Below are positions 1 to 58,970 of a DNA stretch of 58,970 nt, piece by piece. The DNA is from a virus (Duplodnaviria; Caudoviricetes), in the IMG/VR virus record IMGVR_UViG_3300037882_000913, positions 1-58,970 of that record, one strand, 5' to 3'. The translations under genes were made by a program, and so were the position numbers. Numbering within the stretch: the first letter of the stretch is position 1; the number at the start of each line of letters is the position of its first letter. The notes under the pieces are model-generated. The model did no database searches, had not been told where the DNA came from, and saw nothing but the letters and a program-made list of their open reading frames with translations.

Positions 1-99
1 CAGCACGCTGGTGCAGGGCAGCACGCTGGTGCAGGGCAGCACGCTGGTGCAGGGCAGCACGCTGGTGCAGGGCAGCACGCTGGTGCAGGGCAGCACGCT
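1..99. repeat. Perfect 18-bp tandem repeat CAGCACGCTGGTGCAGGG, 5.5 copies, running to the window edge
   Basis: Units at 1, 19, 37, 55, 73 and a partial unit at 91-99. Confidence 0.97.
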
Positions 100-167
100 C
101 CCGGTGTATGCGTTTTGCATCGTAAGTCCCTCAAAATGAGCACACGAAAAATAAATTGCGATTTGTT

Positions 168-196
168 TCGACAATTAGGGGCGGATAGCCCATTCT
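168..196 (+). promoter_or_regulatory. Putative host sigma70-type early promoter
   Basis: TCGACA(168-173)-N17-CATTCT(191-196), 7 nt before the GTG at 204, implying a leaderless transcript. Confidence 0.5.
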
Positions 197-203
197 CCTA
201 ATC

Positions 204-467
204 GTGAACACTAACTCTAATCAAATCGCCGTTTCCACTCTTACTAAAGCTAATTGCGCTTTAGAGGAATCTTACTACACAGCCTTTTTTCGTGAATTTG
301 GTATTGAACCTAATTGCTTGCCAATGGAATACCGTTGGCTTTCCTATCCGCCCGCGCACGCTCTTATTTCCGCTCTAAACGGTTATGATATTGTCGAATT
401 CCCACACTCTCAAAAGTGCGTCATTCGCGGCGTCCTTTCTCAACTTCGCGAAAAGGGGCTTATCTAA
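204..467 (+). CDS. Hypothetical early protein
   Basis: 87-aa ORF directly after a promoter-like sequence. Confidence 0.65.
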   Translation: MNTNSNQIAVSTLTKANCALEESYYTAFFREFGIEPNCLPMEYRWLSYPPAHALISALNGYDIVEFPHSQKCVIRGVLSQLREKGLI

Positions 468-499
468 CTCTCAAAACTAAGAATCAACCACTCTCATAT

Positions 500-778
500 A
501 TGACATACTACCTTCAAATCACTATCAGCCACCCAGTCACAGAGAACGACGTTCTCGCAAATGTGATAGTCCACTATCAACCTTGCGAGCGTGCAGGGCG
601 GGATTATCCGGGATGCAATGCGACTCTCGAAATTGAGAGTGTCACGGATGCGATTACGGGGAAAGCCATTCTCATTGATGAGAATGTGACTAGCGAGATT
701 GAGAATGCAGTCGAGGAACGTGTCGAAAGTGAGAAAGTGGAGCGGGCAATCGACAGATATGAGAGTATGCGTGACTGA
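500..778 (+). CDS. Hypothetical acidic early protein
   Basis: In-frame ATG at 500 preferred over 416, which overlaps the upstream gene; followed by a terminator. Confidence 0.7.
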   Translation: MTYYLQITISHPVTENDVLANVIVHYQPCERAGRDYPGCNATLEIESVTDAITGKAILIDENVTSEIENAVEERVESEKVERAIDRYESMRD

Positions 779-805
779 CGTTCTCATAAGTGAGACTCAC
801 AGCGC

Positions 806-841
806 GGGCCGCTCTCAGGGATGAGAGCGGCCCTCTTTTTT
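806..841 (+). terminator. Rho-independent terminator
   Basis: GGGCCGCTCTCA-GGGA-TGAGAGCGGCCC 12-bp stem followed by TCTTTTTT. Confidence 0.9.
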
Positions 842-981
842 GTGCGAAAGTATCTCACAAGTGATATAGCAGATATGAGAGAGGGGGCTGGGCACAATAA
901 TCAAAAGTGAGAATTCTCATTTTTGCGAAAAAAGGCGGGGCGGGGGCATAATCATTCAATTCCCAATTTTTAAAGCAAATA

Positions 982-1249
982 GTTTCAGAAATTAACGTAT
1001 TTTATTTCTATTAATCGTGGGTAGCGTTTCTTATCTATACTGGAGGGGAATATCCCTTTCTATAGAGACGCGGGCAAAATATACGACGCCCGTTGAAGCC
1101 AATACGGTTTCAGAAATTAACGCTTATTCTTTGATATTCTACGATGGAATAAACTTCTTATCGGTATGGATAGAAAATACCCTTCAACAGAGACGGAATC
1201 TCTAAATTTATCAGGGGCAATTCAATACTTATAGTTTTAGAAATTAACT
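982..1249. repeat. Three copies of GTTTYAGAAATTAAC at 125-127-bp spacing; further copies at 1604, 1913 and 3012
   Basis: Copies start at 982, 1107 and 1234; the intervening segments are non-coding and share blocks with each other. Confidence 0.85.
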
Positions 1250-1600
1250 ATTAAGCGCTTCATATCTAGCGTGATTAACATCATCAAGAATGAATGAGAA
1301 GTCTAAGCAACACTCTCCAAAGCCAACCCCAATCGAATATGCAATGCGTCTGTCTCCCTTCTTTTCAGCGACTCCGAGAACCTGAATCGCGAAAGTCTCC
1401 GTAATTTCATCTAGAACGAGTTCGGGAGGCGAGGTTTGGGAGGCCCAAGGAACGGCAATTAGGTCAAAATCACGAGCAAGCGAGCCGTGAGCAGCAAGAG
1501 CATATCCATGACTAATGCAAATGGCGGCCAAATCTGGGTATAATGCCGCCGCATAGATTGGAGAGTAGTTTGGTTTTATTTGGGCGGGCGTTTTAGGCAT
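1244..1600 (-). CDS. Phage protein with nucleotidyltransferase-like GS..D.D motif
   Basis: GYALAAHGSLARDFDLIAVPW. Confidence 0.6.
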   Translation of the reverse strand: MPKTPAQIKPNYSPIYAAALYPDLAAICISHGYALAAHGSLARDFDLIAVPWASQTSPPELVLDEITETFAIQVLGVAEKKGDRRIAYSIGVGFGECCLDFSFILDDVNHARYEALNS

Positions 1601-1621
1601 AAAGTTTTAGAAACTAACGCG

Positions 1622-1909
1622 CTACTCCCCATAATACTGCCACAAAACTGCATTACAATAGCAGTGGACCGCGCCGATAGTCAAACCTGTCTCGTGGCTA
1701 TGATGTAGGTGAACTGGCCACTGAAAAAAGTTCTTTGGGAATAACGATTTATTAATAGGAAGGGCGGCCACCTTCTCTTCTGGACCTCCTAATAGCGGGC
1801 TTTCACAATGAGCGCATAGGCCATCTTGAAGTCGCATATATTCATTTCGGGCGGCCCGCCTTTCTTGCCACGTTAATAGATTGTAGTTGGCGGGAAGTTT
1901 CATTGCCAT
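1622..1909 (-). CDS. Endonuclease VII-like / HNH-type nuclease
   Basis: QDGLCAHC ... HLHHSHETG ... HCYCN resembles the T4 Endo VII family pattern. Confidence 0.7.
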   Translation of the reverse strand: MAMKLPANYNLLTWQERRAARNEYMRLQDGLCAHCESPLLGGPEEKVAALPINKSLFPKNFFQWPVHLHHSHETGLTIGAVHCYCNAVLWQYYGE

Positions 1910-1915
1910 AGAGTT

Positions 1916-2137
1916 TTAGAAATCTCGAATAATACTGTTCTCAGTCGCCCCTCTTAGTTTTCCAACTATAATCGGGTGACAATACAGCGACCCATTCATC
2001 AAGTAGGCAGTGGGCAGTGGGCATTCTTTCCAGTTCTCGCGGCGAGCGGCCCATTTCTTGCGAATGCGGCGCTTTTTGGTGCGTGGAACTCGAAATTGGA
2101 GGCGGGTTACATATAGGGCGGATTCAAAAATATTCAT
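1916..2137 (-). CDS. Small basic hypothetical protein
   Basis: 73 aa; RTKKRRIRKKW. Confidence 0.6.
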   Translation of the reverse strand: MNIFESALYVTRLQFRVPRTKKRRIRKKWAARRENWKECPLPTAYLMNGSLYCHPIIVGKLRGATENSIIRDF

Positions 2138-2250
2138 TGGCGGGCGTTATTAAATCGGCAAAGAGTATGATTAGTCCGCGCTCCATAAACTATTGTTTGG
2201 CCGCAATATTCGCAAGTGGGCCTATCCCAAGATTCGTCGTGAATGCTCAT
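2134..2250 (-). CDS. 38-aa Cys/His micro-protein, not in the ORF track
   Basis: MSIHDESWDRPTCEYCGQTIVYGARTNHTLCRFNNARQ; fills the gap exactly, with ATGA overlaps to both neighbours. Confidence 0.65.
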   Translation of the reverse strand: MSIHDESWDRPTCEYCGQTIVYGARTNHTLCRFNNARQ

Positions 2251-2960
2251 ACAGCGATTTCCACACAATTAAAATCGTGGCCAGATTGAAGTTCCGGTTT
2301 CCCATCAACTGAAACTCCCAGTAAAACGTGGAAATCAGTGGAATCTACATGGCAAGAGTGGGAATAGCCGCCGACTTTCATATACGCTTTTTTACTTTCA
2401 CCAAAGGTAAAGAATTGAGCCCCCGCTGGCACTATATATCCAAACTTCTGAAAGTTATCTTTTAAGTTTTGAATCTTATCTTTATGCGATACTTGCTTTT
2501 CAAAATGTTCGCGAAGCTCCCGAATCTGAGCGCGGGCCGCTTTTAGTACTGGAAAGTCTCCTTCTCGTTGAGGACTCTCAAAAACATTTCCAATTACCTT
2601 TAAGTTAGTTCCATACATTAAAAGCTGATGCGGGTTTTTGCCACCATCCAAACTATACCAGAACGCGCCGTCTTTGAAAATTACTAGGGCTTTTTCGTGA
2701 TGTCCGTCTTTTAAGGAGTCCCCTAGATATTCATCGCAGGAGATAATGTCGCTCTCATAGATTTCGCGACCTAAACTATCTTTTAACCCCGTATATTCTT
2801 GAAATACGTAATCAGAATAATTAGCGCAATATTGTCCAAAGCCCGCGTAGTATTTGGCCCAGTCGAGATGAGAGAATGCAATTAGGTCGTCTTTCCCGTG
2901 AGTCAGAAAGCAGGAAGTTTTGCGGTTATAAACTCTAAATTTTAGCTCTCTATTTCCCAT
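2247..2960 (-). CDS. YopX-family protein with C-terminal extension
   Basis: RELKFRVY, QEYTGLKDSLGREIYESDI and VIGNVFE motifs. Confidence 0.85.
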   Translation of the reverse strand: MGNRELKFRVYNRKTSCFLTHGKDDLIAFSHLDWAKYYAGFGQYCANYSDYVFQEYTGLKDSLGREIYESDIISCDEYLGDSLKDGHHEKALVIFKDGAFWYSLDGGKNPHQLLMYGTNLKVIGNVFESPQREGDFPVLKAARAQIRELREHFEKQVSHKDKIQNLKDNFQKFGYIVPAGAQFFTFGESKKAYMKVGGYSHSCHVDSTDFHVLLGVSVDGKPELQSGHDFNCVEIAV

Positions 2961-3050
2961 ATCCCCAAGATACTATCGCGTTTTCGCCGCCCGTCAACTT
3001 CTTTTAAGAAACTTTTAGAAATTAACACTCTTCCGGTGTAAAAAAGCAAG

Positions 3051-3302
3051 ATGGAAGTTTCAACAAAAGAATGCACTCGCTGTAAGCGCACGCTCGCGAA
3101 TACCGAGTTTCGTAAGCAGTCCAAGAACAAAGATGGATTACAATACGTCTGTCGCTCTTGCTCCTCAATTAAATCAGCTTCCCACTATAGCGAGAACAAA
3201 GAGGCTCGCAAGGAGCAAGTGGCTGCCAATCGTGCTGAGTCCCCAGAGCAATATCGCGAGTATATGCGACGCTATATGAAGGAAAGGAGGTCTGTCGAGT
3301 GA
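3051..3302 (+). CDS. Zinc-finger protein of the type found N-terminal to HNH endonucleases; no nuclease domain
   Basis: KECTRC...KDGLQYVCRSC then a basic helix; GTGTA motif at 3036. Confidence 0.75.
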   Translation: MEVSTKECTRCKRTLANTEFRKQSKNKDGLQYVCRSCSSIKSASHYSENKEARKEQVAANRAESPEQYREYMRRYMKERRSVE

Positions 3303-3793
3303 GAAGGAAGACCCGCAAGTATAAAAAGAGAAAGGGCGAGCCGCTTCACCCAAACGACCTAGAACTAACTAAGAAGTGCGATGGGTGCCAGAGGGAGTTG
3401 GGCCTTGATAAATTTTATCACGGGAAAACTAATAAGTTCGGCAGACGCCAACACTGTATCTCTTGTTACATCATGGACGTTCTTTATAGATACCAACTAG
3501 CTCCACAGAAAGTCATTTTTCGCAAAAGGGCGTGGCAAAAGAAGTTCAAGAAAAGAAAGAACAAGACGAATCGTGAGTATTACTCGCGAAACAGGGAGGA
3601 GATTAGTAAGAAGGAACTTGCCCGCTATCACAGGAAAAGGGCGGATAAATTAGCTCAAAATATTCATCTGAAAGGTCAATGTATTCAGAATACGGCTCAG
3701 TCTCAAAGTCTGGGAGTTGAAAGCCCGCCTGTTCAAATCTTGGAATTGTCTGCGGTTCTAGAATGTCATTTTCTTCTGTCATGTTTATTATAA
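3299..3793 (+). CDS. Second, very basic zinc-finger protein similar to the previous gene
   Basis: KKCDGC...GRRQHCISC; the C-terminal part overlaps an antisense ORF. Confidence 0.65.
   Translation: MRRKTRKYKKRKGEPLHPNDLELTKKCDGCQRELGLDKFYHGKTNKFGRRQHCISCYIMDVLYRYQLAPQKVIFRKRAWQKKFKKRKNKTNREYYSRNREEISKKELARYHRKRADKLAQNIHLKGQCIQNTAQSQSLGVESPPVQILELSAVLECHFLLSCLL
3603..3782 (-). CDS. 59-aa highly acidic protein, not in the ORF track
   Basis: MTEENDILEPQ...SGQVPSY; GTGTAA motif on the minus strand at 3813-3808. Confidence 0.5.
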   Translation of the reverse strand: MTEENDILEPQTIPRFEQAGFQLPDFETEPYSEYIDLSDEYFELIYPPFSCDSGQVPSY

Positions 3794-3875
3794 TGTATGG
3801 GTCATATTTACACAGTTTGAAAGATTTGTCAAATTAAATGTTGTAGCGGCGCGGGTTTTGGGGTAATAATAAGTG

Positions 3876-4649
3876 ATGTCGAAAAAAACAAAGGCAAGCG
3901 GCGGTGGGGCGGTTGATAACAGTCCCAAGGTTCACCAGAAAAAGAAGATTGATGTGGAATTGCATATCAAAGAATTTAAATGGACGGCAAGACAACAAGC
4001 TATTATTGACGCAGCGTTAAGCAGGGATACTAGACTAACGTTTATTGATGGAATCTGGGGCTCTGGTAAAACATTGATTTCGCTTTATATTTGCTTACAT
4101 CTTCTTAAGCAAAAGAAGATTTCAAATATCTTATACATTAGAAATGCTGTTCAATCTGGCTCTGGAACGCTCGGCTGGCTTCCCGGCTCTCTTGAGGAGC
4201 GCTTTGGTCCCTACGCGACCCCGCTGCTCCAGAAACTAGAAGAGCTTCTTCCTAAATCCGAGGCTGAATTCCTAGTTAAAAACGGAATCGTAGAAACAAT
4301 GCCCGCATGTTTGATTCGCGGGACCAGCTATAACGCTTATGGTATGATTATTGATGAAATCGGTTGTATGACCAAGGAGGACATTATGCTTGTTCTTAGT
4401 CGTGCTGGAGAATTTACTCATGTTTTCGGGGTTGGCGACTCGCATCAGGTTGACGTTCGAGATTCTGGGTTCCGACATATTTTTAATATCTTCGATGATG
4501 AAGAGTCCAGAGAAAATGGGGTATTCGCATTTGAACTCCAAGAAGAAATGGATATTATGCGCTCTAAACTCCTAAAATTCGTGATGGGAAAGATTAGGCA
4601 CGCGGACAAGCAAAAGGAACTTGACGGAGTTTGGCAACCAAAAAGATAA
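3876..4649 (+). CDS. phoH: PhoH-family ATPase
   Basis: GIWGSGKT Walker A, LGWLPGSLEERFGPY, IRGTS...IIDE, GDSHQVD. Confidence 0.92.
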   Translation: MSKKTKASGGGAVDNSPKVHQKKKIDVELHIKEFKWTARQQAIIDAALSRDTRLTFIDGIWGSGKTLISLYICLHLLKQKKISNILYIRNAVQSGSGTLGWLPGSLEERFGPYATPLLQKLEELLPKSEAEFLVKNGIVETMPACLIRGTSYNAYGMIIDEIGCMTKEDIMLVLSRAGEFTHVFGVGDSHQVDVRDSGFRHIFNIFDDEESRENGVFAFELQEEMDIMRSKLLKFVMGKIRHADKQKELDGVWQPKR

Positions 4650-4694
4650 GTATTTCATTGGGATTCTAGTGTAAAGAAGGGAAACTAGCCGCGC

Positions 4695-6206
4695 ATGTCT
4701 TTCGCTTTCCGCAACATAATCCTCAACCAATCCACCCTATCCCAAAGCGGCGGCAGACTATCTATTGGGGGCGTTCCTTTGGCCTTCTTATCAGAGGCGG
4801 CTGGCGGGGTTACGGGGCTCACCGTGGAGTCTGGAGACGCTAGATATGTTGGTTTAACGGGGAATCAAACGGTAAGCGGAAACAAAACTTTCCTGAGCGG
4901 CCTTTCTTGTCAAGTAGACGGAGTCGAAGTCTATAATTCCAGCAACGGCTCTTTCTACGATGCCGGTGGAACTCCGTCTTGCGATGTGTATAATCGCGTT
5001 CTTTCTACTGCGGACGTATGGAAAATTGCAGACGCTTCGGAACAATACATATATACGTCGATTGGTCACGACGGAAGAATTACAAAAGATACGTCCTCTA
5101 TTAGCGTCGGGGATGGTAATGCGTCTATTAACGAAGTCGTAAAGATAGATTGGGGTGATGGCATCCTTTACGGAAACACTGGAGATTACGCTGTAGACTG
5201 GGTAGGTGGATGGCTTTATGCAGCAGGTTCTAAACAATCTTTAAACTGGCAGTCTAGGATACTTTGGGACGAATCCGAGCTTATTTGTCTTGACTGGGGA
5301 GTTAGAACTCTTTACGATGATGACACTCAAACATCTCTAGAGTGGGACTCTCGTAAACTATCTTCGGTGACGGGGGCGTTTAACGAGATAGATGTCACTC
5401 TTGATTGGCAGAATAAGATTCTCTCTGGGCACTGGAATACAAATACCGTCCCATCCTCACCCGGTCACATAATCAACAAAGGATATTTAGACTCCCACAC
5501 CGGCCTAGTAAAAACCACCGGGGCTCAAACAATTAGCGGCGCGAAAACTTTTAAAAGCGTAGCGGCTTTTGATGAGGCGGTAACTTGCATCAAAGGACTT
5601 TACGGATACGATGCAATAGGAGCCTACTCCTTAGACACCGTAAATAGGTATTTACAAGATTCTTCTGACGCTCCTACTGTTGACTGGGAATCAAGAGCCC
5701 TAACTTATATCTGGGACCATAGCGCGACTCCAACTGGAGCTTCTAATATAGCAAATAAAGGCTATGTAGATTCCGTAGTGGGAGCCTCTTCTGGGGTATT
5801 TACTCTTCCCTTCGGGCACTCAGTTCAATCTACCATCTCCGACTCAACTAGTTATTATTTTGGAGGATGCTCCGATATGCCCCTGCAAACTACGGCGGCC
5901 AATTCATCCGTTGTGGTTAATCCTCAGTCTGGAGTTCTCCGTAAGGTTATTGGTAATGCTAATGTAGCAGGAACGCTAGGAAGCTCAGAAACAGTTAGCT
6001 TAATCGTTTATCTAAATGACTCTCCAATAGCTACCGGCTCATATCAAATGACAGGAAAGAACAACACCATAGTTTCTGGACTAAGCGGCATCAACAGAAA
6101 TATTTCCTATTTGGATAGAATTTATTTAGGAACGGTCACTCCCGCGTGGGGGACTAATCCTGCGTCTATTCGACAAAGCGCCGTTGCCTACGTTAGTCTG
6201 GGTTAA
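4695..6206 (+). CDS. Fibre-like virion protein with (D/N)W..R.L repeats
   Basis: Repeated SLNWQSRIL / LDWGVRTL / LEWDSRKL units; QT(V/I)SG.KTF and NKGY.D fibre motifs. Confidence 0.7.
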   Translation: MSFAFRNIILNQSTLSQSGGRLSIGGVPLAFLSEAAGGVTGLTVESGDARYVGLTGNQTVSGNKTFLSGLSCQVDGVEVYNSSNGSFYDAGGTPSCDVYNRVLSTADVWKIADASEQYIYTSIGHDGRITKDTSSISVGDGNASINEVVKIDWGDGILYGNTGDYAVDWVGGWLYAAGSKQSLNWQSRILWDESELICLDWGVRTLYDDDTQTSLEWDSRKLSSVTGAFNEIDVTLDWQNKILSGHWNTNTVPSSPGHIINKGYLDSHTGLVKTTGAQTISGAKTFKSVAAFDEAVTCIKGLYGYDAIGAYSLDTVNRYLQDSSDAPTVDWESRALTYIWDHSATPTGASNIANKGYVDSVVGASSGVFTLPFGHSVQSTISDSTSYYFGGCSDMPLQTTAANSSVVVNPQSGVLRKVIGNANVAGTLGSSETVSLIVYLNDSPIATGSYQMTGKNNTIVSGLSGINRNISYLDRIYLGTVTPAWGTNPASIRQSAVAYVSLG

Positions 6207-6498
6207 TAACACCGCATTGCTTTAGGACTCCAAAAATGTCTCCCGACATTGTTTCTATACAATGCTCATCCAAGTTCCAAGCTTCCGCGTGCGAAACTTC
6301 ATGGATAATAGTCTTAATAATTGCGTTTCTACTAAAGTCCGGGTTGATATAAATTATCCTCTTAGAGTCTTCTAAGTCTGGATTCGCGCATAACCCTCTG
6401 TTATCTTTCATCTTCCTCCAGCGGAATTGATATTTCTTGCCATTTAAGACATAATCTTTCGGTAACACGATGCCTTTAACTTTTTTAATTTTCTCCAT
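6193..6498 (-). CDS. Small HExxH zincin-like protein
   Basis: IYINP...TIIHEVSHA...DE; GTGTAA motif on the minus strand at 6534-6529. Confidence 0.7.
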   Translation of the reverse strand: MEKIKKVKGIVLPKDYVLNGKKYQFRWRKMKDNRGLCANPDLEDSKRIIYINPDFSRNAIIKTIIHEVSHAEAWNLDEHCIETMSGDIFGVLKQCGVINPD

Positions 6499-6826
6499 AT
6501 CAATAGGGTTCCTAGTATTTCTTTTAAATTACACTGACTTTATCGCAGAGTATGGGAAAGTTGCTTGTCGGTTTTTTTCGTTGCGAGAATACGAAAAATG
6601 GAAAGCCGATGGAGGAACGGGCTATCCTACATTTATCAGAGAAAAGTATAACAATTTCTGGGGCCGTATGTTCGGCTGCCCATACTGTTTGGTTACTTTC
6701 TCTAACCTAATCTTACAGAGTTTATTTACGTCGCCGCTGCTATTCCTAGTGGGGGCGTTCGTCTCGACGCTAGTATGGGGAATCTGCACACTGTTATATT
6801 TCGCTGTGAATAAAAATTACAATTAG
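6470..6826 (+). CDS. Membrane protein with CPYC motif (DUF1360-like)
   Basis: Hydrophobic segments flanking FGCPYCL. Confidence 0.6.
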   Translation: MPLTFLIFSISIGFLVFLLNYTDFIAEYGKVACRFFSLREYEKWKADGGTGYPTFIREKYNNFWGRMFGCPYCLVTFSNLILQSLFTSPLLFLVGAFVSTLVWGICTLLYFAVNKNYN

Positions 6827-6875
6827 TTGAAGTTTTTAGTGTAATCTGACATAATTAAGTGTATCCACTTTTCTC

Positions 6876-7313
6876 ATGTCAAACAGAATCTATCACGAAT
6901 CCTGCGGTCAACCCACCGAATACAACCTAGTAAAACCTAAATTTTGTGCTTCTTGCGGAGGCGCTTTTGATAGCACCGTCACCAAAGCAACAGCCGTCGC
7001 GTCTCGCCCGCCCGCTAGGAGAGCCCCAGTAGTAGAAAGATACGATGATGACGATGACGACGATTATCGTAATGATGATTTTGTAGCACCGAGGAAACTA
7101 GAGTTAGAAATTGAGCCTGAGCACGGGGACAAACTAAATAGAGTCTCGCTAGCTTCGATTGCGAATCAGAGGGTTGAGCCGGGAAGCGCTTTAGCGGGTG
7201 TGGCTAGGACCGCAGTTAAAATGAACAAGAAGCAAGTAAAGGCCCGATACCAAGAACTTTACTCCAAACTCAATTCCAAAGACCCAATTCGCTATAGTGG
7301 CGAAACCGAATAA
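6876..7313 (+). CDS. Zinc-ribbon protein with acidic tract
   Basis: HESCG...FCASCG; DDDDDDD. Confidence 0.75.
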   Translation: MSNRIYHESCGQPTEYNLVKPKFCASCGGAFDSTVTKATAVASRPPARRAPVVERYDDDDDDDYRNDDFVAPRKLELEIEPEHGDKLNRVSLASIANQRVEPGSALAGVARTAVKMNKKQVKARYQELYSKLNSKDPIRYSGETE

Positions 7314-7969
7314 TGGCCGACCACAAAACATTTGATGAGCTTTACCCCCGTATCGAGAAAGTCGTAGAGGGGTTTCGCGGCAAGTGGAAGTTTAAAGCCA
7401 GTGTCGAATCTGACTTTGACGATATTAAAAGTGAAATTCTAGTTCACATTTGGAAAAAGTGGCACCTATACAATCAGGAGCTACAAGTAGAGGGTTGGGC
7501 GGCCACTATTACTAAGAATCAATTTAATAATAAGCTGCGGGACATTTACCTCAAAACAAGCTCCCCGTGCGGAAGGTGCGCTTCTAATATCGGTGGCGAG
7601 TTATGTTCTCAATTCGGAATGCAGGGAGTAGAGTGCCCGCTTTACAAAAAGTGGTATAACAAGAAAAGATACTCGCACGAAGCTAAGATGCCGCTCGCTT
7701 TAGAGCTTCATATTAACGAGGTAGAGAATAGTCGCTGTATCTATTTTGATTATGATGGTAACGCGCAGAAGCTACATAAGCTTATGGAAGGCGAGCTAAC
7801 AGAGCGTGACTACAAGATATATGTGGGCCTTTTCGTAATGAATAAAGAGGAGCAAGAAGTTTCGGACGAATGCCACTTCAATCCTGATTCTGGAATCAAG
7901 AGAATCAGGCAGATAAAAGCAATGATTATAGATAAGGCCCGCAAGGTCATTGCCAGAGAGGAACTTTAA
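7313..7969 (+). CDS. Phage sigma70/ECF-like sigma factor with a Cys-rich insertion
   Basis: Region 2-like FDDIKSEILVHIWKK...WAATITKNQFNNKLRD; region 4-like LTERDYKIY...EVS...IRQIK; CGRC..C..C between them. Confidence 0.75.
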   Translation: MADHKTFDELYPRIEKVVEGFRGKWKFKASVESDFDDIKSEILVHIWKKWHLYNQELQVEGWAATITKNQFNNKLRDIYLKTSSPCGRCASNIGGELCSQFGMQGVECPLYKKWYNKKRYSHEAKMPLALELHINEVENSRCIYFDYDGNAQKLHKLMEGELTERDYKIYVGLFVMNKEEQEVSDECHFNPDSGIKRIRQIKAMIIDKARKVIAREEL

Positions 7970-7970
7970 A

Positions 7971-9038
7971 ATGCCAGAAGTCGAAGAATATATTTTAACC
8001 GAGCAGGAGATAGTCGCCGTGGAGAAGGAGTGGACTAGCGGCGAGACTAGCATTAAAACCATCGTTCAGAAGGTTTGCGGCGCTAAGTATGGACTTCGCG
8101 ACCCACAAGGAATCGCTGTTAAAAAGTATTTGTCCCAGAGAAACGGGTTAGTCGCTCCCAGAACTGACGCGGACGCCTTAACTCAAACTCAAAAAGATTT
8201 CATCGAAAAACATATTATGATGAGGCCGCTTGAAATTACGCGGTTGCTTTTTGATGACGATAAGATTCAAATTACGTCCCCCCATTTTAGGAGCGTTAAA
8301 GCTCACTACGATTCTGTAGAGTCTGAGGATAAACCAAGTGAAATTCAGAAGGAGTCTAATGATATAGCGGACACTTCCTATTATTCGCCCAAAAGCTTTG
8401 GCAGCATTTTAAGGCGCGTAAACGAATATACTTCGGCCAACTACCGAGAAGAGCGTATGACGCCCGCCCAAAAAGAGAATATGGGTCGCCTCATGTCCTA
8501 TATGGCGACTAACAGGTTCGTCCATGAAATGAATATCTTAAAAAGAGTTAGCGAGCGTAAGAACTTTGAGGCTACCTTCGTCCGAATGTGCTATGACAAA
8601 CCCGACTTGACGGAAGAAGAAGTTGAGATGTATGTAAACTATTGTTCAGGGTGCGTCTCAATTGATAGGATGAAAAAGGAAGAGGCCGACCTAATAGATT
8701 ACAAAGACGAAATCATGCGCGAAGACAAAACGCCTCCCATGACAATTATCGAAGCTATTAATAATACTAGGACGCAAATTGACAGTAAGCAGAAGTGGTT
8801 AAGCAAGACTCTACAAGAATTGAACGGTAAAAGGTCCGACCGCCTTGGGAAATTGGCTAGCAACAGCGAGAGCGTGTTAAAACTAGTCGAAGCGTTCCGA
8901 GAGGGCAAGAGCAGAAAACAAACCCTACAGTTTTTGGAGTTTAGAAAAGAGGCTAGGTCAAAAGAAATAGACCGTATTACAAATATGGATGATTTCCGCG
9001 CCCAGATTTTCGGCATTTCACCAGAGGAGGCTAATTAA
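7971..9038 (+). CDS. Helical protein; terminase small subunit candidate
   Basis: Abuts the terminase large subunit; coiled-coil-like C-terminus; function inferred from position only. Confidence 0.45.
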   Translation: MPEVEEYILTEQEIVAVEKEWTSGETSIKTIVQKVCGAKYGLRDPQGIAVKKYLSQRNGLVAPRTDADALTQTQKDFIEKHIMMRPLEITRLLFDDDKIQITSPHFRSVKAHYDSVESEDKPSEIQKESNDIADTSYYSPKSFGSILRRVNEYTSANYREERMTPAQKENMGRLMSYMATNRFVHEMNILKRVSERKNFEATFVRMCYDKPDLTEEEVEMYVNYCSGCVSIDRMKKEEADLIDYKDEIMREDKTPPMTIIEAINNTRTQIDSKQKWLSKTLQELNGKRSDRLGKLASNSESVLKLVEAFREGKSRKQTLQFLEFRKEARSKEIDRITNMDDFRAQIFGISPEEAN

Positions 9039-10964
9039 ATGGGGTGGGAAACAGGAGTCGAACGAAGAGATAGACCCACGGACCTATTGGATAGGTTAAA
9101 AGAAATTAAAGGCGACATATCTGAGGTAAAAGCAAGAGAACTCCTTGGAGAAGTCTTGGAATATGACCTTGGGTTCACTTGGAGTCTTTTAACTGGCGGC
9201 GAATATCAAATATGGCCGTTCCAAGAAATTCTTCTAAAAGGTTGGTTTAAGAAAGACTACTCTCTTGTGGTTGCTGGTCGTGGTGTCGGCAAAAGCTACC
9301 TATTGGCGATTTTTATTCTCCTATATTTGATATTCAGCCCCGGCGCTAAAGTAGTTTTAGTCTCCTCGAATTTTCGTCGGTCGAAAGATATTTTCGGCCA
9401 GATGGAGAAGTTTCTAAGTCATCCTAAGTCAGTATTACTTCGGCAGTGTTTTGAAACTGATAATAAGGCGGGCACTAAAGTTAAAATAGGTAAGGACCAA
9501 TCTGGATGGACTCTCAAGTGTTTGAACGAGGCTATTGTAAAAGGTTTGCCTCTGGGTGGCGGCGAGAACCTTCGCGGAGAGCGTGCCAACGTGCTTTTAA
9601 TTGATGAGGGATTATTGGTGTCGGAGCACATTCAAAAGACCATCCTTAAGCCATTCTTGACCGCAAAACTCAACGCTAAGGAGCAGTTTCAGACTAAAGA
9701 GCGAGAAGATAAGATGATTGCGGCGGGCGCGATGAAGGAAGAAGATAGAACAATCTTCGCGAATAATAAGATGATTGTTACCAGTTCGGCCTCGTATCAA
9801 TTTGAGTATTTATACGAGGGTCTTTTCGTTCCCTACCTAGACGCAATTAGAGGTAAGAAAAATAAGAAGAATGAGGAGGAAGAAAAAGAACTTTCAACAA
9901 CTCCTACTCATTTTGTAGCCCGACTAGCCTATAATGCGCCGCCTCCCGGTTCTATTATGGACGAGTCTGCTATTAATGAAGACGTTAAAGGCAAGGAGCA
10001 TAATCCAATTGTCCGAAGGGAGTATGGGGCCGAGTTTGTGGATGCTAGCGACAGCTATTTTGACATCAAGAAACTTCACGACTGCACAGTGCCGTCTGGT
10101 CAGTATCCTACAGTTCAGCTTTACGGAAGCAAGCGGGCGGAATATATCCTCGCGTTGGACCCATCTTACGGAACCGCCAAGACCAGTGACTATTTTGCAA
10201 TGGGCGTATATATGATAGTTCCCGAGGACCACAGAATCTATCAAGTTCATTCGTATGGCAAGGCGGGTTCTGATATTTCTGAGCATTATGAATATCTAAC
10301 ATACGTCCTGACTCATTTCAACATTGTTTGGTTTGTAATTGACGGTTCGGGCACTGAGTTTATTAACGGATATAATAATTCCGTGATTGCCGAGAAGCAT
10401 AACATTAAGCTCGGGTATATAGGCGCAGATTTGGCCGCTGATGACCATTCTGATTATAATAAGGCGATTCGTGCAGCTAAAAACGAATGGAACTTAACTA
10501 CTAAGCGAATTGTTTATGCTCAGCCATTCTCCGCTCCTACGCTACGTACGATGAACGAATATCTTCAAGATGGAGTTTCGTCGGCTAAGGTGTGGTTCGG
10601 TTCGGGCATTCAACATAACGAGTCTTTATACGAAAGCGTTATAAATAACTTTAAGTTACCATATCCGTTTAAGGACGACAAGGATAAGACATATGATTTG
10701 GTTGATTTTATTGATGACCAAGAAGATTGGGTAGCCCAAACCAAGCGCCAGATGGCGCTGATTGAAGTTAAGAGTATCGGTAATGGTAATACTCTTCAAT
10801 ACAACATCCCCTCGCACTTGAGAAAAGCGACTAGCGAGAAAAGGGCTCGTCGTGATAACTATACATGCTTGCTCATGGCGTATTACTCTAGTAAACACTA
10901 CTTCAACATAATGAAAGCAGAAGAGCGCCCGCCAATGCCTACTTTTCTGCCCGTTTCTTTCTAA
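9039..10964 (+). CDS. terL: Terminase large subunit
   Basis: AGRGVGKS Walker A, LRGERANVLLIDE Walker B, ILALDPS RNase H-like nuclease motif. Confidence 0.93.
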   Translation: MGWETGVERRDRPTDLLDRLKEIKGDISEVKARELLGEVLEYDLGFTWSLLTGGEYQIWPFQEILLKGWFKKDYSLVVAGRGVGKSYLLAIFILLYLIFSPGAKVVLVSSNFRRSKDIFGQMEKFLSHPKSVLLRQCFETDNKAGTKVKIGKDQSGWTLKCLNEAIVKGLPLGGGENLRGERANVLLIDEGLLVSEHIQKTILKPFLTAKLNAKEQFQTKEREDKMIAAGAMKEEDRTIFANNKMIVTSSASYQFEYLYEGLFVPYLDAIRGKKNKKNEEEEKELSTTPTHFVARLAYNAPPPGSIMDESAINEDVKGKEHNPIVRREYGAEFVDASDSYFDIKKLHDCTVPSGQYPTVQLYGSKRAEYILALDPSYGTAKTSDYFAMGVYMIVPEDHRIYQVHSYGKAGSDISEHYEYLTYVLTHFNIVWFVIDGSGTEFINGYNNSVIAEKHNIKLGYIGADLAADDHSDYNKAIRAAKNEWNLTTKRIVYAQPFSAPTLRTMNEYLQDGVSSAKVWFGSGIQHNESLYESVINNFKLPYPFKDDKDKTYDLVDFIDDQEDWVAQTKRQMALIEVKSIGNGNTLQYNIPSHLRKATSEKRARRDNYTCLLMAYYSSKHYFNIMKAEERPPMPTFLPVSF

Positions 10965-11863
10965 TGCTATCTTTAATTGATAATATAGAACGCCCAGACC
11001 GTAAAGATTTCATCAAGCACTTGCGCGAAAATGGTTTGTCCTTAAAAGAGTATTGCCTTAAATACTACGCTCGGAAGGACTTACTGACTGGAGATGATAT
11101 TGAGTATAAAGATGATATTCACTATATCAACTCTACTTTTAACTCTAGGGAGAATATGGTCAAACACTTTCTGGCGGGCGATTGTCGGGAAGATATAGAA
11201 AAAACTATTAGGGGTCGTGCCGCTATTAAGTCTTTCATGTTCGCCCCCTCGACGGTAGAAACTAGGACGAGTATTTTGCCGAGCCCCGCTCTTCTTTTTA
11301 AGCTAGGAATAGATTATAATTCTTTCAACGAATCTTTAGGGCTCAAACCTAGATACAATTATCACCCAACAATAGAAAAGGTGGCCGACCCTCTACATAT
11401 TCTAGTTGATACTAGGGAACAGAATCCATTGCAGTTATCGTGCAAAACCTCAGTGGCGAAACTTGACGTGGGAGATTATTCGTGCCAGAACCACTTCAAC
11501 AACTGTTTCATAGAAAGAAAGAGTTTGGAAGATTTCTGCGGCACTATGTCTCAAGGATTTGATAGGTTTAAGCTAGAAGTAGAGCGGGCGGATTCTTTGG
11601 GATTTCACCTTGCTGTTCTCGTGGAGGAAAAGCTAGAAACATTAATGCAGATAAATGTGGCAAATAACCATAAATTTATTAAGGGGCCGCCAGAGTTTTA
11701 TCTAGCTAGGATGCGAACGCTATGCGAACAGTATGGTAATGTCCAATTCTTATTCGTAGGTGGTCGCTATGAATCCTCTAAGATATTACAGGAGCTTTTT
11801 AGGATAAAAGGCGGGTTTTCTAGGTTAGACCTCCAATTTTTATATGATAACCATCGCATTTGA
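10964..11863 (+). CDS. ERCC4/XPF-type nuclease domain protein
   Basis: ILVDTREQ, GDYS, IERKSLEDF. Confidence 0.88.
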   Translation: MLSLIDNIERPDRKDFIKHLRENGLSLKEYCLKYYARKDLLTGDDIEYKDDIHYINSTFNSRENMVKHFLAGDCREDIEKTIRGRAAIKSFMFAPSTVETRTSILPSPALLFKLGIDYNSFNESLGLKPRYNYHPTIEKVADPLHILVDTREQNPLQLSCKTSVAKLDVGDYSCQNHFNNCFIERKSLEDFCGTMSQGFDRFKLEVERADSLGFHLAVLVEEKLETLMQINVANNHKFIKGPPEFYLARMRTLCEQYGNVQFLFVGGRYESSKILQELFRIKGGFSRLDLQFLYDNHRI

Positions 11864-11877
11864 GTGTATAATTGATT

Positions 11878-13860
11878 ATGCCACGACCAAAGAAAATTAA
11901 AGAAGCCGCACAAGCGACCAACGCTCTTGGCGCGTGGATTATGCCATCTTTCGCAGATGAATCAAACGATAAGGACAAAGATTTTGCTTTCGCCGCGTCC
12001 CGTTCGCGCTCCGAAACCCTCAACTCTCCATCCCAAAGTTACCCCAACTTAGATAAGTTTCTAACTCCTTTTAAGACCGGCTCTAGCTCATCCTACATGG
12101 ATTCTAGGCAAGCAATTCGTCTATGCGTAAAAGCTTATTGGGCGTTCCCACTTCTTCGCAACGTCGTCGAGGTAATGGGAGAACTCTCTAACAGTAATAT
12201 CTACCTAGAGGGCGGCAATAAAAATACTAGGGACTTTGTAACAGCTTGGTTTGAGAGAGTTAATCTCTGGCACCTAAAGGAACAGTTTTTCAGGGAGTGG
12301 TTCCGTTCTGGTAACTCTTTTATTTATAGGTTTGACGCGAAAATCCCAGAGTCGGAAGCTAAGAAAATGACTCAAGTATATGGGTCTTCTGGTAAATATA
12401 CGATTCCCATTAAATACGTTTTAATGAACCCGGAAAGTATTCTGGCGGGCGGGGACTTGATGTTTGGAACCCCGGCCTATTATAAATCACTTTCCTCTTT
12501 TGAGATTGCGAAACTCAAAGCTAAGGACACAGATGAATCCAAAGACTTTTTTAATTCTCTGGACCCCAAAACCAAAAAAGCCATCAATGAGTCTGCGGCG
12601 GCTATTGAAATCCCACTTGACCCAAAGCGCCTCTCGCCACTTCTTTATAAGGCCCAATCTTACGAGGCGATGGGCGTTCCTATGGCGTTTGGTGTTATTA
12701 ATGACATAGAGACTAAGCTAGAGTTCAAGCGTATTGACCTATCCATCGCTAGGACAACTGAGCGTGCGATGTTACTGGTGAATATCGGAGAGCCCGAGAA
12801 CGAGTATAACCAAGGACGTAATTTTAATCCAGCGGTTGCTGATGTAATTCGGAACCTATTCCAAAACGAAAGCGTTGCTAGAACCTTAATCACTGACCAT
12901 ACGGTTAAGGCGGAATGGTTAATCCCTGATATTGGTAAGATTCTAGGTGCGGAAAAATACGAGCAGCTTGACAAGGACATTAACACCGGGCTTAACGCTA
13001 TTCTTTTTGATTCTGGTGAGAAGTTCGCGAATACGTCTATTAAGGTTCAGGTATTCCTAGAGCGGCTTAAAGAAGCCCGCCAAGCGTTTCTCCATAACTT
13101 CTTGCAACCCGAAATCAAGCGCGTTTGCAAAGCAATCGGAGCTAGAGTTTATCCAACGGCGGTATTTGAAGACCTTTCTCTTAAGGACGAACTTCAATAT
13201 TCTAAGCTCGCGGTTTCAATGGCTCAGTTAGGATTCTTAGCGCCCGACGAGCTTTTTGAAGCTATGAAAAGCGGCAAAATGCCAACTCCAGAGACTTCAC
13301 TAGAAAGCCAAGAGCGTTTCAAAGAACAGCGTCAGAACGATTTATACTTACCTTTGGTTGGCGGCGCTTCCGAATTGACACGCAGACAGGTAGAAACCGC
13401 TGATAAAGTAGCTAAAATCACGGCCAAACAAGCCCTTCAAATGCCAGCCGCCAAAGCTCCCGGTGTGGCGGGGCGGCCAACTGGAACTAAATCGCCCAAG
13501 GCGGCCACTAAACCATCTCCTATTGGTTCTTCTAAAGCTTCTTTTAGCGTCAAAGCTTTGACAAATCTTAGCAATCAGGTTTCGCTACTTCATTCAAAAG
13601 TGGACGCGGCGGTTAAGACTAAGTTCAAAATTACTGAAACTAACGCTACTCAAGCGGCAGTAGTAAAAGAAATAGTGGCGGGCATTATTTCAAACGAAGA
13701 GGCGGCCAACTGGGATAAGTGTGTTGCTTCGTATGTCAAGAAGCCAAAAGACTCAAGCGAAGAAGTAAAGAAAGAAATTGAGGACATTCAGATTGAACAT
13801 GATGTTGACTATTACTCAGCGGCAATCCTAAGATTATCATCAAATGAACTTTTCGATTAA
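11878..13860 (+). CDS. Portal protein
   Basis: Size and position after terminase; EWFRSGNSFIYR and GVPMAFGVI portal-like motifs. Confidence 0.8.
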   Translation: MPRPKKIKEAAQATNALGAWIMPSFADESNDKDKDFAFAASRSRSETLNSPSQSYPNLDKFLTPFKTGSSSSYMDSRQAIRLCVKAYWAFPLLRNVVEVMGELSNSNIYLEGGNKNTRDFVTAWFERVNLWHLKEQFFREWFRSGNSFIYRFDAKIPESEAKKMTQVYGSSGKYTIPIKYVLMNPESILAGGDLMFGTPAYYKSLSSFEIAKLKAKDTDESKDFFNSLDPKTKKAINESAAAIEIPLDPKRLSPLLYKAQSYEAMGVPMAFGVINDIETKLEFKRIDLSIARTTERAMLLVNIGEPENEYNQGRNFNPAVADVIRNLFQNESVARTLITDHTVKAEWLIPDIGKILGAEKYEQLDKDINTGLNAILFDSGEKFANTSIKVQVFLERLKEARQAFLHNFLQPEIKRVCKAIGARVYPTAVFEDLSLKDELQYSKLAVSMAQLGFLAPDELFEAMKSGKMPTPETSLESQERFKEQRQNDLYLPLVGGASELTRRQVETADKVAKITAKQALQMPAAKAPGVAGRPTGTKSPKAATKPSPIGSSKASFSVKALTNLSNQVSLLHSKVDAAVKTKFKITETNATQAAVVKEIVAGIISNEEAANWDKCVASYVKKPKDSSEEVKKEIEDIQIEHDVDYYSAAILRLSSNELFD

Positions 13861-14167
13861 GCTAAAGCAAATTGACCTCCCAGAGCTTTCTGGATACATT
13901 GAAAGCGTGTCTTCTGGAGTGGCACCGTCCGTAACCCTAAGTGGAATAACGGGATACTTTCAGAACGTGCCATCTGGAGTTAGCGGAGTGGACATTTCTT
14001 GGAGTTCGCGTCCACTTTACCTGAATATGACGGTTCAAAGCTCGGGAAGTAACGACCCACTCCTAGTGGGGAATCTTCGCGGCTTTAACGCTACTGGATG
14101 CTCGTTCCTACTTTCGGATTCAACTCCTAGCGCGAATTATTATTTGCATCTCAGCTATCCAATTTAA
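13844..14167 (+). CDS. Small SG/TG-rich virion-type protein
   Basis: 107 aa; 8 of 10 glycines are preceded by S or T. Confidence 0.65.
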   Translation: MNFSIKLKQIDLPELSGYIESVSSGVAPSVTLSGITGYFQNVPSGVSGVDISWSSRPLYLNMTVQSSGSNDPLLVGNLRGFNATGCSFLLSDSTPSANYYLHLSYPI

Positions 14168-14188
14168 GTTTTCCGTGTAAAGATTAGC

Positions 14189-14788
14189 GTGAAGGCGATT
14201 CTTCCATTACTAGCTTGCGGTCTGTTTCTCTCTGGATGTCAATCCACAGCGAAGAAGCATCGCGAACTCGTAAACCAAGGGATTGCTCAAATAGACGAGA
14301 GTTTGAAACATGGTCGCGTTGATTTAGCTAGAAAATATGCGACCACACTACGCACCGCCAATCCAAGCAAAACGGTAATTCACGTCAAAGACTTCAACAA
14401 CGGAACAAAGAAATATGTTGTCCTTCCAGTTGACTATGACGGAAAGCCCCTGCTAACCCTAGACTCTCCAGAGTACAAGGAGATAGTTAATGAAAACAAA
14501 GAGTTAAAAGAGCAGGTTGCACAAGAAGTGGAGCAGTTCCAGAAATACGAAAGGAAGACCCAAGATATTGTTCGTAAAGCTAACGACGAACTTGAAACTC
14601 AAAAACGCTCTGGTTTTTGGGGATGGTTCCTAGCTTTAGGAAGTTTCGGTTCAATAGCGGCGGCTATTGCCGTTTGTGTGTTTTTCCCAGCGGCCCAGCC
14701 TCTTATCGCCAACATACTCCAAAGTTTAATCGGAGGCGTAAATTCTACTATCAAAATGATTACTAACCTCTTTAAAAAAAATGATTAA
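14189..14788 (+). CDS. Lipoprotein with a C-terminal TM segment; unimolecular spanin candidate
   Basis: Lipobox LFLSGC; coiled coil; hydrophobic FWGWFLALG...CVFFP; next to holin and endolysin candidates. Confidence 0.65.
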   Translation: MKAILPLLACGLFLSGCQSTAKKHRELVNQGIAQIDESLKHGRVDLARKYATTLRTANPSKTVIHVKDFNNGTKKYVVLPVDYDGKPLLTLDSPEYKEIVNENKELKEQVAQEVEQFQKYERKTQDIVRKANDELETQKRSGFWGWFLALGSFGSIAAAIAVCVFFPAAQPLIANILQSLIGGVNSTIKMITNLFKKND

Positions 14789-15176
14789 GCACCGCTTAGG
14801 AAGCCGCAAACTTTGGATGACTCTTGTCGCAATGGCTATCAATGCCGGGGCATATTATCTAGAAGTCCAACACCTTTACTCTTTTATCACTCCAGAACAG
14901 ATTGCAGCCTTTTCGTCTCTAAGCAAGGATTTTCACTATGTTACTGCGGTTATCCTAACTGGATATTTAGGTTTGCAGAGCGTTCTTGACTGGAAGAACA
15001 CCACGTCCTCAACAGTGTCTCAAGTTACATCGTTTGTTTCTGAGAAAATTGATAAGAAGGAAAAGATAGATATTGATGAGACAATCAAGGCTCTAGACGT
15101 TCACGTTGAAGTATTAGAAGAGGGCATGAACGCGCCATCACTTAAACCATTTGGAAACTATGCAAACGAAGACTAA
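14781..15176 (+). CDS. Holin candidate
   Basis: SRKLW followed by two hydrophobic segments and a charged tail; directly upstream of the endolysin. Confidence 0.65.
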   Translation: MIKHRLGSRKLWMTLVAMAINAGAYYLEVQHLYSFITPEQIAAFSSLSKDFHYVTAVILTGYLGLQSVLDWKNTTSSTVSQVTSFVSEKIDKKEKIDIDETIKALDVHVEVLEEGMNAPSLKPFGNYANED

Positions 15177-15831
15177 AGAAGTTGTCCGTAAAATCATTAA
15201 CTGCTTTGAAAACGGCAAAGCGGAATCAGATTACTCATCTGTTTACATCTATAAAGACGGGCCAAACCAAGTAAGGCAGATTACTCTAGGGTTTGGCATC
15301 ACTCAATATGGGAATATGCGCCGCCTATTGGAGATTTATAAAAATGATGGAGGTAAATTCTCTGATAAGCTATCTCCGTATATTACAAAGATGGGCGATT
15401 CTTCTACGGTAAATGATAAGCAATTTATTGCTGACTTGCAAAAGGCGACTCGCGAAGACCCTATTATGAAGGCAGCGGAAGATAAGGTTTACGAGGACGT
15501 TTATCTTAAAGGTGCGATTAAATTTTGCGAAGATAATGGGTTTGTGACTCCTATGGGATTAGCGGTTGTGCTTGATGGGGTAGTCCACAGCGGAAAAATT
15601 CTAGACAGTCTTAGAGCTAAGTTCAATGAAACAACGCCAAGACAAGGAGGCGATGAAAAAGTTTGGTTACGAGATTATTGTAAGGCCCGCAGGAGTTGGC
15701 TAGCAAATCATAGCAGAACAATTCTTCACGGAACCGTGTATCGCATGGACTTCTTCTTAAAACAAATGGCGGCTAATAATTGGGATTTGGTGGGAGAAAT
15801 GCGTCCAAATGGAGTTAAGATTTCCAATTAA
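15160..15831 (+). CDS. Endolysin, chitosanase (GH46)/lysozyme-like fold
   Basis: INCFENG...Y...DG..RQITLGFG; VVLDGVVHSG; TVYRMD. Confidence 0.8.
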   Translation: MQTKTKEVVRKIINCFENGKAESDYSSVYIYKDGPNQVRQITLGFGITQYGNMRRLLEIYKNDGGKFSDKLSPYITKMGDSSTVNDKQFIADLQKATREDPIMKAAEDKVYEDVYLKGAIKFCEDNGFVTPMGLAVVLDGVVHSGKILDSLRAKFNETTPRQGGDEKVWLRDYCKARRSWLANHSRTILHGTVYRMDFFLKQMAANNWDLVGEMRPNGVKISN

Positions 15832-15860
15832 CAGATTTTTAGTGTAGCACAAAGACAGAC

Positions 15861-16259
15861 ATGAAAGAAAAACAAAACAAATTCTTCGATTTCCTAGAAA
15901 AAGTAAAAACCAAAACTTCCAAGAAAGTTAAAAAGGCAGATAAGGCGGCCAAAGCTTCTATGGGCGATTGCATTGAAGTTGAGCTTAAGGTTGAGGCGGA
16001 GGTTGATGAACCCGAAGTAACTCAGGAAGACCTTGATTGGATTCGTTCGCAGATTGAGTGGGTTCGGATTGATATTAACGATTTGTATAATATGCACTTT
16101 CGCCACATGGAAGGACATATTCCAGCTATCGTAGGCGCGGATAAAATGAATACTGCGTTAGAGGCGTTGGGCCTAGCTAACGATTACAAGGTAGAAAAGA
16201 AGACTATCTATGCTAGTGACGGTTCAATTGCCAACGTAGAGTGGACCTTAAAGAAATAA
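15861..16259 (+). CDS. Hypothetical head-module protein
   Basis: GTGTA motif at 15842; TAATG coupling to the protease gene. Confidence 0.7.
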   Translation: MKEKQNKFFDFLEKVKTKTSKKVKKADKAAKASMGDCIEVELKVEAEVDEPEVTQEDLDWIRSQIEWVRIDINDLYNMHFRHMEGHIPAIVGADKMNTALEALGLANDYKVEKKTIYASDGSIANVEWTLKK

Positions 16260-17824
16260 TGAACAAATTTTCAGGGAAGCGCGAACTCAAAGAAAAGGCC
16301 AAATTCACGGCTCTCGCCCGCTGCCCGCTTGGGCGGCTACCTGACTCTTTTCTCGCGAAGGCGAGCTTGACTAGCTTGAAGTCTTTACTTCCAGAGGGTC
16401 AAGAGAAGTTTCCAGACTTGCTTGCTATCGCGGGCAATGCGTTTGTCGCTAATCTTATTAATGGGAATGGGGATTCCATCTCTACGGAAGATGCTCTTCT
16501 ATTATATCCCACCTTTGTTAATAAGCCCATTAACCTAGAGCACGATGCGGAAAAGATTGTTGGGACAATTACAAAGAGCTTCTTAACGGCTTTTGATTCT
16601 AACTATAAGTTGGGCGCGGGTTCCGAACCAATCGAAGAGAGCGCGATTAAGGATTCTCAAAACCCATTTAACGTTGCAATCGGCGGTTATGTATATGCTG
16701 ATATTTTCCCGCACATTGCTGAGAAAGTCCAAGCATCAAATGACCCAGAATCATCTGACTACCTAACTGTTTCGTTCTCTTGGGAAGTTGCGTTTGACAA
16801 ATGGAACCTACTAGTTGGCTCACGCGAGTATTCGACAGCGACAGTAATTAGCGATGAAGCGGAAATAGAAAAGTGGACTCCTTACCTAAAAAGCAAAGGC
16901 GGCTCGGGAAACCTTCCAGACGGAAGGGTTGTTTCGCGCCAGATTGTTTGGGCTAAAGATGAAGATGGAAAAGTTGACCCAGATAGTTTATATGGTGTTG
17001 GGATGGCGTTAACAATGGCTCCAGCGGGCCAAGTGCGAGGCGTGGTGACGGAAGACTTTGCTAGCAATGAGGTTACGAAAGCTAATGCTAATTCAACAGC
17101 GAGCGAAAATAATCAAAATAATATTTCCATTTCCGAAAAAATCGGTGTAACAGAAAATACAAATATACAAATGAAGTCACTTAAGACCATTGATGATGTG
17201 AAAGCCCTTAACGATGAAAACGCGAAAGAATTTTCTTTTGCCAACATCGCTAACGTGCTGGACGCGGGAGTTAATAAACTCCTAACGGACACTATTTCTG
17301 AAAAAGCCAAAGCTCACGAAGCTGAACTTGAAGCTAAGAAAAACGAACTAGCCGATACTAAGAAGTTGGCGGAAGACGCTCAGGCGAGTGTCGCTGAACT
17401 TTCTAAGAAAAACTCGGAGCTAGAAACCAAGCTTAATGAACTCGTGCAGGCGCAGCAAATTGCTGCCGCTTCGCAGACCTTCAACGAGCGCATGACCGCT
17501 TTTGATACCAAGTATGAGTTGACTGATGCAGACCGTAAGGCAATTGCTAGTCGCATTAAGGGTCTTAGCCAAGAAGATTTTGATAAAGTCGCCACGGAAG
17601 AGCTTGAAGTTCTTTTGGCCCCCAAAGACAAGGCAGTTGCGAAAGAAAAAGCAAAGGCAAGTGTTGAAGAGCCAACCGCCGCACAAATTGCACAAGACGC
17701 GCTTGATAAAGCGGTCGCTTCGCAAGGCCAGCAAGTGCCGAACTCCGCTTCGGACGCACCAGATATCGCAGAGAAGTATAAAAATGCTTTCTCCTTAGAG
17801 AACATTACGAAATCAACTAAATAA
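16259..17824 (+). CDS. Prohead protease fused to a C-terminal scaffold
   Basis: NGNGD, KPINLEHD, SFSWE and GMALTMAPA protease-like motifs; coiled-coil C-terminal half. Confidence 0.85.
   Translation: MNKFSGKRELKEKAKFTALARCPLGRLPDSFLAKASLTSLKSLLPEGQEKFPDLLAIAGNAFVANLINGNGDSISTEDALLLYPTFVNKPINLEHDAEKIVGTITKSFLTAFDSNYKLGAGSEPIEESAIKDSQNPFNVAIGGYVYADIFPHIAEKVQASNDPESSDYLTVSFSWEVAFDKWNLLVGSREYSTATVISDEAEIEKWTPYLKSKGGSGNLPDGRVVSRQIVWAKDEDGKVDPDSLYGVGMALTMAPAGQVRGVVTEDFASNEVTKANANSTASENNQNNISISEKIGVTENTNIQMKSLKTIDDVKALNDENAKEFSFANIANVLDAGVNKLLTDTISEKAKAHEAELEAKKNELADTKKLAEDAQASVAELSKKNSELETKLNELVQAQQIAAASQTFNERMTAFDTKYELTDADRKAIASRIKGLSQEDFDKVATEELEVLLAPKDKAVAKEKAKASVEEPTAAQIAQDALDKAVASQGQQVPNSASDAPDIAEKYKNAFSLENITKSTK
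17171..17824 (+). CDS. Nested in-frame scaffolding protein
   Basis: Internal GTGTAA (17145) and AT-rich leader before an in-frame ATG at the start of the coiled coil. Confidence 0.65.
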   Translation: MKSLKTIDDVKALNDENAKEFSFANIANVLDAGVNKLLTDTISEKAKAHEAELEAKKNELADTKKLAEDAQASVAELSKKNSELETKLNELVQAQQIAAASQTFNERMTAFDTKYELTDADRKAIASRIKGLSQEDFDKVATEELEVLLAPKDKAVAKEKAKASVEEPTAAQIAQDALDKAVASQGQQVPNSASDAPDIAEKYKNAFSLENITKSTK

Positions 17825-17830
17825 TACTAT

Positions 17831-18394
17831 ATGCCACTAAAACCATACAGAGACTACAGCGAGCACGACGTTCTTAACGGAATGTTCAAGTTCGTCAGCG
17901 CAGCCGGAACGGGAGACGCGGGTATCCCCGTTGTTATCTCTAACTCTGGCTTTAACGGAGTTAATGCAACTCCATCGGTCGCAAGCAACCTCGCTAGCGC
18001 CCTTAACCACGGAAACACCTATTCGCCACGTTGGACTATTTATCCTGCGGTTACGGGAGCGACCAGCGGGCAAATCCCACTTGGTATCACGCTTTACAAG
18101 ACCCTTGAAGTTAGCCAGTTTGGAGAGAGTTTCCTTTACGACCAGCAACGCAAGGAAGAGAAGGAAGCAGTTGTTAGCGGCGAAGCAGTGCCAATTTTGA
18201 CAAAGGGAGTAGTTTCCATTTACGTCGGAACTGGAGCAAGTCCAGCACCAGCCCCCGGTCGCTACGTTGTAGTGAACGGAGCCGGAACAGTTGGAGCTTC
18301 TACAAGCACCACAGGAGCTTTCGGTAAGTGGCTCGGTGGAGTTGACGAACAAGGATACGCAGTCATGAGTTTTGATTGTATCTCCGCTCGCTAA
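17831..18394 (+). CDS. Capsid decoration/cement protein
   Basis: Between scaffold and capsid; small beta-rich Gly-rich protein. Confidence 0.65.
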   Translation: MPLKPYRDYSEHDVLNGMFKFVSAAGTGDAGIPVVISNSGFNGVNATPSVASNLASALNHGNTYSPRWTIYPAVTGATSGQIPLGITLYKTLEVSQFGESFLYDQQRKEEKEAVVSGEAVPILTKGVVSIYVGTGASPAPAPGRYVVVNGAGTVGASTSTTGAFGKWLGGVDEQGYAVMSFDCISAR

Positions 18395-18415
18395 TTAAGA
18401 AAGACATAAATTACA

Positions 18416-19567
18416 ATGAAAATTCAATTTAAAGAAACACCAGAGCAACTTGAACTCATCGCAGCGATGGGCTCAAAAGACAAAGCAAAAGCATCAGCGG
18501 CCCAGTTCGCCTTCGCTAAGCTTATCCAGCCAACGCTAGGCACCATCTATCAGCAAGCGGACACCACGGGATTCCTATACCGTGACATGCCTTACCGCGT
18601 AGATGATGACCCTTCGTTCCCAATCGAGCTTTTCGCGGACGTTCCAGAAGGACACTTCTCCATCTGGTCTGCTCCTAAGCCCGGTGGTCTGCCTAGCAAC
18701 CACATCTCGCAAAGCATTGATGAGGTTAAGTTCACGACCTATCGCCTTGATTCCGCTTGGAGCATTAATAGCAAATACGCTCGCAAGATGCGTCTTCCTA
18801 TTATCGCAAAAGCGCTTCAACGCTTGGTTCAGGAAGTTCTCCTTAAGACCAACTACTCCGCTTGGAGCGTTGTTCTCGCAGCTTTGGCGCAAGCCACTCA
18901 CACAATTGGCGGAACTAGCCTTGGACATGTCTTCGCTTCTAAAGCGGTCGGACTGTTTGACATGGACGACTTCAACCAGTTGCAGACTTATTTCCGCCGC
19001 CTGAACTCCTCGTGGGTAGGTGGGACTCCGATTGGCGGAGCAGGAAAGCCAACCGACATGATTGTGTCGCCTGAAATGCTGGAGAAATTCCGCGCAATGG
19101 CGTATAACCCAATCAATACCAAGGCTAACGCGGCTGGAACGGCTCTTGGAGCATCTTCGGCAGCAGTTACCCTTCCAGAAGCGCAACGTGCGGCTCTCTA
19201 CAATTCGGCTGGTGTCCCTGAGTTCTACGGAATCAACCTAATCGAACTCCTAGAGTTTGGTAAGGGTCAGGACTATCAAACCCTGTTTGCTGAGTTCATC
19301 GGTTCGACGGACCTCCCACGCCTTGCTACGAAAGCAGCGAGCGGCGAAACCTTCTCGGCCACGGCTGATGAGTTGGTGGTTATCGTTGATGCTAGTAAGG
19401 ATATGGCATACCGCGCAATCGCTACGGACAGCGACACTTCGAGCGTCTTCTCGCTTGAAGCTGACGACCAGTATCAGAAACGCGCTGACAAGCTCGGCTG
19501 GTATGGTGGTATTGAAGAGGGCCGCGTCGTCACCGACACCCGCTTCATCGCCGCAATGGTGGTCTAA
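18416..19567 (+). CDS. Major capsid protein
   Basis: 383 aa; position; codon bias typical of high expression; followed by a strong terminator. Confidence 0.85.
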   Translation: MKIQFKETPEQLELIAAMGSKDKAKASAAQFAFAKLIQPTLGTIYQQADTTGFLYRDMPYRVDDDPSFPIELFADVPEGHFSIWSAPKPGGLPSNHISQSIDEVKFTTYRLDSAWSINSKYARKMRLPIIAKALQRLVQEVLLKTNYSAWSVVLAALAQATHTIGGTSLGHVFASKAVGLFDMDDFNQLQTYFRRLNSSWVGGTPIGGAGKPTDMIVSPEMLEKFRAMAYNPINTKANAAGTALGASSAAVTLPEAQRAALYNSAGVPEFYGINLIELLEFGKGQDYQTLFAEFIGSTDLPRLATKAASGETFSATADELVVIVDASKDMAYRAIATDSDTSSVFSLEADDQYQKRADKLGWYGGIEEGRVVTDTRFIAAMVV

Positions 19568-19588
19568 GCCTAGATAATAGTTTACAAG

Positions 19589-19616
19589 AACCCGAGTTTC
19601 GCGACTCGGGTTTTTT
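19589..19616 (+). terminator. Rho-independent terminator after the capsid gene
   Basis: AACCCGAGT-TTCGCG-ACTCGGGTT followed by a T-run. Confidence 0.9.
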
Positions 19617-19762
19617 GTTGCGCTTGTATAAAAATAGTTTAGGTAATTCAACTGAAATTGGTGTAGTGCTTGGTGATATGAAACCCAAAGAACGGGCCAA
19701 TGGCAAACTTAAACCCTCAACAGTTGAGGACTGGAACAAGGAAACTAAAGAACAAAACGAAA

Positions 19763-20137
19763 ATGAAAAAGGTAAAAGCAAACAAGTCAAAAAGTAAAGA
19801 GGTCGCGAATGGCGTCGATGCTGAAAAGCAAGCGTCCACATACACTTCTAAAACAACATTCGACCAAGTATGGAATAAGAACTGGTCGAAATTTAAGCCG
19901 TCTGACCCAGCGGCGTATTCAGAGCGGCTCGCTAAGCTAACTAAATTCGACCTACAGCAAGAGTGTATCGTAATAGGCTTAATCCCCCACGACGAAAGAA
20001 GCATTATGATTCAGCGACTCCAGAAAGAGTGCGTCAAGAACCATAACTCCAATCTCGCCAGTTCTGTTAAGCCCAAACAGATAGTCATTAAGTCAGAGGC
20101 AGCCCAAAATATTCTGAATAAAGCCGCCGCTTTCTAA
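19763..20137 (+). CDS. Hypothetical basic protein (start uncertain, 19700 or 19763)
   Basis: ORF downstream of GTGTA at 19661; a 39-aa ORF at 19678-19797 may precede it. Confidence 0.65.
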   Translation: MKKVKANKSKSKEVANGVDAEKQASTYTSKTTFDQVWNKNWSKFKPSDPAAYSERLAKLTKFDLQQECIVIGLIPHDERSIMIQRLQKECVKNHNSNLASSVKPKQIVIKSEAAQNILNKAAAF

Positions 20138-20160
20138 CTACGAACAGTGTAAGTCAATAG

Positions 20161-20502
20161 ATGACAACTGGGGTTCGTTACGACATAAATTTAACACGCG
20201 GGTCTAGTTATTCGGCGTCTCTCACTCTAACCAATTCAGCCGGGACTAGAGTGAACCTGTCTGGATATTCAGGGTATGCGCCCGTTAAGACGCGCTATGG
20301 CGCGACTGGAAGCGGGCTAGGTGAATTTGTCGTGTCAATTACGTCTGCTGTAAGTGGAATCTTCTCCCTATCTATGACGGACGAGAATAGCGCGTTGTTG
20401 CCTTGCACGCAAGCCGCATACGAAGTCAACCTATATTCTTCTGGAAGCAACGACCCATTTAAATATATTAATGGTTATGTGAACGTATATCCAAGCATCT
20501 AA
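20161..20502 (+). CDS. Virion protein, BppU-like/fibre adaptor
   Basis: NLSGYSG, YEVNL and YINGYVNV pattern; GTGTA at 20147. Confidence 0.65.
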   Translation: MTTGVRYDINLTRGSSYSASLTLTNSAGTRVNLSGYSGYAPVKTRYGATGSGLGEFVVSITSAVSGIFSLSMTDENSALLPCTQAAYEVNLYSSGSNDPFKYINGYVNVYPSI

Positions 20503-23303
20503 TGGCGGACGATATCACGATTCAAATACAGGAAAATCCGTCTGTAACCGTCTCGGTTAATACAGACACCGACCTGCTGCTGTCTGCGTCTGAATCTTGT
20601 CCTTTGACTGATTGGGGAACTATTCAAGGTAAGCCCGACTTTGATAGTCTATACTATTCTACGTCTAATCCGAGCGGCTATGCTTCTAGTGGCAACTTCG
20701 TTACTCAGGCAACTCTAAACCAGAGCGGCCAATATCTACTTAGCATCAATGCGTCGTCATCCGGCGCTCTAAGAAGTTCTATTTCCATATTAGAATCTAA
20801 AACGGGAAGTTATTATAGCTCGACAAATCCAAGCGGATTCATTACGGGCGCGGTCGTAAGGCCCGACACCTATTTACTAACTGATAGTAGCTCGTTAGAC
20901 TCTATAAATTGGCAAACGCGGCAACTTTCTTTTGAGGGTTTACAAAGCCTTTCTTGGGCCGATAGAGTTGCTTATGACGCAAGCGAAGACCCATCTATAG
21001 ATTGGGCAAATCGCGAGCTAGTTGGAGATTGGGAGTCGCAGTCTGAACCAACGGGAGGTTATAGCTTAGTCAACTTAGGTTTTCTTCAATCCTACGCCTA
21101 TCCAGCGTCGAATCCTAGCGGTTTTGCGACAGGCATCGACTCATCTAATTTCGTATTAAAAAGTCAAACTGGTCAATTTTACGCATCTAGTAATCCAAGT
21201 GGATATATTACTGGAGTAAACACGGGTTCTTTGTCTTCGGTGTTTTATCCGCTCGCTTTTAACCCAAGTGGATACGTAACCGGCATCGTCATTAGACCAT
21301 CTGACACTGGAGCGTTTTACCCAACGTCCAATCCAAGTGGGTTCGTTACTGGCGTTGACACTTCCATAGTAGTTCTAAAGTCGGAGACGGGAGCTTATAC
21401 TGGTTTATTTTACCCTCTTTTATCTAACCCAAGTGGCTACCTTACGTCATCCGCCCTATCTTCATATGCGACTCAATCCTATGTAAATTCGGTTTCTGGC
21501 GTTATTCGCACGGATATAAGCGCGATTCAGTCTTTGACTGGTGGATTTGTCACGGGCTCTGTCGTGCGCCCGTCTGAAACAGGGGAGTTCGTTACGTCTG
21601 GGCAAACTGGGCAGTTCTATTCATCTTCAAATCCATCGGGGTATATTACTGGCGTAAATACCGGGGAGCTATTGTCGGCATTCTACCCACTAAATAGTAA
21701 CCCTAGTAATTATGTAACTGGGCCAGTAGTTCGACCAACCGAAACGGGCGGCTTTCTAACTTCTGGGTCTTTATCTAGCTACGCGACAACAGGATATGTA
21801 AATGCGACAAGCGGAGCTATTCGCTCTGACATTTCCCTATTACAAACGGCCACCGGACTGCTATATCCACGGACTAATCCAAGTGGATATATTACTGGGG
21901 TAGATACTTCTTCTTTTGTCACCACTGGACAAACTGGCGATTACGTTAATACATTTTATCCCAAAGCGTCGAACCCCAGTGGTTATGTAACTGGTAATGT
22001 AGTCAGACCTAGTGAAACTGGAGCTTTCCTAACATCTTCTCAAATAACTGGTGCGGGCACTGTTTCTTCCTATACTTCTGGAGCTTTCGTTGTCATGTCT
22101 GGGGCTGCGGGTGGTGGAGGCATCACTCAGAGCGAGGCAGACGCCCGCTATTACCCATTAGAGACTAATCCCAGCGGTTATGTCACGGGCTCTGTAATTC
22201 GCCCTGCGGACACAGGCTTGTTTGTCACGATAAGTCAAACCGGAGCGTTCTACGCAGCGAACAATCCTTCTGGATATATAACTGGGTTCAATAGCGGCGA
22301 CTATGTATTAGCGTCACAGACGGGAGCTTACGCTTCGCTGTTCTATCCGCTATCGTCCAACCCGAGCGGATATGTTACTGGGTCGGTCGTTCGTCCTATT
22401 GACACAGGCTCTTTCATAAACACGTCTCAAACTGGGGCGTTTTACGCTAGCTCAAATCCAAGTGGGTATATCACAAGTTCCGCTCTATCCTCCTATGCGA
22501 CTCAATCCTATGTTAATTCTGCGTCTGGAGTTATTCGTGTTGATATTTCGGCGCTGCAATCGGCCACTGGAAATTATTATCTCAATTCTAATCCTAGCGG
22601 TTTCGTTACGGGTAGTGTGGTTCGCCCAACGGATACGGGAGCGTTCCTAACGACCTCTCAAATAACTGGGGCGGGTACCGTATCTAGCTATCTTTCTGGG
22701 TCGGTAGTTGTTCTTTCTGGCGCGGCTGGCGGTGGAGGGCTAACGCAAGGGCAGGCAGATGCCTTATACTATCCTCTAGTGGGCAATCCAAGCGGATTTA
22801 CTACTGGCAGCGTAGTTAGACCAACGGAAACCGGAGCATTTTTAACTAGCGGCTCGATTACTGGCGCTGGGTCAGTTACCGTCTCAGCTTCTGGGAATAG
22901 TCTAGTAATTTCAGGAAGCGCTTCTGCCTCTGCTCAAACTCAAGCCCCTAGAATATTAGGATGCGTTTTTGATGGTGGTGGTTCGGCTTTAGAAACCGGC
23001 TCCAAAGCCTACATTAGAGTTTCACAAAGCGGCACCCTATATAAATATACAGCCCTAGCAGATATAACCGGGAGCGCAATTATTGACATATATAAAAATA
23101 CATACGCTAACTACCCGCCGACCTCATCTTCTTCTATTACTTCTGGGTCGAAGCCAACCATTTCAACGGGAATTAAAACGGAAAGCAGCACTTTAACTGG
23201 ATTTTCTTCTGTGACGTTCTCTTCTGGAGACATATTTGGAATAAATCTAGACTCGTGCTCGGGAATCACTCGCTTAACTTTCGAGCTAGAATATCAACCT
23301 TAA
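20502..23303 (+). CDS. Long repetitive fibre protein
   Basis: Many (F/Y)Y...NPSG(Y/F)(V/I)TG..VRP..TG repeats. Confidence 0.8.
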   Translation: MADDITIQIQENPSVTVSVNTDTDLLLSASESCPLTDWGTIQGKPDFDSLYYSTSNPSGYASSGNFVTQATLNQSGQYLLSINASSSGALRSSISILESKTGSYYSSTNPSGFITGAVVRPDTYLLTDSSSLDSINWQTRQLSFEGLQSLSWADRVAYDASEDPSIDWANRELVGDWESQSEPTGGYSLVNLGFLQSYAYPASNPSGFATGIDSSNFVLKSQTGQFYASSNPSGYITGVNTGSLSSVFYPLAFNPSGYVTGIVIRPSDTGAFYPTSNPSGFVTGVDTSIVVLKSETGAYTGLFYPLLSNPSGYLTSSALSSYATQSYVNSVSGVIRTDISAIQSLTGGFVTGSVVRPSETGEFVTSGQTGQFYSSSNPSGYITGVNTGELLSAFYPLNSNPSNYVTGPVVRPTETGGFLTSGSLSSYATTGYVNATSGAIRSDISLLQTATGLLYPRTNPSGYITGVDTSSFVTTGQTGDYVNTFYPKASNPSGYVTGNVVRPSETGAFLTSSQITGAGTVSSYTSGAFVVMSGAAGGGGITQSEADARYYPLETNPSGYVTGSVIRPADTGLFVTISQTGAFYAANNPSGYITGFNSGDYVLASQTGAYASLFYPLSSNPSGYVTGSVVRPIDTGSFINTSQTGAFYASSNPSGYITSSALSSYATQSYVNSASGVIRVDISALQSATGNYYLNSNPSGFVTGSVVRPTDTGAFLTTSQITGAGTVSSYLSGSVVVLSGAAGGGGLTQGQADALYYPLVGNPSGFTTGSVVRPTETGAFLTSGSITGAGSVTVSASGNSLVISGSASASAQTQAPRILGCVFDGGGSALETGSKAYIRVSQSGTLYKYTALADITGSAIIDIYKNTYANYPPTSSSSITSGSKPTISTGIKTESSTLTGFSSVTFSSGDIFGINLDSCSGITRLTFELEYQP

Positions 23304-23306
23304 CCT

Positions 23307-24905
23307 ATGCCTATTTCAGCAAACGCAGTTTGGAACATCATGTCCTCCGCCACCGGCACAGCCGGGAAGAATGGCGGATTCTTCGTCACGGGGGCGAGTG
23401 GCACGGACTACTCACTCCAAGACGGGGCACAGTATGCTTTGACCGGCGTGACTTCGGTGGGCGCTGGAAATACAATTCTTAGCTCCTCTGCCTCTTCTGA
23501 TATGGTTGGGAATGGGTTATTTGTGGTTAGTGGAACCAACTTCACGTCGAATGCGTGGTTTGAAATTACCAGCGTTGTAGTTGGCGTCTCAATTACGGTT
23601 AGCACAAACGCTGCTGGAACGGCAATATGCACTGGTGTAGGGGCGTCTGGGGTTGTTAATATCGGTGGGGCAAACCACCTCAACTCTACTTTAGCAGACG
23701 ATATGTTTGAAGCCGGGGCCGCTGGCAACACATACTACATAATGTCAGGAACCTATACGCTGGGAGAGTCTCTGAACTTTACTAGAGATGGAACAACAAC
23801 GCTCCCCATGAAGATAAAAGGCTATATATCTTCTCAAGGGGATTCTTGCGAAGGTTCGTCCCGGCCCACCTTAAATTTTGGCACGTTTTCTTGTATTCTA
23901 GGTTCGTATTGGTGGATGTCTAACATATTTGTGACCGGAACTCCGGCAACCTTGTTGACAATGGGAATATCAACTAAGATGTTCAACTGTAAAGTAATAA
24001 ACAAGTCTTCTACGGCGTCAAGGGTCGCATTGGCGACCAACACTAATTTCTTGATTCATTCGTGCGAGCTTTCAAGTTACTTGGGAACGGCTTTAAGTTC
24101 TTCTTCTGATGCTGGTTCCGTAGTAGGGTGTTATATCCACAGCAGTTCCATTGGGGTGCTTTCGGGAACCACTAGCGCCCACGTATCTTTGATAAATAAC
24201 CTGCTTATAGACTTGACGTATGGAATATATATTTCATCTGCTACCTCGGCGGCAATTGTTATTAGCGGAAACACTTTTTGTTCTCCCGTTCGTTCGTCTC
24301 ATGCTGTTCTGTCCTACTACGGAGTCTATATTGCCGCAGGACTCGCAACGGGGGTTATTATTGTAAATAATATTTTTACCGATATGGATTATGGGGTTTA
24401 TTCGGCCAGCGGCGCTGGAATGTCCTATGACCTCTATAATAACTACTACAATAATTCAACAGATGTGACCGTATGGGTGAAAGGCCCGTCATCCACAAGC
24501 GCAATCCCCACGTTCGCGGGCGTGGGTTCGGTGAGCGGTTCAACGGCGACAACGACATCCGGCAACCATTTAGTCCAGTCTGGAGCGACTTTTATAACGT
24601 CTGGAGTCGTCGCGGGCCGTGACTATGTATATGTGGCTTCGGGCACGGGAGTCACTCCAATGTTTTACGGAATCCTATCCGTGGACAGCGAGACTCAAAT
24701 TACTACTGATGTTACACTTGCGGCAAACGCGACCGCCGACAAGGTATTCGGCATAACATTTGGTAGGAATTTCGCGGTGGGAACCCCGATGAAGGCTTTG
24801 GGCGGCCCTCGTCCAACTGCCCTAGCCTCTACGTATAGTTATTTTGAGCAGGGGGCATCACAAAGACGGGACAAAGGGACAACGGTTTCAGCTTTTATCG
24901 GATAA
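23307..24905 (+). CDS. Parallel beta-helix (pectin-lyase-like) spike/receptor-binding candidate
   Basis: Repeating YGIYI / ISGNTF / IVNNIF / YNNYYNN beta-helix rungs. Confidence 0.7.
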   Translation: MPISANAVWNIMSSATGTAGKNGGFFVTGASGTDYSLQDGAQYALTGVTSVGAGNTILSSSASSDMVGNGLFVVSGTNFTSNAWFEITSVVVGVSITVSTNAAGTAICTGVGASGVVNIGGANHLNSTLADDMFEAGAAGNTYYIMSGTYTLGESLNFTRDGTTTLPMKIKGYISSQGDSCEGSSRPTLNFGTFSCILGSYWWMSNIFVTGTPATLLTMGISTKMFNCKVINKSSTASRVALATNTNFLIHSCELSSYLGTALSSSSDAGSVVGCYIHSSSIGVLSGTTSAHVSLINNLLIDLTYGIYISSATSAAIVISGNTFCSPVRSSHAVLSYYGVYIAAGLATGVIIVNNIFTDMDYGVYSASGAGMSYDLYNNYYNNSTDVTVWVKGPSSTSAIPTFAGVGSVSGSTATTTSGNHLVQSGATFITSGVVAGRDYVYVASGTGVTPMFYGILSVDSETQITTDVTLAANATADKVFGITFGRNFAVGTPMKALGGPRPTALASTYSYFEQGASQRRDKGTTVSAFIG

Positions 24906-24923
24906 ACAGTGTAATAAGATAGG

Positions 24924-25415
24924 ATGACCACAACCAGCGTAGCCGACGAGATTTTCAGGGAATTAGACGAGCCTTCCGATTGCTCTATTCCTAAGATTGC
25001 GTTCTGGCTACAGACTAATGTCGGCACGCTGAACCTTAAATTGGGTTCTGTAATTACTGTTGAGAATGGGGTGTTATCAGAGGATTTGTCCCTAGCTGCC
25101 GAAGCGGTCTTCAAAAGTTTATTCAAAATAGACTATTTAAAGCGCCAAATCAATAAGAATCTAGGGGCGGCGGCGTATTCTTCTATATCCGAAGTTAAAG
25201 AGGGCAACCGCACGGTTAAAAGGACGAACAAGAATGATATTGCCAAAAGCTATCTGGCGGCCAAAGAGTCCGAGGAACGAAACCTTAATGGCTTAATCGC
25301 AGCCTATAAGCAAAACTCTTTTGGCGGCGGAGAGTCTAGTTATGTCCCTAATCCCGTCTTAGCTGAATTAGGGTCAAGTCAAGAGACTTTAGACTTCACT
25401 CGTCGAATGGAGTAA
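24924..25415 (+). CDS. Head-tail adaptor candidate
   Basis: First of four neck-region genes; GTGTA at 24909. Confidence 0.55.
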   Translation: MTTTSVADEIFRELDEPSDCSIPKIAFWLQTNVGTLNLKLGSVITVENGVLSEDLSLAAEAVFKSLFKIDYLKRQINKNLGAAAYSSISEVKEGNRTVKRTNKNDIAKSYLAAKESEERNLNGLIAAYKQNSFGGGESSYVPNPVLAELGSSQETLDFTRRME

Positions 25416-25416
25416 T

Positions 25417-25863
25417 ATGCTAACAGCCGCCGAAAAACTAGAGTCTGACCTAATGTTAAACGACGCTCCCGCTTCTTTTGGCGAATGGATTCCTATATTC
25501 AAGAGTCCAGTAGAGACAAACAATAGCGAAACTAATTTTAACTTTGCTTTCCCCGGCCAACAGGGAGAAACTGCCTATACGGTTCAGTCGGGACTTTTCT
25601 TCGGAACTGTAGAATACACAGACCAACAGGACAATCAATATATCAAGTACAACCCAGCAAGTTCCCTAGTAGCCCAACCCAAAGGGTTTGTTCGCGTGTC
25701 TTTGTCTGGGTCGGAAGCTCGTGCGTTTCTTATGGATGCACAAGTAATCAAATTAGATGGAATGAACTTTAAGCCCGCCAGCGATTTAGTTTTTAGGGGT
25801 CTTTTTGATAGGGACGTTTGGACTGATTGTTGGCTTAACAAAATTGACAATGGCAAAGTTTAA
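25417..25863 (+). CDS. Head closure/stopper candidate
   Basis: Position and size; beta-rich. Confidence 0.5.
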   Translation: MLTAAEKLESDLMLNDAPASFGEWIPIFKSPVETNNSETNFNFAFPGQQGETAYTVQSGLFFGTVEYTDQQDNQYIKYNPASSLVAQPKGFVRVSLSGSEARAFLMDAQVIKLDGMNFKPASDLVFRGLFDRDVWTDCWLNKIDNGKV

Positions 25864-26446
25864 CTATCTTGAAATTCATAAGGCTATCGCTAAGAGTAAG
25901 ATAGGAGAGAAGCGCGTTAGGGCCAAATGGGACAGCATCGTAGAGACTAACAAGAGCGTTCTTCTTCAAGAATTCGACGCCCATCCAGTCACCCAAGAAA
26001 TTAAAGCTGGCCCCGCTCCTACTACCAAAAACATATCTGGGACACTCGGAGGCGAGGGCAACCTATTTTCATTTTTAGGATTCAATCTAGGGGATGACCC
26101 AACGGGCAGAGTTCGAGATGTCTTGGAAACGCAAGTTCGCACGGCGACCGGGGTTAGACGAGAACCAAAGTCAGATAAAGTCCGTTTTCGATTCTCCTTG
26201 AGAATCCCAACTCAGGAAATTAATGCCGCCGCTCCTATGACTTGGGAAAGCGGAAAATCTTGGATAAATGCTATTGAAAAAGGTGTAAGTGGTTTTAGTC
26301 ACTATCTTTGGAAGAAATTCATTGGCCCCGCTTCTCGGTCCTTCTACGGAATCCAAACTGAGAACAATGTTCGTTCGGGAGACTTCCAGAAACGAGACTA
26401 CCTCAAAGAAATATTTAGAAACTTCGTCTCTCGCCTAACCAAGTAA
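25850..26446 (+). CDS. Neck/tail completion protein candidate
   Basis: Basic protein in the neck-module position. Confidence 0.5.
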   Translation: MAKFNYLEIHKAIAKSKIGEKRVRAKWDSIVETNKSVLLQEFDAHPVTQEIKAGPAPTTKNISGTLGGEGNLFSFLGFNLGDDPTGRVRDVLETQVRTATGVRREPKSDKVRFRFSLRIPTQEINAAAPMTWESGKSWINAIEKGVSGFSHYLWKKFIGPASRSFYGIQTENNVRSGDFQKRDYLKEIFRNFVSRLTK

Positions 26447-26447
26447 C

Positions 26448-27251
26448 ATGAAAGAAACCCTAAATCATAGCATTGCTTCTTCCGTATATCTATGGTTGGA
26501 TAACAAATTCATGGAGAAGGGCGAGGGGTATATCAATAAAAGCGGAGCGCTGAATAAATATGGCAACTCCTATATTTATCCTTATCGGCAGCTAGTTTAC
26601 GATAATACTATTAGCGGCGCGACTTTTGCGAGTGGAGTCTATGTAAATGGAACGTTCTCTGGAGTTCCAATTAACTATATGAATGGGTTCGCGGCATACT
26701 CTGGAAATGATACTATCTCTGGAAGATTCGCCGCCAAGGAAATTAATCTCTATATGTCGGTTCAATCAGAGCAGAAGGTTCTTTTTGAAAGCCGCTTTCA
26801 GCAAAACCCTAAAGCTAACGTTCCATTTACCGGATACAGCGCGACAGATTATGTTTATCCTTGCGCTATTCTTAAAGTAGGGGCGGGCAGCAATTCTTCA
26901 ATTTCCTTCGACGGCGCGTGCGCTACCACAATTCCAGTGAGAATCATGCTGATTTGCGAATCGGATTATCAATATCAGGCCGCATCCAGTCTTCTTAGGG
27001 ATTCCTATGAGACGCACATTCCACTATTTTCCACCTCTCAGATTCCATTCACAAGTAGTGGCACCTTAAAACGCTCTTTTGACTACTCGGCTTCGGGTTC
27101 ATTAATTTCTCAAAACTCAAACAACCTAGCCTACATAAAAGGCGTAGAAATCTCTGATTTTGACCCTAGAGTAAATAACGAGATTGCTCCTAACGTAGTT
27201 GCGGGCTTTATAGATTTAGAGATGGAGTGCTTAAGATTTCCCAAAGTTTAA
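26448..27251 (+). CDS. Tail terminator candidate
   Basis: Immediately upstream of the tail tube; YPCAIL-type motif. Confidence 0.5.
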   Translation: MKETLNHSIASSVYLWLDNKFMEKGEGYINKSGALNKYGNSYIYPYRQLVYDNTISGATFASGVYVNGTFSGVPINYMNGFAAYSGNDTISGRFAAKEINLYMSVQSEQKVLFESRFQQNPKANVPFTGYSATDYVYPCAILKVGAGSNSSISFDGACATTIPVRIMLICESDYQYQAASSLLRDSYETHIPLFSTSQIPFTSSGTLKRSFDYSASGSLISQNSNNLAYIKGVEISDFDPRVNNEIAPNVVAGFIDLEMECLRFPKV

Positions 27252-27309
27252 AAAAAGATTTTCCAATTCCATGTTTTTCGTGTAACTTCAAATACTAATA
27301 CCATAAATT

Positions 27310-28365
27310 ATGCCAGACAATCGCGTCCTTTACGCCGCTCAAGCGGTATTCGCCAGTTCTTCTCCCGCTACAGGTCAAAAAACCAGCGGAGACGGAGTTC
27401 AACTTCACCGCGTCCAATCAACTTCCTATGACTGGCAACGCCAGTTGCAGGACGTTAATCAATTTGGCATCTTCGCACCTATTGACCGTGTCGAAACAAC
27501 GCTTCCTCAAATTTCGCTAAACGTAACTTATCTAGCTACCAATGTCGCAAACGAATCTGGCATCGGTCTTTACGTTGGCGGAGATTCTACGGCACTCAAG
27601 AATATTCTTGATGGAACTCAGCGCGACAAAAATTACTACATTAAAGTAGCTCCTGACGGTAACGCTGCAAGCTACACCGGAACATCTTCTGTTATTGCGT
27701 TCGGCAACGGTGTTGTTTCTAGCTACAGCGCACAAGGACAGGTTGGCAATTTCCCAACCGCTCAATTCACGATTAGCGCCCTTGACTGGGTTTCCGATGA
27801 CACTTCGGTCAATTTCGACCATCCTGCGGTAAACCCACAGAACGGGCAGGCTATTACGGGGTATATTTCTCTTCCTGCTGCTACGACCGGAGCAGTTGGA
27901 CAATCTACCGCGCTTCGTCATGGCGACGTAACTGTTGACTTGAATGGTGCTGGACTAGGCTTGACCAACCTTTTCATTCAGAGCTACAATTTCAGCTTTG
28001 ACTTCAACCTAGAAGATACGCAAGCATTTGGATATAAGTTCTCGGCGGCCCGTGAGCCCCAGTTCCCAATTAACTGCCAGTTGAGTATTGATGCTAACGT
28101 TCGTGACATTGGAACTGGACGTTTGTCTAACCTTTCTTGCAACGACCAGAAGTATAACCTATCAGTTACGGTGCGCGAACCACGTTGCGACGGAACCACT
28201 GGAGCGGTCAAGGCTGTTTATAGCTTGAGGGCGGCAACTTTGGAGTCGCAGAATTTCAGCGACTCTATCGGACCTTCTAAAACGGTTACTCTGAATTTCT
28301 CGGTGCCTATTGGTGGGCCGCAGGAAACAGACCGTGGGTTCTTCCTAAGCGGGGCGCTTAACTAA
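27310..28365 (+). CDS. Major tail tube protein
   Basis: 351 aa, beta-rich; position before chaperones and tape measure; own GTGTA promoter at 27280. Confidence 0.75.
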   Translation: MPDNRVLYAAQAVFASSSPATGQKTSGDGVQLHRVQSTSYDWQRQLQDVNQFGIFAPIDRVETTLPQISLNVTYLATNVANESGIGLYVGGDSTALKNILDGTQRDKNYYIKVAPDGNAASYTGTSSVIAFGNGVVSSYSAQGQVGNFPTAQFTISALDWVSDDTSVNFDHPAVNPQNGQAITGYISLPAATTGAVGQSTALRHGDVTVDLNGAGLGLTNLFIQSYNFSFDFNLEDTQAFGYKFSAAREPQFPINCQLSIDANVRDIGTGRLSNLSCNDQKYNLSVTVREPRCDGTTGAVKAVYSLRAATLESQNFSDSIGPSKTVTLNFSVPIGGPQETDRGFFLSGALN

Positions 28366-28412
28366 GCGCGTCGCGGGAGGGTTCCGCTAAAAATATTTGG
28401 TAAAAGGTTTAT

Positions 28413-28706
28413 ATGATAATTCAAAGTGATGCAACGCCCTTATTGGGCTTTCAAATAGAGAAGGAAATTGTGCGCTTATTCAAGCGTCAGCTAGAAGAGC
28501 TTGAGAACATTCGTGCTGAGCACCTAATTAGTGTCGAGCGAATTAAGCAGGTTATCCCGAAAGAGTATCATAAAATACTTGAGGCGGGCGACTTCCTAGA
28601 CAATAATACCTACGAGTTAAAGCGTAAGCGTATTTTGGACGGCGGCAACGAAGCTAAGCGACACGTAGCTTCTTATTTACCAAAGTTTAGCATCGTATTG
28701 AAGTAA
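28413..28706 (+). CDS. Hypothetical helical protein
   Basis: 97-aa ORF between tube and chaperone genes. Confidence 0.65.
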   Translation: MIIQSDATPLLGFQIEKEIVRLFKRQLEELENIRAEHLISVERIKQVIPKEYHKILEAGDFLDNNTYELKRKRILDGGNEAKRHVASYLPKFSIVLK

Positions 28707-28736
28707 ACAAACATAACAAAGGAAAAAGGAAATTAA

Positions 28737-29489
28737 ATGAAACTACTATTCACGTTCTCCGTCGATAAGGAGCAAGAGGTTGAGAAGAAAACAGAAACAG
28801 TAAATGAGGCGGGTAATACCGTGACCGTTACTGAAAAGGTCAAAGAGCAGGCTCCAGTGGAGTTCTGTTTGCGTAAACCTAGTCGCGTTATGTCTGATGA
28901 CGCGGACCTATATTATCACTGCCAAGTCAGCAAGGGCTTAAGCGCGGGGCTATTATCAATGGCTTTGATTAGCAAGCGTTTAGCTAATGACGGAGGAATC
29001 TTTACAGAAGAGGAAAAGAGAGAGTTCGACCGCAAACACGCAGAGCTTTTCACGAAGAAACTGGCGTTTCAAAAGCTCGTATCCACCCCAGACAGCGAGA
29101 AACTAGAAGGTCACAGCGCGAAAACAGAAGCTTTGCAAGTTGAGATTCGCGAGCTTGTCAGAGAAATTCAGAAGTTTGAGCTAGAGAACCAAAGCATGTT
29201 TACTAGTTCGGCAGAAGTCCGCGCTCGTAATAAGGTTGTAGTTTGGTGGTTGGCGGCCCTCTTGTATAAGAAACAGGGGGAAGGTTGGGAGCCGTTTTTC
29301 GAGGGTTCTGACGTTGAAGCGCGTATTGAAGCTTGGAATAAGATGGATGATGAGGATTACGACGAAGAAGAAATGACTTTTCATAATAAGGTCTTCAAAC
29401 AGGCTTTAAGCGCCGTTTCGATTTGGTATCACGGGGCAGCTTCTAATCAGGAGGAGTTTAAGAAAGTCTTCGCTGAACTTGAAGTTTAA
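28737..29489 (+). CDS. Tail assembly chaperone candidate
   Basis: Acidic helical protein upstream of the tape measure. Confidence 0.55.
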   Translation: MKLLFTFSVDKEQEVEKKTETVNEAGNTVTVTEKVKEQAPVEFCLRKPSRVMSDDADLYYHCQVSKGLSAGLLSMALISKRLANDGGIFTEEEKREFDRKHAELFTKKLAFQKLVSTPDSEKLEGHSAKTEALQVEIRELVREIQKFELENQSMFTSSAEVRARNKVVVWWLAALLYKKQGEGWEPFFEGSDVEARIEAWNKMDDEDYDEEEMTFHNKVFKQALSAVSIWYHGAASNQEEFKKVFAELEV

Positions 29490-30447
29490 TAGCGAGAAGA
29501 TATTTTCGGAAGTAATTGCGGGGCGGACTCCAGTTGATTTGGTGGGCCGCCCTGTTTTTTTTCGTCACCTAACTCCTCAGAATCGTGGGGATAGCTCTTA
29601 TTATTATGAAAAGGTAATAGCGCAGTGTGAGGGAATGGGCATCGCTACTAGGGAGAAGAGGCTAGAAGAAGTTAAGGTGGTGGGCACTTGGACAGAGGAA
29701 CATGAAGGAGCTTACTTAAACGCTCAAAGCTACCTAGACAACTTAAACAACACGGTCAAGACGCTTGCTTTGCCATCTCAAGTTGCCGAGATGAAGGGTC
29801 AAATTGAGCAAGCTAAAGAAAAGTTCAGAGAAGTTTCTAGTAACCGGGCCGCCGCTATTGGAATTACGGCAGAACAGTTCGCAGACAAGAAAGCTAACGA
29901 GAAATTTATATTTGATAACTTGTTTGCGGATTCGTGTTGCTCCGCTTCCTTGTTTTCGCCCGATGAATATGACGAACTAGAAGAATCTGATATTGGTAAA
30001 GTAGTAACTGAAATAAATGTTATTGTGGCCGCCTACTCAGATTCATATCTTAAAAAGGCCGCCTTATCTAGATTAGTTCAAGATTTAATACAGATTTCAG
30101 ATGGAGACGCGATGCGATTCTATGGAGTGCCCGCTATTAAACTTACCTATTATCAGATTGAGTTGTTGAATTACGGTAAATGGTTCCAAAGCATACTAGC
30201 AGACCCCAAAAAGAAGCCACCCGCTCATATGATGGACAATCCAGACGCTTTAATTGAGTGGAGCACTGGGCAGAAAAATGCAGCGAGTATCCTGAATGCG
30301 CCGGGGCAAAATGTGGCGATTGTAGGGGCGACTCCAGAAGACCTAAAGGCTATTGCGGGAGAAGACGCTGTAAGTATGGATTCCCTTATTAAAAAGAGCG
30401 GCAAGCAGCGCGGCGCTAATTTGGCAAAAATGTTGGGACACAACTAA
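29479..30447 (+). CDS. Second tail assembly chaperone candidate
   Basis: Directly upstream of the tape measure; TTG start. Confidence 0.55.
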   Translation: MKFNSEKIFSEVIAGRTPVDLVGRPVFFRHLTPQNRGDSSYYYEKVIAQCEGMGIATREKRLEEVKVVGTWTEEHEGAYLNAQSYLDNLNNTVKTLALPSQVAEMKGQIEQAKEKFREVSSNRAAAIGITAEQFADKKANEKFIFDNLFADSCCSASLFSPDEYDELEESDIGKVVTEINVIVAAYSDSYLKKAALSRLVQDLIQISDGDAMRFYGVPAIKLTYYQIELLNYGKWFQSILADPKKKPPAHMMDNPDALIEWSTGQKNAASILNAPGQNVAIVGATPEDLKAIAGEDAVSMDSLIKKSGKQRGANLAKMLGHN

Positions 30448-30488
30448 TAGTTTCGGTGTAATCTATTGGACACCCGGAAAAAGGAAAG

Positions 30489-33400
30489 ATGCCAGACCAA
30501 TCTATAGAACTGATTGCAGACTTAAAACTGCAAAAACCAACGACCGCCGAAAGGCAGATTCGCGAGATTGAACGTAATTTGTTCAAGGGCTCTGGGCGGG
30601 CGGGAGAGCCGCTGGGTCGTCTTACTGGTAAAGTTTCTGAGTTTGACAAATCGTTAGAGGCTGCTAATGCCCGCGTTATCGCGTTCGGAGCATCCGCTGC
30701 GATTATCACAACTGTAACTACCGCTCTGACCCAGATGGTAGTTCAAAGCATTCGCGTTGAGAAAGTCTTGTTGGACATTAACGTATTGTTAGGTCAAAGC
30801 TCCTCCAGTCTTTCTAAATTTAGCGATTCGCTTTTTGAAGTAGCTAAGAATACTGGGCAAAGCTTCTTTGATGTAGCAGAGGCGGCTAAGGAGTTCTCTC
30901 GTCAAGGTTTAGGAGTTCAGGAAACTCTATCGCGCACTGCGGACGCGATGATTCTAACTCGTTTGACTGGACTTGACCTAGTTAAGAGCGTAGAACAATT
31001 AACAGCGAGCGTAAACCAATTCTCTAAAGAGGGAATTACGACGGCAGATGTTATCAACAGGCTTGCTAACGTTGATGCGAAGTTCGCCGTATCTGCTAAA
31101 GATTTGTCGGAAGGTTTGAGTCGTGCGGGTTCCGTAGCGCAAGACGCGGGAGCGTCATTCAACGAACTTATCGCGCTAGTAACCGCCGTTCAGCAAAGAA
31201 CCGCTCGCGGTGGTGCTGTCATTGGTAACGCGCTCAAAACCATTTTCACTCGTGTCTCCCGCTCTGACACTCTTGATTCTCTTGAAAAACTAGGAATTGG
31301 AGTCCGCGACCTAGAGGGAAATACTCTACCCGCAATCCGAATCCTAAGCGAGCTTTCCCAGAAATATGATGAAATGTCTTCTTCGCAGAGGGCGTTTACT
31401 TCTGAGCTAGTTGGCGGCGGCTATCAGATTAACATTGTAAAGAGCTTATTCGATGATTTAGGCCGCACTGTTCCAGAGTATGCTAAGGCGTTGGATGTGG
31501 CGGGTCGCTCTACGGACGAAGCTTACCAACGTAACGAATTGCTCAATAAGAGCTTTGCGTCGCTTGCGAATGAAGCTGGACAGAACTTAACTAAGCTAGC
31601 GGCCTCTTTTGGTAGCTTGACTTTCGGCCCAGCGCTCAAGAATATCTTTAGCGTCATTAACGGGGCGGGCGACTCTATTGATGGAAACGCTTTCTTGGAA
31701 GCGGGCGCGAAGGTTGGAAAGGGCTTAATAACGGGCATTGGCGACTTCATCGGCGGCCCCGGCCTAATCTACTTAATTTCCCTTATCGGCAAGTTAGGTA
31801 AAAAGTTTGGAACTTTCGCCAAAGATTCTCTTACGGATGTTCTATCTATTGGGGCTCCTAACGCGAAGATTCTTGATACGCAAAAGGGCATTGTAGATTT
31901 AGTTAATAACGAAGCTCGCGCCCATGACATTGTTAATAATGCACTATTAACTCAGGTTCAAAAAGAGCAACAGTTAATCCTTCTCATTAAAGAGAAAGTG
32001 GCCGCTCAAGCCGCTTATAAAAATGAAACACTCGCGTTATCAACCTCGTTGGTTGGTCGGGGAGTTGCATTCAAACCATCTACAGGTCAATTTAAGACAA
32101 AAGCGGGCGGCCATATGCCCCTTCCTATCTCGTCGGTCCCACAAGAAGCCATCCAAAGGGAAATTGTGGGGGCGAAGCAGGCGGGCTACAATATCCGCGC
32201 TTCTGACGTGCGCGTGATGCGGGCCAGCATCGACGGAAAAAGCACAACAGTTGTTTATAATAACAAAGAGAAGGTTATCCATGATTATATGGGGAGCGGG
32301 GAGCCTGCGATTATTCCGCCTACTGGTAGAATCAATAATTATTTTGACGGAACGACAACGAGGGCTTTTAAAAACTCATTAGGGGGCATTGGACTAAAAA
32401 TAAAAAATACGGGCTCCTATCTTGATTATTCTGCTGATAGAGCTAGCAAACAGTATCTTATCGAAGGAGTTGAGTCTCAGCAAAAAGGAGATGCCAGAAC
32501 CCTGTTTGAGACGTTAGCTAAAAAAGCTCAGAAAAAGGGCTTTTCTATAGAGTCCGGTTCTTTTATCCCACAGTTAGATAGAATAGACCCATTAACTTTC
32601 GATACTAACTCAAAAGTTGATAATCTTTATAAGCTTTTCCCACAGCTTCGTTACAGAAAAGGACTTGGCAATACTAGCGGCGACGTATTTTTGCCTACTG
32701 GCTCTACGAGCATTAAAACTCCATTTGGTTCTCTCGATGAATTAGAGTCTCTTGTCCAAAAACAATCTAATACCAAGCAAATAAGATTTGGAGGCGTCTC
32801 GACTCGGTTCGCCGCTGGAAGGATTGGTAACTATGCTGGTGGCATCGCAAGACCGGGACCATCCCTAACCGGAACTTTTGGCTCACTATCAGCCGACGCG
32901 GGTGCTAGACAAGCTTTCAGCGAGTCTGTATATATCCTAAGTAAAAAACTTGGCATCCCAGCTAATAAAATAGCATCAACAATAATTAGCGACAAGAATT
33001 TCAGGGGATTTGACGCGGCGTATTTTCAAAATGAAAATTTGATTAAAGTTGGCGCTCCGTCAATTAAAAACAGAGACACTATTAATAGACTTAAAGTGCC
33101 ATCAGTTGGGGCTTTAGGCAGGGGCGAGAGTTTGGGGCAAACGGCTGGGGGTATTATTGCCCACGAATATTTCCACAACGCGTATAGAACGAAACAGGAG
33201 GCCGCCCTTGGGTTTGCGAAAGAGAATGGCCTATTCATTCCTCGTGACGCGAGGCACGCCCTAGATTATCTTCAAGACGTAAAAGGCTACTCGAAACATT
33301 CATCAAGGGAATATAAAAGCTATGCGATAGAAGAGGCTCTTGCTACGCAGTTTGGCAAAGTAATTGGGTTTACTCAACACGCGGGCGGCCACATGCCCGA

Positions 33401-36400
33401 CTATAAAAATTTCGCAGCCTCCCCAAAAATCCCAAAACAACTTGATTACATAAAAAATAATCAAAAGTTGGGCGGCGTTGAATTTAAGAAGAAGGGCGGC
33501 GCACTTATCTTGGATATGGTTACTAGTGGCCGCGATGCCGAAGGCAATCGCTTAAAGGGCACTGGTATTCTTGATTTTGCCTTTAAACAACTATTTTCCA
33601 TTGCCCAGAAATCGGGAATCAAAGAGGTTGGTATGACTCCTATTAATGGGCGCGTCATCAATAAGGCGCAGCGCCTATTTGGGACTCGCGACTCAAGGGG
33701 CAAGCCAATTGATTTCGGAAATGATATTCGGTTGAATGTGGCGAAGTATGCGGGTAAGGTGATGAATGCTGCGGGCGGCTCTTTCAATCCAGCACGAGTT
33801 ATAAAACAAGGAGGCTTCGTAAAAGGAGCGAACAAACCAACGTTAAGCGGAATGGGAGAAATCCTATCTAGTATTGGTATTAAAGGAGACTTTAAAAGCG
33901 CGTCTGGTATAGAAGCTGCACTTAGGGATAAAAGCTCTAAGAAGAAACTCTTTGATTATTTAAAGAGTCGCCCGATAAGTGTAAGCTCGTTCCCTGATAA
34001 ATATTTTGAGATAGGGGATGGAAACCACAGAAAAGCTTTAGCTGATTTGGCGGGTATTAAAAATATACCTTCGTATCTTAATGCGGCGGGAGGACTGTCG
34101 GCCCAAAGAAATCTAATTAGACTTCCAAAAGGTTTTGAAGCGAAAAAGAGCGGCCCTAAAACTCTAAAAGAGAAACTTGCAGACGCTTACGCGAGCGCTA
34201 ATGTGGCGGCTCAAAAATTCGCTATTAAAGCTAATCCTTATGCGGCTTACGCTGACGACGCCATTGGATTTGTTCGTGGAATGTTTGGGTTTTCTGGGGG
34301 ATATATGAATGCCGCCCTTGGCTTCTCATCCGCCGAACTCCAAGGAATGTCCAAAAAAGACCTGTTGACGACCGCTCAACAACTTGGTATCCCAATTACG
34401 CCTGAGATAAAAAAATCTAATGCGGCGAGTTTGGCGAAATTAATTAGCGGCTCTAAGCAGCATAAGCAACTAGTTAGCCAAGAAAGAAGAGTAAAGGCCC
34501 GCGAGGGTGCGGCTCTGTCTAGTAACCTAGCGACAACTAGAGGGTTTCAAGCCCAATTAAAATTGACCGACACGGACGCTGTAGGACGACCTATCAATAT
34601 TAATCGTGTTACGCCGCCGCCGACAGAAGCTCAGAAGCTCGCAGAACTAGAGCGAGTCGTAAATCCCGGCGCTTTCTCCCCTTATTCAAAGGCTCAATTG
34701 GCACTTGGTCAAGCAGAATCAGCGAACCCAAGTTTGCCACAACGAACTCCAGAAGAACTAATACAAAGAAAAATTCAGGGAGCTAAAATCCGTGCGGAAA
34801 GAGCGGAGTCCGTAAGACAGAGGGCGATAGCGAACGCGAGAGCTAGGCTCGCGTCAAGAGACATTATTTCTGGCGCGGCGGCGGCTGGAATGACTGCAAA
34901 TCGCGCCCCCTCTCGTTTGAGTGGGCTAGGACTTCCAATCCAAAGCGGACCAAATCCCGTCCTAACCCCACGGGCTATAGAACTTGCCAAAGAAAGGCAA
35001 ATGGTTTCCAATCGCGTGCGGAATGAGCGGGGCTCACGCTTGACTTCTTCTCAATTAGAGCAGCTTCGAGCCGAATCTGGTTCAGGGCTCAAAACTAGAC
35101 AAGCGCAAGAAGCCGCTCGCCAGAAAGCTTATGCAGGTAGTGTAGAGGGGGTTGCCGCAAGACTAACAACCGCAGGAATAGCAAATCCTATTTCTAGCAC
35201 CTATCAGCAAGCTCCGCTTATTCCATTTTTAGGGCGTCCCGGTGCTCCGGGGGCGGCTCCCGGCACTGCCGCTGCCCAAGGGGGTCGCGGTGGAAGTTCT
35301 GGTGGTGGACCTCCGATAATTCCTCCAGTAGTGCCGCCATCGGGAGATTCCCCTCAAAAACGTTCGCTTTTATCGCGAGCTACTTCATTTGAAAAACCAG
35401 AACGCAACGCTAGGTTTTCCAGCGGAGCGTTTGCGCTTTCGTTCGCGGCCCCTTTAATTGGTGGAGTCGCAGCGGAAACTTTCGGTTCAAAAGACCCATC
35501 CGACCAACGCTCTAATCGCAAAATTCAAGGTATTGCATCGGGTATTGGAACTGGAGCGGCGCTAGGAGCTATTGTGGGCGGGCCTTTGGGCGCTGGTATC
35601 GGCCTTGCCGTCGCTGGATTTACTTCCCTCAAAGCGATTCTTGACAATACCGTTTTATCTTTTGACGACTTAAACGAAAAATCAAAAATACAATCAGAAG
35701 CGTCTCAAAGAATTATTTCCGGCATCGCTGGCTATGCTAACGCGCTAGAGACTCTTCAAAATGAATCACTGGACCCAAATCAGCGCAGAAGCGTCGAACG
35801 CCAAGGCCAGAAATCTTTGTCGTTACTTTCACAAGCGGATAAAGAAGAGTTGATAGCGGCGGGAACAGATTTCAAAAAAATTCAAGAGATTAACTCTAGG
35901 CAGTCTGAGCGGGCGAGTCGGGCCGACGCTGGGCTAGAATTGCCGAAATTAGTTAATTCGCTTAGGTCTAAAAAGGGAGACGGATTAGGAAACAGCATTC
36001 TTCTCAGCACTATTTTGGAGGCCGGGAAGCCTAATGAGGAGATTGACGAGAAAGAGTTGGATAGAAATCTAGCGGAACTCAAAAAACTGCCGAATCAAAG
36101 AGACGCCGTTAAAGGGATAAGTTCTCAGAGCGACGCTTACCGCAGACTTCAAGAACTAAAATCTCAAAAAACTGAAAAAAGAGAAGCTGTTCTAACGACT
36201 CTGGGACTAAAACCGTCTGATATAGCGGAATTTACCAGTCAAATTAATCAGGCGTCAGAAGCGCAGCGAGACGAATTTGATAAGTTGCTTCTGTCTGTAA
36301 AAAAGGGGTTAAATACCAGAGACGCTTTCAAAGCTTTCTCCGCTAATCTAGTAGAGGCTCAAAAAGACACCAGTAAAAGTCTATCTTCAATTCGTCGCAG

Positions 36401-38087
36401 TATTAATACAGAATCTTTAGCTGGACAACGTGCATCCGAGCTAGATTCAATTAAAAAGGACGGGTCGCGGAGCCGCGCTTCGTCGGTGTCTGACTTGACT
36501 TTTTCCACGTTGCGCTCGCGCTTGTCCGACGCCGAACCTTATCTTTCCGCGCCTACGTCTATTCGACTACAGAGCGAAGCGGACATTGCCCAAAAAACAG
36601 AAGGAACAAATAGGGAAATCACGAAACTCAACGAAGATAGAGCAAAAGCTATTCAAGGAAGCCTATCAGAAACGAAAAGAATCCTTACTGAAATTCCTGA
36701 TGGGGTTATCAATAAAATAAATGACCGCAAGGGCGCGTTGGGACTTGTCGAAAAAGTGGGCGGCGCTAAAACTTCTACGGCGGCATTAGAGTCTATTAGC
36801 AAGTTCGGTGCCTTGATAAAAGATTCAGAAGACCCTGAAACAAAAGCTTTCTATGAGAAATTGCTCGAACTATCAAAGCAGCAAAAAAGCGCGCTAGAGG
36901 GAATTGAGGAAAAATCAATAGAAACAGTTAATCAACTGCGATTGCAACTTGCTTTGGATAAAGCTGGCATAAAATCTGAAACCAACAGACAACTTAACAG
37001 AAAAGCTTTTCAAACTTCTTTGACCCAATTTAACCCTATAGACGTTCTCAAAAACGGACAACAATTTGGGGATATTGCGGCAGCCGCTAAAAAAAGAGTT
37101 TTCGATGGACTGGTTGACCCATCTGAATCCACTAACCAAAGATTTGCGCTCAGATACGGAACAGCGGAAGAAAAACGAAAAATACAAGATGAAGTCAGAG
37201 CAAAAGCTTTAGAGTCATCGGGAGTCAGGGCTCGTGGAATTATACAGGAGTTCTCAAGTGGTTCATTATCAAGCCCAGAGGAAATAGCAGACCAAAGAGA
37301 AAGCCTTTCTAAGAGTTTATATTTAATAGATAGTCCGGTCGGACCAGACGACAAGACCCGCATAAATAACTCTCGCAAGTCTGGAGGCGTTTATCTTGAG
37401 CCTACCTACGGAATTCCCGGCCTTGCCGCGATTCCTAATTTTTCTAAAGAGTTTTTAGCGCAAGGGGCTACCCTTTCGGACGTAGAAAAAACCAGAGAGT
37501 CTAAGAGAAAGCAATTAAAGAATGACTTAATTATCCAAGGGTTCTCAGCGGTGACATCTCAGGCCGACGCAGAAACTTCGCCATTTCTGGATGCTTTGTC
37601 TGGCGGCAAGTATGGATACGGAAGCGGCCTGTCAAAGTCAATATCATCGCAGATAAATTCAGGCAAGTTCCGAGATGCGGAGCAACAACTTACAGCCCTA
37701 TACCCAAGACTCAACAATGCTGGCAAACAAGAATTAGGTGGACAGGGTGGCATTATATCTAAGCTGCGAATCGCCCAACAGAACCTCGAAGCTACCGCAA
37801 GAAAAGCGGATACAGAATCTAAAAAGGCCGCTGGAGGCGATGACAAACCAATAACGATTAAGTTTGATAAGAGTGCGGAGGATACTATAAATAAGCTCGT
37901 TCCAAAAGAAAGCAAAACCCCTCCGTCTATATCTATCCCCACAACTGTATCAGTCACAACTACAGGAGGCGTATCAGAAAAAGATGGGCAGCAAGCCGGG
38001 GAAGCAATCAAAAATCAACTGGCGTCCGTAACTGAGTTCCTTTCCCAAAAGTTTGGATACGCAGAAGTTCCTAAAGCTACCGCATAA
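30489..38087 (+). CDS. Tape measure protein with embedded cargo domains
   Basis: TP901-like TMP core (EFSRQG, RGGAVIGNALKTIFTR); TM segments near 35420-35640; internal HEYFH and DGNHR motifs. Confidence 0.92.
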   Translation: MPDQSIELIADLKLQKPTTAERQIREIERNLFKGSGRAGEPLGRLTGKVSEFDKSLEAANARVIAFGASAAIITTVTTALTQMVVQSIRVEKVLLDINVLLGQSSSSLSKFSDSLFEVAKNTGQSFFDVAEAAKEFSRQGLGVQETLSRTADAMILTRLTGLDLVKSVEQLTASVNQFSKEGITTADVINRLANVDAKFAVSAKDLSEGLSRAGSVAQDAGASFNELIALVTAVQQRTARGGAVIGNALKTIFTRVSRSDTLDSLEKLGIGVRDLEGNTLPAIRILSELSQKYDEMSSSQRAFTSELVGGGYQINIVKSLFDDLGRTVPEYAKALDVAGRSTDEAYQRNELLNKSFASLANEAGQNLTKLAASFGSLTFGPALKNIFSVINGAGDSIDGNAFLEAGAKVGKGLITGIGDFIGGPGLIYLISLIGKLGKKFGTFAKDSLTDVLSIGAPNAKILDTQKGIVDLVNNEARAHDIVNNALLTQVQKEQQLILLIKEKVAAQAAYKNETLALSTSLVGRGVAFKPSTGQFKTKAGGHMPLPISSVPQEAIQREIVGAKQAGYNIRASDVRVMRASIDGKSTTVVYNNKEKVIHDYMGSGEPAIIPPTGRINNYFDGTTTRAFKNSLGGIGLKIKNTGSYLDYSADRASKQYLIEGVESQQKGDARTLFETLAKKAQKKGFSIESGSFIPQLDRIDPLTFDTNSKVDNLYKLFPQLRYRKGLGNTSGDVFLPTGSTSIKTPFGSLDELESLVQKQSNTKQIRFGGVSTRFAAGRIGNYAGGIARPGPSLTGTFGSLSADAGARQAFSESVYILSKKLGIPANKIASTIISDKNFRGFDAAYFQNENLIKVGAPSIKNRDTINRLKVPSVGALGRGESLGQTAGGIIAHEYFHNAYRTKQEAALGFAKENGLFIPRDARHALDYLQDVKGYSKHSSREYKSYAIEEALATQFGKVIGFTQHAGGHMPDYKNFAASPKIPKQLDYIKNNQKLGGVEFKKKGGALILDMVTSGRDAEGNRLKGTGILDFAFKQLFSIAQKSGIKEVGMTPINGRVINKAQRLFGTRDSRGKPIDFGNDIRLNVAKYAGKVMNAAGGSFNPARVIKQGGFVKGANKPTLSGMGEILSSIGIKGDFKSASGIEAALRDKSSKKKLFDYLKSRPISVSSFPDKYFEIGDGNHRKALADLAGIKNIPSYLNAAGGLSAQRNLIRLPKGFEAKKSGPKTLKEKLADAYASANVAAQKFAIKANPYAAYADDAIGFVRGMFGFSGGYMNAALGFSSAELQGMSKKDLLTTAQQLGIPITPEIKKSNAASLAKLISGSKQHKQLVSQERRVKAREGAALSSNLATTRGFQAQLKLTDTDAVGRPININRVTPPPTEAQKLAELERVVNPGAFSPYSKAQLALGQAESANPSLPQRTPEELIQRKIQGAKIRAERAESVRQRAIANARARLASRDIISGAAAAGMTANRAPSRLSGLGLPIQSGPNPVLTPRAIELAKERQMVSNRVRNERGSRLTSSQLEQLRAESGSGLKTRQAQEAARQKAYAGSVEGVAARLTTAGIANPISSTYQQAPLIPFLGRPGAPGAAPGTAAAQGGRGGSSGGGPPIIPPVVPPSGDSPQKRSLLSRATSFEKPERNARFSSGAFALSFAAPLIGGVAAETFGSKDPSDQRSNRKIQGIASGIGTGAALGAIVGGPLGAGIGLAVAGFTSLKAILDNTVLSFDDLNEKSKIQSEASQRIISGIAGYANALETLQNESLDPNQRRSVERQGQKSLSLLSQADKEELIAAGTDFKKIQEINSRQSERASRADAGLELPKLVNSLRSKKGDGLGNSILLSTILEAGKPNEEIDEKELDRNLAELKKLPNQRDAVKGISSQSDAYRRLQELKSQKTEKREAVLTTLGLKPSDIAEFTSQINQASEAQRDEFDKLLLSVKKGLNTRDAFKAFSANLVEAQKDTSKSLSSIRRSINTESLAGQRASELDSIKKDGSRSRASSVSDLTFSTLRSRLSDAEPYLSAPTSIRLQSEADIAQKTEGTNREITKLNEDRAKAIQGSLSETKRILTEIPDGVINKINDRKGALGLVEKVGGAKTSTAALESISKFGALIKDSEDPETKAFYEKLLELSKQQKSALEGIEEKSIETVNQLRLQLALDKAGIKSETNRQLNRKAFQTSLTQFNPIDVLKNGQQFGDIAAAAKKRVFDGLVDPSESTNQRFALRYGTAEEKRKIQDEVRAKALESSGVRARGIIQEFSSGSLSSPEEIADQRESLSKSLYLIDSPVGPDDKTRINNSRKSGGVYLEPTYGIPGLAAIPNFSKEFLAQGATLSDVEKTRESKRKQLKNDLIIQGFSAVTSQADAETSPFLDALSGGKYGYGSGLSKSISSQINSGKFRDAEQQLTALYPRLNNAGKQELGGQGGIISKLRIAQQNLEATARKADTESKKAAGGDDKPITIKFDKSAEDTINKLVPKESKTPPSISIPTTVSVTTTGGVSEKDGQQAGEAIKNQLASVTEFLSQKFGYAEVPKATA

Positions 38088-39682
38088 TGGCCCTGTATTT
38101 CACAAACGTTAAACTCCTAGAATACACTCATACACCAGTGTCTCTAAGCGCGGGCTTGCGTTATCGTATTGAGAAGCAATTCAAAATTACTGGCAGGCTA
38201 CTAGACGAGACTTATAGCGGCCCACTCGCGCTATTCCAGCAGCAGGATTTACTATTAGGAGGAGCGGTGGACTATCAGGATATTAACCTAAACGGCGTGT
38301 CTTTTGGGGCGGGCAAAGTCCAATCAATTTCCTTTAGCGGCGGAACTATGGTTCGCACCGAAGATTACGAATACTCCATCGTTTGTTATGACGAAGGTAT
38401 ACTGACAAATGGTTCTGGGGGCGTTTACTCTGGTATAAGCTGGACGGATACAGACGAAATCGAAGAACTTTCCGAAAGTTTCGATTATTCGGAAAATGAA
38501 GAGGGTGATAAAGAATATACGCACTCTTTTGGGGTTAAATATGCAATTAGAACCACAGAAGCGGCGGTAATCGCCAGCGGCAAAGCGTTGGCCGCCTCTT
38601 TCCTTTCCGCTGCGTCGGGCCTAACTCAGTTTCTAAACTCCTACGCGGGCCTTTCTGGGGCGCGTCGGCTGTATTCGGAAGAATATAACACAGTTGAAGG
38701 CTCGGTTAGTATAACAGAAGTTCTGTCTTTACCAAAGACCGCCGCTAGTGGCTATTCATATTCCTATGAGTATAAAATGGATTTGGGCGAAGACGGCTTT
38801 GTAAACGCTTCGGAATCTCTAAGCATTGAAGGCTTGACTAATCCTCCTTACGCGGGGGCGCGGGCGGGTCAACTCGCGCTAGAGTCTGGGGCGGCTACTC
38901 GCATAGCGAGCGTATTCAGCGCGTATAATTGGAGCGACGCGCCGCTATTCACATCTCCAATCTCTAAGGCCACTTCGATAGACCAGTTTGCGGGCACAGT
39001 TCAAATTACCCAGAACTTTTCCAATAACCCTAAATATCAGACAAATGTAGCTTGGGAAAGGACTATTGAGCTATCTCGCGATGGTGATAACTTTTATAAT
39101 ATCTCTGAGGTGGGCTCGATTCAAGGACTCGGCAAAGAGAGTGAGCGGCTCCCTCGCGCTGTTGCGTTTTTCACGAATCCGGTGCTATCTGGTATCGCGG
39201 CACGAATTGCGACTGCCTACGCGACCACGGGGCGCAGCGAAACACCATTCCAAATCAAGCAATCAAAGTCAAAAAACTCCTTTGCGGGCCGCATTGAATA
39301 CTCTTTTGTTTATACTGATGATAACCGCCTAGCGAACAACGAGATTCGTAAGGAAGAAATTGAAGTAACAGATTCGCTGCCCGTCCACCTAGTTCAGAAA
39401 TACAACATATTCAACGTTAAGGAACTCGTTCAAACGCAGCAGCAAACCACGCTAGGCGGGCTTTCTGTTTCGGTTAAGCTTCGCGGTAAAAGAAACTTAC
39501 CGCTCGCGACCTATCTTGCTCGCGGAGTGGCGATTCTCACTGACACTAAACCGGTAACAGCAGACTCCTATCTTGATTCTTGCGACTATTCAATTTCGCC
39601 CGAATCCAACGAATTTAACCTGAGCGCGTCTTTTGTGTATATAGGCGCACACAAAACTCGCGAAGATATTAGACTGACTTAA
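38087..39682 (+). CDS. Tail tip/distal tail protein
   Basis: Coupled to the tape measure; beta-rich internal repeats. Confidence 0.65.
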   Translation: MALYFTNVKLLEYTHTPVSLSAGLRYRIEKQFKITGRLLDETYSGPLALFQQQDLLLGGAVDYQDINLNGVSFGAGKVQSISFSGGTMVRTEDYEYSIVCYDEGILTNGSGGVYSGISWTDTDEIEELSESFDYSENEEGDKEYTHSFGVKYAIRTTEAAVIASGKALAASFLSAASGLTQFLNSYAGLSGARRLYSEEYNTVEGSVSITEVLSLPKTAASGYSYSYEYKMDLGEDGFVNASESLSIEGLTNPPYAGARAGQLALESGAATRIASVFSAYNWSDAPLFTSPISKATSIDQFAGTVQITQNFSNNPKYQTNVAWERTIELSRDGDNFYNISEVGSIQGLGKESERLPRAVAFFTNPVLSGIAARIATAYATTGRSETPFQIKQSKSKNSFAGRIEYSFVYTDDNRLANNEIRKEEIEVTDSLPVHLVQKYNIFNVKELVQTQQQTTLGGLSVSVKLRGKRNLPLATYLARGVAILTDTKPVTADSYLDSCDYSISPESNEFNLSASFVYIGAHKTREDIRLT

Positions 39683-41292
39683 TGAGCGACATCTTTTATA
39701 ATTCCGCGAATCCTTTCGATGGGTTGCCCGCCCCGCTAGTCTCTAAGAGCGTCCAGATGGTTGAGTTTAACCAGCGTTGGGCACAAGCTGATACTTTTAC
39801 GCTTCGCGGGCAGATAACCGGCCACTGTTCGGGCTTTAGCTTCTTTAACGCAAAGCGTAATCAAATTACGTCGGGCTTCCGAGAGGATTTCAAGACTCTG
39901 GAGTTTAAAACAAGCGGAACCACCTTCACGAGCTACTCAAGCGTTAAGCTAGACTCAATCTCGTTCGACGCTCACAACTACGGCGCGGGCATATTGGATT
40001 ATCAGGTAAATCTCTCCTGTTATCCAAGTGGCTACTTCTCTGGAACCTATGGAGTTCTAGACCCAAACGAAACATTCTCATTTCAAGATGGAGAGGACGG
40101 TTCGCTTTCAGTTTCACATAATATATCTGCGCGGGGATTTTACACGTCGGGAGGAACGTCAAACGCTCTTAATAATGCTAAATCATGGGTTCAAGCGCGG
40201 ACTGGATGGAGTTCGCAAGTCCTGCCTGCCTACGCAAGTGGCATAGTCGGCGGATTATGCCTGCAATCTCTTCGCGAAAACTACGACCGTCTAAACGGAA
40301 CTTATTCAGTTTCAGAGAATTACATTGGCGACCGCTATTTTGGTGTCGCTAATGGCTTCTTAAGATACTCGACAACTGTTAATTCGGATGAAGATGGACA
40401 ATCCAGCGTCTCCCTAGAAGGTTCCATTAAAAATTGTAAATATGGAACTATATCAGGTTTACGCGATAAATACACCGCGTTTGACGCTTTCTCTGCCGCC
40501 GCTCAACAATATAGAGATGTAACTAATCTTACTGACCTTAATCCGCTGCCAGAAGCTAAGTCGGTTTCGGAGGGACGAAATGGCTCAGTATTATCCTTTT
40601 CCTACGTTTGGACCAACGACACTCGCGGCCCTATTGTCGTTGAATATCAAACTAATTTTGATTACGACTTTGAAGCGGACTTAATTTCCGCTGACGTTTC
40701 TGCTACTGTGTATTCTAGAAATCCCCACTCAACTACTAAGTGGCCCGCCGTTTTAGCTTTCGCGAATGGAATAAACCTATATTCAATAGCGGCGGCGGAA
40801 TATGCTAGTTTTGTCGCGCAAGTTGCCCCTCATATGGCAGGCACGCCTTTGTCGAGTCAGAAGTTGAGCGAATCGAGAAGTGAAGACGAGCATAATTGCA
40901 GGATTCAGTTAAGAGAAAGTTATAGCAACGCGGCCCGCCCGCCATTCGGATTTCAATCATTTGGTTCTAGCGTTCGTGTGTCGCCCGCCATTCATAAATA
41001 CTCAGCCGCCCCAATCTTAGACGGCGCGGGCTCTTATTATTTGTTTGACTTAGGCTACAAGACCAGAGCGAGCATTGATATTCAAGTTCAGGGTATTGGG
41101 GAATATACTAGTTCTCCTGCTGCTACGGTAGCTGCGCTAAAATACAACACAGAGAAACTTCGCTCTGACTATTTTCAGGGAACGGAAATGTTGCTGGAAA
41201 GTCAGTCCGTGTCCACTGGAAACAACTCCTTCTCGAAACAAGCGAGCGTTGCTGCTAAATTTTCTGCGGACCAAGCGGAATTTGTTGTTTAA
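39682..41292 (+). CDS. Tail tip protein; probable paralogue of the previous gene
   Basis: Similar length; shared patterns (GQI/GRL, SISF, E.F...E.EDG). Confidence 0.6.
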   Translation: MSDIFYNSANPFDGLPAPLVSKSVQMVEFNQRWAQADTFTLRGQITGHCSGFSFFNAKRNQITSGFREDFKTLEFKTSGTTFTSYSSVKLDSISFDAHNYGAGILDYQVNLSCYPSGYFSGTYGVLDPNETFSFQDGEDGSLSVSHNISARGFYTSGGTSNALNNAKSWVQARTGWSSQVLPAYASGIVGGLCLQSLRENYDRLNGTYSVSENYIGDRYFGVANGFLRYSTTVNSDEDGQSSVSLEGSIKNCKYGTISGLRDKYTAFDAFSAAAQQYRDVTNLTDLNPLPEAKSVSEGRNGSVLSFSYVWTNDTRGPIVVEYQTNFDYDFEADLISADVSATVYSRNPHSTTKWPAVLAFANGINLYSIAAAEYASFVAQVAPHMAGTPLSSQKLSESRSEDEHNCRIQLRESYSNAARPPFGFQSFGSSVRVSPAIHKYSAAPILDGAGSYYLFDLGYKTRASIDIQVQGIGEYTSSPAATVAALKYNTEKLRSDYFQGTEMLLESQSVSTGNNSFSKQASVAAKFSADQAEFVV

Positions 41293-41305
41293 TGCCAGTG
41301 TCTTT

Positions 41306-41314
41306 TGTTATAAT
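41306..41314 (+). promoter_or_regulatory. Extended -10 host-type promoter TGTTATAAT
   Basis: Perfect TGnTATAAT ending 8 nt before the ATG at 41323. Confidence 0.7.
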
Positions 41315-41322
41315 AGCTAAAT

Positions 41323-41535
41323 ATGGAATACAACGAGTCTAAAGACCTAAAAGATAACATCAAAGTATTAATTGGGAAAACAATTGCTGATGCGAGCGCC
41401 ACGGAAACCGACATCTATTTGTATTTTTCGGATGGCACTGGGGCTCAAATTGGGACTCCTCAGAACGATGAGTGGCTTTCTATGGGATATGGAGAATTAG
41501 AAGAAAATCATGAAAATAACGAAATACGAAGGTAA
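41323..41535 (+). CDS. Small acidic protein inserted in the tail cluster
   Basis: 70 aa; own sigma70-like promoter. Confidence 0.7.
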   Translation: MEYNESKDLKDNIKVLIGKTIADASATETDIYLYFSDGTGAQIGTPQNDEWLSMGYGELEENHENNEIRR

Positions 41536-41674
41536 AAACGGGTGCGCTGACAACGTAGAAATCACAGATAGCGACGGTAACTCCGTCCGAATTGATGCGT
41601 GCTGTATGACGTGCGGAACCAAGGACGTAAAAATGGTAGCCCTAGAGTTCAAGGAAGAAGAGGCCGAGCGATAA
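41510..41674 (+). CDS. 54-aa Cys-containing micro-protein, not in the ORF track
   Basis: MKITKYEGKNGCADNVEITDSDGNSVRIDACCMTCGTKDVKMVALEFKEEEAER; fills the gap before the next late promoter. Confidence 0.55.
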   Translation: MKITKYEGKNGCADNVEITDSDGNSVRIDACCMTCGTKDVKMVALEFKEEEAER

Positions 41675-41735
41675 AAATAATTATAGGCTAACCGTTGGTT
41701 CTAGTGTAATCTCTTGTCAAGGCAAAAGGGATTAA

Positions 41736-43421
41736 ATGTCAACGCACTCTGGACTAGCATATTATTACGACCTACTCGGGCTCGACCCCGATAGCTTTCG
41801 CCTGCACTATCGCTTCGATGAGCAAAATGCCACGACAATCCCCAATAGCGCCCCACTTTATCCCCAAGTTTCCGGCTCTTCAAATACTTCCACTAGTGGA
41901 AATTTCACTAATACGAGAGTAAACATTAGCGGCGCGACAGGCATCGCTTTGGACGAATGGACCCACCTATTTATGCTAGACCGTAAATCTAGCTCGCGGG
42001 CGGTTATTTATGACTCGCTACAGAGCGGTTCTCGTTGGAGCGGTTATAGAATTGGACTCAACGACAATAATCAACCATTCTTAGAGTGTTGGGGCGCAAG
42101 CGGCCCGCTTTGTGTTGTGGCGAACCTACCATCAGCAAGTAAGAACATCTATGGAGTAGTTAAATCTAATAATCTTGTTACATTTTATAACTACGACTTT
42201 TATAATCAGAAGTCTAACAGTAGTTCTCATGCGCTAGACGGCTCGCTTTTCCCATATTCTAGTTTTGCTACTATCGGGAGCGGGCGCAATCTCGGCGGTT
42301 ATTTTGTTACTGGAAATCTTTCTGGCATTGTTGAAGATTATGTGATTCTCGCTGACTCGCTTTCCCCACAAGCATTTAAACTATTGTGCTCTGGTTTGGT
42401 TTCAGACTATTCAACTATGTCGGGCTCAGTTTCTTCTTTTTCTGGGATAGAGATTACTGGAAATACGACGGGGACAACTGGAACAACGGGAATCATCAGA
42501 TATGAAACGGTAGTTACTGGGAGCGGCCTCAATCCGTTCGGCACAGGCGACTACGTTTATCAATATGGACCAACTGGCATTACTGGATACTTAAGCTCTG
42601 GACTATCTATAACGCCCGCTACTGGATATGTTGTTAGATATATTACTGGGGCGCAAACTAGCGGAATAGCTACGAATACATCTCTAGTAGATACATTTCG
42701 CCACAACGAACTTTCCATTTTGACCCAATATGACTCTAACGATTACCTAGTAAGTAATTATAACTGGAATGCCGTTAGTCGCAATTTAGAAGGAGAGTTT
42801 GACGATGTTAATTCCGCGTTCTCGTTGCCAGAAGAGGAAGATGAGCGATTTCTTCCCGTTTATATTAATGGAATATTGCAACTAGCTACTGGATACACAA
42901 TAACTGGCGATGCTTATGCGTCGGGAGTTGTATTGTCTGGTGACTTCCGCTTAGATGGTCGCTTAGTAGATTCCACTGGGTTTTACTCGTTATCTGATGT
43001 TCTATTTTACGACAGAGCCACTAAAACAGCGCTCTCGCTCACCGCTTCTTCAATGGAATCTGGAACTTCCCTTGCCATTCCCGCTAGTGGCGAGCTTTAC
43101 TTCAACGGAGTATTATTGAATAGCGGCTATGATTATACAGGAGGTTCATCTACAACTATCATAACTAGCAGACTAAATGGTGCCACTGGAAAACTGGTCT
43201 ATTGGCCTCTGGAAAGCGGAGACGCTATTAAAACGGGAGCGTCCACCACTTCTGGCTCTTTTTGGCGCGGCGCACAAAAAGTGTGGATGAATGGAGTAAG
43301 ATTATCAGATAATAAAGACTATATGGAAAATTGCAACTTAGATTTAATCGCCGCTTCTGGGACTATTACGAGTCCTGAGTTTGAACTATTCTCCAATTCA
43401 GAATTATATTTTAATGTTTAA
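41736..43421 (+). CDS. Tail protein with LamG/concanavalin-like N-terminal domain
   Basis: LHYRFDE, ATIGS and SGIVEDYVI motifs; repeated VY(I/F/M)NG(I/V)L units. Confidence 0.7.
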   Translation: MSTHSGLAYYYDLLGLDPDSFRLHYRFDEQNATTIPNSAPLYPQVSGSSNTSTSGNFTNTRVNISGATGIALDEWTHLFMLDRKSSSRAVIYDSLQSGSRWSGYRIGLNDNNQPFLECWGASGPLCVVANLPSASKNIYGVVKSNNLVTFYNYDFYNQKSNSSSHALDGSLFPYSSFATIGSGRNLGGYFVTGNLSGIVEDYVILADSLSPQAFKLLCSGLVSDYSTMSGSVSSFSGIEITGNTTGTTGTTGIIRYETVVTGSGLNPFGTGDYVYQYGPTGITGYLSSGLSITPATGYVVRYITGAQTSGIATNTSLVDTFRHNELSILTQYDSNDYLVSNYNWNAVSRNLEGEFDDVNSAFSLPEEEDERFLPVYINGILQLATGYTITGDAYASGVVLSGDFRLDGRLVDSTGFYSLSDVLFYDRATKTALSLTASSMESGTSLAIPASGELYFNGVLLNSGYDYTGGSSTTIITSRLNGATGKLVYWPLESGDAIKTGASTTSGSFWRGAQKVWMNGVRLSDNKDYMENCNLDLIAASGTITSPEFELFSNSELYFNV

Positions 43422-46209
43422 AATTGACGGAGTAAAAATTAATGGCCGCAATCAAGCTTTCGGCGGCTTTATATATGCTGTTGACTATCAAGTTGGCCTA
43501 TTAGAGTCTCCTACTACGATTTCTGTTCAATTTGTAAACAGCACTGGAGACTATCAAGAACCACAACTTTCAGTTTTGGCCGCTTACAAAATTTCAATAG
43601 GAAATATCATTTCTGGAAATTTTTATGCAGTTTCTTATGAAAATAGCAAAACATCTTCGGGACGGATTCTCACTGTTAATTTTATAGATGGCAGCCACAT
43701 ACTCGACCGAATATGGGTGGGATTATATAAAAGGATGGGGGACCACAAAACGAGCGTTCCCGGTCTTCTGATTGTTGGCCGCGAGATGCACCCATGCGAC
43801 GCGAATCAAGACGGAATCTTTGACCAAACGGACGCAGATTTAATTAAATGGGGGGAGACTGACCCGTGCGAGTTGCGATGCCCGAACGAAGAAGACAAAA
43901 CGGAACCCGTTGTGGACAACTGTATTAAGCGTGAGATTTCTGAAATTTTTGAGGTTCGATATAATTTTGAAGATTTGATGAACGCTTTGGAAGGAAAATT
44001 AACGCAATTTAGTGATTCTCGTAAAATTCAGACTATAATTCCAAACGACTTAGCCTCCGGCACCTACAATGTTGATTTGACGATGCCTCCGACTCGGAGA
44101 AATATGAATGCGTCGTCTTTCAATAGGGTAAAAATTAAAACGAGGCCCAAAAACACCAACCCTTTCTTTTTCCGAGATTACAGTGGTCCATTACGAGAGG
44201 TTTTGAGAAATTGGTGCTCTGATTTTGGTTGGAGTTTTTTCTGGGAGAATGACGCTCTTAATTTTATAGACACCAAAAGTCGCCCGGAAGTGAATCTTAA
44301 AGCATTTGCTAATCTTGAATCTCGGTCAAAGAGCGCGACTCTTGAGGGAACCGTAGGTCGCGGTTATGTTAGTTATTACGCACATCCCGGTATTGAGGCG
44401 GAAACAGAATGTTCAAAAACTCAAGCCCTTCTTCTGAGGTGCTTGTCTTTAAGAGATTTGTTTGGAGAATTATACAAACCGTCATGGTCCGCAGTTGCGT
44501 ATAATCAGACCGATTATAGTTCTATCGGGGCAACATCTTCTTTATCTCCCCCGACTCCAGACCCCGCGAATTCCGACCCAAACGACCAAATTACATACCG
44601 CGACGACGTATTCTCAAGTGGAATCGCCATTGAACTTTTTGAGAAAAGTGTAGTTTTATCTCATTATAGTCAAACAGTAAGGAACCTTTGGAACCTATGG
44701 AACCTATATGGAGTGAAAGCGGACACCGACGCGGAGAATCTTAAGGGTAAGTGGTTGGACCGTTTGGGTCAAATCAAAATCGTCTCAGTGATGTCTAATA
44801 AAATTTTAAACGAAAAATTTAAAAGGTTATTGGGCGACGACGCCGCTGGGAAGGGGTCTAGACTAATAGGGGCTCCTACTGTTCAAAATATATTAGCTCG
44901 TGGGGGTTATTTAGTGTCTGTTTTGAAAAATCGGCCAACGGAATACCCCCAAGGAATGCTGTCTAAACAGTTCGAGATTGAACAAAGGCTCGCCAATGAT
45001 TTTTTTGGACATCATTGGTATCGAGCATTTACGTCCCCCCCTTATCAGAACCCCCAGTTCTATCCGAGCGCAGAGTATATTGGGGCGCTCTCAACCAATA
45101 TTGAAGACTTGCCGTTCGCTAATTTTAACCACACTCACAATAGCAACATTTCAAAAATGGTTAGCTCGTTCGTTCAGCGTCAAAAGGCCGACTATCGCAG
45201 ATTCGATATTATGAAATTTGGTCAGAACTTTGCGACGAACATCTCCAAAAAAAATGTCCGTTCGATGGTTTATTTCAATCGAAGTGCCGATTCCTATTGG
45301 ACGCCAGACGCAAAGGGGCAGACCCAAATATCCCCACTGCTCAGTGAGTATGAAAAAATAGCAGTCCAAGAAATAGACATATCCGATTTAGACGACGACA
45401 CTAAGCGTTTTCTTATTACAGAAGATTCAAAAGCTCTCGTAGAGCCTGCTCTGCTTAAGAATGTAGGTCTTTTCATCTTCTACCCACCTCTTAACGACAA
45501 GGGGATTTCGATGGAGGGAGTTATCACGGACCACGAAATTAAAGAAAAAAAACAGCACCTAGAGGGCATTGAGTCGTTTTCATTCGCTACCGGGGGGCTC
45601 TTAAACAATAAATGCGTAAAATATACGGTTGACGGCCTTCCGCTATATACTCCGCAGGGAGGCTCTGTTTTATTTTCCGACTCTGGTGATAAATTTAAAT
45701 GGCAAAGAAAGACCCCCGAGGACGTAGAATTTGACAAACCTGTATACAAAGTAATCGCAGTGACTTCTCAGAAAAATAGAGGGGTGATTCCAAAAACTCA
45801 ATCAACTTTAATTTATCCCGCCGAAACAAACTCTCTAAGAGTTGACTACGGGTTTTCTAATATTGACCGGGACTCGTCCCTTTTGCTAAATAAACTAACT
45901 TCCAGTTGCGTCATCCCAGAGTCGGAATTGGAAAAAATTCACGGAGCGGTTTCAAAAAATTTAAATTTCAGCGTCTCCACTCCATTTGTATCCTACCAAT
46001 ATACTTTATATGGATTGCAAATTCCAGAAGCTCTTTCGATAAAAGACGGTCTTGAGTCTATTCAAGTTAGAGTCTCTAACGATTCCGCGATAACAACAAA
46101 TATCACAATGAGTAATAAACTTTTCACTCCACCTTCTCAGGATTTGGTGATGCGCTCTCTCGAACTAGGAAAAACGGACAGAGCAAACTCTAAGCCCCGT
46201 TCTATATAA
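43414..46209 (+). CDS. Large tail tip/hub protein
   Basis: PLREVLRNWCSDFGWSFFWE hub-like motif; Ca-loop-like DANQDGIFDQTD. Confidence 0.65.
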   Translation: MFKIDGVKINGRNQAFGGFIYAVDYQVGLLESPTTISVQFVNSTGDYQEPQLSVLAAYKISIGNIISGNFYAVSYENSKTSSGRILTVNFIDGSHILDRIWVGLYKRMGDHKTSVPGLLIVGREMHPCDANQDGIFDQTDADLIKWGETDPCELRCPNEEDKTEPVVDNCIKREISEIFEVRYNFEDLMNALEGKLTQFSDSRKIQTIIPNDLASGTYNVDLTMPPTRRNMNASSFNRVKIKTRPKNTNPFFFRDYSGPLREVLRNWCSDFGWSFFWENDALNFIDTKSRPEVNLKAFANLESRSKSATLEGTVGRGYVSYYAHPGIEAETECSKTQALLLRCLSLRDLFGELYKPSWSAVAYNQTDYSSIGATSSLSPPTPDPANSDPNDQITYRDDVFSSGIAIELFEKSVVLSHYSQTVRNLWNLWNLYGVKADTDAENLKGKWLDRLGQIKIVSVMSNKILNEKFKRLLGDDAAGKGSRLIGAPTVQNILARGGYLVSVLKNRPTEYPQGMLSKQFEIEQRLANDFFGHHWYRAFTSPPYQNPQFYPSAEYIGALSTNIEDLPFANFNHTHNSNISKMVSSFVQRQKADYRRFDIMKFGQNFATNISKKNVRSMVYFNRSADSYWTPDAKGQTQISPLLSEYEKIAVQEIDISDLDDDTKRFLITEDSKALVEPALLKNVGLFIFYPPLNDKGISMEGVITDHEIKEKKQHLEGIESFSFATGGLLNNKCVKYTVDGLPLYTPQGGSVLFSDSGDKFKWQRKTPEDVEFDKPVYKVIAVTSQKNRGVIPKTQSTLIYPAETNSLRVDYGFSNIDRDSSLLLNKLTSSCVIPESELEKIHGAVSKNLNFSVSTPFVSYQYTLYGLQIPEALSIKDGLESIQVRVSNDSAITTNITMSNKLFTPPSQDLVMRSLELGKTDRANSKPRSI

Positions 46210-49200
46210 TGATAATTTCTGGAATAGCGACTCGCTCTATATTATATCAAACTGGAGCGGTCTTTTTTGATTTTTCGTTCAACGCTCCGTCCACGTCTGG
46301 ACAGCATAAATTCGGGGTATCAGGTTCCGAATTCTTTGGATTCACGGCAACCAACGGGAAAATATTCGACCCCGCTGGGAAGTTCGTTTATAACTACGCT
46401 CCAAACGAAAATGTTAATATCTCTGGAGTGGTATCTCCTTCGTCCTATAATTATTCAGTAAATTCAAATTTATTGTGCTGGGGTCAACCCACTAGTTCCA
46501 GTCTATATGGGTCGGCAATTAAAAATCTATACGCATCTTCATCTTCTGAATTTCAATTATCTTCATTCATAAGGGGCGAGGCTGCCGATTATTCATTAGA
46601 CGGAGCGGGAGCGTATATTGGGGTCAACTCTTTAGTTTCTGGGAGGCTCATAAATAATGCAACTGGCCGCCCGTTCCGTATTTTTGACGTAGTTCTGAAT
46701 GGCCAATCTTCGTATTCGCTTTATTCGTTCACGACTGGAAATATTAGTTCAACTGGATATATAGTGTTTAGCGGCGACGGATTTGGAATGCAAGATGAAA
46801 TCGTGCAGGTTTCGATGCAGACTAATTTCGGACAAGTTGATTACGACTTTACAATATCTGGTGATTACGGAGTGGTTCCTGACGTATATTTGAATCTAAG
46901 TCCAGATTCTAATGTCGTCATTAGTAATCGGCCAATGTATATAAATGCGGTCGCGGCGAATTACCCCAGCGGCTCAAGAATAGGAGTGAGTTTAGAATAT
47001 GTGTCGGGGACCACTGGGAATATTTACTTTTTCTCCGGGCAGGCAGGTTTCGGCGCTCAGTCAATGTCTGGGTATCTTACTGGGTGTGGATTTTTGTCAT
47101 ATCAATGCGCGGGGTTAGTAAGCGGACTTGACCCGAAAACGTTAATTTGGGAAACTGGTATTGGCACTGGTCAATTTTCCACTGATTTTCATTGCGCAAC
47201 TGGAAATATTTCAGGAAACTACTCGCTGCCTCTCTATGGGCTCGGGGCGGGAGCGATTACATTAGATTACTTGGCTTCTGGGGAATCTTCTGGATATTTT
47301 CACGGAAGAATTCCAATTGTCGGGGCGTGGCTCAACGCTATCTCTACAAATTTTTCTGGTGCTGGGTCTTCTCCCGTTTCGGCGAGCGGTTTAATCCCAG
47401 TTGGCACTGGGAAGGTGTTTGTATATCCCACTGGCGAAGTGCGGATAGAAGACCCAATTAGCTCGGGAGACTATTACGAAGCCAACCTGTCGGTTTCTAA
47501 GGTTTATAGCGGCCCAATTGTTTACGACTACTCTACTGTCGCTGTGGGATTCGCAACCGGTAGAACTTTTTCTGGAATAGTTACGAAATCTTTCGCGCCA
47601 GAATTTGAGCAAGGCTCCTATTCTTTTACGAAATACTTTAGTGGGGCGGTTTCTTCTAGTGCAATTATCAGCACGGGAAATTTTCAAATTACCGGGTGCC
47701 CATCTTCGGCCTTGGTTTCGGGTCTGATAACTGGGGTGTTTTCTGCTAGTTATCCGCTGCTATGCTCTAACACGTCAAACTTTCCGACAATTCCTATTCA
47801 CGGATTTCCTTCGTCGGTTTACAATCGAGATGGAACTTTAGCCGACCCCAATACGGCGTTCACTTTTTACCCTAGCGGTGGGTTTTCGACCTATGATGAC
47901 TCGCTTGAAAACTATCTATTGGGGGGAGGTGTGAAGACCAGAATTTCCAGAATGGGGGACACTCCTTCTGGTTGGGGTGATTTTTCAAATCCGGTAGCAG
48001 ATTGTGCGGAGTTCCCCCGAGAATATCCATCGTCTAACGACGTAACATCTCATATCTGGAAAGAACGAATTTCAGGGACCGAATCAGTTTCGTCGTTCGA
48101 CTCATTGGACAATGGAATCGGAATCGTCAACACGAATCTTTTTATGACTGGCACTGGGGACTTCTACGCAGACCCGAGTGGAGCCGTGGATTCAGGAGTG
48201 ATGGAGTTTTTTATCAGCGGTAGCGGACTAAAGGCAATCGCCTTAAAAGGTCTGAATAACGGGCAGACTGACAGAATCCTCAATTTAACGCTATATAAAA
48301 ATGGAGTTCTTTCGGACTCTTGGGAGAGTCTATATATAGAGTCTAGCCTATACGATAAATACGGAGAAGCCTCTTATAACACTAACGCCTACGATACTCT
48401 GACTATTTCTGAGCTAGGTTCTGGCAAATATTCTTTGGTGGTCACTGCTAAAACCGCTCCTGAACCAGTGGTTTCATTCACTCAGTCTATTTATACTGGG
48501 TGTGAAAGTTCTAGGGCGGTGTCGGTTACGGTTCAGGCAGTTGGATATTTTCGGAAACCGTGCTGTGTAAATATAACTAACTATTCCGAGTCAACCGCTC
48601 ACTCAGGAGTTCATTACGACCCGATATATTTAGACTACACCGACCCCGTGCTAATATCAGGGGGCTGTCAGTCTGTAGGCGCTCATGCGCCAAGAGGCAT
48701 GAGATGTCCCGGTGTTTGTTTTCCTCCCACCTCTCCAGATTACAACGGAAGATGGAAAGAAGAAACCCAATATGTGAACTTCACCATTCCTATCTATGAC
48801 AATTCTGTATATGGAGAATACGCATCTTTCTACATGTATTTAGATGTCGCGTCTGCCTCTGGGTGCTCTGTCGTAGATGCCACCACGGAAGTCCGCATTG
48901 TTGATAATGATAACGAACAATTTGAAATTGGGGGGACGGGGATAATGCCCGATATTAGTTCTTTGGACTGTTCTTTGGTTCCCGACGTTGAGCCTCCAGA
49001 GCCCCCATGTATAAAAGACCCAAGCCTCTGCGACCCGTGCATTCTCCAGCCGAGGCTTTGTAACCCGTGTTATGACCGACCAGAACTTTGCGACCCCTGC
49101 TTTTTAGACCCGACTCAATGCACTGGAGACGAACCCCCATGCAGGTGTATCGAAACTATTGAAATTCCTTGTGAGGGGTGCAGCGGCAGTCTTATGACTA

Positions 49201-49739
49201 TTGTTGGGGACTGTGGAGGGGTTGCTGTCTCTGGTCAGGTCGGAATCCCCGGCGCGACATGCGGTTCGGCCACAGTAGCGGGGTGCGGGCCTACTGCTGG
49301 GTATATTTTTGTAGGAACCATCCCTAAAGCCAAGGGAACTTATTTTACATCATCTTTTTCTGGAAATTGTTTGTCTTCGTCGGTTTTGGCGTATCCATCT
49401 GACTGTGGGATGTATAACGTATGTATTGGAACTGACACCGAAGCTGAATGTCCAACGAGTATTGAATGGTCGGGATGTTCTGTAATTAATGACGCAGTTT
49501 CTTGTTCTGGTGCTGCGGGCGACGGCTCAATGATTCACGTAGGAAGGACTATTTGCTCAAATCTCGCGGCGGGAGAAGGTGCGGCTGAGCAGCGATGCTC
49601 TTTGGATATTTTCCTTGAAGTGTCTTCGACTCCGACATGCGACTTGCACTCTCACGGATGTCACTCTTGGGCGTTTACGGGGCAAACCGTGTTTCCTAAA
49701 GGCGACCCGCTATTAATACTTTGCGATGCTTTATTCTAA
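46209..49739 (+). CDS. SG-rich tail protein with a Calx-beta-like domain and Cys-rich C-terminus
   Basis: VSFTQSIY..CES...FTIPIYDN...VRIVDND; DPC repeats. Confidence 0.7.
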   Translation: MIISGIATRSILYQTGAVFFDFSFNAPSTSGQHKFGVSGSEFFGFTATNGKIFDPAGKFVYNYAPNENVNISGVVSPSSYNYSVNSNLLCWGQPTSSSLYGSAIKNLYASSSSEFQLSSFIRGEAADYSLDGAGAYIGVNSLVSGRLINNATGRPFRIFDVVLNGQSSYSLYSFTTGNISSTGYIVFSGDGFGMQDEIVQVSMQTNFGQVDYDFTISGDYGVVPDVYLNLSPDSNVVISNRPMYINAVAANYPSGSRIGVSLEYVSGTTGNIYFFSGQAGFGAQSMSGYLTGCGFLSYQCAGLVSGLDPKTLIWETGIGTGQFSTDFHCATGNISGNYSLPLYGLGAGAITLDYLASGESSGYFHGRIPIVGAWLNAISTNFSGAGSSPVSASGLIPVGTGKVFVYPTGEVRIEDPISSGDYYEANLSVSKVYSGPIVYDYSTVAVGFATGRTFSGIVTKSFAPEFEQGSYSFTKYFSGAVSSSAIISTGNFQITGCPSSALVSGLITGVFSASYPLLCSNTSNFPTIPIHGFPSSVYNRDGTLADPNTAFTFYPSGGFSTYDDSLENYLLGGGVKTRISRMGDTPSGWGDFSNPVADCAEFPREYPSSNDVTSHIWKERISGTESVSSFDSLDNGIGIVNTNLFMTGTGDFYADPSGAVDSGVMEFFISGSGLKAIALKGLNNGQTDRILNLTLYKNGVLSDSWESLYIESSLYDKYGEASYNTNAYDTLTISELGSGKYSLVVTAKTAPEPVVSFTQSIYTGCESSRAVSVTVQAVGYFRKPCCVNITNYSESTAHSGVHYDPIYLDYTDPVLISGGCQSVGAHAPRGMRCPGVCFPPTSPDYNGRWKEETQYVNFTIPIYDNSVYGEYASFYMYLDVASASGCSVVDATTEVRIVDNDNEQFEIGGTGIMPDISSLDCSLVPDVEPPEPPCIKDPSLCDPCILQPRLCNPCYDRPELCDPCFLDPTQCTGDEPPCRCIETIEIPCEGCSGSLMTIVGDCGGVAVSGQVGIPGATCGSATVAGCGPTAGYIFVGTIPKAKGTYFTSSFSGNCLSSSVLAYPSDCGMYNVCIGTDTEAECPTSIEWSGCSVINDAVSCSGAAGDGSMIHVGRTICSNLAAGEGAAEQRCSLDIFLEVSSTPTCDLHSHGCHSWAFTGQTVFPKGDPLLILCDALF

Positions 49740-50511
49740 TGGTTACAGCATTCTTTCTGAGAAAGAAATTCTTCCAGAAGAAAAATTTGAGCAAACTCTA
49801 AGCGTATGCTCAAACGTCTATCTCGCGCCTTGGAGAAGTCTGTTAAAATGTGGCAAACTTCACCTTATCAAAATCCCCCCAAACTGCTCCGCGACCATTC
49901 TAAAATGGGAGTGGGAAATTGACAGTATAAGTTCTTTGATACAGAAATCCTCTATTTCTCAAATTTTCTGTACTAGCACCGGAAGGAGATGTCCGCTCAG
50001 AACATTCCTATACCCCGATTATGTGGCTCCAGATATAGTGGATGAGTCGCCGAAATCTGGGGTTGTTTTCATGGGGTGGAGAAATAATGAGCTGCGCTCT
50101 CGTATATTCCAAGATTATTCGTCCGTGTTCAGTGTAACTTTAAGAGACTCTTACGCTTCCAATGAATCTAATGCAAATCATAGACTTGAATATACTAACT
50201 CGTTGGCTCGGGCTAGCGTGTGTCTGTGCCCCAAGGGGGCGGGTTCTGGAACTCGCAGATTTTGGGAAAGTATGGCGGCAGGAGCCGTTCCGCTGTTGGT
50301 TTCTGACCAGATGCTCCTTCCGAAAATATGGGACTGGGACTCCACAATCATTCGTGTCAGTGAGGCGCGAGCCATGTATTCCAAAGATTCTCTATTTAAC
50401 GCCACCATCACATCAAGTTTGGAAAAAAAACGGGATATGTGTCGAAAGTCCCACCAGTTTTTCTCCAACCCAACAAACGTTTCTAGTTATATAAACAATG
50501 TCATTAGTTAG
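49726..50511 (+). CDS. Exostosin-like (GT47) glycosyltransferase
   Basis: FMGW...LR, Y..SLARASVCLCPKGAGSGTRRFWESMAAGAVPLLVSD...LP...DWD. Confidence 0.85.
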   Translation: MLYSNGYSILSEKEILPEEKFEQTLSVCSNVYLAPWRSLLKCGKLHLIKIPPNCSATILKWEWEIDSISSLIQKSSISQIFCTSTGRRCPLRTFLYPDYVAPDIVDESPKSGVVFMGWRNNELRSRIFQDYSSVFSVTLRDSYASNESNANHRLEYTNSLARASVCLCPKGAGSGTRRFWESMAAGAVPLLVSDQMLLPKIWDWDSTIIRVSEARAMYSKDSLFNATITSSLEKKRDMCRKSHQFFSNPTNVSSYINNVIS

Positions 50512-53500
50512 TTCGTTTAAGATAGAGATACAGGATTTGGGAGATACCTCTGGCGAAGCCCACTTAATGTGGGTCCGAACACAGGGAGGGACTGACGGCA
50601 AAATTATCTCGTCTGTGGCTCCTAAACACAAAACTCAGGCAAACAAAGCTCCTGTTCCTATTATCGGACGAGGCATTGGACCCTCCATTGGTCTAAGTAT
50701 GTTTGACCCGACACTAACGGCACAAGGTCGCGGGCCTAGCGGATATTTTTACGATAAAATTAACAATTCTTGGGGGTCAGATTCAGACGCATCTTTAATA
50801 TCTAGTGAAGGATATGCTCCGTCCGATGCTTCGGAAGCGGCGTTCGCTCAAAATATTTACGAGGGAGTTCATTTGTTCACCGCAAGCCTGCAAGGGGCCA
50901 GTTTCCCAGCAGGAAGTCGCCGAGGAAGACTGGACGTTATAAGACCAACTGGCACCGGGTTTTGGACCAGAAGTATCGTAGCTAGTGGCTCGTCAGGAGC
51001 TTGGCTCAGCTACGATATGTCGGGGGAAGCCGAAAAGAACATTTTCGCTTATTCTTTTGAAATTATCGCGGAATTAAGCGGAACCGGGGCTCAAAGCCCT
51101 TTAACGGGGCAAGATTATAAAGTATCAGAACTCCTATATCTGAATCCGACTTCTTATGAAGGTGCTTGCAGCGACGTGTCATTAATTCTTTCCGTAACTG
51201 GAGAGACGTGTTCGTATTCACCAAGATTTTTAGAAGAAATAGCGAAAACAAAATTTATATGTGTTCCTAACTCTCTCCAAACCGACGCTCAGATTTCCGG
51301 CTTTATTGAGAGCGGACTTGCTGCCGTGGCGTCTAGCTTGTCTGGGGCTGGAAATAAAGCTAAACAGCCCAACTCTTCCGCAATCGTCTCAAACTCCGAA
51401 TCTTTTTCGTATTCTCTATATGAGGGTCTGCTAGCGTTTAACAGTCCTTATAGTGGCGACTCTATCAGTTTCTATCCGTATGCTTACGACTATACGGGAC
51501 TTTACCAACAAGAGTTCGGGATAGACCCTCCGTTCCCCGCTCATACTACTACGTTTGTTTATCCTAACGATTATTCTGACGTAGACGGCTTAGTTTCTGC
51601 AATAAACACCCACCTGTCGGGTAGTGGTCAATTTTTGTGGGACAAAGACGCTCTAAGCTCACTTCCATGTTCCTCGAACCAAATGACCGGGGGGCTGTTC
51701 GAGAGTGGGAACCTTCTAAAAGCGACCAAAAGCGGGAACTCTCATATTTTAATCCAGTCAACGCGGGCGGGAGACATCGGACGCTACCAGATTTCGTTTC
51801 TAGAGGCTCCTCGACCATCTGGAGCAAGCAAGAGTAATAAAAAGAAGTTAATGCTTCCAAATTCTGTATATCTGGAAGGCTCTGTGGACAACCTATCTTG
51901 GTCCGAAATGGGAAGGTTGAATCCTAACTGGTCGCAAGCTCGCTCCATGTTTGTCGATTTAACGGATTACACCTTAAATGTCATCACTGGCTCTAGAGAA
52001 GTTTTAAGAGTTAATCCTCCAGACCCTTCTGGCGCTCAAAATTCGGGATTATCACCGAAGCTTCCTATTTATTCAGGGACCGTCGAATCTCCAACAAAAT
52101 GCAATGAAATATTAAGCAGAGACGTTGAGTTCTATCGAGTAGAGCGACCGTTTCTATGCTCCCCTCCCGAGGAAGAAGAATCTAGCAATTCGGCGGACCA
52201 AGGATATTTTATCGTCTCAGGTCTGGGCGGAAGTGGGATTACGACCGCCACTCCCGCGAACGCACTGGTTTATAAAACAGGGGCAAAATACTCAACAACC
52301 GGAAACTATAACTATTACAGAATTCGTTTTGATAATTTGGTGGCAAATCAGCAGGGCGAACTCTCCGATGTGTCTGACATCATGTACGTTTCTCGGGTGT
52401 CATTTTTCGGAGTTAGGAGCGGTGCTCACGAATTAACTGGTAGCACTTGTATTTTGGGAGCGGATTACTCTGGGCAAGTAATGGGTTATACTACGGGCAT
52501 AATCACAGGAAGTATTACTGGCGAAGCGAATCTTTCTGGACAGCTTAATTTGGATAGGTATGTCGTCACTGGAACTCCTAGTGGAACTGTGACTTTTCAG
52601 TATTCGCAAGGCGTGCCTGTCGGAACCTTTACAGGACTCGTTTCTGCGGCCAAAGCTGGCACAGGATTCTATTCGGACGAGGTTCAGGGATACTACTACA
52701 ACAGTGGAAATGACAGCGTATATTTTCAAGCTCCGGTTTCTGGGGTTATTTCTGGTTCGGGGAATATGACCGGGGGAGCCTATTTAGTAATCAATGACTC
52801 TTTTATAGAATCTGCGACCCCAAACTATCAAGAGATTTCAGGCACTCTATCAGGTTCGTTTACAGGAGTAATTCCCGATTTCTCGTATAGTTCCTCCGAC
52901 ATTCCTAGTTTTATTACATACGAGGGGTTCGTTACTGGGGTTGTGGGGAGTGGCGATTTGGGATATTTTGACGCATCCGTCAACATTTCCATTATTCCTA
53001 CCGGGACCGTTTATTCCATCTCGCTCAGCGGAACGCGAGAAGCGTCCGCTTCAATTCTTTTTGGGGTTCCCGCTTCTGGAGACACTGTGTTCGTGAACGA
53101 AATACCATTCACTTTCTCAAGCGAACTGGGAGACTCCTATTTTGACTCGAAGAGTTCGCTAGCGGCAAAAGTTAGTTCTAACGAGTCAACCGACTCAACA
53201 GGTATTGAGTCTGGCAGTTACGTGTTTCTTCGCTCTACCCGATTAGGCTCCCTCGGAAACAGTATTCCGCTATCTTACTCGGGTGGAGGAGGGATGACCG
53301 GACCTTCGTATTTTACAGGAGGTGAGGACGTTCGCTACCCACTGTCCGCCAGCCAACCTTTCACGGGACGGCTCGACTCTGGAATATACGCAGTTGAATA
53401 TATAACCACGGGTGGAAGCGGTTTCCTAACTGGAGAAATTAAGCAGTTAGATTTCGTTCGTCATTTTTCTGGGGTGTGGGATATTATATCTGGGGCGACT

Positions 53501-53716
53501 AGTTTTAGAGATTCGGCGAAATACTCGTTTGGACGCTACATTAACTCTGGATTTGAGACTTTATCTTTTTATTCTGGACGCCCTGACCACATCCCTCTAA
53601 CGATTACGTATAGTAATTCTCCGTATGTGCCTACAATAGATTTAGTGAAACTCACGGTCACGGGCTATGATTCGCTTACCGGATTATCTGTTGTTATTTC
53701 TGGAAAAGTTTTATGA
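50498..53716 (+). CDS. SG/TG-rich tail protein with discoidin-like motifs
   Basis: PNSVYLEGSVDNLSW and YNYYRIRF. Confidence 0.65.
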   Translation: MSLVSSFKIEIQDLGDTSGEAHLMWVRTQGGTDGKIISSVAPKHKTQANKAPVPIIGRGIGPSIGLSMFDPTLTAQGRGPSGYFYDKINNSWGSDSDASLISSEGYAPSDASEAAFAQNIYEGVHLFTASLQGASFPAGSRRGRLDVIRPTGTGFWTRSIVASGSSGAWLSYDMSGEAEKNIFAYSFEIIAELSGTGAQSPLTGQDYKVSELLYLNPTSYEGACSDVSLILSVTGETCSYSPRFLEEIAKTKFICVPNSLQTDAQISGFIESGLAAVASSLSGAGNKAKQPNSSAIVSNSESFSYSLYEGLLAFNSPYSGDSISFYPYAYDYTGLYQQEFGIDPPFPAHTTTFVYPNDYSDVDGLVSAINTHLSGSGQFLWDKDALSSLPCSSNQMTGGLFESGNLLKATKSGNSHILIQSTRAGDIGRYQISFLEAPRPSGASKSNKKKLMLPNSVYLEGSVDNLSWSEMGRLNPNWSQARSMFVDLTDYTLNVITGSREVLRVNPPDPSGAQNSGLSPKLPIYSGTVESPTKCNEILSRDVEFYRVERPFLCSPPEEEESSNSADQGYFIVSGLGGSGITTATPANALVYKTGAKYSTTGNYNYYRIRFDNLVANQQGELSDVSDIMYVSRVSFFGVRSGAHELTGSTCILGADYSGQVMGYTTGIITGSITGEANLSGQLNLDRYVVTGTPSGTVTFQYSQGVPVGTFTGLVSAAKAGTGFYSDEVQGYYYNSGNDSVYFQAPVSGVISGSGNMTGGAYLVINDSFIESATPNYQEISGTLSGSFTGVIPDFSYSSSDIPSFITYEGFVTGVVGSGDLGYFDASVNISIIPTGTVYSISLSGTREASASILFGVPASGDTVFVNEIPFTFSSELGDSYFDSKSSLAAKVSSNESTDSTGIESGSYVFLRSTRLGSLGNSIPLSYSGGGGMTGPSYFTGGEDVRYPLSASQPFTGRLDSGIYAVEYITTGGSGFLTGEIKQLDFVRHFSGVWDIISGATSFRDSAKYSFGRYINSGFETLSFYSGRPDHIPLTITYSNSPYVPTIDLVKLTVTGYDSLTGLSVVISGKVL

Positions 53717-54609
53717 TAAAATCTCGGCCAATTCCCCAAAATCCATCTACTGAACTAATTCTGTCCAAAGAAAAAAGTCAGATTTCTCATTCGTTTAAGA
53801 TTTCCATCACATCTTTAGATAACGCTTCCAAAGAATGCTCAGTTTCAGTAGAATCGAACTCTTTCATCGTGAAATCCCAGAGTATTCTTGACCGCGTGGA
53901 TGTTTTGGGTAAGAATTTAGAATTAAAACTCCCATATAAACATAAAATTTGGTTAGAAGTTCTTTTCGATGCTAACCGGATTCCTGTTTTGGGGCTTATC
54001 AAAACCGGCATTAAATGGGACGCTACAGTTAAGTCTTCATCTGGAGATTCTCAAAAAATCTATCCGAATTGTGAGGAATTCATTTCTCGTTCCGATATTA
54101 CTGATAAAACAGTAGAAGTGGACCGCCTTATTTCGTATATAGACACCCTTAAGGAGTCGAGCGATAAAGAGCTAGATTTTCAGGTAGAGAGCGGATTGAT
54201 AACAAAACAGCAATACGACGATGCTGTAAAATTATCAAATCCTACTTTTGAAAAATACAAGACGATTTTAAAAGAATACAAAGCGTCAATGTCTAAGTTT
54301 TTTGTGTCGTCTCCGTCTCAATCTTGGAAGAAACTATTTAGATTATACTATTTAATTGGATACACCACGAAAGATTTAAAAGGAGCGTTCGGGTCTAGAG
54401 CGTATTTTTCCAATGAGGGTTCGTCTTCCTCCCCGCAAGTCGCGCAAACATCAAAAACAAATGATTACAAAATCGTTCAGTGCGCGAATTCTGATTTAAT
54501 ATTGCAAGACTCTTGGTATAACAGCACTTATCCAAGTAAGATTTTAGTTCCATATTCTCGCGCCGTCCATCCGTTTTTCGACGGGCAAAATATGGAGGAA
54601 CCGAAGTAA
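53713..54609 (+). CDS. Hypothetical protein
   Basis: 298-aa ORF coupled to its neighbours. Confidence 0.7.
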   Translation: MIKSRPIPQNPSTELILSKEKSQISHSFKISITSLDNASKECSVSVESNSFIVKSQSILDRVDVLGKNLELKLPYKHKIWLEVLFDANRIPVLGLIKTGIKWDATVKSSSGDSQKIYPNCEEFISRSDITDKTVEVDRLISYIDTLKESSDKELDFQVESGLITKQQYDDAVKLSNPTFEKYKTILKEYKASMSKFFVSSPSQSWKKLFRLYYLIGYTTKDLKGAFGSRAYFSNEGSSSSPQVAQTSKTNDYKIVQCANSDLILQDSWYNSTYPSKILVPYSRAVHPFFDGQNMEEPK

Positions 54610-55355
54610 TGTTCGCGAATCACCCTGTTGTCAAAATCGCTGCGCCAAGCGCGGATTATCCCATTGGACTCTCTTTGGAAAAGTTCCTTTACTTTTTTTC
54701 TCGCGTTGAGTCTTTCGACGTGTCTTTATCGTCATTTGTAGAGCCTTTGTCCACCACGTCCCCGTCAAATATTATTGAAATTATTAATACTATAAGTTCT
54801 AATACCGGGGCTTCCTATTTATCCGGGTCAGGCTTTACAACGAGAGTATCTTTTGACGGCTCTGCCAATGTCATCTCAGAATATCCCAGATTTTCTTTTT
54901 CATTTGGTGGATGCTCTATTGTTATTGACTTCGGGCTATCTATTACTTATTTTGGTTTATTTTATCCTTGGGTGAAAATTGAATTTTCAAACGGTGTGTC
55001 AAGCGTTCCTGCTGGACGCACAGTGGGGGCTGTTTCTATTATGGGCGGGTCCGTCCCTCTATATTCCTCCGACGCAATAAGTCAAATCTCCGCTTTCGGA
55101 GAGGTGAAAGACGGAGCATCTTTTGATTTAATAAAACTAAAAAGTTCCAGCAAGGCTTCTGCGATTTTTTCTGGAGGGTCTGGTTTTAGTCGTTACATAA
55201 AAGCTTCTCTAGGAGGATTAAAATGCGAACCGTCTTTTCGTGGAGATTCGCTTGTAGTAAGTCTTCATCCAGATAGCAAAAGCGGCTATATACGCTTTGA
55301 ATCAGATTCTCCTCATAGCAGTTTTATGTCGCTAGACAGGATTATTCTTTCTTAG
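54609..55355 (+). CDS. Hypothetical Ser-rich protein; last gene of the rightward block
   Basis: 248-aa ORF with TAATG coupling. Confidence 0.65.
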   Translation: MFANHPVVKIAAPSADYPIGLSLEKFLYFFSRVESFDVSLSSFVEPLSTTSPSNIIEIINTISSNTGASYLSGSGFTTRVSFDGSANVISEYPRFSFSFGGCSIVIDFGLSITYFGLFYPWVKIEFSNGVSSVPAGRTVGAVSIMGGSVPLYSSDAISQISAFGEVKDGASFDLIKLKSSSKASAIFSGGSGFSRYIKASLGGLKCEPSFRGDSLVVSLHPDSKSGYIRFESDSPHSSFMSLDRIILS

Positions 55356-56127
55356 CCGCTTTTTTCTTTTCGATTCCCTCTTTGATATGGGCGATAATCT
55401 TAAAGATGTTCTCGCTGTTTACGTCTGCGAGAGTTTTCCACTCGGACGCTCCAACTGCAAATAGTTCACCCTTCGTTTCCAATACGGCCATCCGGTTCTG
55501 AAACTTATCAAAGCTAACGTCGTTCTTTTCTAGGGTGGAAGAAAGCATGTCGCGAATACCCGAATCGGCGTCTGGAGTCGATGTCGCAGACTCCGAGGTA
55601 ACTCCCGTGTCCCGTCCAATTTCATCTTGCCCGCAAATATTAATGCCAAGTGAATTTCTTACCGCACGAACAAATCCTCGATTCTCAGCAGTCGCAGAGA
55701 GATAGACTCTAGCAAATGAGCTTGTATTGTGATGGGTGGCGTCGGCTAGAGCCTCAAATGTAACTGACCTCCCATCGGTTTCATAATTAGGAATCCACCC
55801 GATTGTAGTTTTGACTCCAACGGCATTCTCGCTATGGAATGTGACTTCGTGATAGACCGAATCATACCCGCGCAGTGCTGCGATGTATTTAATACCACCC
55901 AATAGAATTAGCAGGTCTTTATCTTCCAATCCTTCAATTGAGGTTGGTAAGGCGCGATTCTTGAAGTTCTGTTTGTTTACTACAAGAAACTCTTTGGGGA
56001 CCATAGCCCGCCAATCGACACGTCCATCTGGAGTTAGTTTGTGCTCGATGCTCTCGATGAGTCCGCTAGCGCTTCGCTTCCACGATTGTTGGGGTTTTGC
56101 TTCTTGTGTTTCAGTTTGTTCAGGCAT
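55342..56127 (-). CDS. Rad52/Sak-like single-strand annealing protein candidate
   Basis: ADAT...ATAENRGFVRAVRNSLGINICGQDEI; ATG at 56127 preferred. Confidence 0.55.
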   Translation of the reverse strand: MPEQTETQEAKPQQSWKRSASGLIESIEHKLTPDGRVDWRAMVPKEFLVVNKQNFKNRALPTSIEGLEDKDLLILLGGIKYIAALRGYDSVYHEVTFHSENAVGVKTTIGWIPNYETDGRSVTFEALADATHHNTSSFARVYLSATAENRGFVRAVRNSLGINICGQDEIGRDTGVTSESATSTPDADSGIRDMLSSTLEKNDVSFDKFQNRMAVLETKGELFAVGASEWKTLADVNSENIFKIIAHIKEGIEKKKAAKKE

Positions 56128-57265
56128 AAATGTAATATAGTTCTTTATCGCGCCAAAATTCGGGCGAATCAATTACGATACTCTCCGTTTTATCAAATCC
56201 GTCAACTGGTTTATCTTCCAAAACGTGCGCGTGCGAGAGATAGATTTTGCTATTGGAGAGTATTTTTCTGTTGGTCCTAAACTTTGTGCCAATAGGACAC
56301 TCCACTCGCTCTGGTGTCGGGTATGGAGCAATCACAGCAATATCAAAGTAATCAAGCTTAATGGGATTCAGCCGCTCGTTTGGCAAGTTTGAGAATAGTC
56401 GGAAAGGAACTTGCTCCCGCATCATGTCCTGTGCAAATTTCGGACTATGATTTTCGTCAATTTCGTATGCAATAAAATCAATATTGGAGCGGAGAGACTT
56501 TAGGATATTTACATCCAGCGGCGCTTTTGTTGATACTGAACATTTGCGAAGGGCCAACTGGTCGTAAACCGCCCGCTCTACGCCACCCTTATCAAATCGA
56601 ATATTCAAAACTTGACCGGGAATTGACTCTGGGCGTAAAATGACATTTGGGATGATTTCCAAAACGTGTAATGGATAGCCGACGCCCGCATGGAGTGTTT
56701 TGAATGCAACTTGACGCATCTTCAATAGTTCAAACGCCGCTTGAACTACTTCCTCTGGTTTAATCTTATTAATGGCGGCTGGGCTCTCATTTGGATTATA
56801 GCTAGGAGTATAATCTTTTGGGGTAAGATATTTTTGCAAGTAAGGATTCCCGAAGTATGCTTTGGAAACTTCTGGGGGACTGATACTGTATAGTGCGACA
56901 AAAGGCACGTTAAAGTGGCCCGCTACGTGAACGGCGCTCGTATCCCCACAAACAACGAGCGCGGCATTTTTAATTACGTCAAAGTATTGTAGCGTAGTTG
57001 TTTTGCCGCAAATGTCGTGGTTTGCTCCGATTCGTTCGTCCTTCTCGCCGCCCGCTTGAACGAGAACGTATCCCGCTGCATTTAAGGCGGGTTTCAACCA
57101 GTCACAAACAATTCGCCAGAACTGATAGTTCTTAGCGGGCGCTCCGGTGCTAGTAATAATTACAACGTATTTTTGAGTGAATGGCATTGGAAACGAGTGA
57201 GTTTCAATTTCCATTGGGGCGATTCGGAGGCGCGTTGCGGCGCTATAGGCTTCTACAAGGTGCAT
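56120..57265 (-). CDS. GT9 (heptosyltransferase-like) C-terminal domain protein
   Basis: AKNYQFW, DICGKTT, VCGDTSAVHVAGHFNVPFVALY. Confidence 0.8.
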   Translation of the reverse strand: MHLVEAYSAATRLRIAPMEIETHSFPMPFTQKYVVIITSTGAPAKNYQFWRIVCDWLKPALNAAGYVLVQAGGEKDERIGANHDICGKTTTLQYFDVIKNAALVVCGDTSAVHVAGHFNVPFVALYSISPPEVSKAYFGNPYLQKYLTPKDYTPSYNPNESPAAINKIKPEEVVQAAFELLKMRQVAFKTLHAGVGYPLHVLEIIPNVILRPESIPGQVLNIRFDKGGVERAVYDQLALRKCSVSTKAPLDVNILKSLRSNIDFIAYEIDENHSPKFAQDMMREQVPFRLFSNLPNERLNPIKLDYFDIAVIAPYPTPERVECPIGTKFRTNRKILSNSKIYLSHAHVLEDKPVDGFDKTESIVIDSPEFWRDKELYYIYA

Positions 57266-57450
57266 TCTTTATTATTTTTAACGTCGTCTAGCTCTCTCTG
57301 CAATCTAAAGGCTTCCTCGCACCATTTTCTAATGTGTTCGCGGTTGTATCCGATAGCTCCCACGATTTCAGCGTAGGAAGCATACTGAGCCAACTCCATT
57401 CCTGCGTTGGCTATCTTTTCTAGTAGTTCAATCTCTTGTTCGGTTCGCAT
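57253..57450 (-). CDS. Hypothetical protein
   Basis: 65 aa; coupled to both neighbours. Confidence 0.6.
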   Translation of the reverse strand: MRTEQEIELLEKIANAGMELAQYASYAEIVGAIGYNREHIRKWCEEAFRLQRELDDVKNNKECTL

Positions 57451-58970
57451 TAGTATAAATAGTCAATTTTGCTTCTGTCGTTTCCATTATGCGCGTAATT
57501 CAACAAACGCTGAGTCATCCCATGAGCGAGCAAAACAATATCAAAGTATTTCTTAGCGCCCGCTGACCCTTCTAGCGCGTATGCAGAATCTAGTTCTGGA
57601 GCGTAGGGAATCACATAGTCAATTAGCCGTCCAATTAGGGGAGTGAAAACATCCATGAATTGAGGTTTTGTAGCAACGTAAATTCGCTTATCTGGGTATA
57701 GTTCGCGGGCATCCTTTAGTAAGCATGTTACATACAAGCAGTCACCCAAGCTCTCTGGAATAGTAATTAGCAGCCGCTCGTTGGGACTTTCGGGACCAAG
57801 TAGTGAGTCTAGCGTAATACTTTTCGTCATTTCGTCAGACGCAACCTTGCGGAAATAGTCTTCTACGTTTTGTCTTGGTGCATTATTCCCTAGTTGAGCC
57901 AACCAATACTTAACTCCCTCGTCGTCGTCCGCAGTATCGCGGCCCAATATTTCTTTATAGAGACTTAGAATCCATTCTTTATTATCAGAAACGCTCTCTA
58001 CTTTTGCTCTTGGATTGCTCTGCCTCGCTGTAGCCTTGGGCTTGTATTCGTAGCTCGAAACTGGCAAAGAATCCAATAAAGCTTCCATTTTCGCCCCAAT
58101 AACTTTAATAGAGTAGTTATCTAAGGCCCATTGGCGGGCCGCTGTTCCCCATTCTCGCCGCTTTTCCTGTGTCCATGAGTGGAACTCTTCAAGTCGTGCT
58201 ACGATTGATTGGGGGCTCGTAGTTGCTTTGATAAATTGAGTTCCATCCTCGCGATAGGTAGCAAACTCCAAAGGAAGGGAATGAGCTTCTGGAACACAGC
58301 AGTCTTCACCACATGAATAATTTGTAACTAGGGTTACTAGTTCCGCGAGCTTCGCCTCTTGAATGCCTCTCTCCTGACCTCCACTCGTGAACGCATGAAT
58401 ATAGCAGTCAAGAACATTATACCAGTCGTTTACTTGTCCCTCGGTTAATCCGTTGGAGACGTTAGCTGTAATAAGAGACTTTTGAGCGCCGTTGCGGGGG
58501 TTATTCGCGTCCTGCCCAATATAAGGCATGATAAGATAGTCGCCAGTGGCGCGACACTTGTAGGTGCATAGCACTTCGGATTCATTGACACCAAACTCTT
58601 TGCAGCGAGCGGGGATGTCCCAACCTTCTCCGTAGTGTGTGTAGAAAAGCAAGCGCGTAACTTGCTCTGGATGTTTCTTCTTATAGAGCGCGTAAGCTTC
58701 AATGATATTAGGGAAGCTTTTACGAAGTTGATTGCGAGATAGCATTCCAAAGCAATAGGCGTCTTCTGGAATGTTGTTCTGGCGTCGAATTTCTTTGCGG
58801 CGCTCATCGCTTAGGCGTCTAAAAACTGTTGAGTTTACGCAACCATGTAACGTCTTAACGTGCGCGGCCCCTTGCGCGTTCATTGCCTTGGTAGCGAAGT
58901 CTGCCCACGAGTAGAAATAAGGAGTCTTAGCGGCGACCTCAAAAGCGACTGGTAAGATTGGCATTGAGTC
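57450..58970 (-). CDS. Multidomain glycosyltransferase (GT4-like, helical linker, GT9 N-terminal-like); 5' end probably outside the window
   Basis: SRNQLRKS, WYNVLDCY..FTSGGQERGIQEAKLAE; LYKEILGR..DDEGVKYW; IPESLGDCLYVT. Confidence 0.85.
   Translation of the reverse strand, partial: DSMPILPVAFEVAAKTPYFYSWADFATKAMNAQGAAHVKTLHGCVNSTVFRRLSDERRKEIRRQNNIPEDAYCFGMLSRNQLRKSFPNIIEAYALYKKKHPEQVTRLLFYTHYGEGWDIPARCKEFGVNESEVLCTYKCRATGDYLIMPYIGQDANNPRNGAQKSLITANVSNGLTEGQVNDWYNVLDCYIHAFTSGGQERGIQEAKLAELVTLVTNYSCGEDCCVPEAHSLPLEFATYREDGTQFIKATTSPQSIVARLEEFHSWTQEKRREWGTAARQWALDNYSIKVIGAKMEALLDSLPVSSYEYKPKATARQSNPRAKVESVSDNKEWILSLYKEILGRDTADDDEGVKYWLAQLGNNAPRQNVEDYFRKVASDEMTKSITLDSLLGPESPNERLLITIPESLGDCLYVTCLLKDARELYPDKRIYVATKPQFMDVFTPLIGRLIDYVIPYAPELDSAYALEGSAGAKKYFDIVLLAHGMTQRLLNYAHNGNDRSKIDYLY

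Follow-up and report, generated by a model that had tools for sequence, protein, structure and literature searches.

The open reading frame at positions 30489..38087 of the window (the whole 58,970-nucleotide stretch analysed here; all features described lie on the + strand) translates into a protein of 2532 aa (P0001). We propose, with a probability of roughly 60%, that it is a true tail tape measure protein (TMP) with a built-in polyvalent effector array, in which a recurring peptide motif serves as the connector. The differing enzyme sets of related phages suggest an exchangeable enzyme payload, injected by the tail immediately before the DNA. The source record is an uncultured fragment with a CheckV completeness of 38.

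The identity of the protein as a TMP, as called in the first-pass annotation, is borne out by a match to PF10145 (PhageMin_Tail) over aa 118-302, with 97 bits against a cut-off of 33.2 (E 1.7e-27). Moreover, aa 18-640 contain matches from 14 PHROG TMP families. The conserved N-terminal core (aa 1-537, 30489..32099) aligns by BLAST at 45-95% identity in 30 of 44 relatives, and the match to TMPs of cultured phages is restricted to aa 117-467 at ~26% identity. Judging from the structural models, residues 538-1340 are not a helical ruler. They are followed by a low-complexity stretch rich in Pro, Ala, Gly and Arg (aa 1341-1635, 34509..35393, pI 11.4) and by a Gly-rich hydrophobic stretch (aa 1636-1715, 35394..35633, GRAVY +0.24), which is kept in relatives with the consensus ASFAxPxxGG...IGTGA...GGPxG among 24 TMPs and contains a phrog_594 match at aa 1671-1710. 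The C-terminal part (aa 1716-2532, 35634..38087), the presumed ruler and tip end, shares 22-37% identity with the C-terminal parts of relatives.

The linkers of the query TMP are degenerate versions of a peptide shared across the family, (A/S)xG(F/H/Y)(I/V)PNF(A/S), with the drifted forms AGGHMP..NFAA and GGYMNAAxG in the query clade. The seven linkers and the domain strings reported earlier are all in place, including HEYFH at nt 33162. Although the query TMP has no strict copy of G-x-[IVLM]-P-N-[FY], a weight matrix built from 222 distinct canonical copies of relatives, the query's near kin excluded, places L3, L1, L5 and L4 among the six best-scoring sites of the 2532 aa. At these scores, 0.035, 0.20, 0.38 and 0.61 sites, respectively, are expected per shuffled protein. 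L2, L6 and L7 were missed by this matrix; they line up residue by residue with canonical GG(H/Y/F)(I/V)PNF copies of relatives.

The first copy, L1 (KAGGHMP, aa 538-544, 32100..32120, 3.8 bits), retains only the AGG-H-I/M-P half and aligns with (A/S)xGF(I/V)PNF in 56 sequences, where G12 and P15 are invariant. L2 (GRINNYFDG, aa 613-621, 32325..32351), recognised by alignment to relatives, is both a degenerate copy and a homology breakpoint, with most BLAST alignment ends clustered at aa 611-621. L3 (FAAGRIGNYAGG, aa 774-785, 32808..32843) is the top-scoring query copy at 7.9 bits, with alignment ends at aa 774-783. L4 (HAGGHMPDYKNFAA, aa 964-977, 33378..33419) lies right behind the last helix of the zincin-like module S2, and relatives retain AGG(R/H)(M/I)P..(Y)(K/R)N(F/Y) behind S2. 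Alignment to relatives also defines L5 (YAGKVMNAAGG, aa 1087-1097, 33747..33779), which matches (A/S)xG(F/H/Y)VPNFA in P0017, P0021, P0023 and P0028, with alignment ends at aa 1088-1102, and L6 (YLNAAGG, aa 1196-1202, 34074..34094), which matches GG(H/Y/F)(I/V)PNF(S/N) behind S4 in four relatives, with ends at aa 1193-1202. L7 (FSGGYMNAALG, aa 1268-1278, 34290..34322) is conserved as G(F/Y)SGGY(M/V/I/L)NAA.G in six sequences. In both AlphaFold models the linkers are low-confidence stretches that separate confident domains: pLDDT is below 50 for L2 (residues 1-13 of the S1 model), L3 (both models), L6 and L7, and 53-62 for L4.

The recurrence of the linker is confirmed, and it reaches well beyond the query window. 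Among 66 related metagenomic TMP ORFs of at least 1500 aa, 64 hold two to eight copies each of the strict pattern, amounting to 268 copies in 161,878 TMP residues vs two in 291,582 residues from non-TMP ORFs at the same loci. Seven motif residues are near-fixed across TMPs whose cores are just 40-55% identical, an indication that selection acts on the peptide. Within a single gene, copies share codons only 1.14 times as often as expected from that gene's codon usage (1693 vs 1486 of 2972 positions compared), and the seven query copies differ in codons and lengths. On these sequence comparisons, the motif is conserved as peptide, not as DNA.

AlphaFold predicts globular modules rather than TMP helices between the linkers, in line with their earlier description as compact, non-TMP-like units; all modules are basic (pI 8.3-10.3) and no larger than 19.3 kDa. 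Sequence searches against Pfam, PHROG and the PDB recognised no query module at a significant level. The alignments behind the two models were shallow (30 and 15 rows, the first partly misaligned for S6), and the fold-match Z scores of 7-9 are middling, a range that, by the tool's own warning, can reflect merely a common arrangement.

S0 (68 aa, 7.4 kDa, 32121..32324) is a small conserved domain present in 99 of 124 relatives, with invariant E, A, G, N, E and P; it has no Pfam match and no hit in the protein atlas (best score 0.76). The models and fold searches support a GNAT fold for S1 and S3, both of which had been called GNAT-like, and each has a Q/RxxGxG/A loop at the strand-helix junction. 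S1 (152 aa, 16.8 kDa, pI 9.7, 32352..32807; model m14cc30ad2abd) has a core pLDDT of mostly 76-94 per 10-residue block, and its loop QQKGDA (Q-x-x-G-x-A) lies between strand and helix. Its top Foldseek rows are GNATs (best 5c82, E 1.5e-3), and all 50 rows listed by VIA (model 13-167) are of acetyl-/acyltransferase type or unnamed, at a middling Z of 6.9-8.2. S, G, A, Q and PQL are invariant across 15 sequences. S3 (109 aa, 11.9 kDa, pI 10.3, 33420..33746, pLDDT ~90) is a minimal version of the fold, 58-88% identical in seven relatives, whose loop RLKGTG (R-x-x-G-x-G) directly precedes a helix. The Foldseek PDB matches listed are GNATs throughout (best 9dsb_A, E 5.5e-3, prob 1.0), and VIA (model 203-324) returns 2g3a_A (Z 8.9), AcrVA5 (6iuf_B, Z 8.5, rmsd 2.7, 87 aa) and the toxins TacT and AtaT (Z 7.6-8.3).

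S2 (178 aa, 19.3 kDa, 32844..33377), previously taken for a zincin metallopeptidase, is supported as a zincin-like fold by its model and motifs. The query and its 14 aligned relatives (15 of 15 sequences, ~20-40% identity) all retain HExxH (HEYFH in the query, nt 33162-33176) and the downstream EE (aa 948-949). The model (pLDDT ~90) places HExxH in helix 105-128 and EE in helix 163-185, and the VIA matches (model 17-195) 1oz9_A (Z 8.4, 115 aa aligned), 7y7o_A (7.7) and 1xm5_A (7.6) are all YbeY-type metal hydrolases.

For S4 (PISV..FP..EIGDGNHRKALADLAGIKNIP, 98 aa, 10.5 kDa, 33780..34073), five agreeing weak lines, an invariant DGxHR (DGNHR, nt 34017-34031) among them, support the earlier ParB/Srx-like assignment. 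F, P, D, G, H and R are invariant across 15 sequences, and the model, shared with other modules, reaches pLDDT 90-97, with DGNHR at a strand-to-helix turn. PDB profile matches, all over this motif, are SbnI (5uje, E 0.15), Noc (7ng0, E 0.17) and the serine kinase 5x0j (E about 1). Pfam ParB_N matches four of 15 S4 members (best E 0.0032), the query not among them, and a search with PF02195 across the query record gave no match. The protein atlas ranks sulfiredoxin/ParB_N first (0.90) and a viral ParB/Srx cluster third (0.88), and BFVD returns ParB-like rows (prob 0.85 and 1.0). S5 (65 aa, 34095..34289) consists of two predicted helices of low confidence (pLDDT 36-65), with homologues only in P0003 and P0004/L001. 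S6 (62 aa, 34323..34508, pLDDT ~92) is a small helical unit, as claimed; the Rho-N/HeH likeness also claimed for it appears only below threshold. Its PDB profile matches, eL13 residues 71-121 (E 0.016-0.08) and the Rho N-terminus (3l0o_A residues 12-39, E 0.095), and Pfam IF2_N (E 0.036-0.15) make it possibly HeH/SAP-like.

Comparison with relatives agrees with the expectation that linkers are conserved while cargo varies, with breakpoints at the linkers. Inside aa 560-1340, 126 of the 168 ends of BLAST alignments lie no more than 5 aa from a linker (26.7 expected), as do 33 of 68 unique end positions (binomial p 3e-10). P0013 is 94% identical to the query up to L2, differs from L2 to L4 and is identical again from L4. 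Among the 44 relatives compared by BLAST, S0 is present in 28, S1 in six, S2 in 10, S3 in eight, S4 in 17, S5 in two and S6 in four, and the 232 inter-motif segments of the 66 TMPs fall into 42 clusters. The idea of variable cargo between linkers does not extend to L1, S0 and L2, which belong to the conserved TMP core. Likewise, the proposed "recombination-friendly" boundary stands as the location of viable junctions, but not as a DNA-level site. Such junctions would survive at linkers because only there are modules left intact.

Polyvalent proteins and TMPs with embedded enzymes are both already known. It is established for siphophages that TMPs exit the tail via the tube at infection, so modules built into a TMP would reach the cell envelope or cytoplasm immediately before the DNA does. 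Behind the N-terminal core and S0, the chain would resemble a string of beads, folded basic modules of 7-19 kDa in the order GNAT-like S1, zincin-like S2, GNAT-like S3, ParB/Srx-like S4 and helical S5 and S6, each flanked by a flexible motif copy, before the Gly-rich hydrophobic stretch and the long C-terminal part. Once inside, they could act on host proteins or nucleic acids by acetylation, proteolysis and NTP-dependent DNA nicking or binding, much as proposed for head-packaged polyvalent proteins. In Iyer et al. 2017 (PMC5512222), a trio of zincin-like peptidase, ParB and GNAT marks polyvalent proteins, and the predicted folds of the query TMP modules make up the same trio. We read the motif as a peptide that a conserved component recognises and the variable cargo does not. 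Its most probable role is that of a packing and ordering connector, which would hold the beads ordered and packed in a tube of roughly 4 nm through contacts with the tube lumen, an assembly chaperone or S0. A tail tube may be too narrow for three chains with folded modules of 17-19 kDa.

The main alternative to a connector is cleavage at the motif. The TMP would then be a true polyprotein that releases free enzymes after tail assembly or ejection, a reading we consider rather unlikely. Tail maturation involves cutting of lambda gpH and T5 pb2, and several viruses have entry proteins that undergo Asn-dependent self-cleavage (between N and F, N and A, or N and P). A conserved, disordered peptide of 7-9 residues at every domain boundary does resemble viral polyprotein cleavage sites. 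Asn occurs in six of the seven query copies (in canonical copies it is fixed by the search pattern), and a motif copy directly follows the last zincin helix in all S2-bearing relatives. The cutter could be the embedded zincin in the query clade, another conserved protease, or self-cleavage beside the invariant Asn; zincin-like peptidases are predicted to process polyvalent proteins by Iyer et al. 2017 (PMC5512222). However, the zincin occurs in just 17 of 124 relatives and two of 80 locus TMP ORFs, and it is in zincin-free TMPs that the motif is most sharply conserved, so we rejected the zincin as its general reader. Canonical TMPs have no HExxH in any inter-motif segment under 500 aa. Furthermore, cleavage at either L1 or L2 would break up the conserved TMP core, and the motif is found in no other virion ORF, unlike the sites of a shared maturation protease.

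A role of the modules in entry or assembly rather than host takeover is distinctly improbable. In that case they could comprise a peptidase of the cell wall and further activities aimed at the envelope, comparable to muralytic domains long familiar from other TMPs, or they could tune tail length as inert spacers. Embedded peptidoglycan hydrolase motifs occur in the TMPs of mycobacteriophage TM4, T5 (pb2) and staphylococcal phages. The predicted metal hydrolase fold of S2 and the variable length of family TMPs (about 1650 to 3800 aa) would fit this. Yet GNAT and ParB/Srx folds use cytoplasmic substrates (acyl-CoA; nucleotides or DNA) and are not known wall-degrading folds, and the TMPs of the query and the 44 relatives gave no match to a lysozyme, M23 or transglycosylase family. 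The retention of catalytic-type motifs at 20-40% identity argues against inert spacers. Finally, homology junctions at linkers could mean that the linker mainly serves recombination at the DNA level, as a common nucleotide tract that promotes module exchange and whose peptide has no function, but the low codon sharing, the divergent query copies and the near-fixed residues already disfavour this reading, which we regard as highly implausible.

In composition, the query TMP has no Cys and no Trp; across the family, Cys makes up 0.010% of the 161,878 TMP residues vs 0.74% in neighbouring ORFs. The C-terminal part holds an extra motif-like site, AAIPNFSK, near aa 2313, which scores 1.3 bits with the weight matrix.

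The tape measure protein (TMP) is encoded by a 7.6 kb ORF on the plus strand (30489..38087) and comprises 2532 aa. PF10145 (PhageMin_Tail) scores 97 bits (cut-off 33.2) on aa 118-302 of its N-terminal core, and inside aa 18-640 there are matches to 14 PHROG families named 'tail length tape measure'. These PHROG matches are limited to the core, with none in the cargo. TMPs of cultured phages (Bacillus, Lactococcus, Flavobacterium and Gordonia phages) were matched by tblastn over aa 117-467 only, at ~26% identity. A Gly-rich hydrophobic stretch (aa 1636-1715) leads into a long C-terminal part. The ORFs around the TMP gene, from 9039 to 55355, all lie on its strand and 3' of the terminase (9039-10961), and most ORFs of this late block, including the neighbouring tail genes, are without a family match. 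The source record, a linear fragment of an uncultured virus, has a CheckV completeness of 38. Immediately 5' of the TMP gene, two ORFs without a family match (28737-29489 and 29479-30447) overlap by 11 bases in different frames; the position directly 5' of the TMP is the usual site of tail assembly chaperones made by programmed frameshift.

The first-pass annotation had described enzyme-like cargo domains between repeated AGG-type linkers in this TMP, and every linker and domain string it quoted was recovered in place. We number the linkers L1-L7 and the segments that they bound S0-S6, S0 being a small family-wide domain that follows the N-terminal core. The presence of enzyme-like modules between linkers is confirmed here and extended to a large uncultured family. 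Pfam gave no usable match up to E 10, either per segment or over the whole cargo region, and no domain in the cargo regions of the TMPs of 44 relatives. A phmmer search of the cargo against the PDB returned only one chance match (E 1.4), and tblastn with aa 530-1340 found no match in 50,697 cultured-phage records. As the sequence libraries were blind to the cargo, we made alignments of the modules (44 relatives plus metagenomic and viral-contig loci) and structure models. Aligning whole TMPs globally with MAFFT (A1) spread the query across 5894 columns, and the result was set aside; alignment A3, which put S1 homologues onto S0 and S2, was not used for folding. Alignment A4, distorted by an unrelated module that L001, L005 and P0003 carry, gave way to A5. 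The model of aa 774-1345 (30 rows) has a mean pLDDT of 80.2, with S2, S3, S4 and S6 confident (mostly about 85-97), values below 50 at L3, L6 and L7, 53-62 at L4, and a poorly defined S5. The model of aa 609-790 (15 rows) has a mean pLDDT of 77.8, with a confident S1 core and values below 50 at its L2 and L3 ends. Structure prediction of the inter-linker segments thus yields compact, confident domains with low confidence at the linkers, as the earlier description implied.

Both S1 and S3 adopt the fold of GNAT acetyltransferases in these models. The top Foldseek rows for S1 are GNAT acetyltransferases, and in VIA all 50 of its best 50 rows are of acetyl- or acyltransferase type or unnamed, with Z of 6.9-8.2 (middling by the tool's own scale) over the whole domain (model residues 13-167). 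For S3, every listed Foldseek row is a GNAT, and VIA gives Z of 7.2-8.9, again middling by the tool's own note, over model residues 203-324. The GNAT pyrophosphate-binding loop, Q/R-x-x-G-x-G/A, runs from the fourth strand to the next helix. Its counterpart in S1, QQKGDA (aa 664-669), lies between model strand 47-54 and helix 60-75, with the G invariant in 15 sequences; in S3, RLKGTG (aa 1021-1026) stands immediately ahead of model helix 254-268. Pfam GNAT family models matched neither S1 nor S3 up to E 10, nor the TMPs of the 44 relatives, and we therefore name the two GNAT-fold modules rather than members of a named family. Fold and loop together support S1 and S3 as predicted acyltransferases. 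Superimposing S3 on AcrVA5 (6iuf) yields a Z of 8.5 and an rmsd of 2.7 over 87 residues, and AcrVA5 matches S1 as well; the TacT and AtaT toxins (7ak7, 6g96, 6gtp) match S3 with Z of 7.6-8.3. AcrVA5 and these toxins rank with the top structural matches of S3. AcrVA5, with a chain of about 95 residues, and S3, with 109 aa, are both very small GNATs. However, AcrVA5, TacT and AtaT share just 8-16% sequence identity with the GNAT modules of the query. AcrVA5 acetylates Cas12a, and TacT and AtaT acetylate charged tRNA.

The S2 module carries the HEYFH motif at aa 892-896, on model helix 105-128, and HExxH is retained in the query and in 14 of 14 aligned relatives at 20-40% identity. About 55 residues further on, an EE pair (aa 948-949, helix 163-185), kept in 15 of 15 sequences, is a candidate for the third metal ligand of a gluzincin-type site. 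Among the best 50 rows for the multi-domain model, a listing otherwise taken up by GNATs, those that fall on S2 are YbeY-type metal hydrolases only (1oz9_A, Z 8.4; 7y7o_A, 7.7; 1xm5_A, 7.6; again middling values), whose fold we take to be zincin-like. Pfam peptidase models gave no match on S2 up to E 10.

The S4 module has the form PISV...EIGDGNHRKALADLAGIKNIP, in the order of the ParB/sulfiredoxin superfamily: a conserved strand, DGxHR (with the Arg of GxxR) where a helix starts, and G..IP. All 15 sequences keep the D, G, H and R of its DGNHR motif, which lies where model strand 399-404 meets helix 406-415. A profile search of the PDB aligned SbnI, Noc and a serine kinase on exactly this motif (E 0.15-1). 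Pfam ParB_N (PF02195) matches 4 of 15 S4 homologues, with a best E of 0.0032, and has no match on the query S4 or across the whole record. In the protein atlas the top hit of S4 is sulfiredoxin (0.90). In BFVD, searched within the multi-domain model whose PDB lists are filled with GNATs, S4 finds 'ParB/Sulfiredoxin' (E 1.6e-2, prob 0.85) and, over 57 columns at 33% identity, a 'ParB-like nuclease domain' (prob 1.0). These five lines (PDB profile, Pfam homologues, atlas, BFVD and the strand-helix position of the motif) are each weak, yet they are independent and agree, supporting S4 as a ParB/Srx-like module. The four enzyme-domain assignments proposed earlier for S1 to S4 are in this way supported at the level of fold and motif, the folds of S2 and S4 being putative. 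For S6, proposed to be Rho-N/HeH-like, the helical character holds, as the model shows a small and confident helical unit; the sequence similarity is weak, with a three-sequence profile giving E 0.095 for the Rho N-terminus and E 0.016-0.08 for eL13, below threshold. S6 (SKKDLLTTAQQLGIP..., 34323-34450) and the first half of S4 (PTLSGMGEILSSIGIK..., 33780-34000) have a common pattern, L..(I/L)...(L/I)GI...S...L. MAFFT repeatedly set S6 of the relatives on S4, and A5 places the S6 tails of six rows over the first half of S4, which may be real likeness or noise. S4 may, on this sequence pattern, combine a ParB/Srx core with a fused HeH-like unit. The best protein atlas score for S0 was 0.76, giving no lead.

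What joins these modules across the family is a short peptide. Scanning the alignment of the N-terminal core against metagenome contigs matched at least 598 stretches, at least 486 of which encode a relative; 80 were retained, and viral contigs added three loci. The strict pattern G-x-[IVLM]-P-N-[FY] occurs in 2-8 copies in 64 of the 66 locus TMP ORFs of at least 1500 aa, and the consensus of the motif copies is (A/S)xG(F/H/Y)(I/V)PNF(A/S). Whereas the TMPs hold 268 strict matches in 161,878 residues, the other ORFs of the same loci hold 2 in 291,582. One of these two non-TMP ORFs lies directly 3' of a broken TMP ORF: at L039:4849-6201, an ORF with canonical GFIPNFA begins four bases past the stop of a 662-aa TMP ORF, and the pair is probably one TMP split by a stop, frameshift or sequencing error. 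In the window, the sole strict match outside a TMP, GWIPNYE in the minus-strand ORF 55345-56172, is probably due to chance. As the motif is confined to TMPs, it is not a site common to other substrates of a maturation protease. Codons at motif copies of one gene are shared at 1693 of 2972 positions against 1486 expected, only 1.14 times the prediction from the gene's codon usage, which points to selection on the peptide and not on a nucleotide tract. In the main texts of the literature covered, a search for the motif letters found no description of it.

The query TMP has no copy of the strict pattern, and its linkers are degenerate copies of the motif. When 222 canonical copies from more distant relatives are turned into a weight matrix, L3, L1, L5 and L4 come out within the six top sites of the 2532-aa query; the score of L3 is 7.9 bits, a level expected at 0.035 sites per shuffled protein. 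The matrix does not pick up L2, L6 or L7; in the alignment these match canonical copies in relatives position by position. An extra motif-like site, GLAAIPNFSK (37420-37445, TMP aa about 2310-2318; 1.3 bits), lies in the C-terminal part, distant from the cargo.

The cargo between the motifs differs from one relative to the next. By BLAST, S0 is present in 28 of the 44 relatives, S1 in 6, S2 in 10, S3 in 8, S4 in 17, S5 in 2 and S6 in 4. The position of S4 also shifts: it comes right after S0 in the related TMP P0014, and near aa 1540, 2170 and 1420 in P0017, P0021 and P0023, respectively. S1-like modules occur in tandem, in two or three copies, at L048:13091-14302, L082:6382-7638, L071:12269-14806 and L073:6062-7921, where canonical GF(I/V)PNF bounds each copy at a spacing of about 200 aa. 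BLAST alignments that end inside aa 560-1340 do so at the linkers, with 126 of 168 ends within 5 aa of one where 26.7 are expected; counting unique end positions, 33 of 68 are near linkers (p 3e-10). The clearest case is P0013, which is 94% identical to the query as far as L2 and identical again from L4. Between these linkers it is without S1 and has an S2 only 41% identical to that of the query. Cargo variation, alignment ends and P0013 together bear out the earlier proposal of a swappable payload with junctions at the linkers. A survey of phage protein mosaicism reports a mosaic signal in TMPs with no genuine recent case that could be confirmed (PMC10684548). The P0013 swap supplies such a genuine recent exchange of TMP domains.

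Across 66 TMPs, the 232 between-motif segments fall into 42 clusters, and Pfam matches 1 of 46 representative segments, weakly (HATPase_c). A 565-aa segment at L076:12797-14491 matches GHKL ATPase models just under the Pfam cut-offs (HATPase_c_3, 23.7 bits against 25) and, in a second weak sub-cut-off match, the C-terminal domain of phage G1 gp67. Among canonical-motif TMPs, the module of 170-290 aa that recurs most often is represented by L017:11768-12451 and 30 similar segments (alignment A9). Its residues G, F, E, D, F, K and K are invariant in all 31, and the pattern G..FE.A ... D ... (D/E)xK possibly marks a PD-(D/E)xK nuclease-like domain. A PDB profile search with A9 returned hemopexin-type lectins only, on a short G.vFE..idaA match. 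In L001, L005, P0003 and P0011 (e.g. L001:12397-12770), an extra module starting PKTIYRGVNSKYGDKNRGAG, absent from the query and without a Pfam match, stands between the zincin-like module and S4.

How the motif is read can be approached from its distribution. The zincin-like module is present in 17 of 124 relatives examined and in just 2 of 80 locus TMP ORFs, the shorter canonical between-motif segments have no HExxH, and the motif is sharpest in TMPs without this module. These three observations argue that the reader is some conserved component. Candidates would be the tube, a chaperone, the family-wide S0, which is flanked by the first two motif copies, or a conserved protease. We favour the motif as a packing or docking connector, with cleavage as the main alternative. 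In its fullest form the latter would make the TMP a polyprotein that is cut at (A/S)xG(F/H/Y)(I/V)PNF(A/S), freeing a changing set of acetyltransferase, peptidase, ParB-type and further modules into the host just before the DNA, so that the tube would serve a large uncultured phage group as a modular effector injector. Cutting would fall to a protease, embedded or conserved, or to self-cleavage at the Asn that is invariant in the motif, a type of reaction known from entry proteins of other viruses. Like viral polyproteins with a repeated protease site, the TMPs have a short, conserved and flexible peptide at each boundary, and the clade of the query has a protease-like module in the chain. Unlike in those polyproteins, most members of the TMP family are without the zincin-like module. 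We put the polyprotein reading at roughly one in five; were it true, the boundary peptide would be a portable 'cassette junction' for payload exchange between phages. The embedded zincin as universal reader of the motif is ruled out by its distribution.

The composition of the TMP is in line with transit through a tail, whichever way the motif is used. Neither Cys nor Trp occurs among the 2532 residues of the query. In the family TMP ORFs, 16 of 161,878 residues are Cys (0.010%), whereas neighbouring ORFs of 150 aa or more have 0.74%; for Trp the values are 0.155% and 0.74%. The depletion extends to the globular modules. The modules of the query are all basic (pI 8.3-10.3) and measure 6.7-19.3 kDa. 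The Hcp tube, with a pore of about 4 nm, holds effectors of about 20 kDa or less. Small basic modules and the depletion of Cys and Trp fit, we infer, a chain that is held in and passes a narrow, negatively charged tube and the envelope. That Cys is nearly missing, also from enzyme-like globular modules, could serve as a simple sequence mark of proteins that transit tail and envelope.

Arguments on the delivery of phage polyvalent effectors usually start from head packaging. In our case the route follows from the role of the TMP itself, a carrier already known to cross the tail into the cell. In phages and conjugative elements, polyvalent proteins combine two or more unrelated enzyme domains in one polypeptide from a late or virion gene, often with a zincin-like peptidase among them; a zincin-like metallopeptidase, ParB/Srx-type and GNAT domains form the typical trio (Iyer, Burroughs, Anand, de Souza and Aravind 2017, PMC5512222). 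The phage examples described there are tied to the head, through MuF or portal components, or to the virion RNA polymerase of N4, and 'tape measure' does not occur in the main text (PMC5512222). The query, where a single ORF of the structural block encodes two GNAT modules, a zincin-like one and a ParB/Srx-like one, falls under this definition. It shares with polyvalent proteins the domain trio and the proposal of delivery with the DNA to act early in infection. It differs from the proteins described there in that the array lies inside a TMP, one conserved peptide bounds each module, and the modules are missed by Pfam.

Embedded enzymatic motifs are known from the TMPs of mycobacteriophage TM4 (Rpf-like, peptidase), T5 (pb2) and staphylococcal phages, and such TMPs carry one or two cell-wall hydrolase domains. 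In common with the query, they bring a catalytic domain inside the TMP to the host at ejection. Whereas these are hydrolases, the query carries five to six modules of cytoplasm-type enzyme folds, with a repeated boundary motif and module swapping. Contractile injection systems and the T6SS also hold cargo in their lumen, and eCIS cargo is associated with the tape measure. Both place small effectors inside a phage-tail-like tube, and the module sizes of the query are within that limit. However, eCIS and T6SS cargo is a separate protein, whereas here it is a covalent part of the ruler, in a TMP family of non-contractile type. In the main texts of the literature covered, searches that paired TMPs with GNAT, ParB or zincin domains, with cargo or with polyproteins did not find this architecture. 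The size of the family (at least 486 stretches) and modules nearly invisible to Pfam suggest what may be a sizeable reservoir of phage enzymes that act early and have so far stayed hidden, with counter-defence functions possibly among them, and the conserved boundary peptide offers a concrete handle for finding such arrays.

Elsewhere in the window, ORF 15151-15828 within the structural block matches glycoside hydrolase family 46 (chitosanase-type, E 1.8e-14). Towards its 3' end the record has three glycosyltransferase-like ORFs: 49726-50508 (+; GT47/exostosin, E 1.5e-14), 56120-57262 (-; GT9 heptosyltransferase, E 9.8e-11) and 57450-58961 (-; a weak GT1 match plus DUF4214). Further ORFs, at 7313-7966, 3051-3790, 3873-4646 and 10964-11860, have sigma-70 region 2-like, endonuclease VII/HNH-like (two), PhoH-like and ERCC4-type nuclease assignments, and the ERCC4-type nuclease ORF is directly 3' of the terminase.
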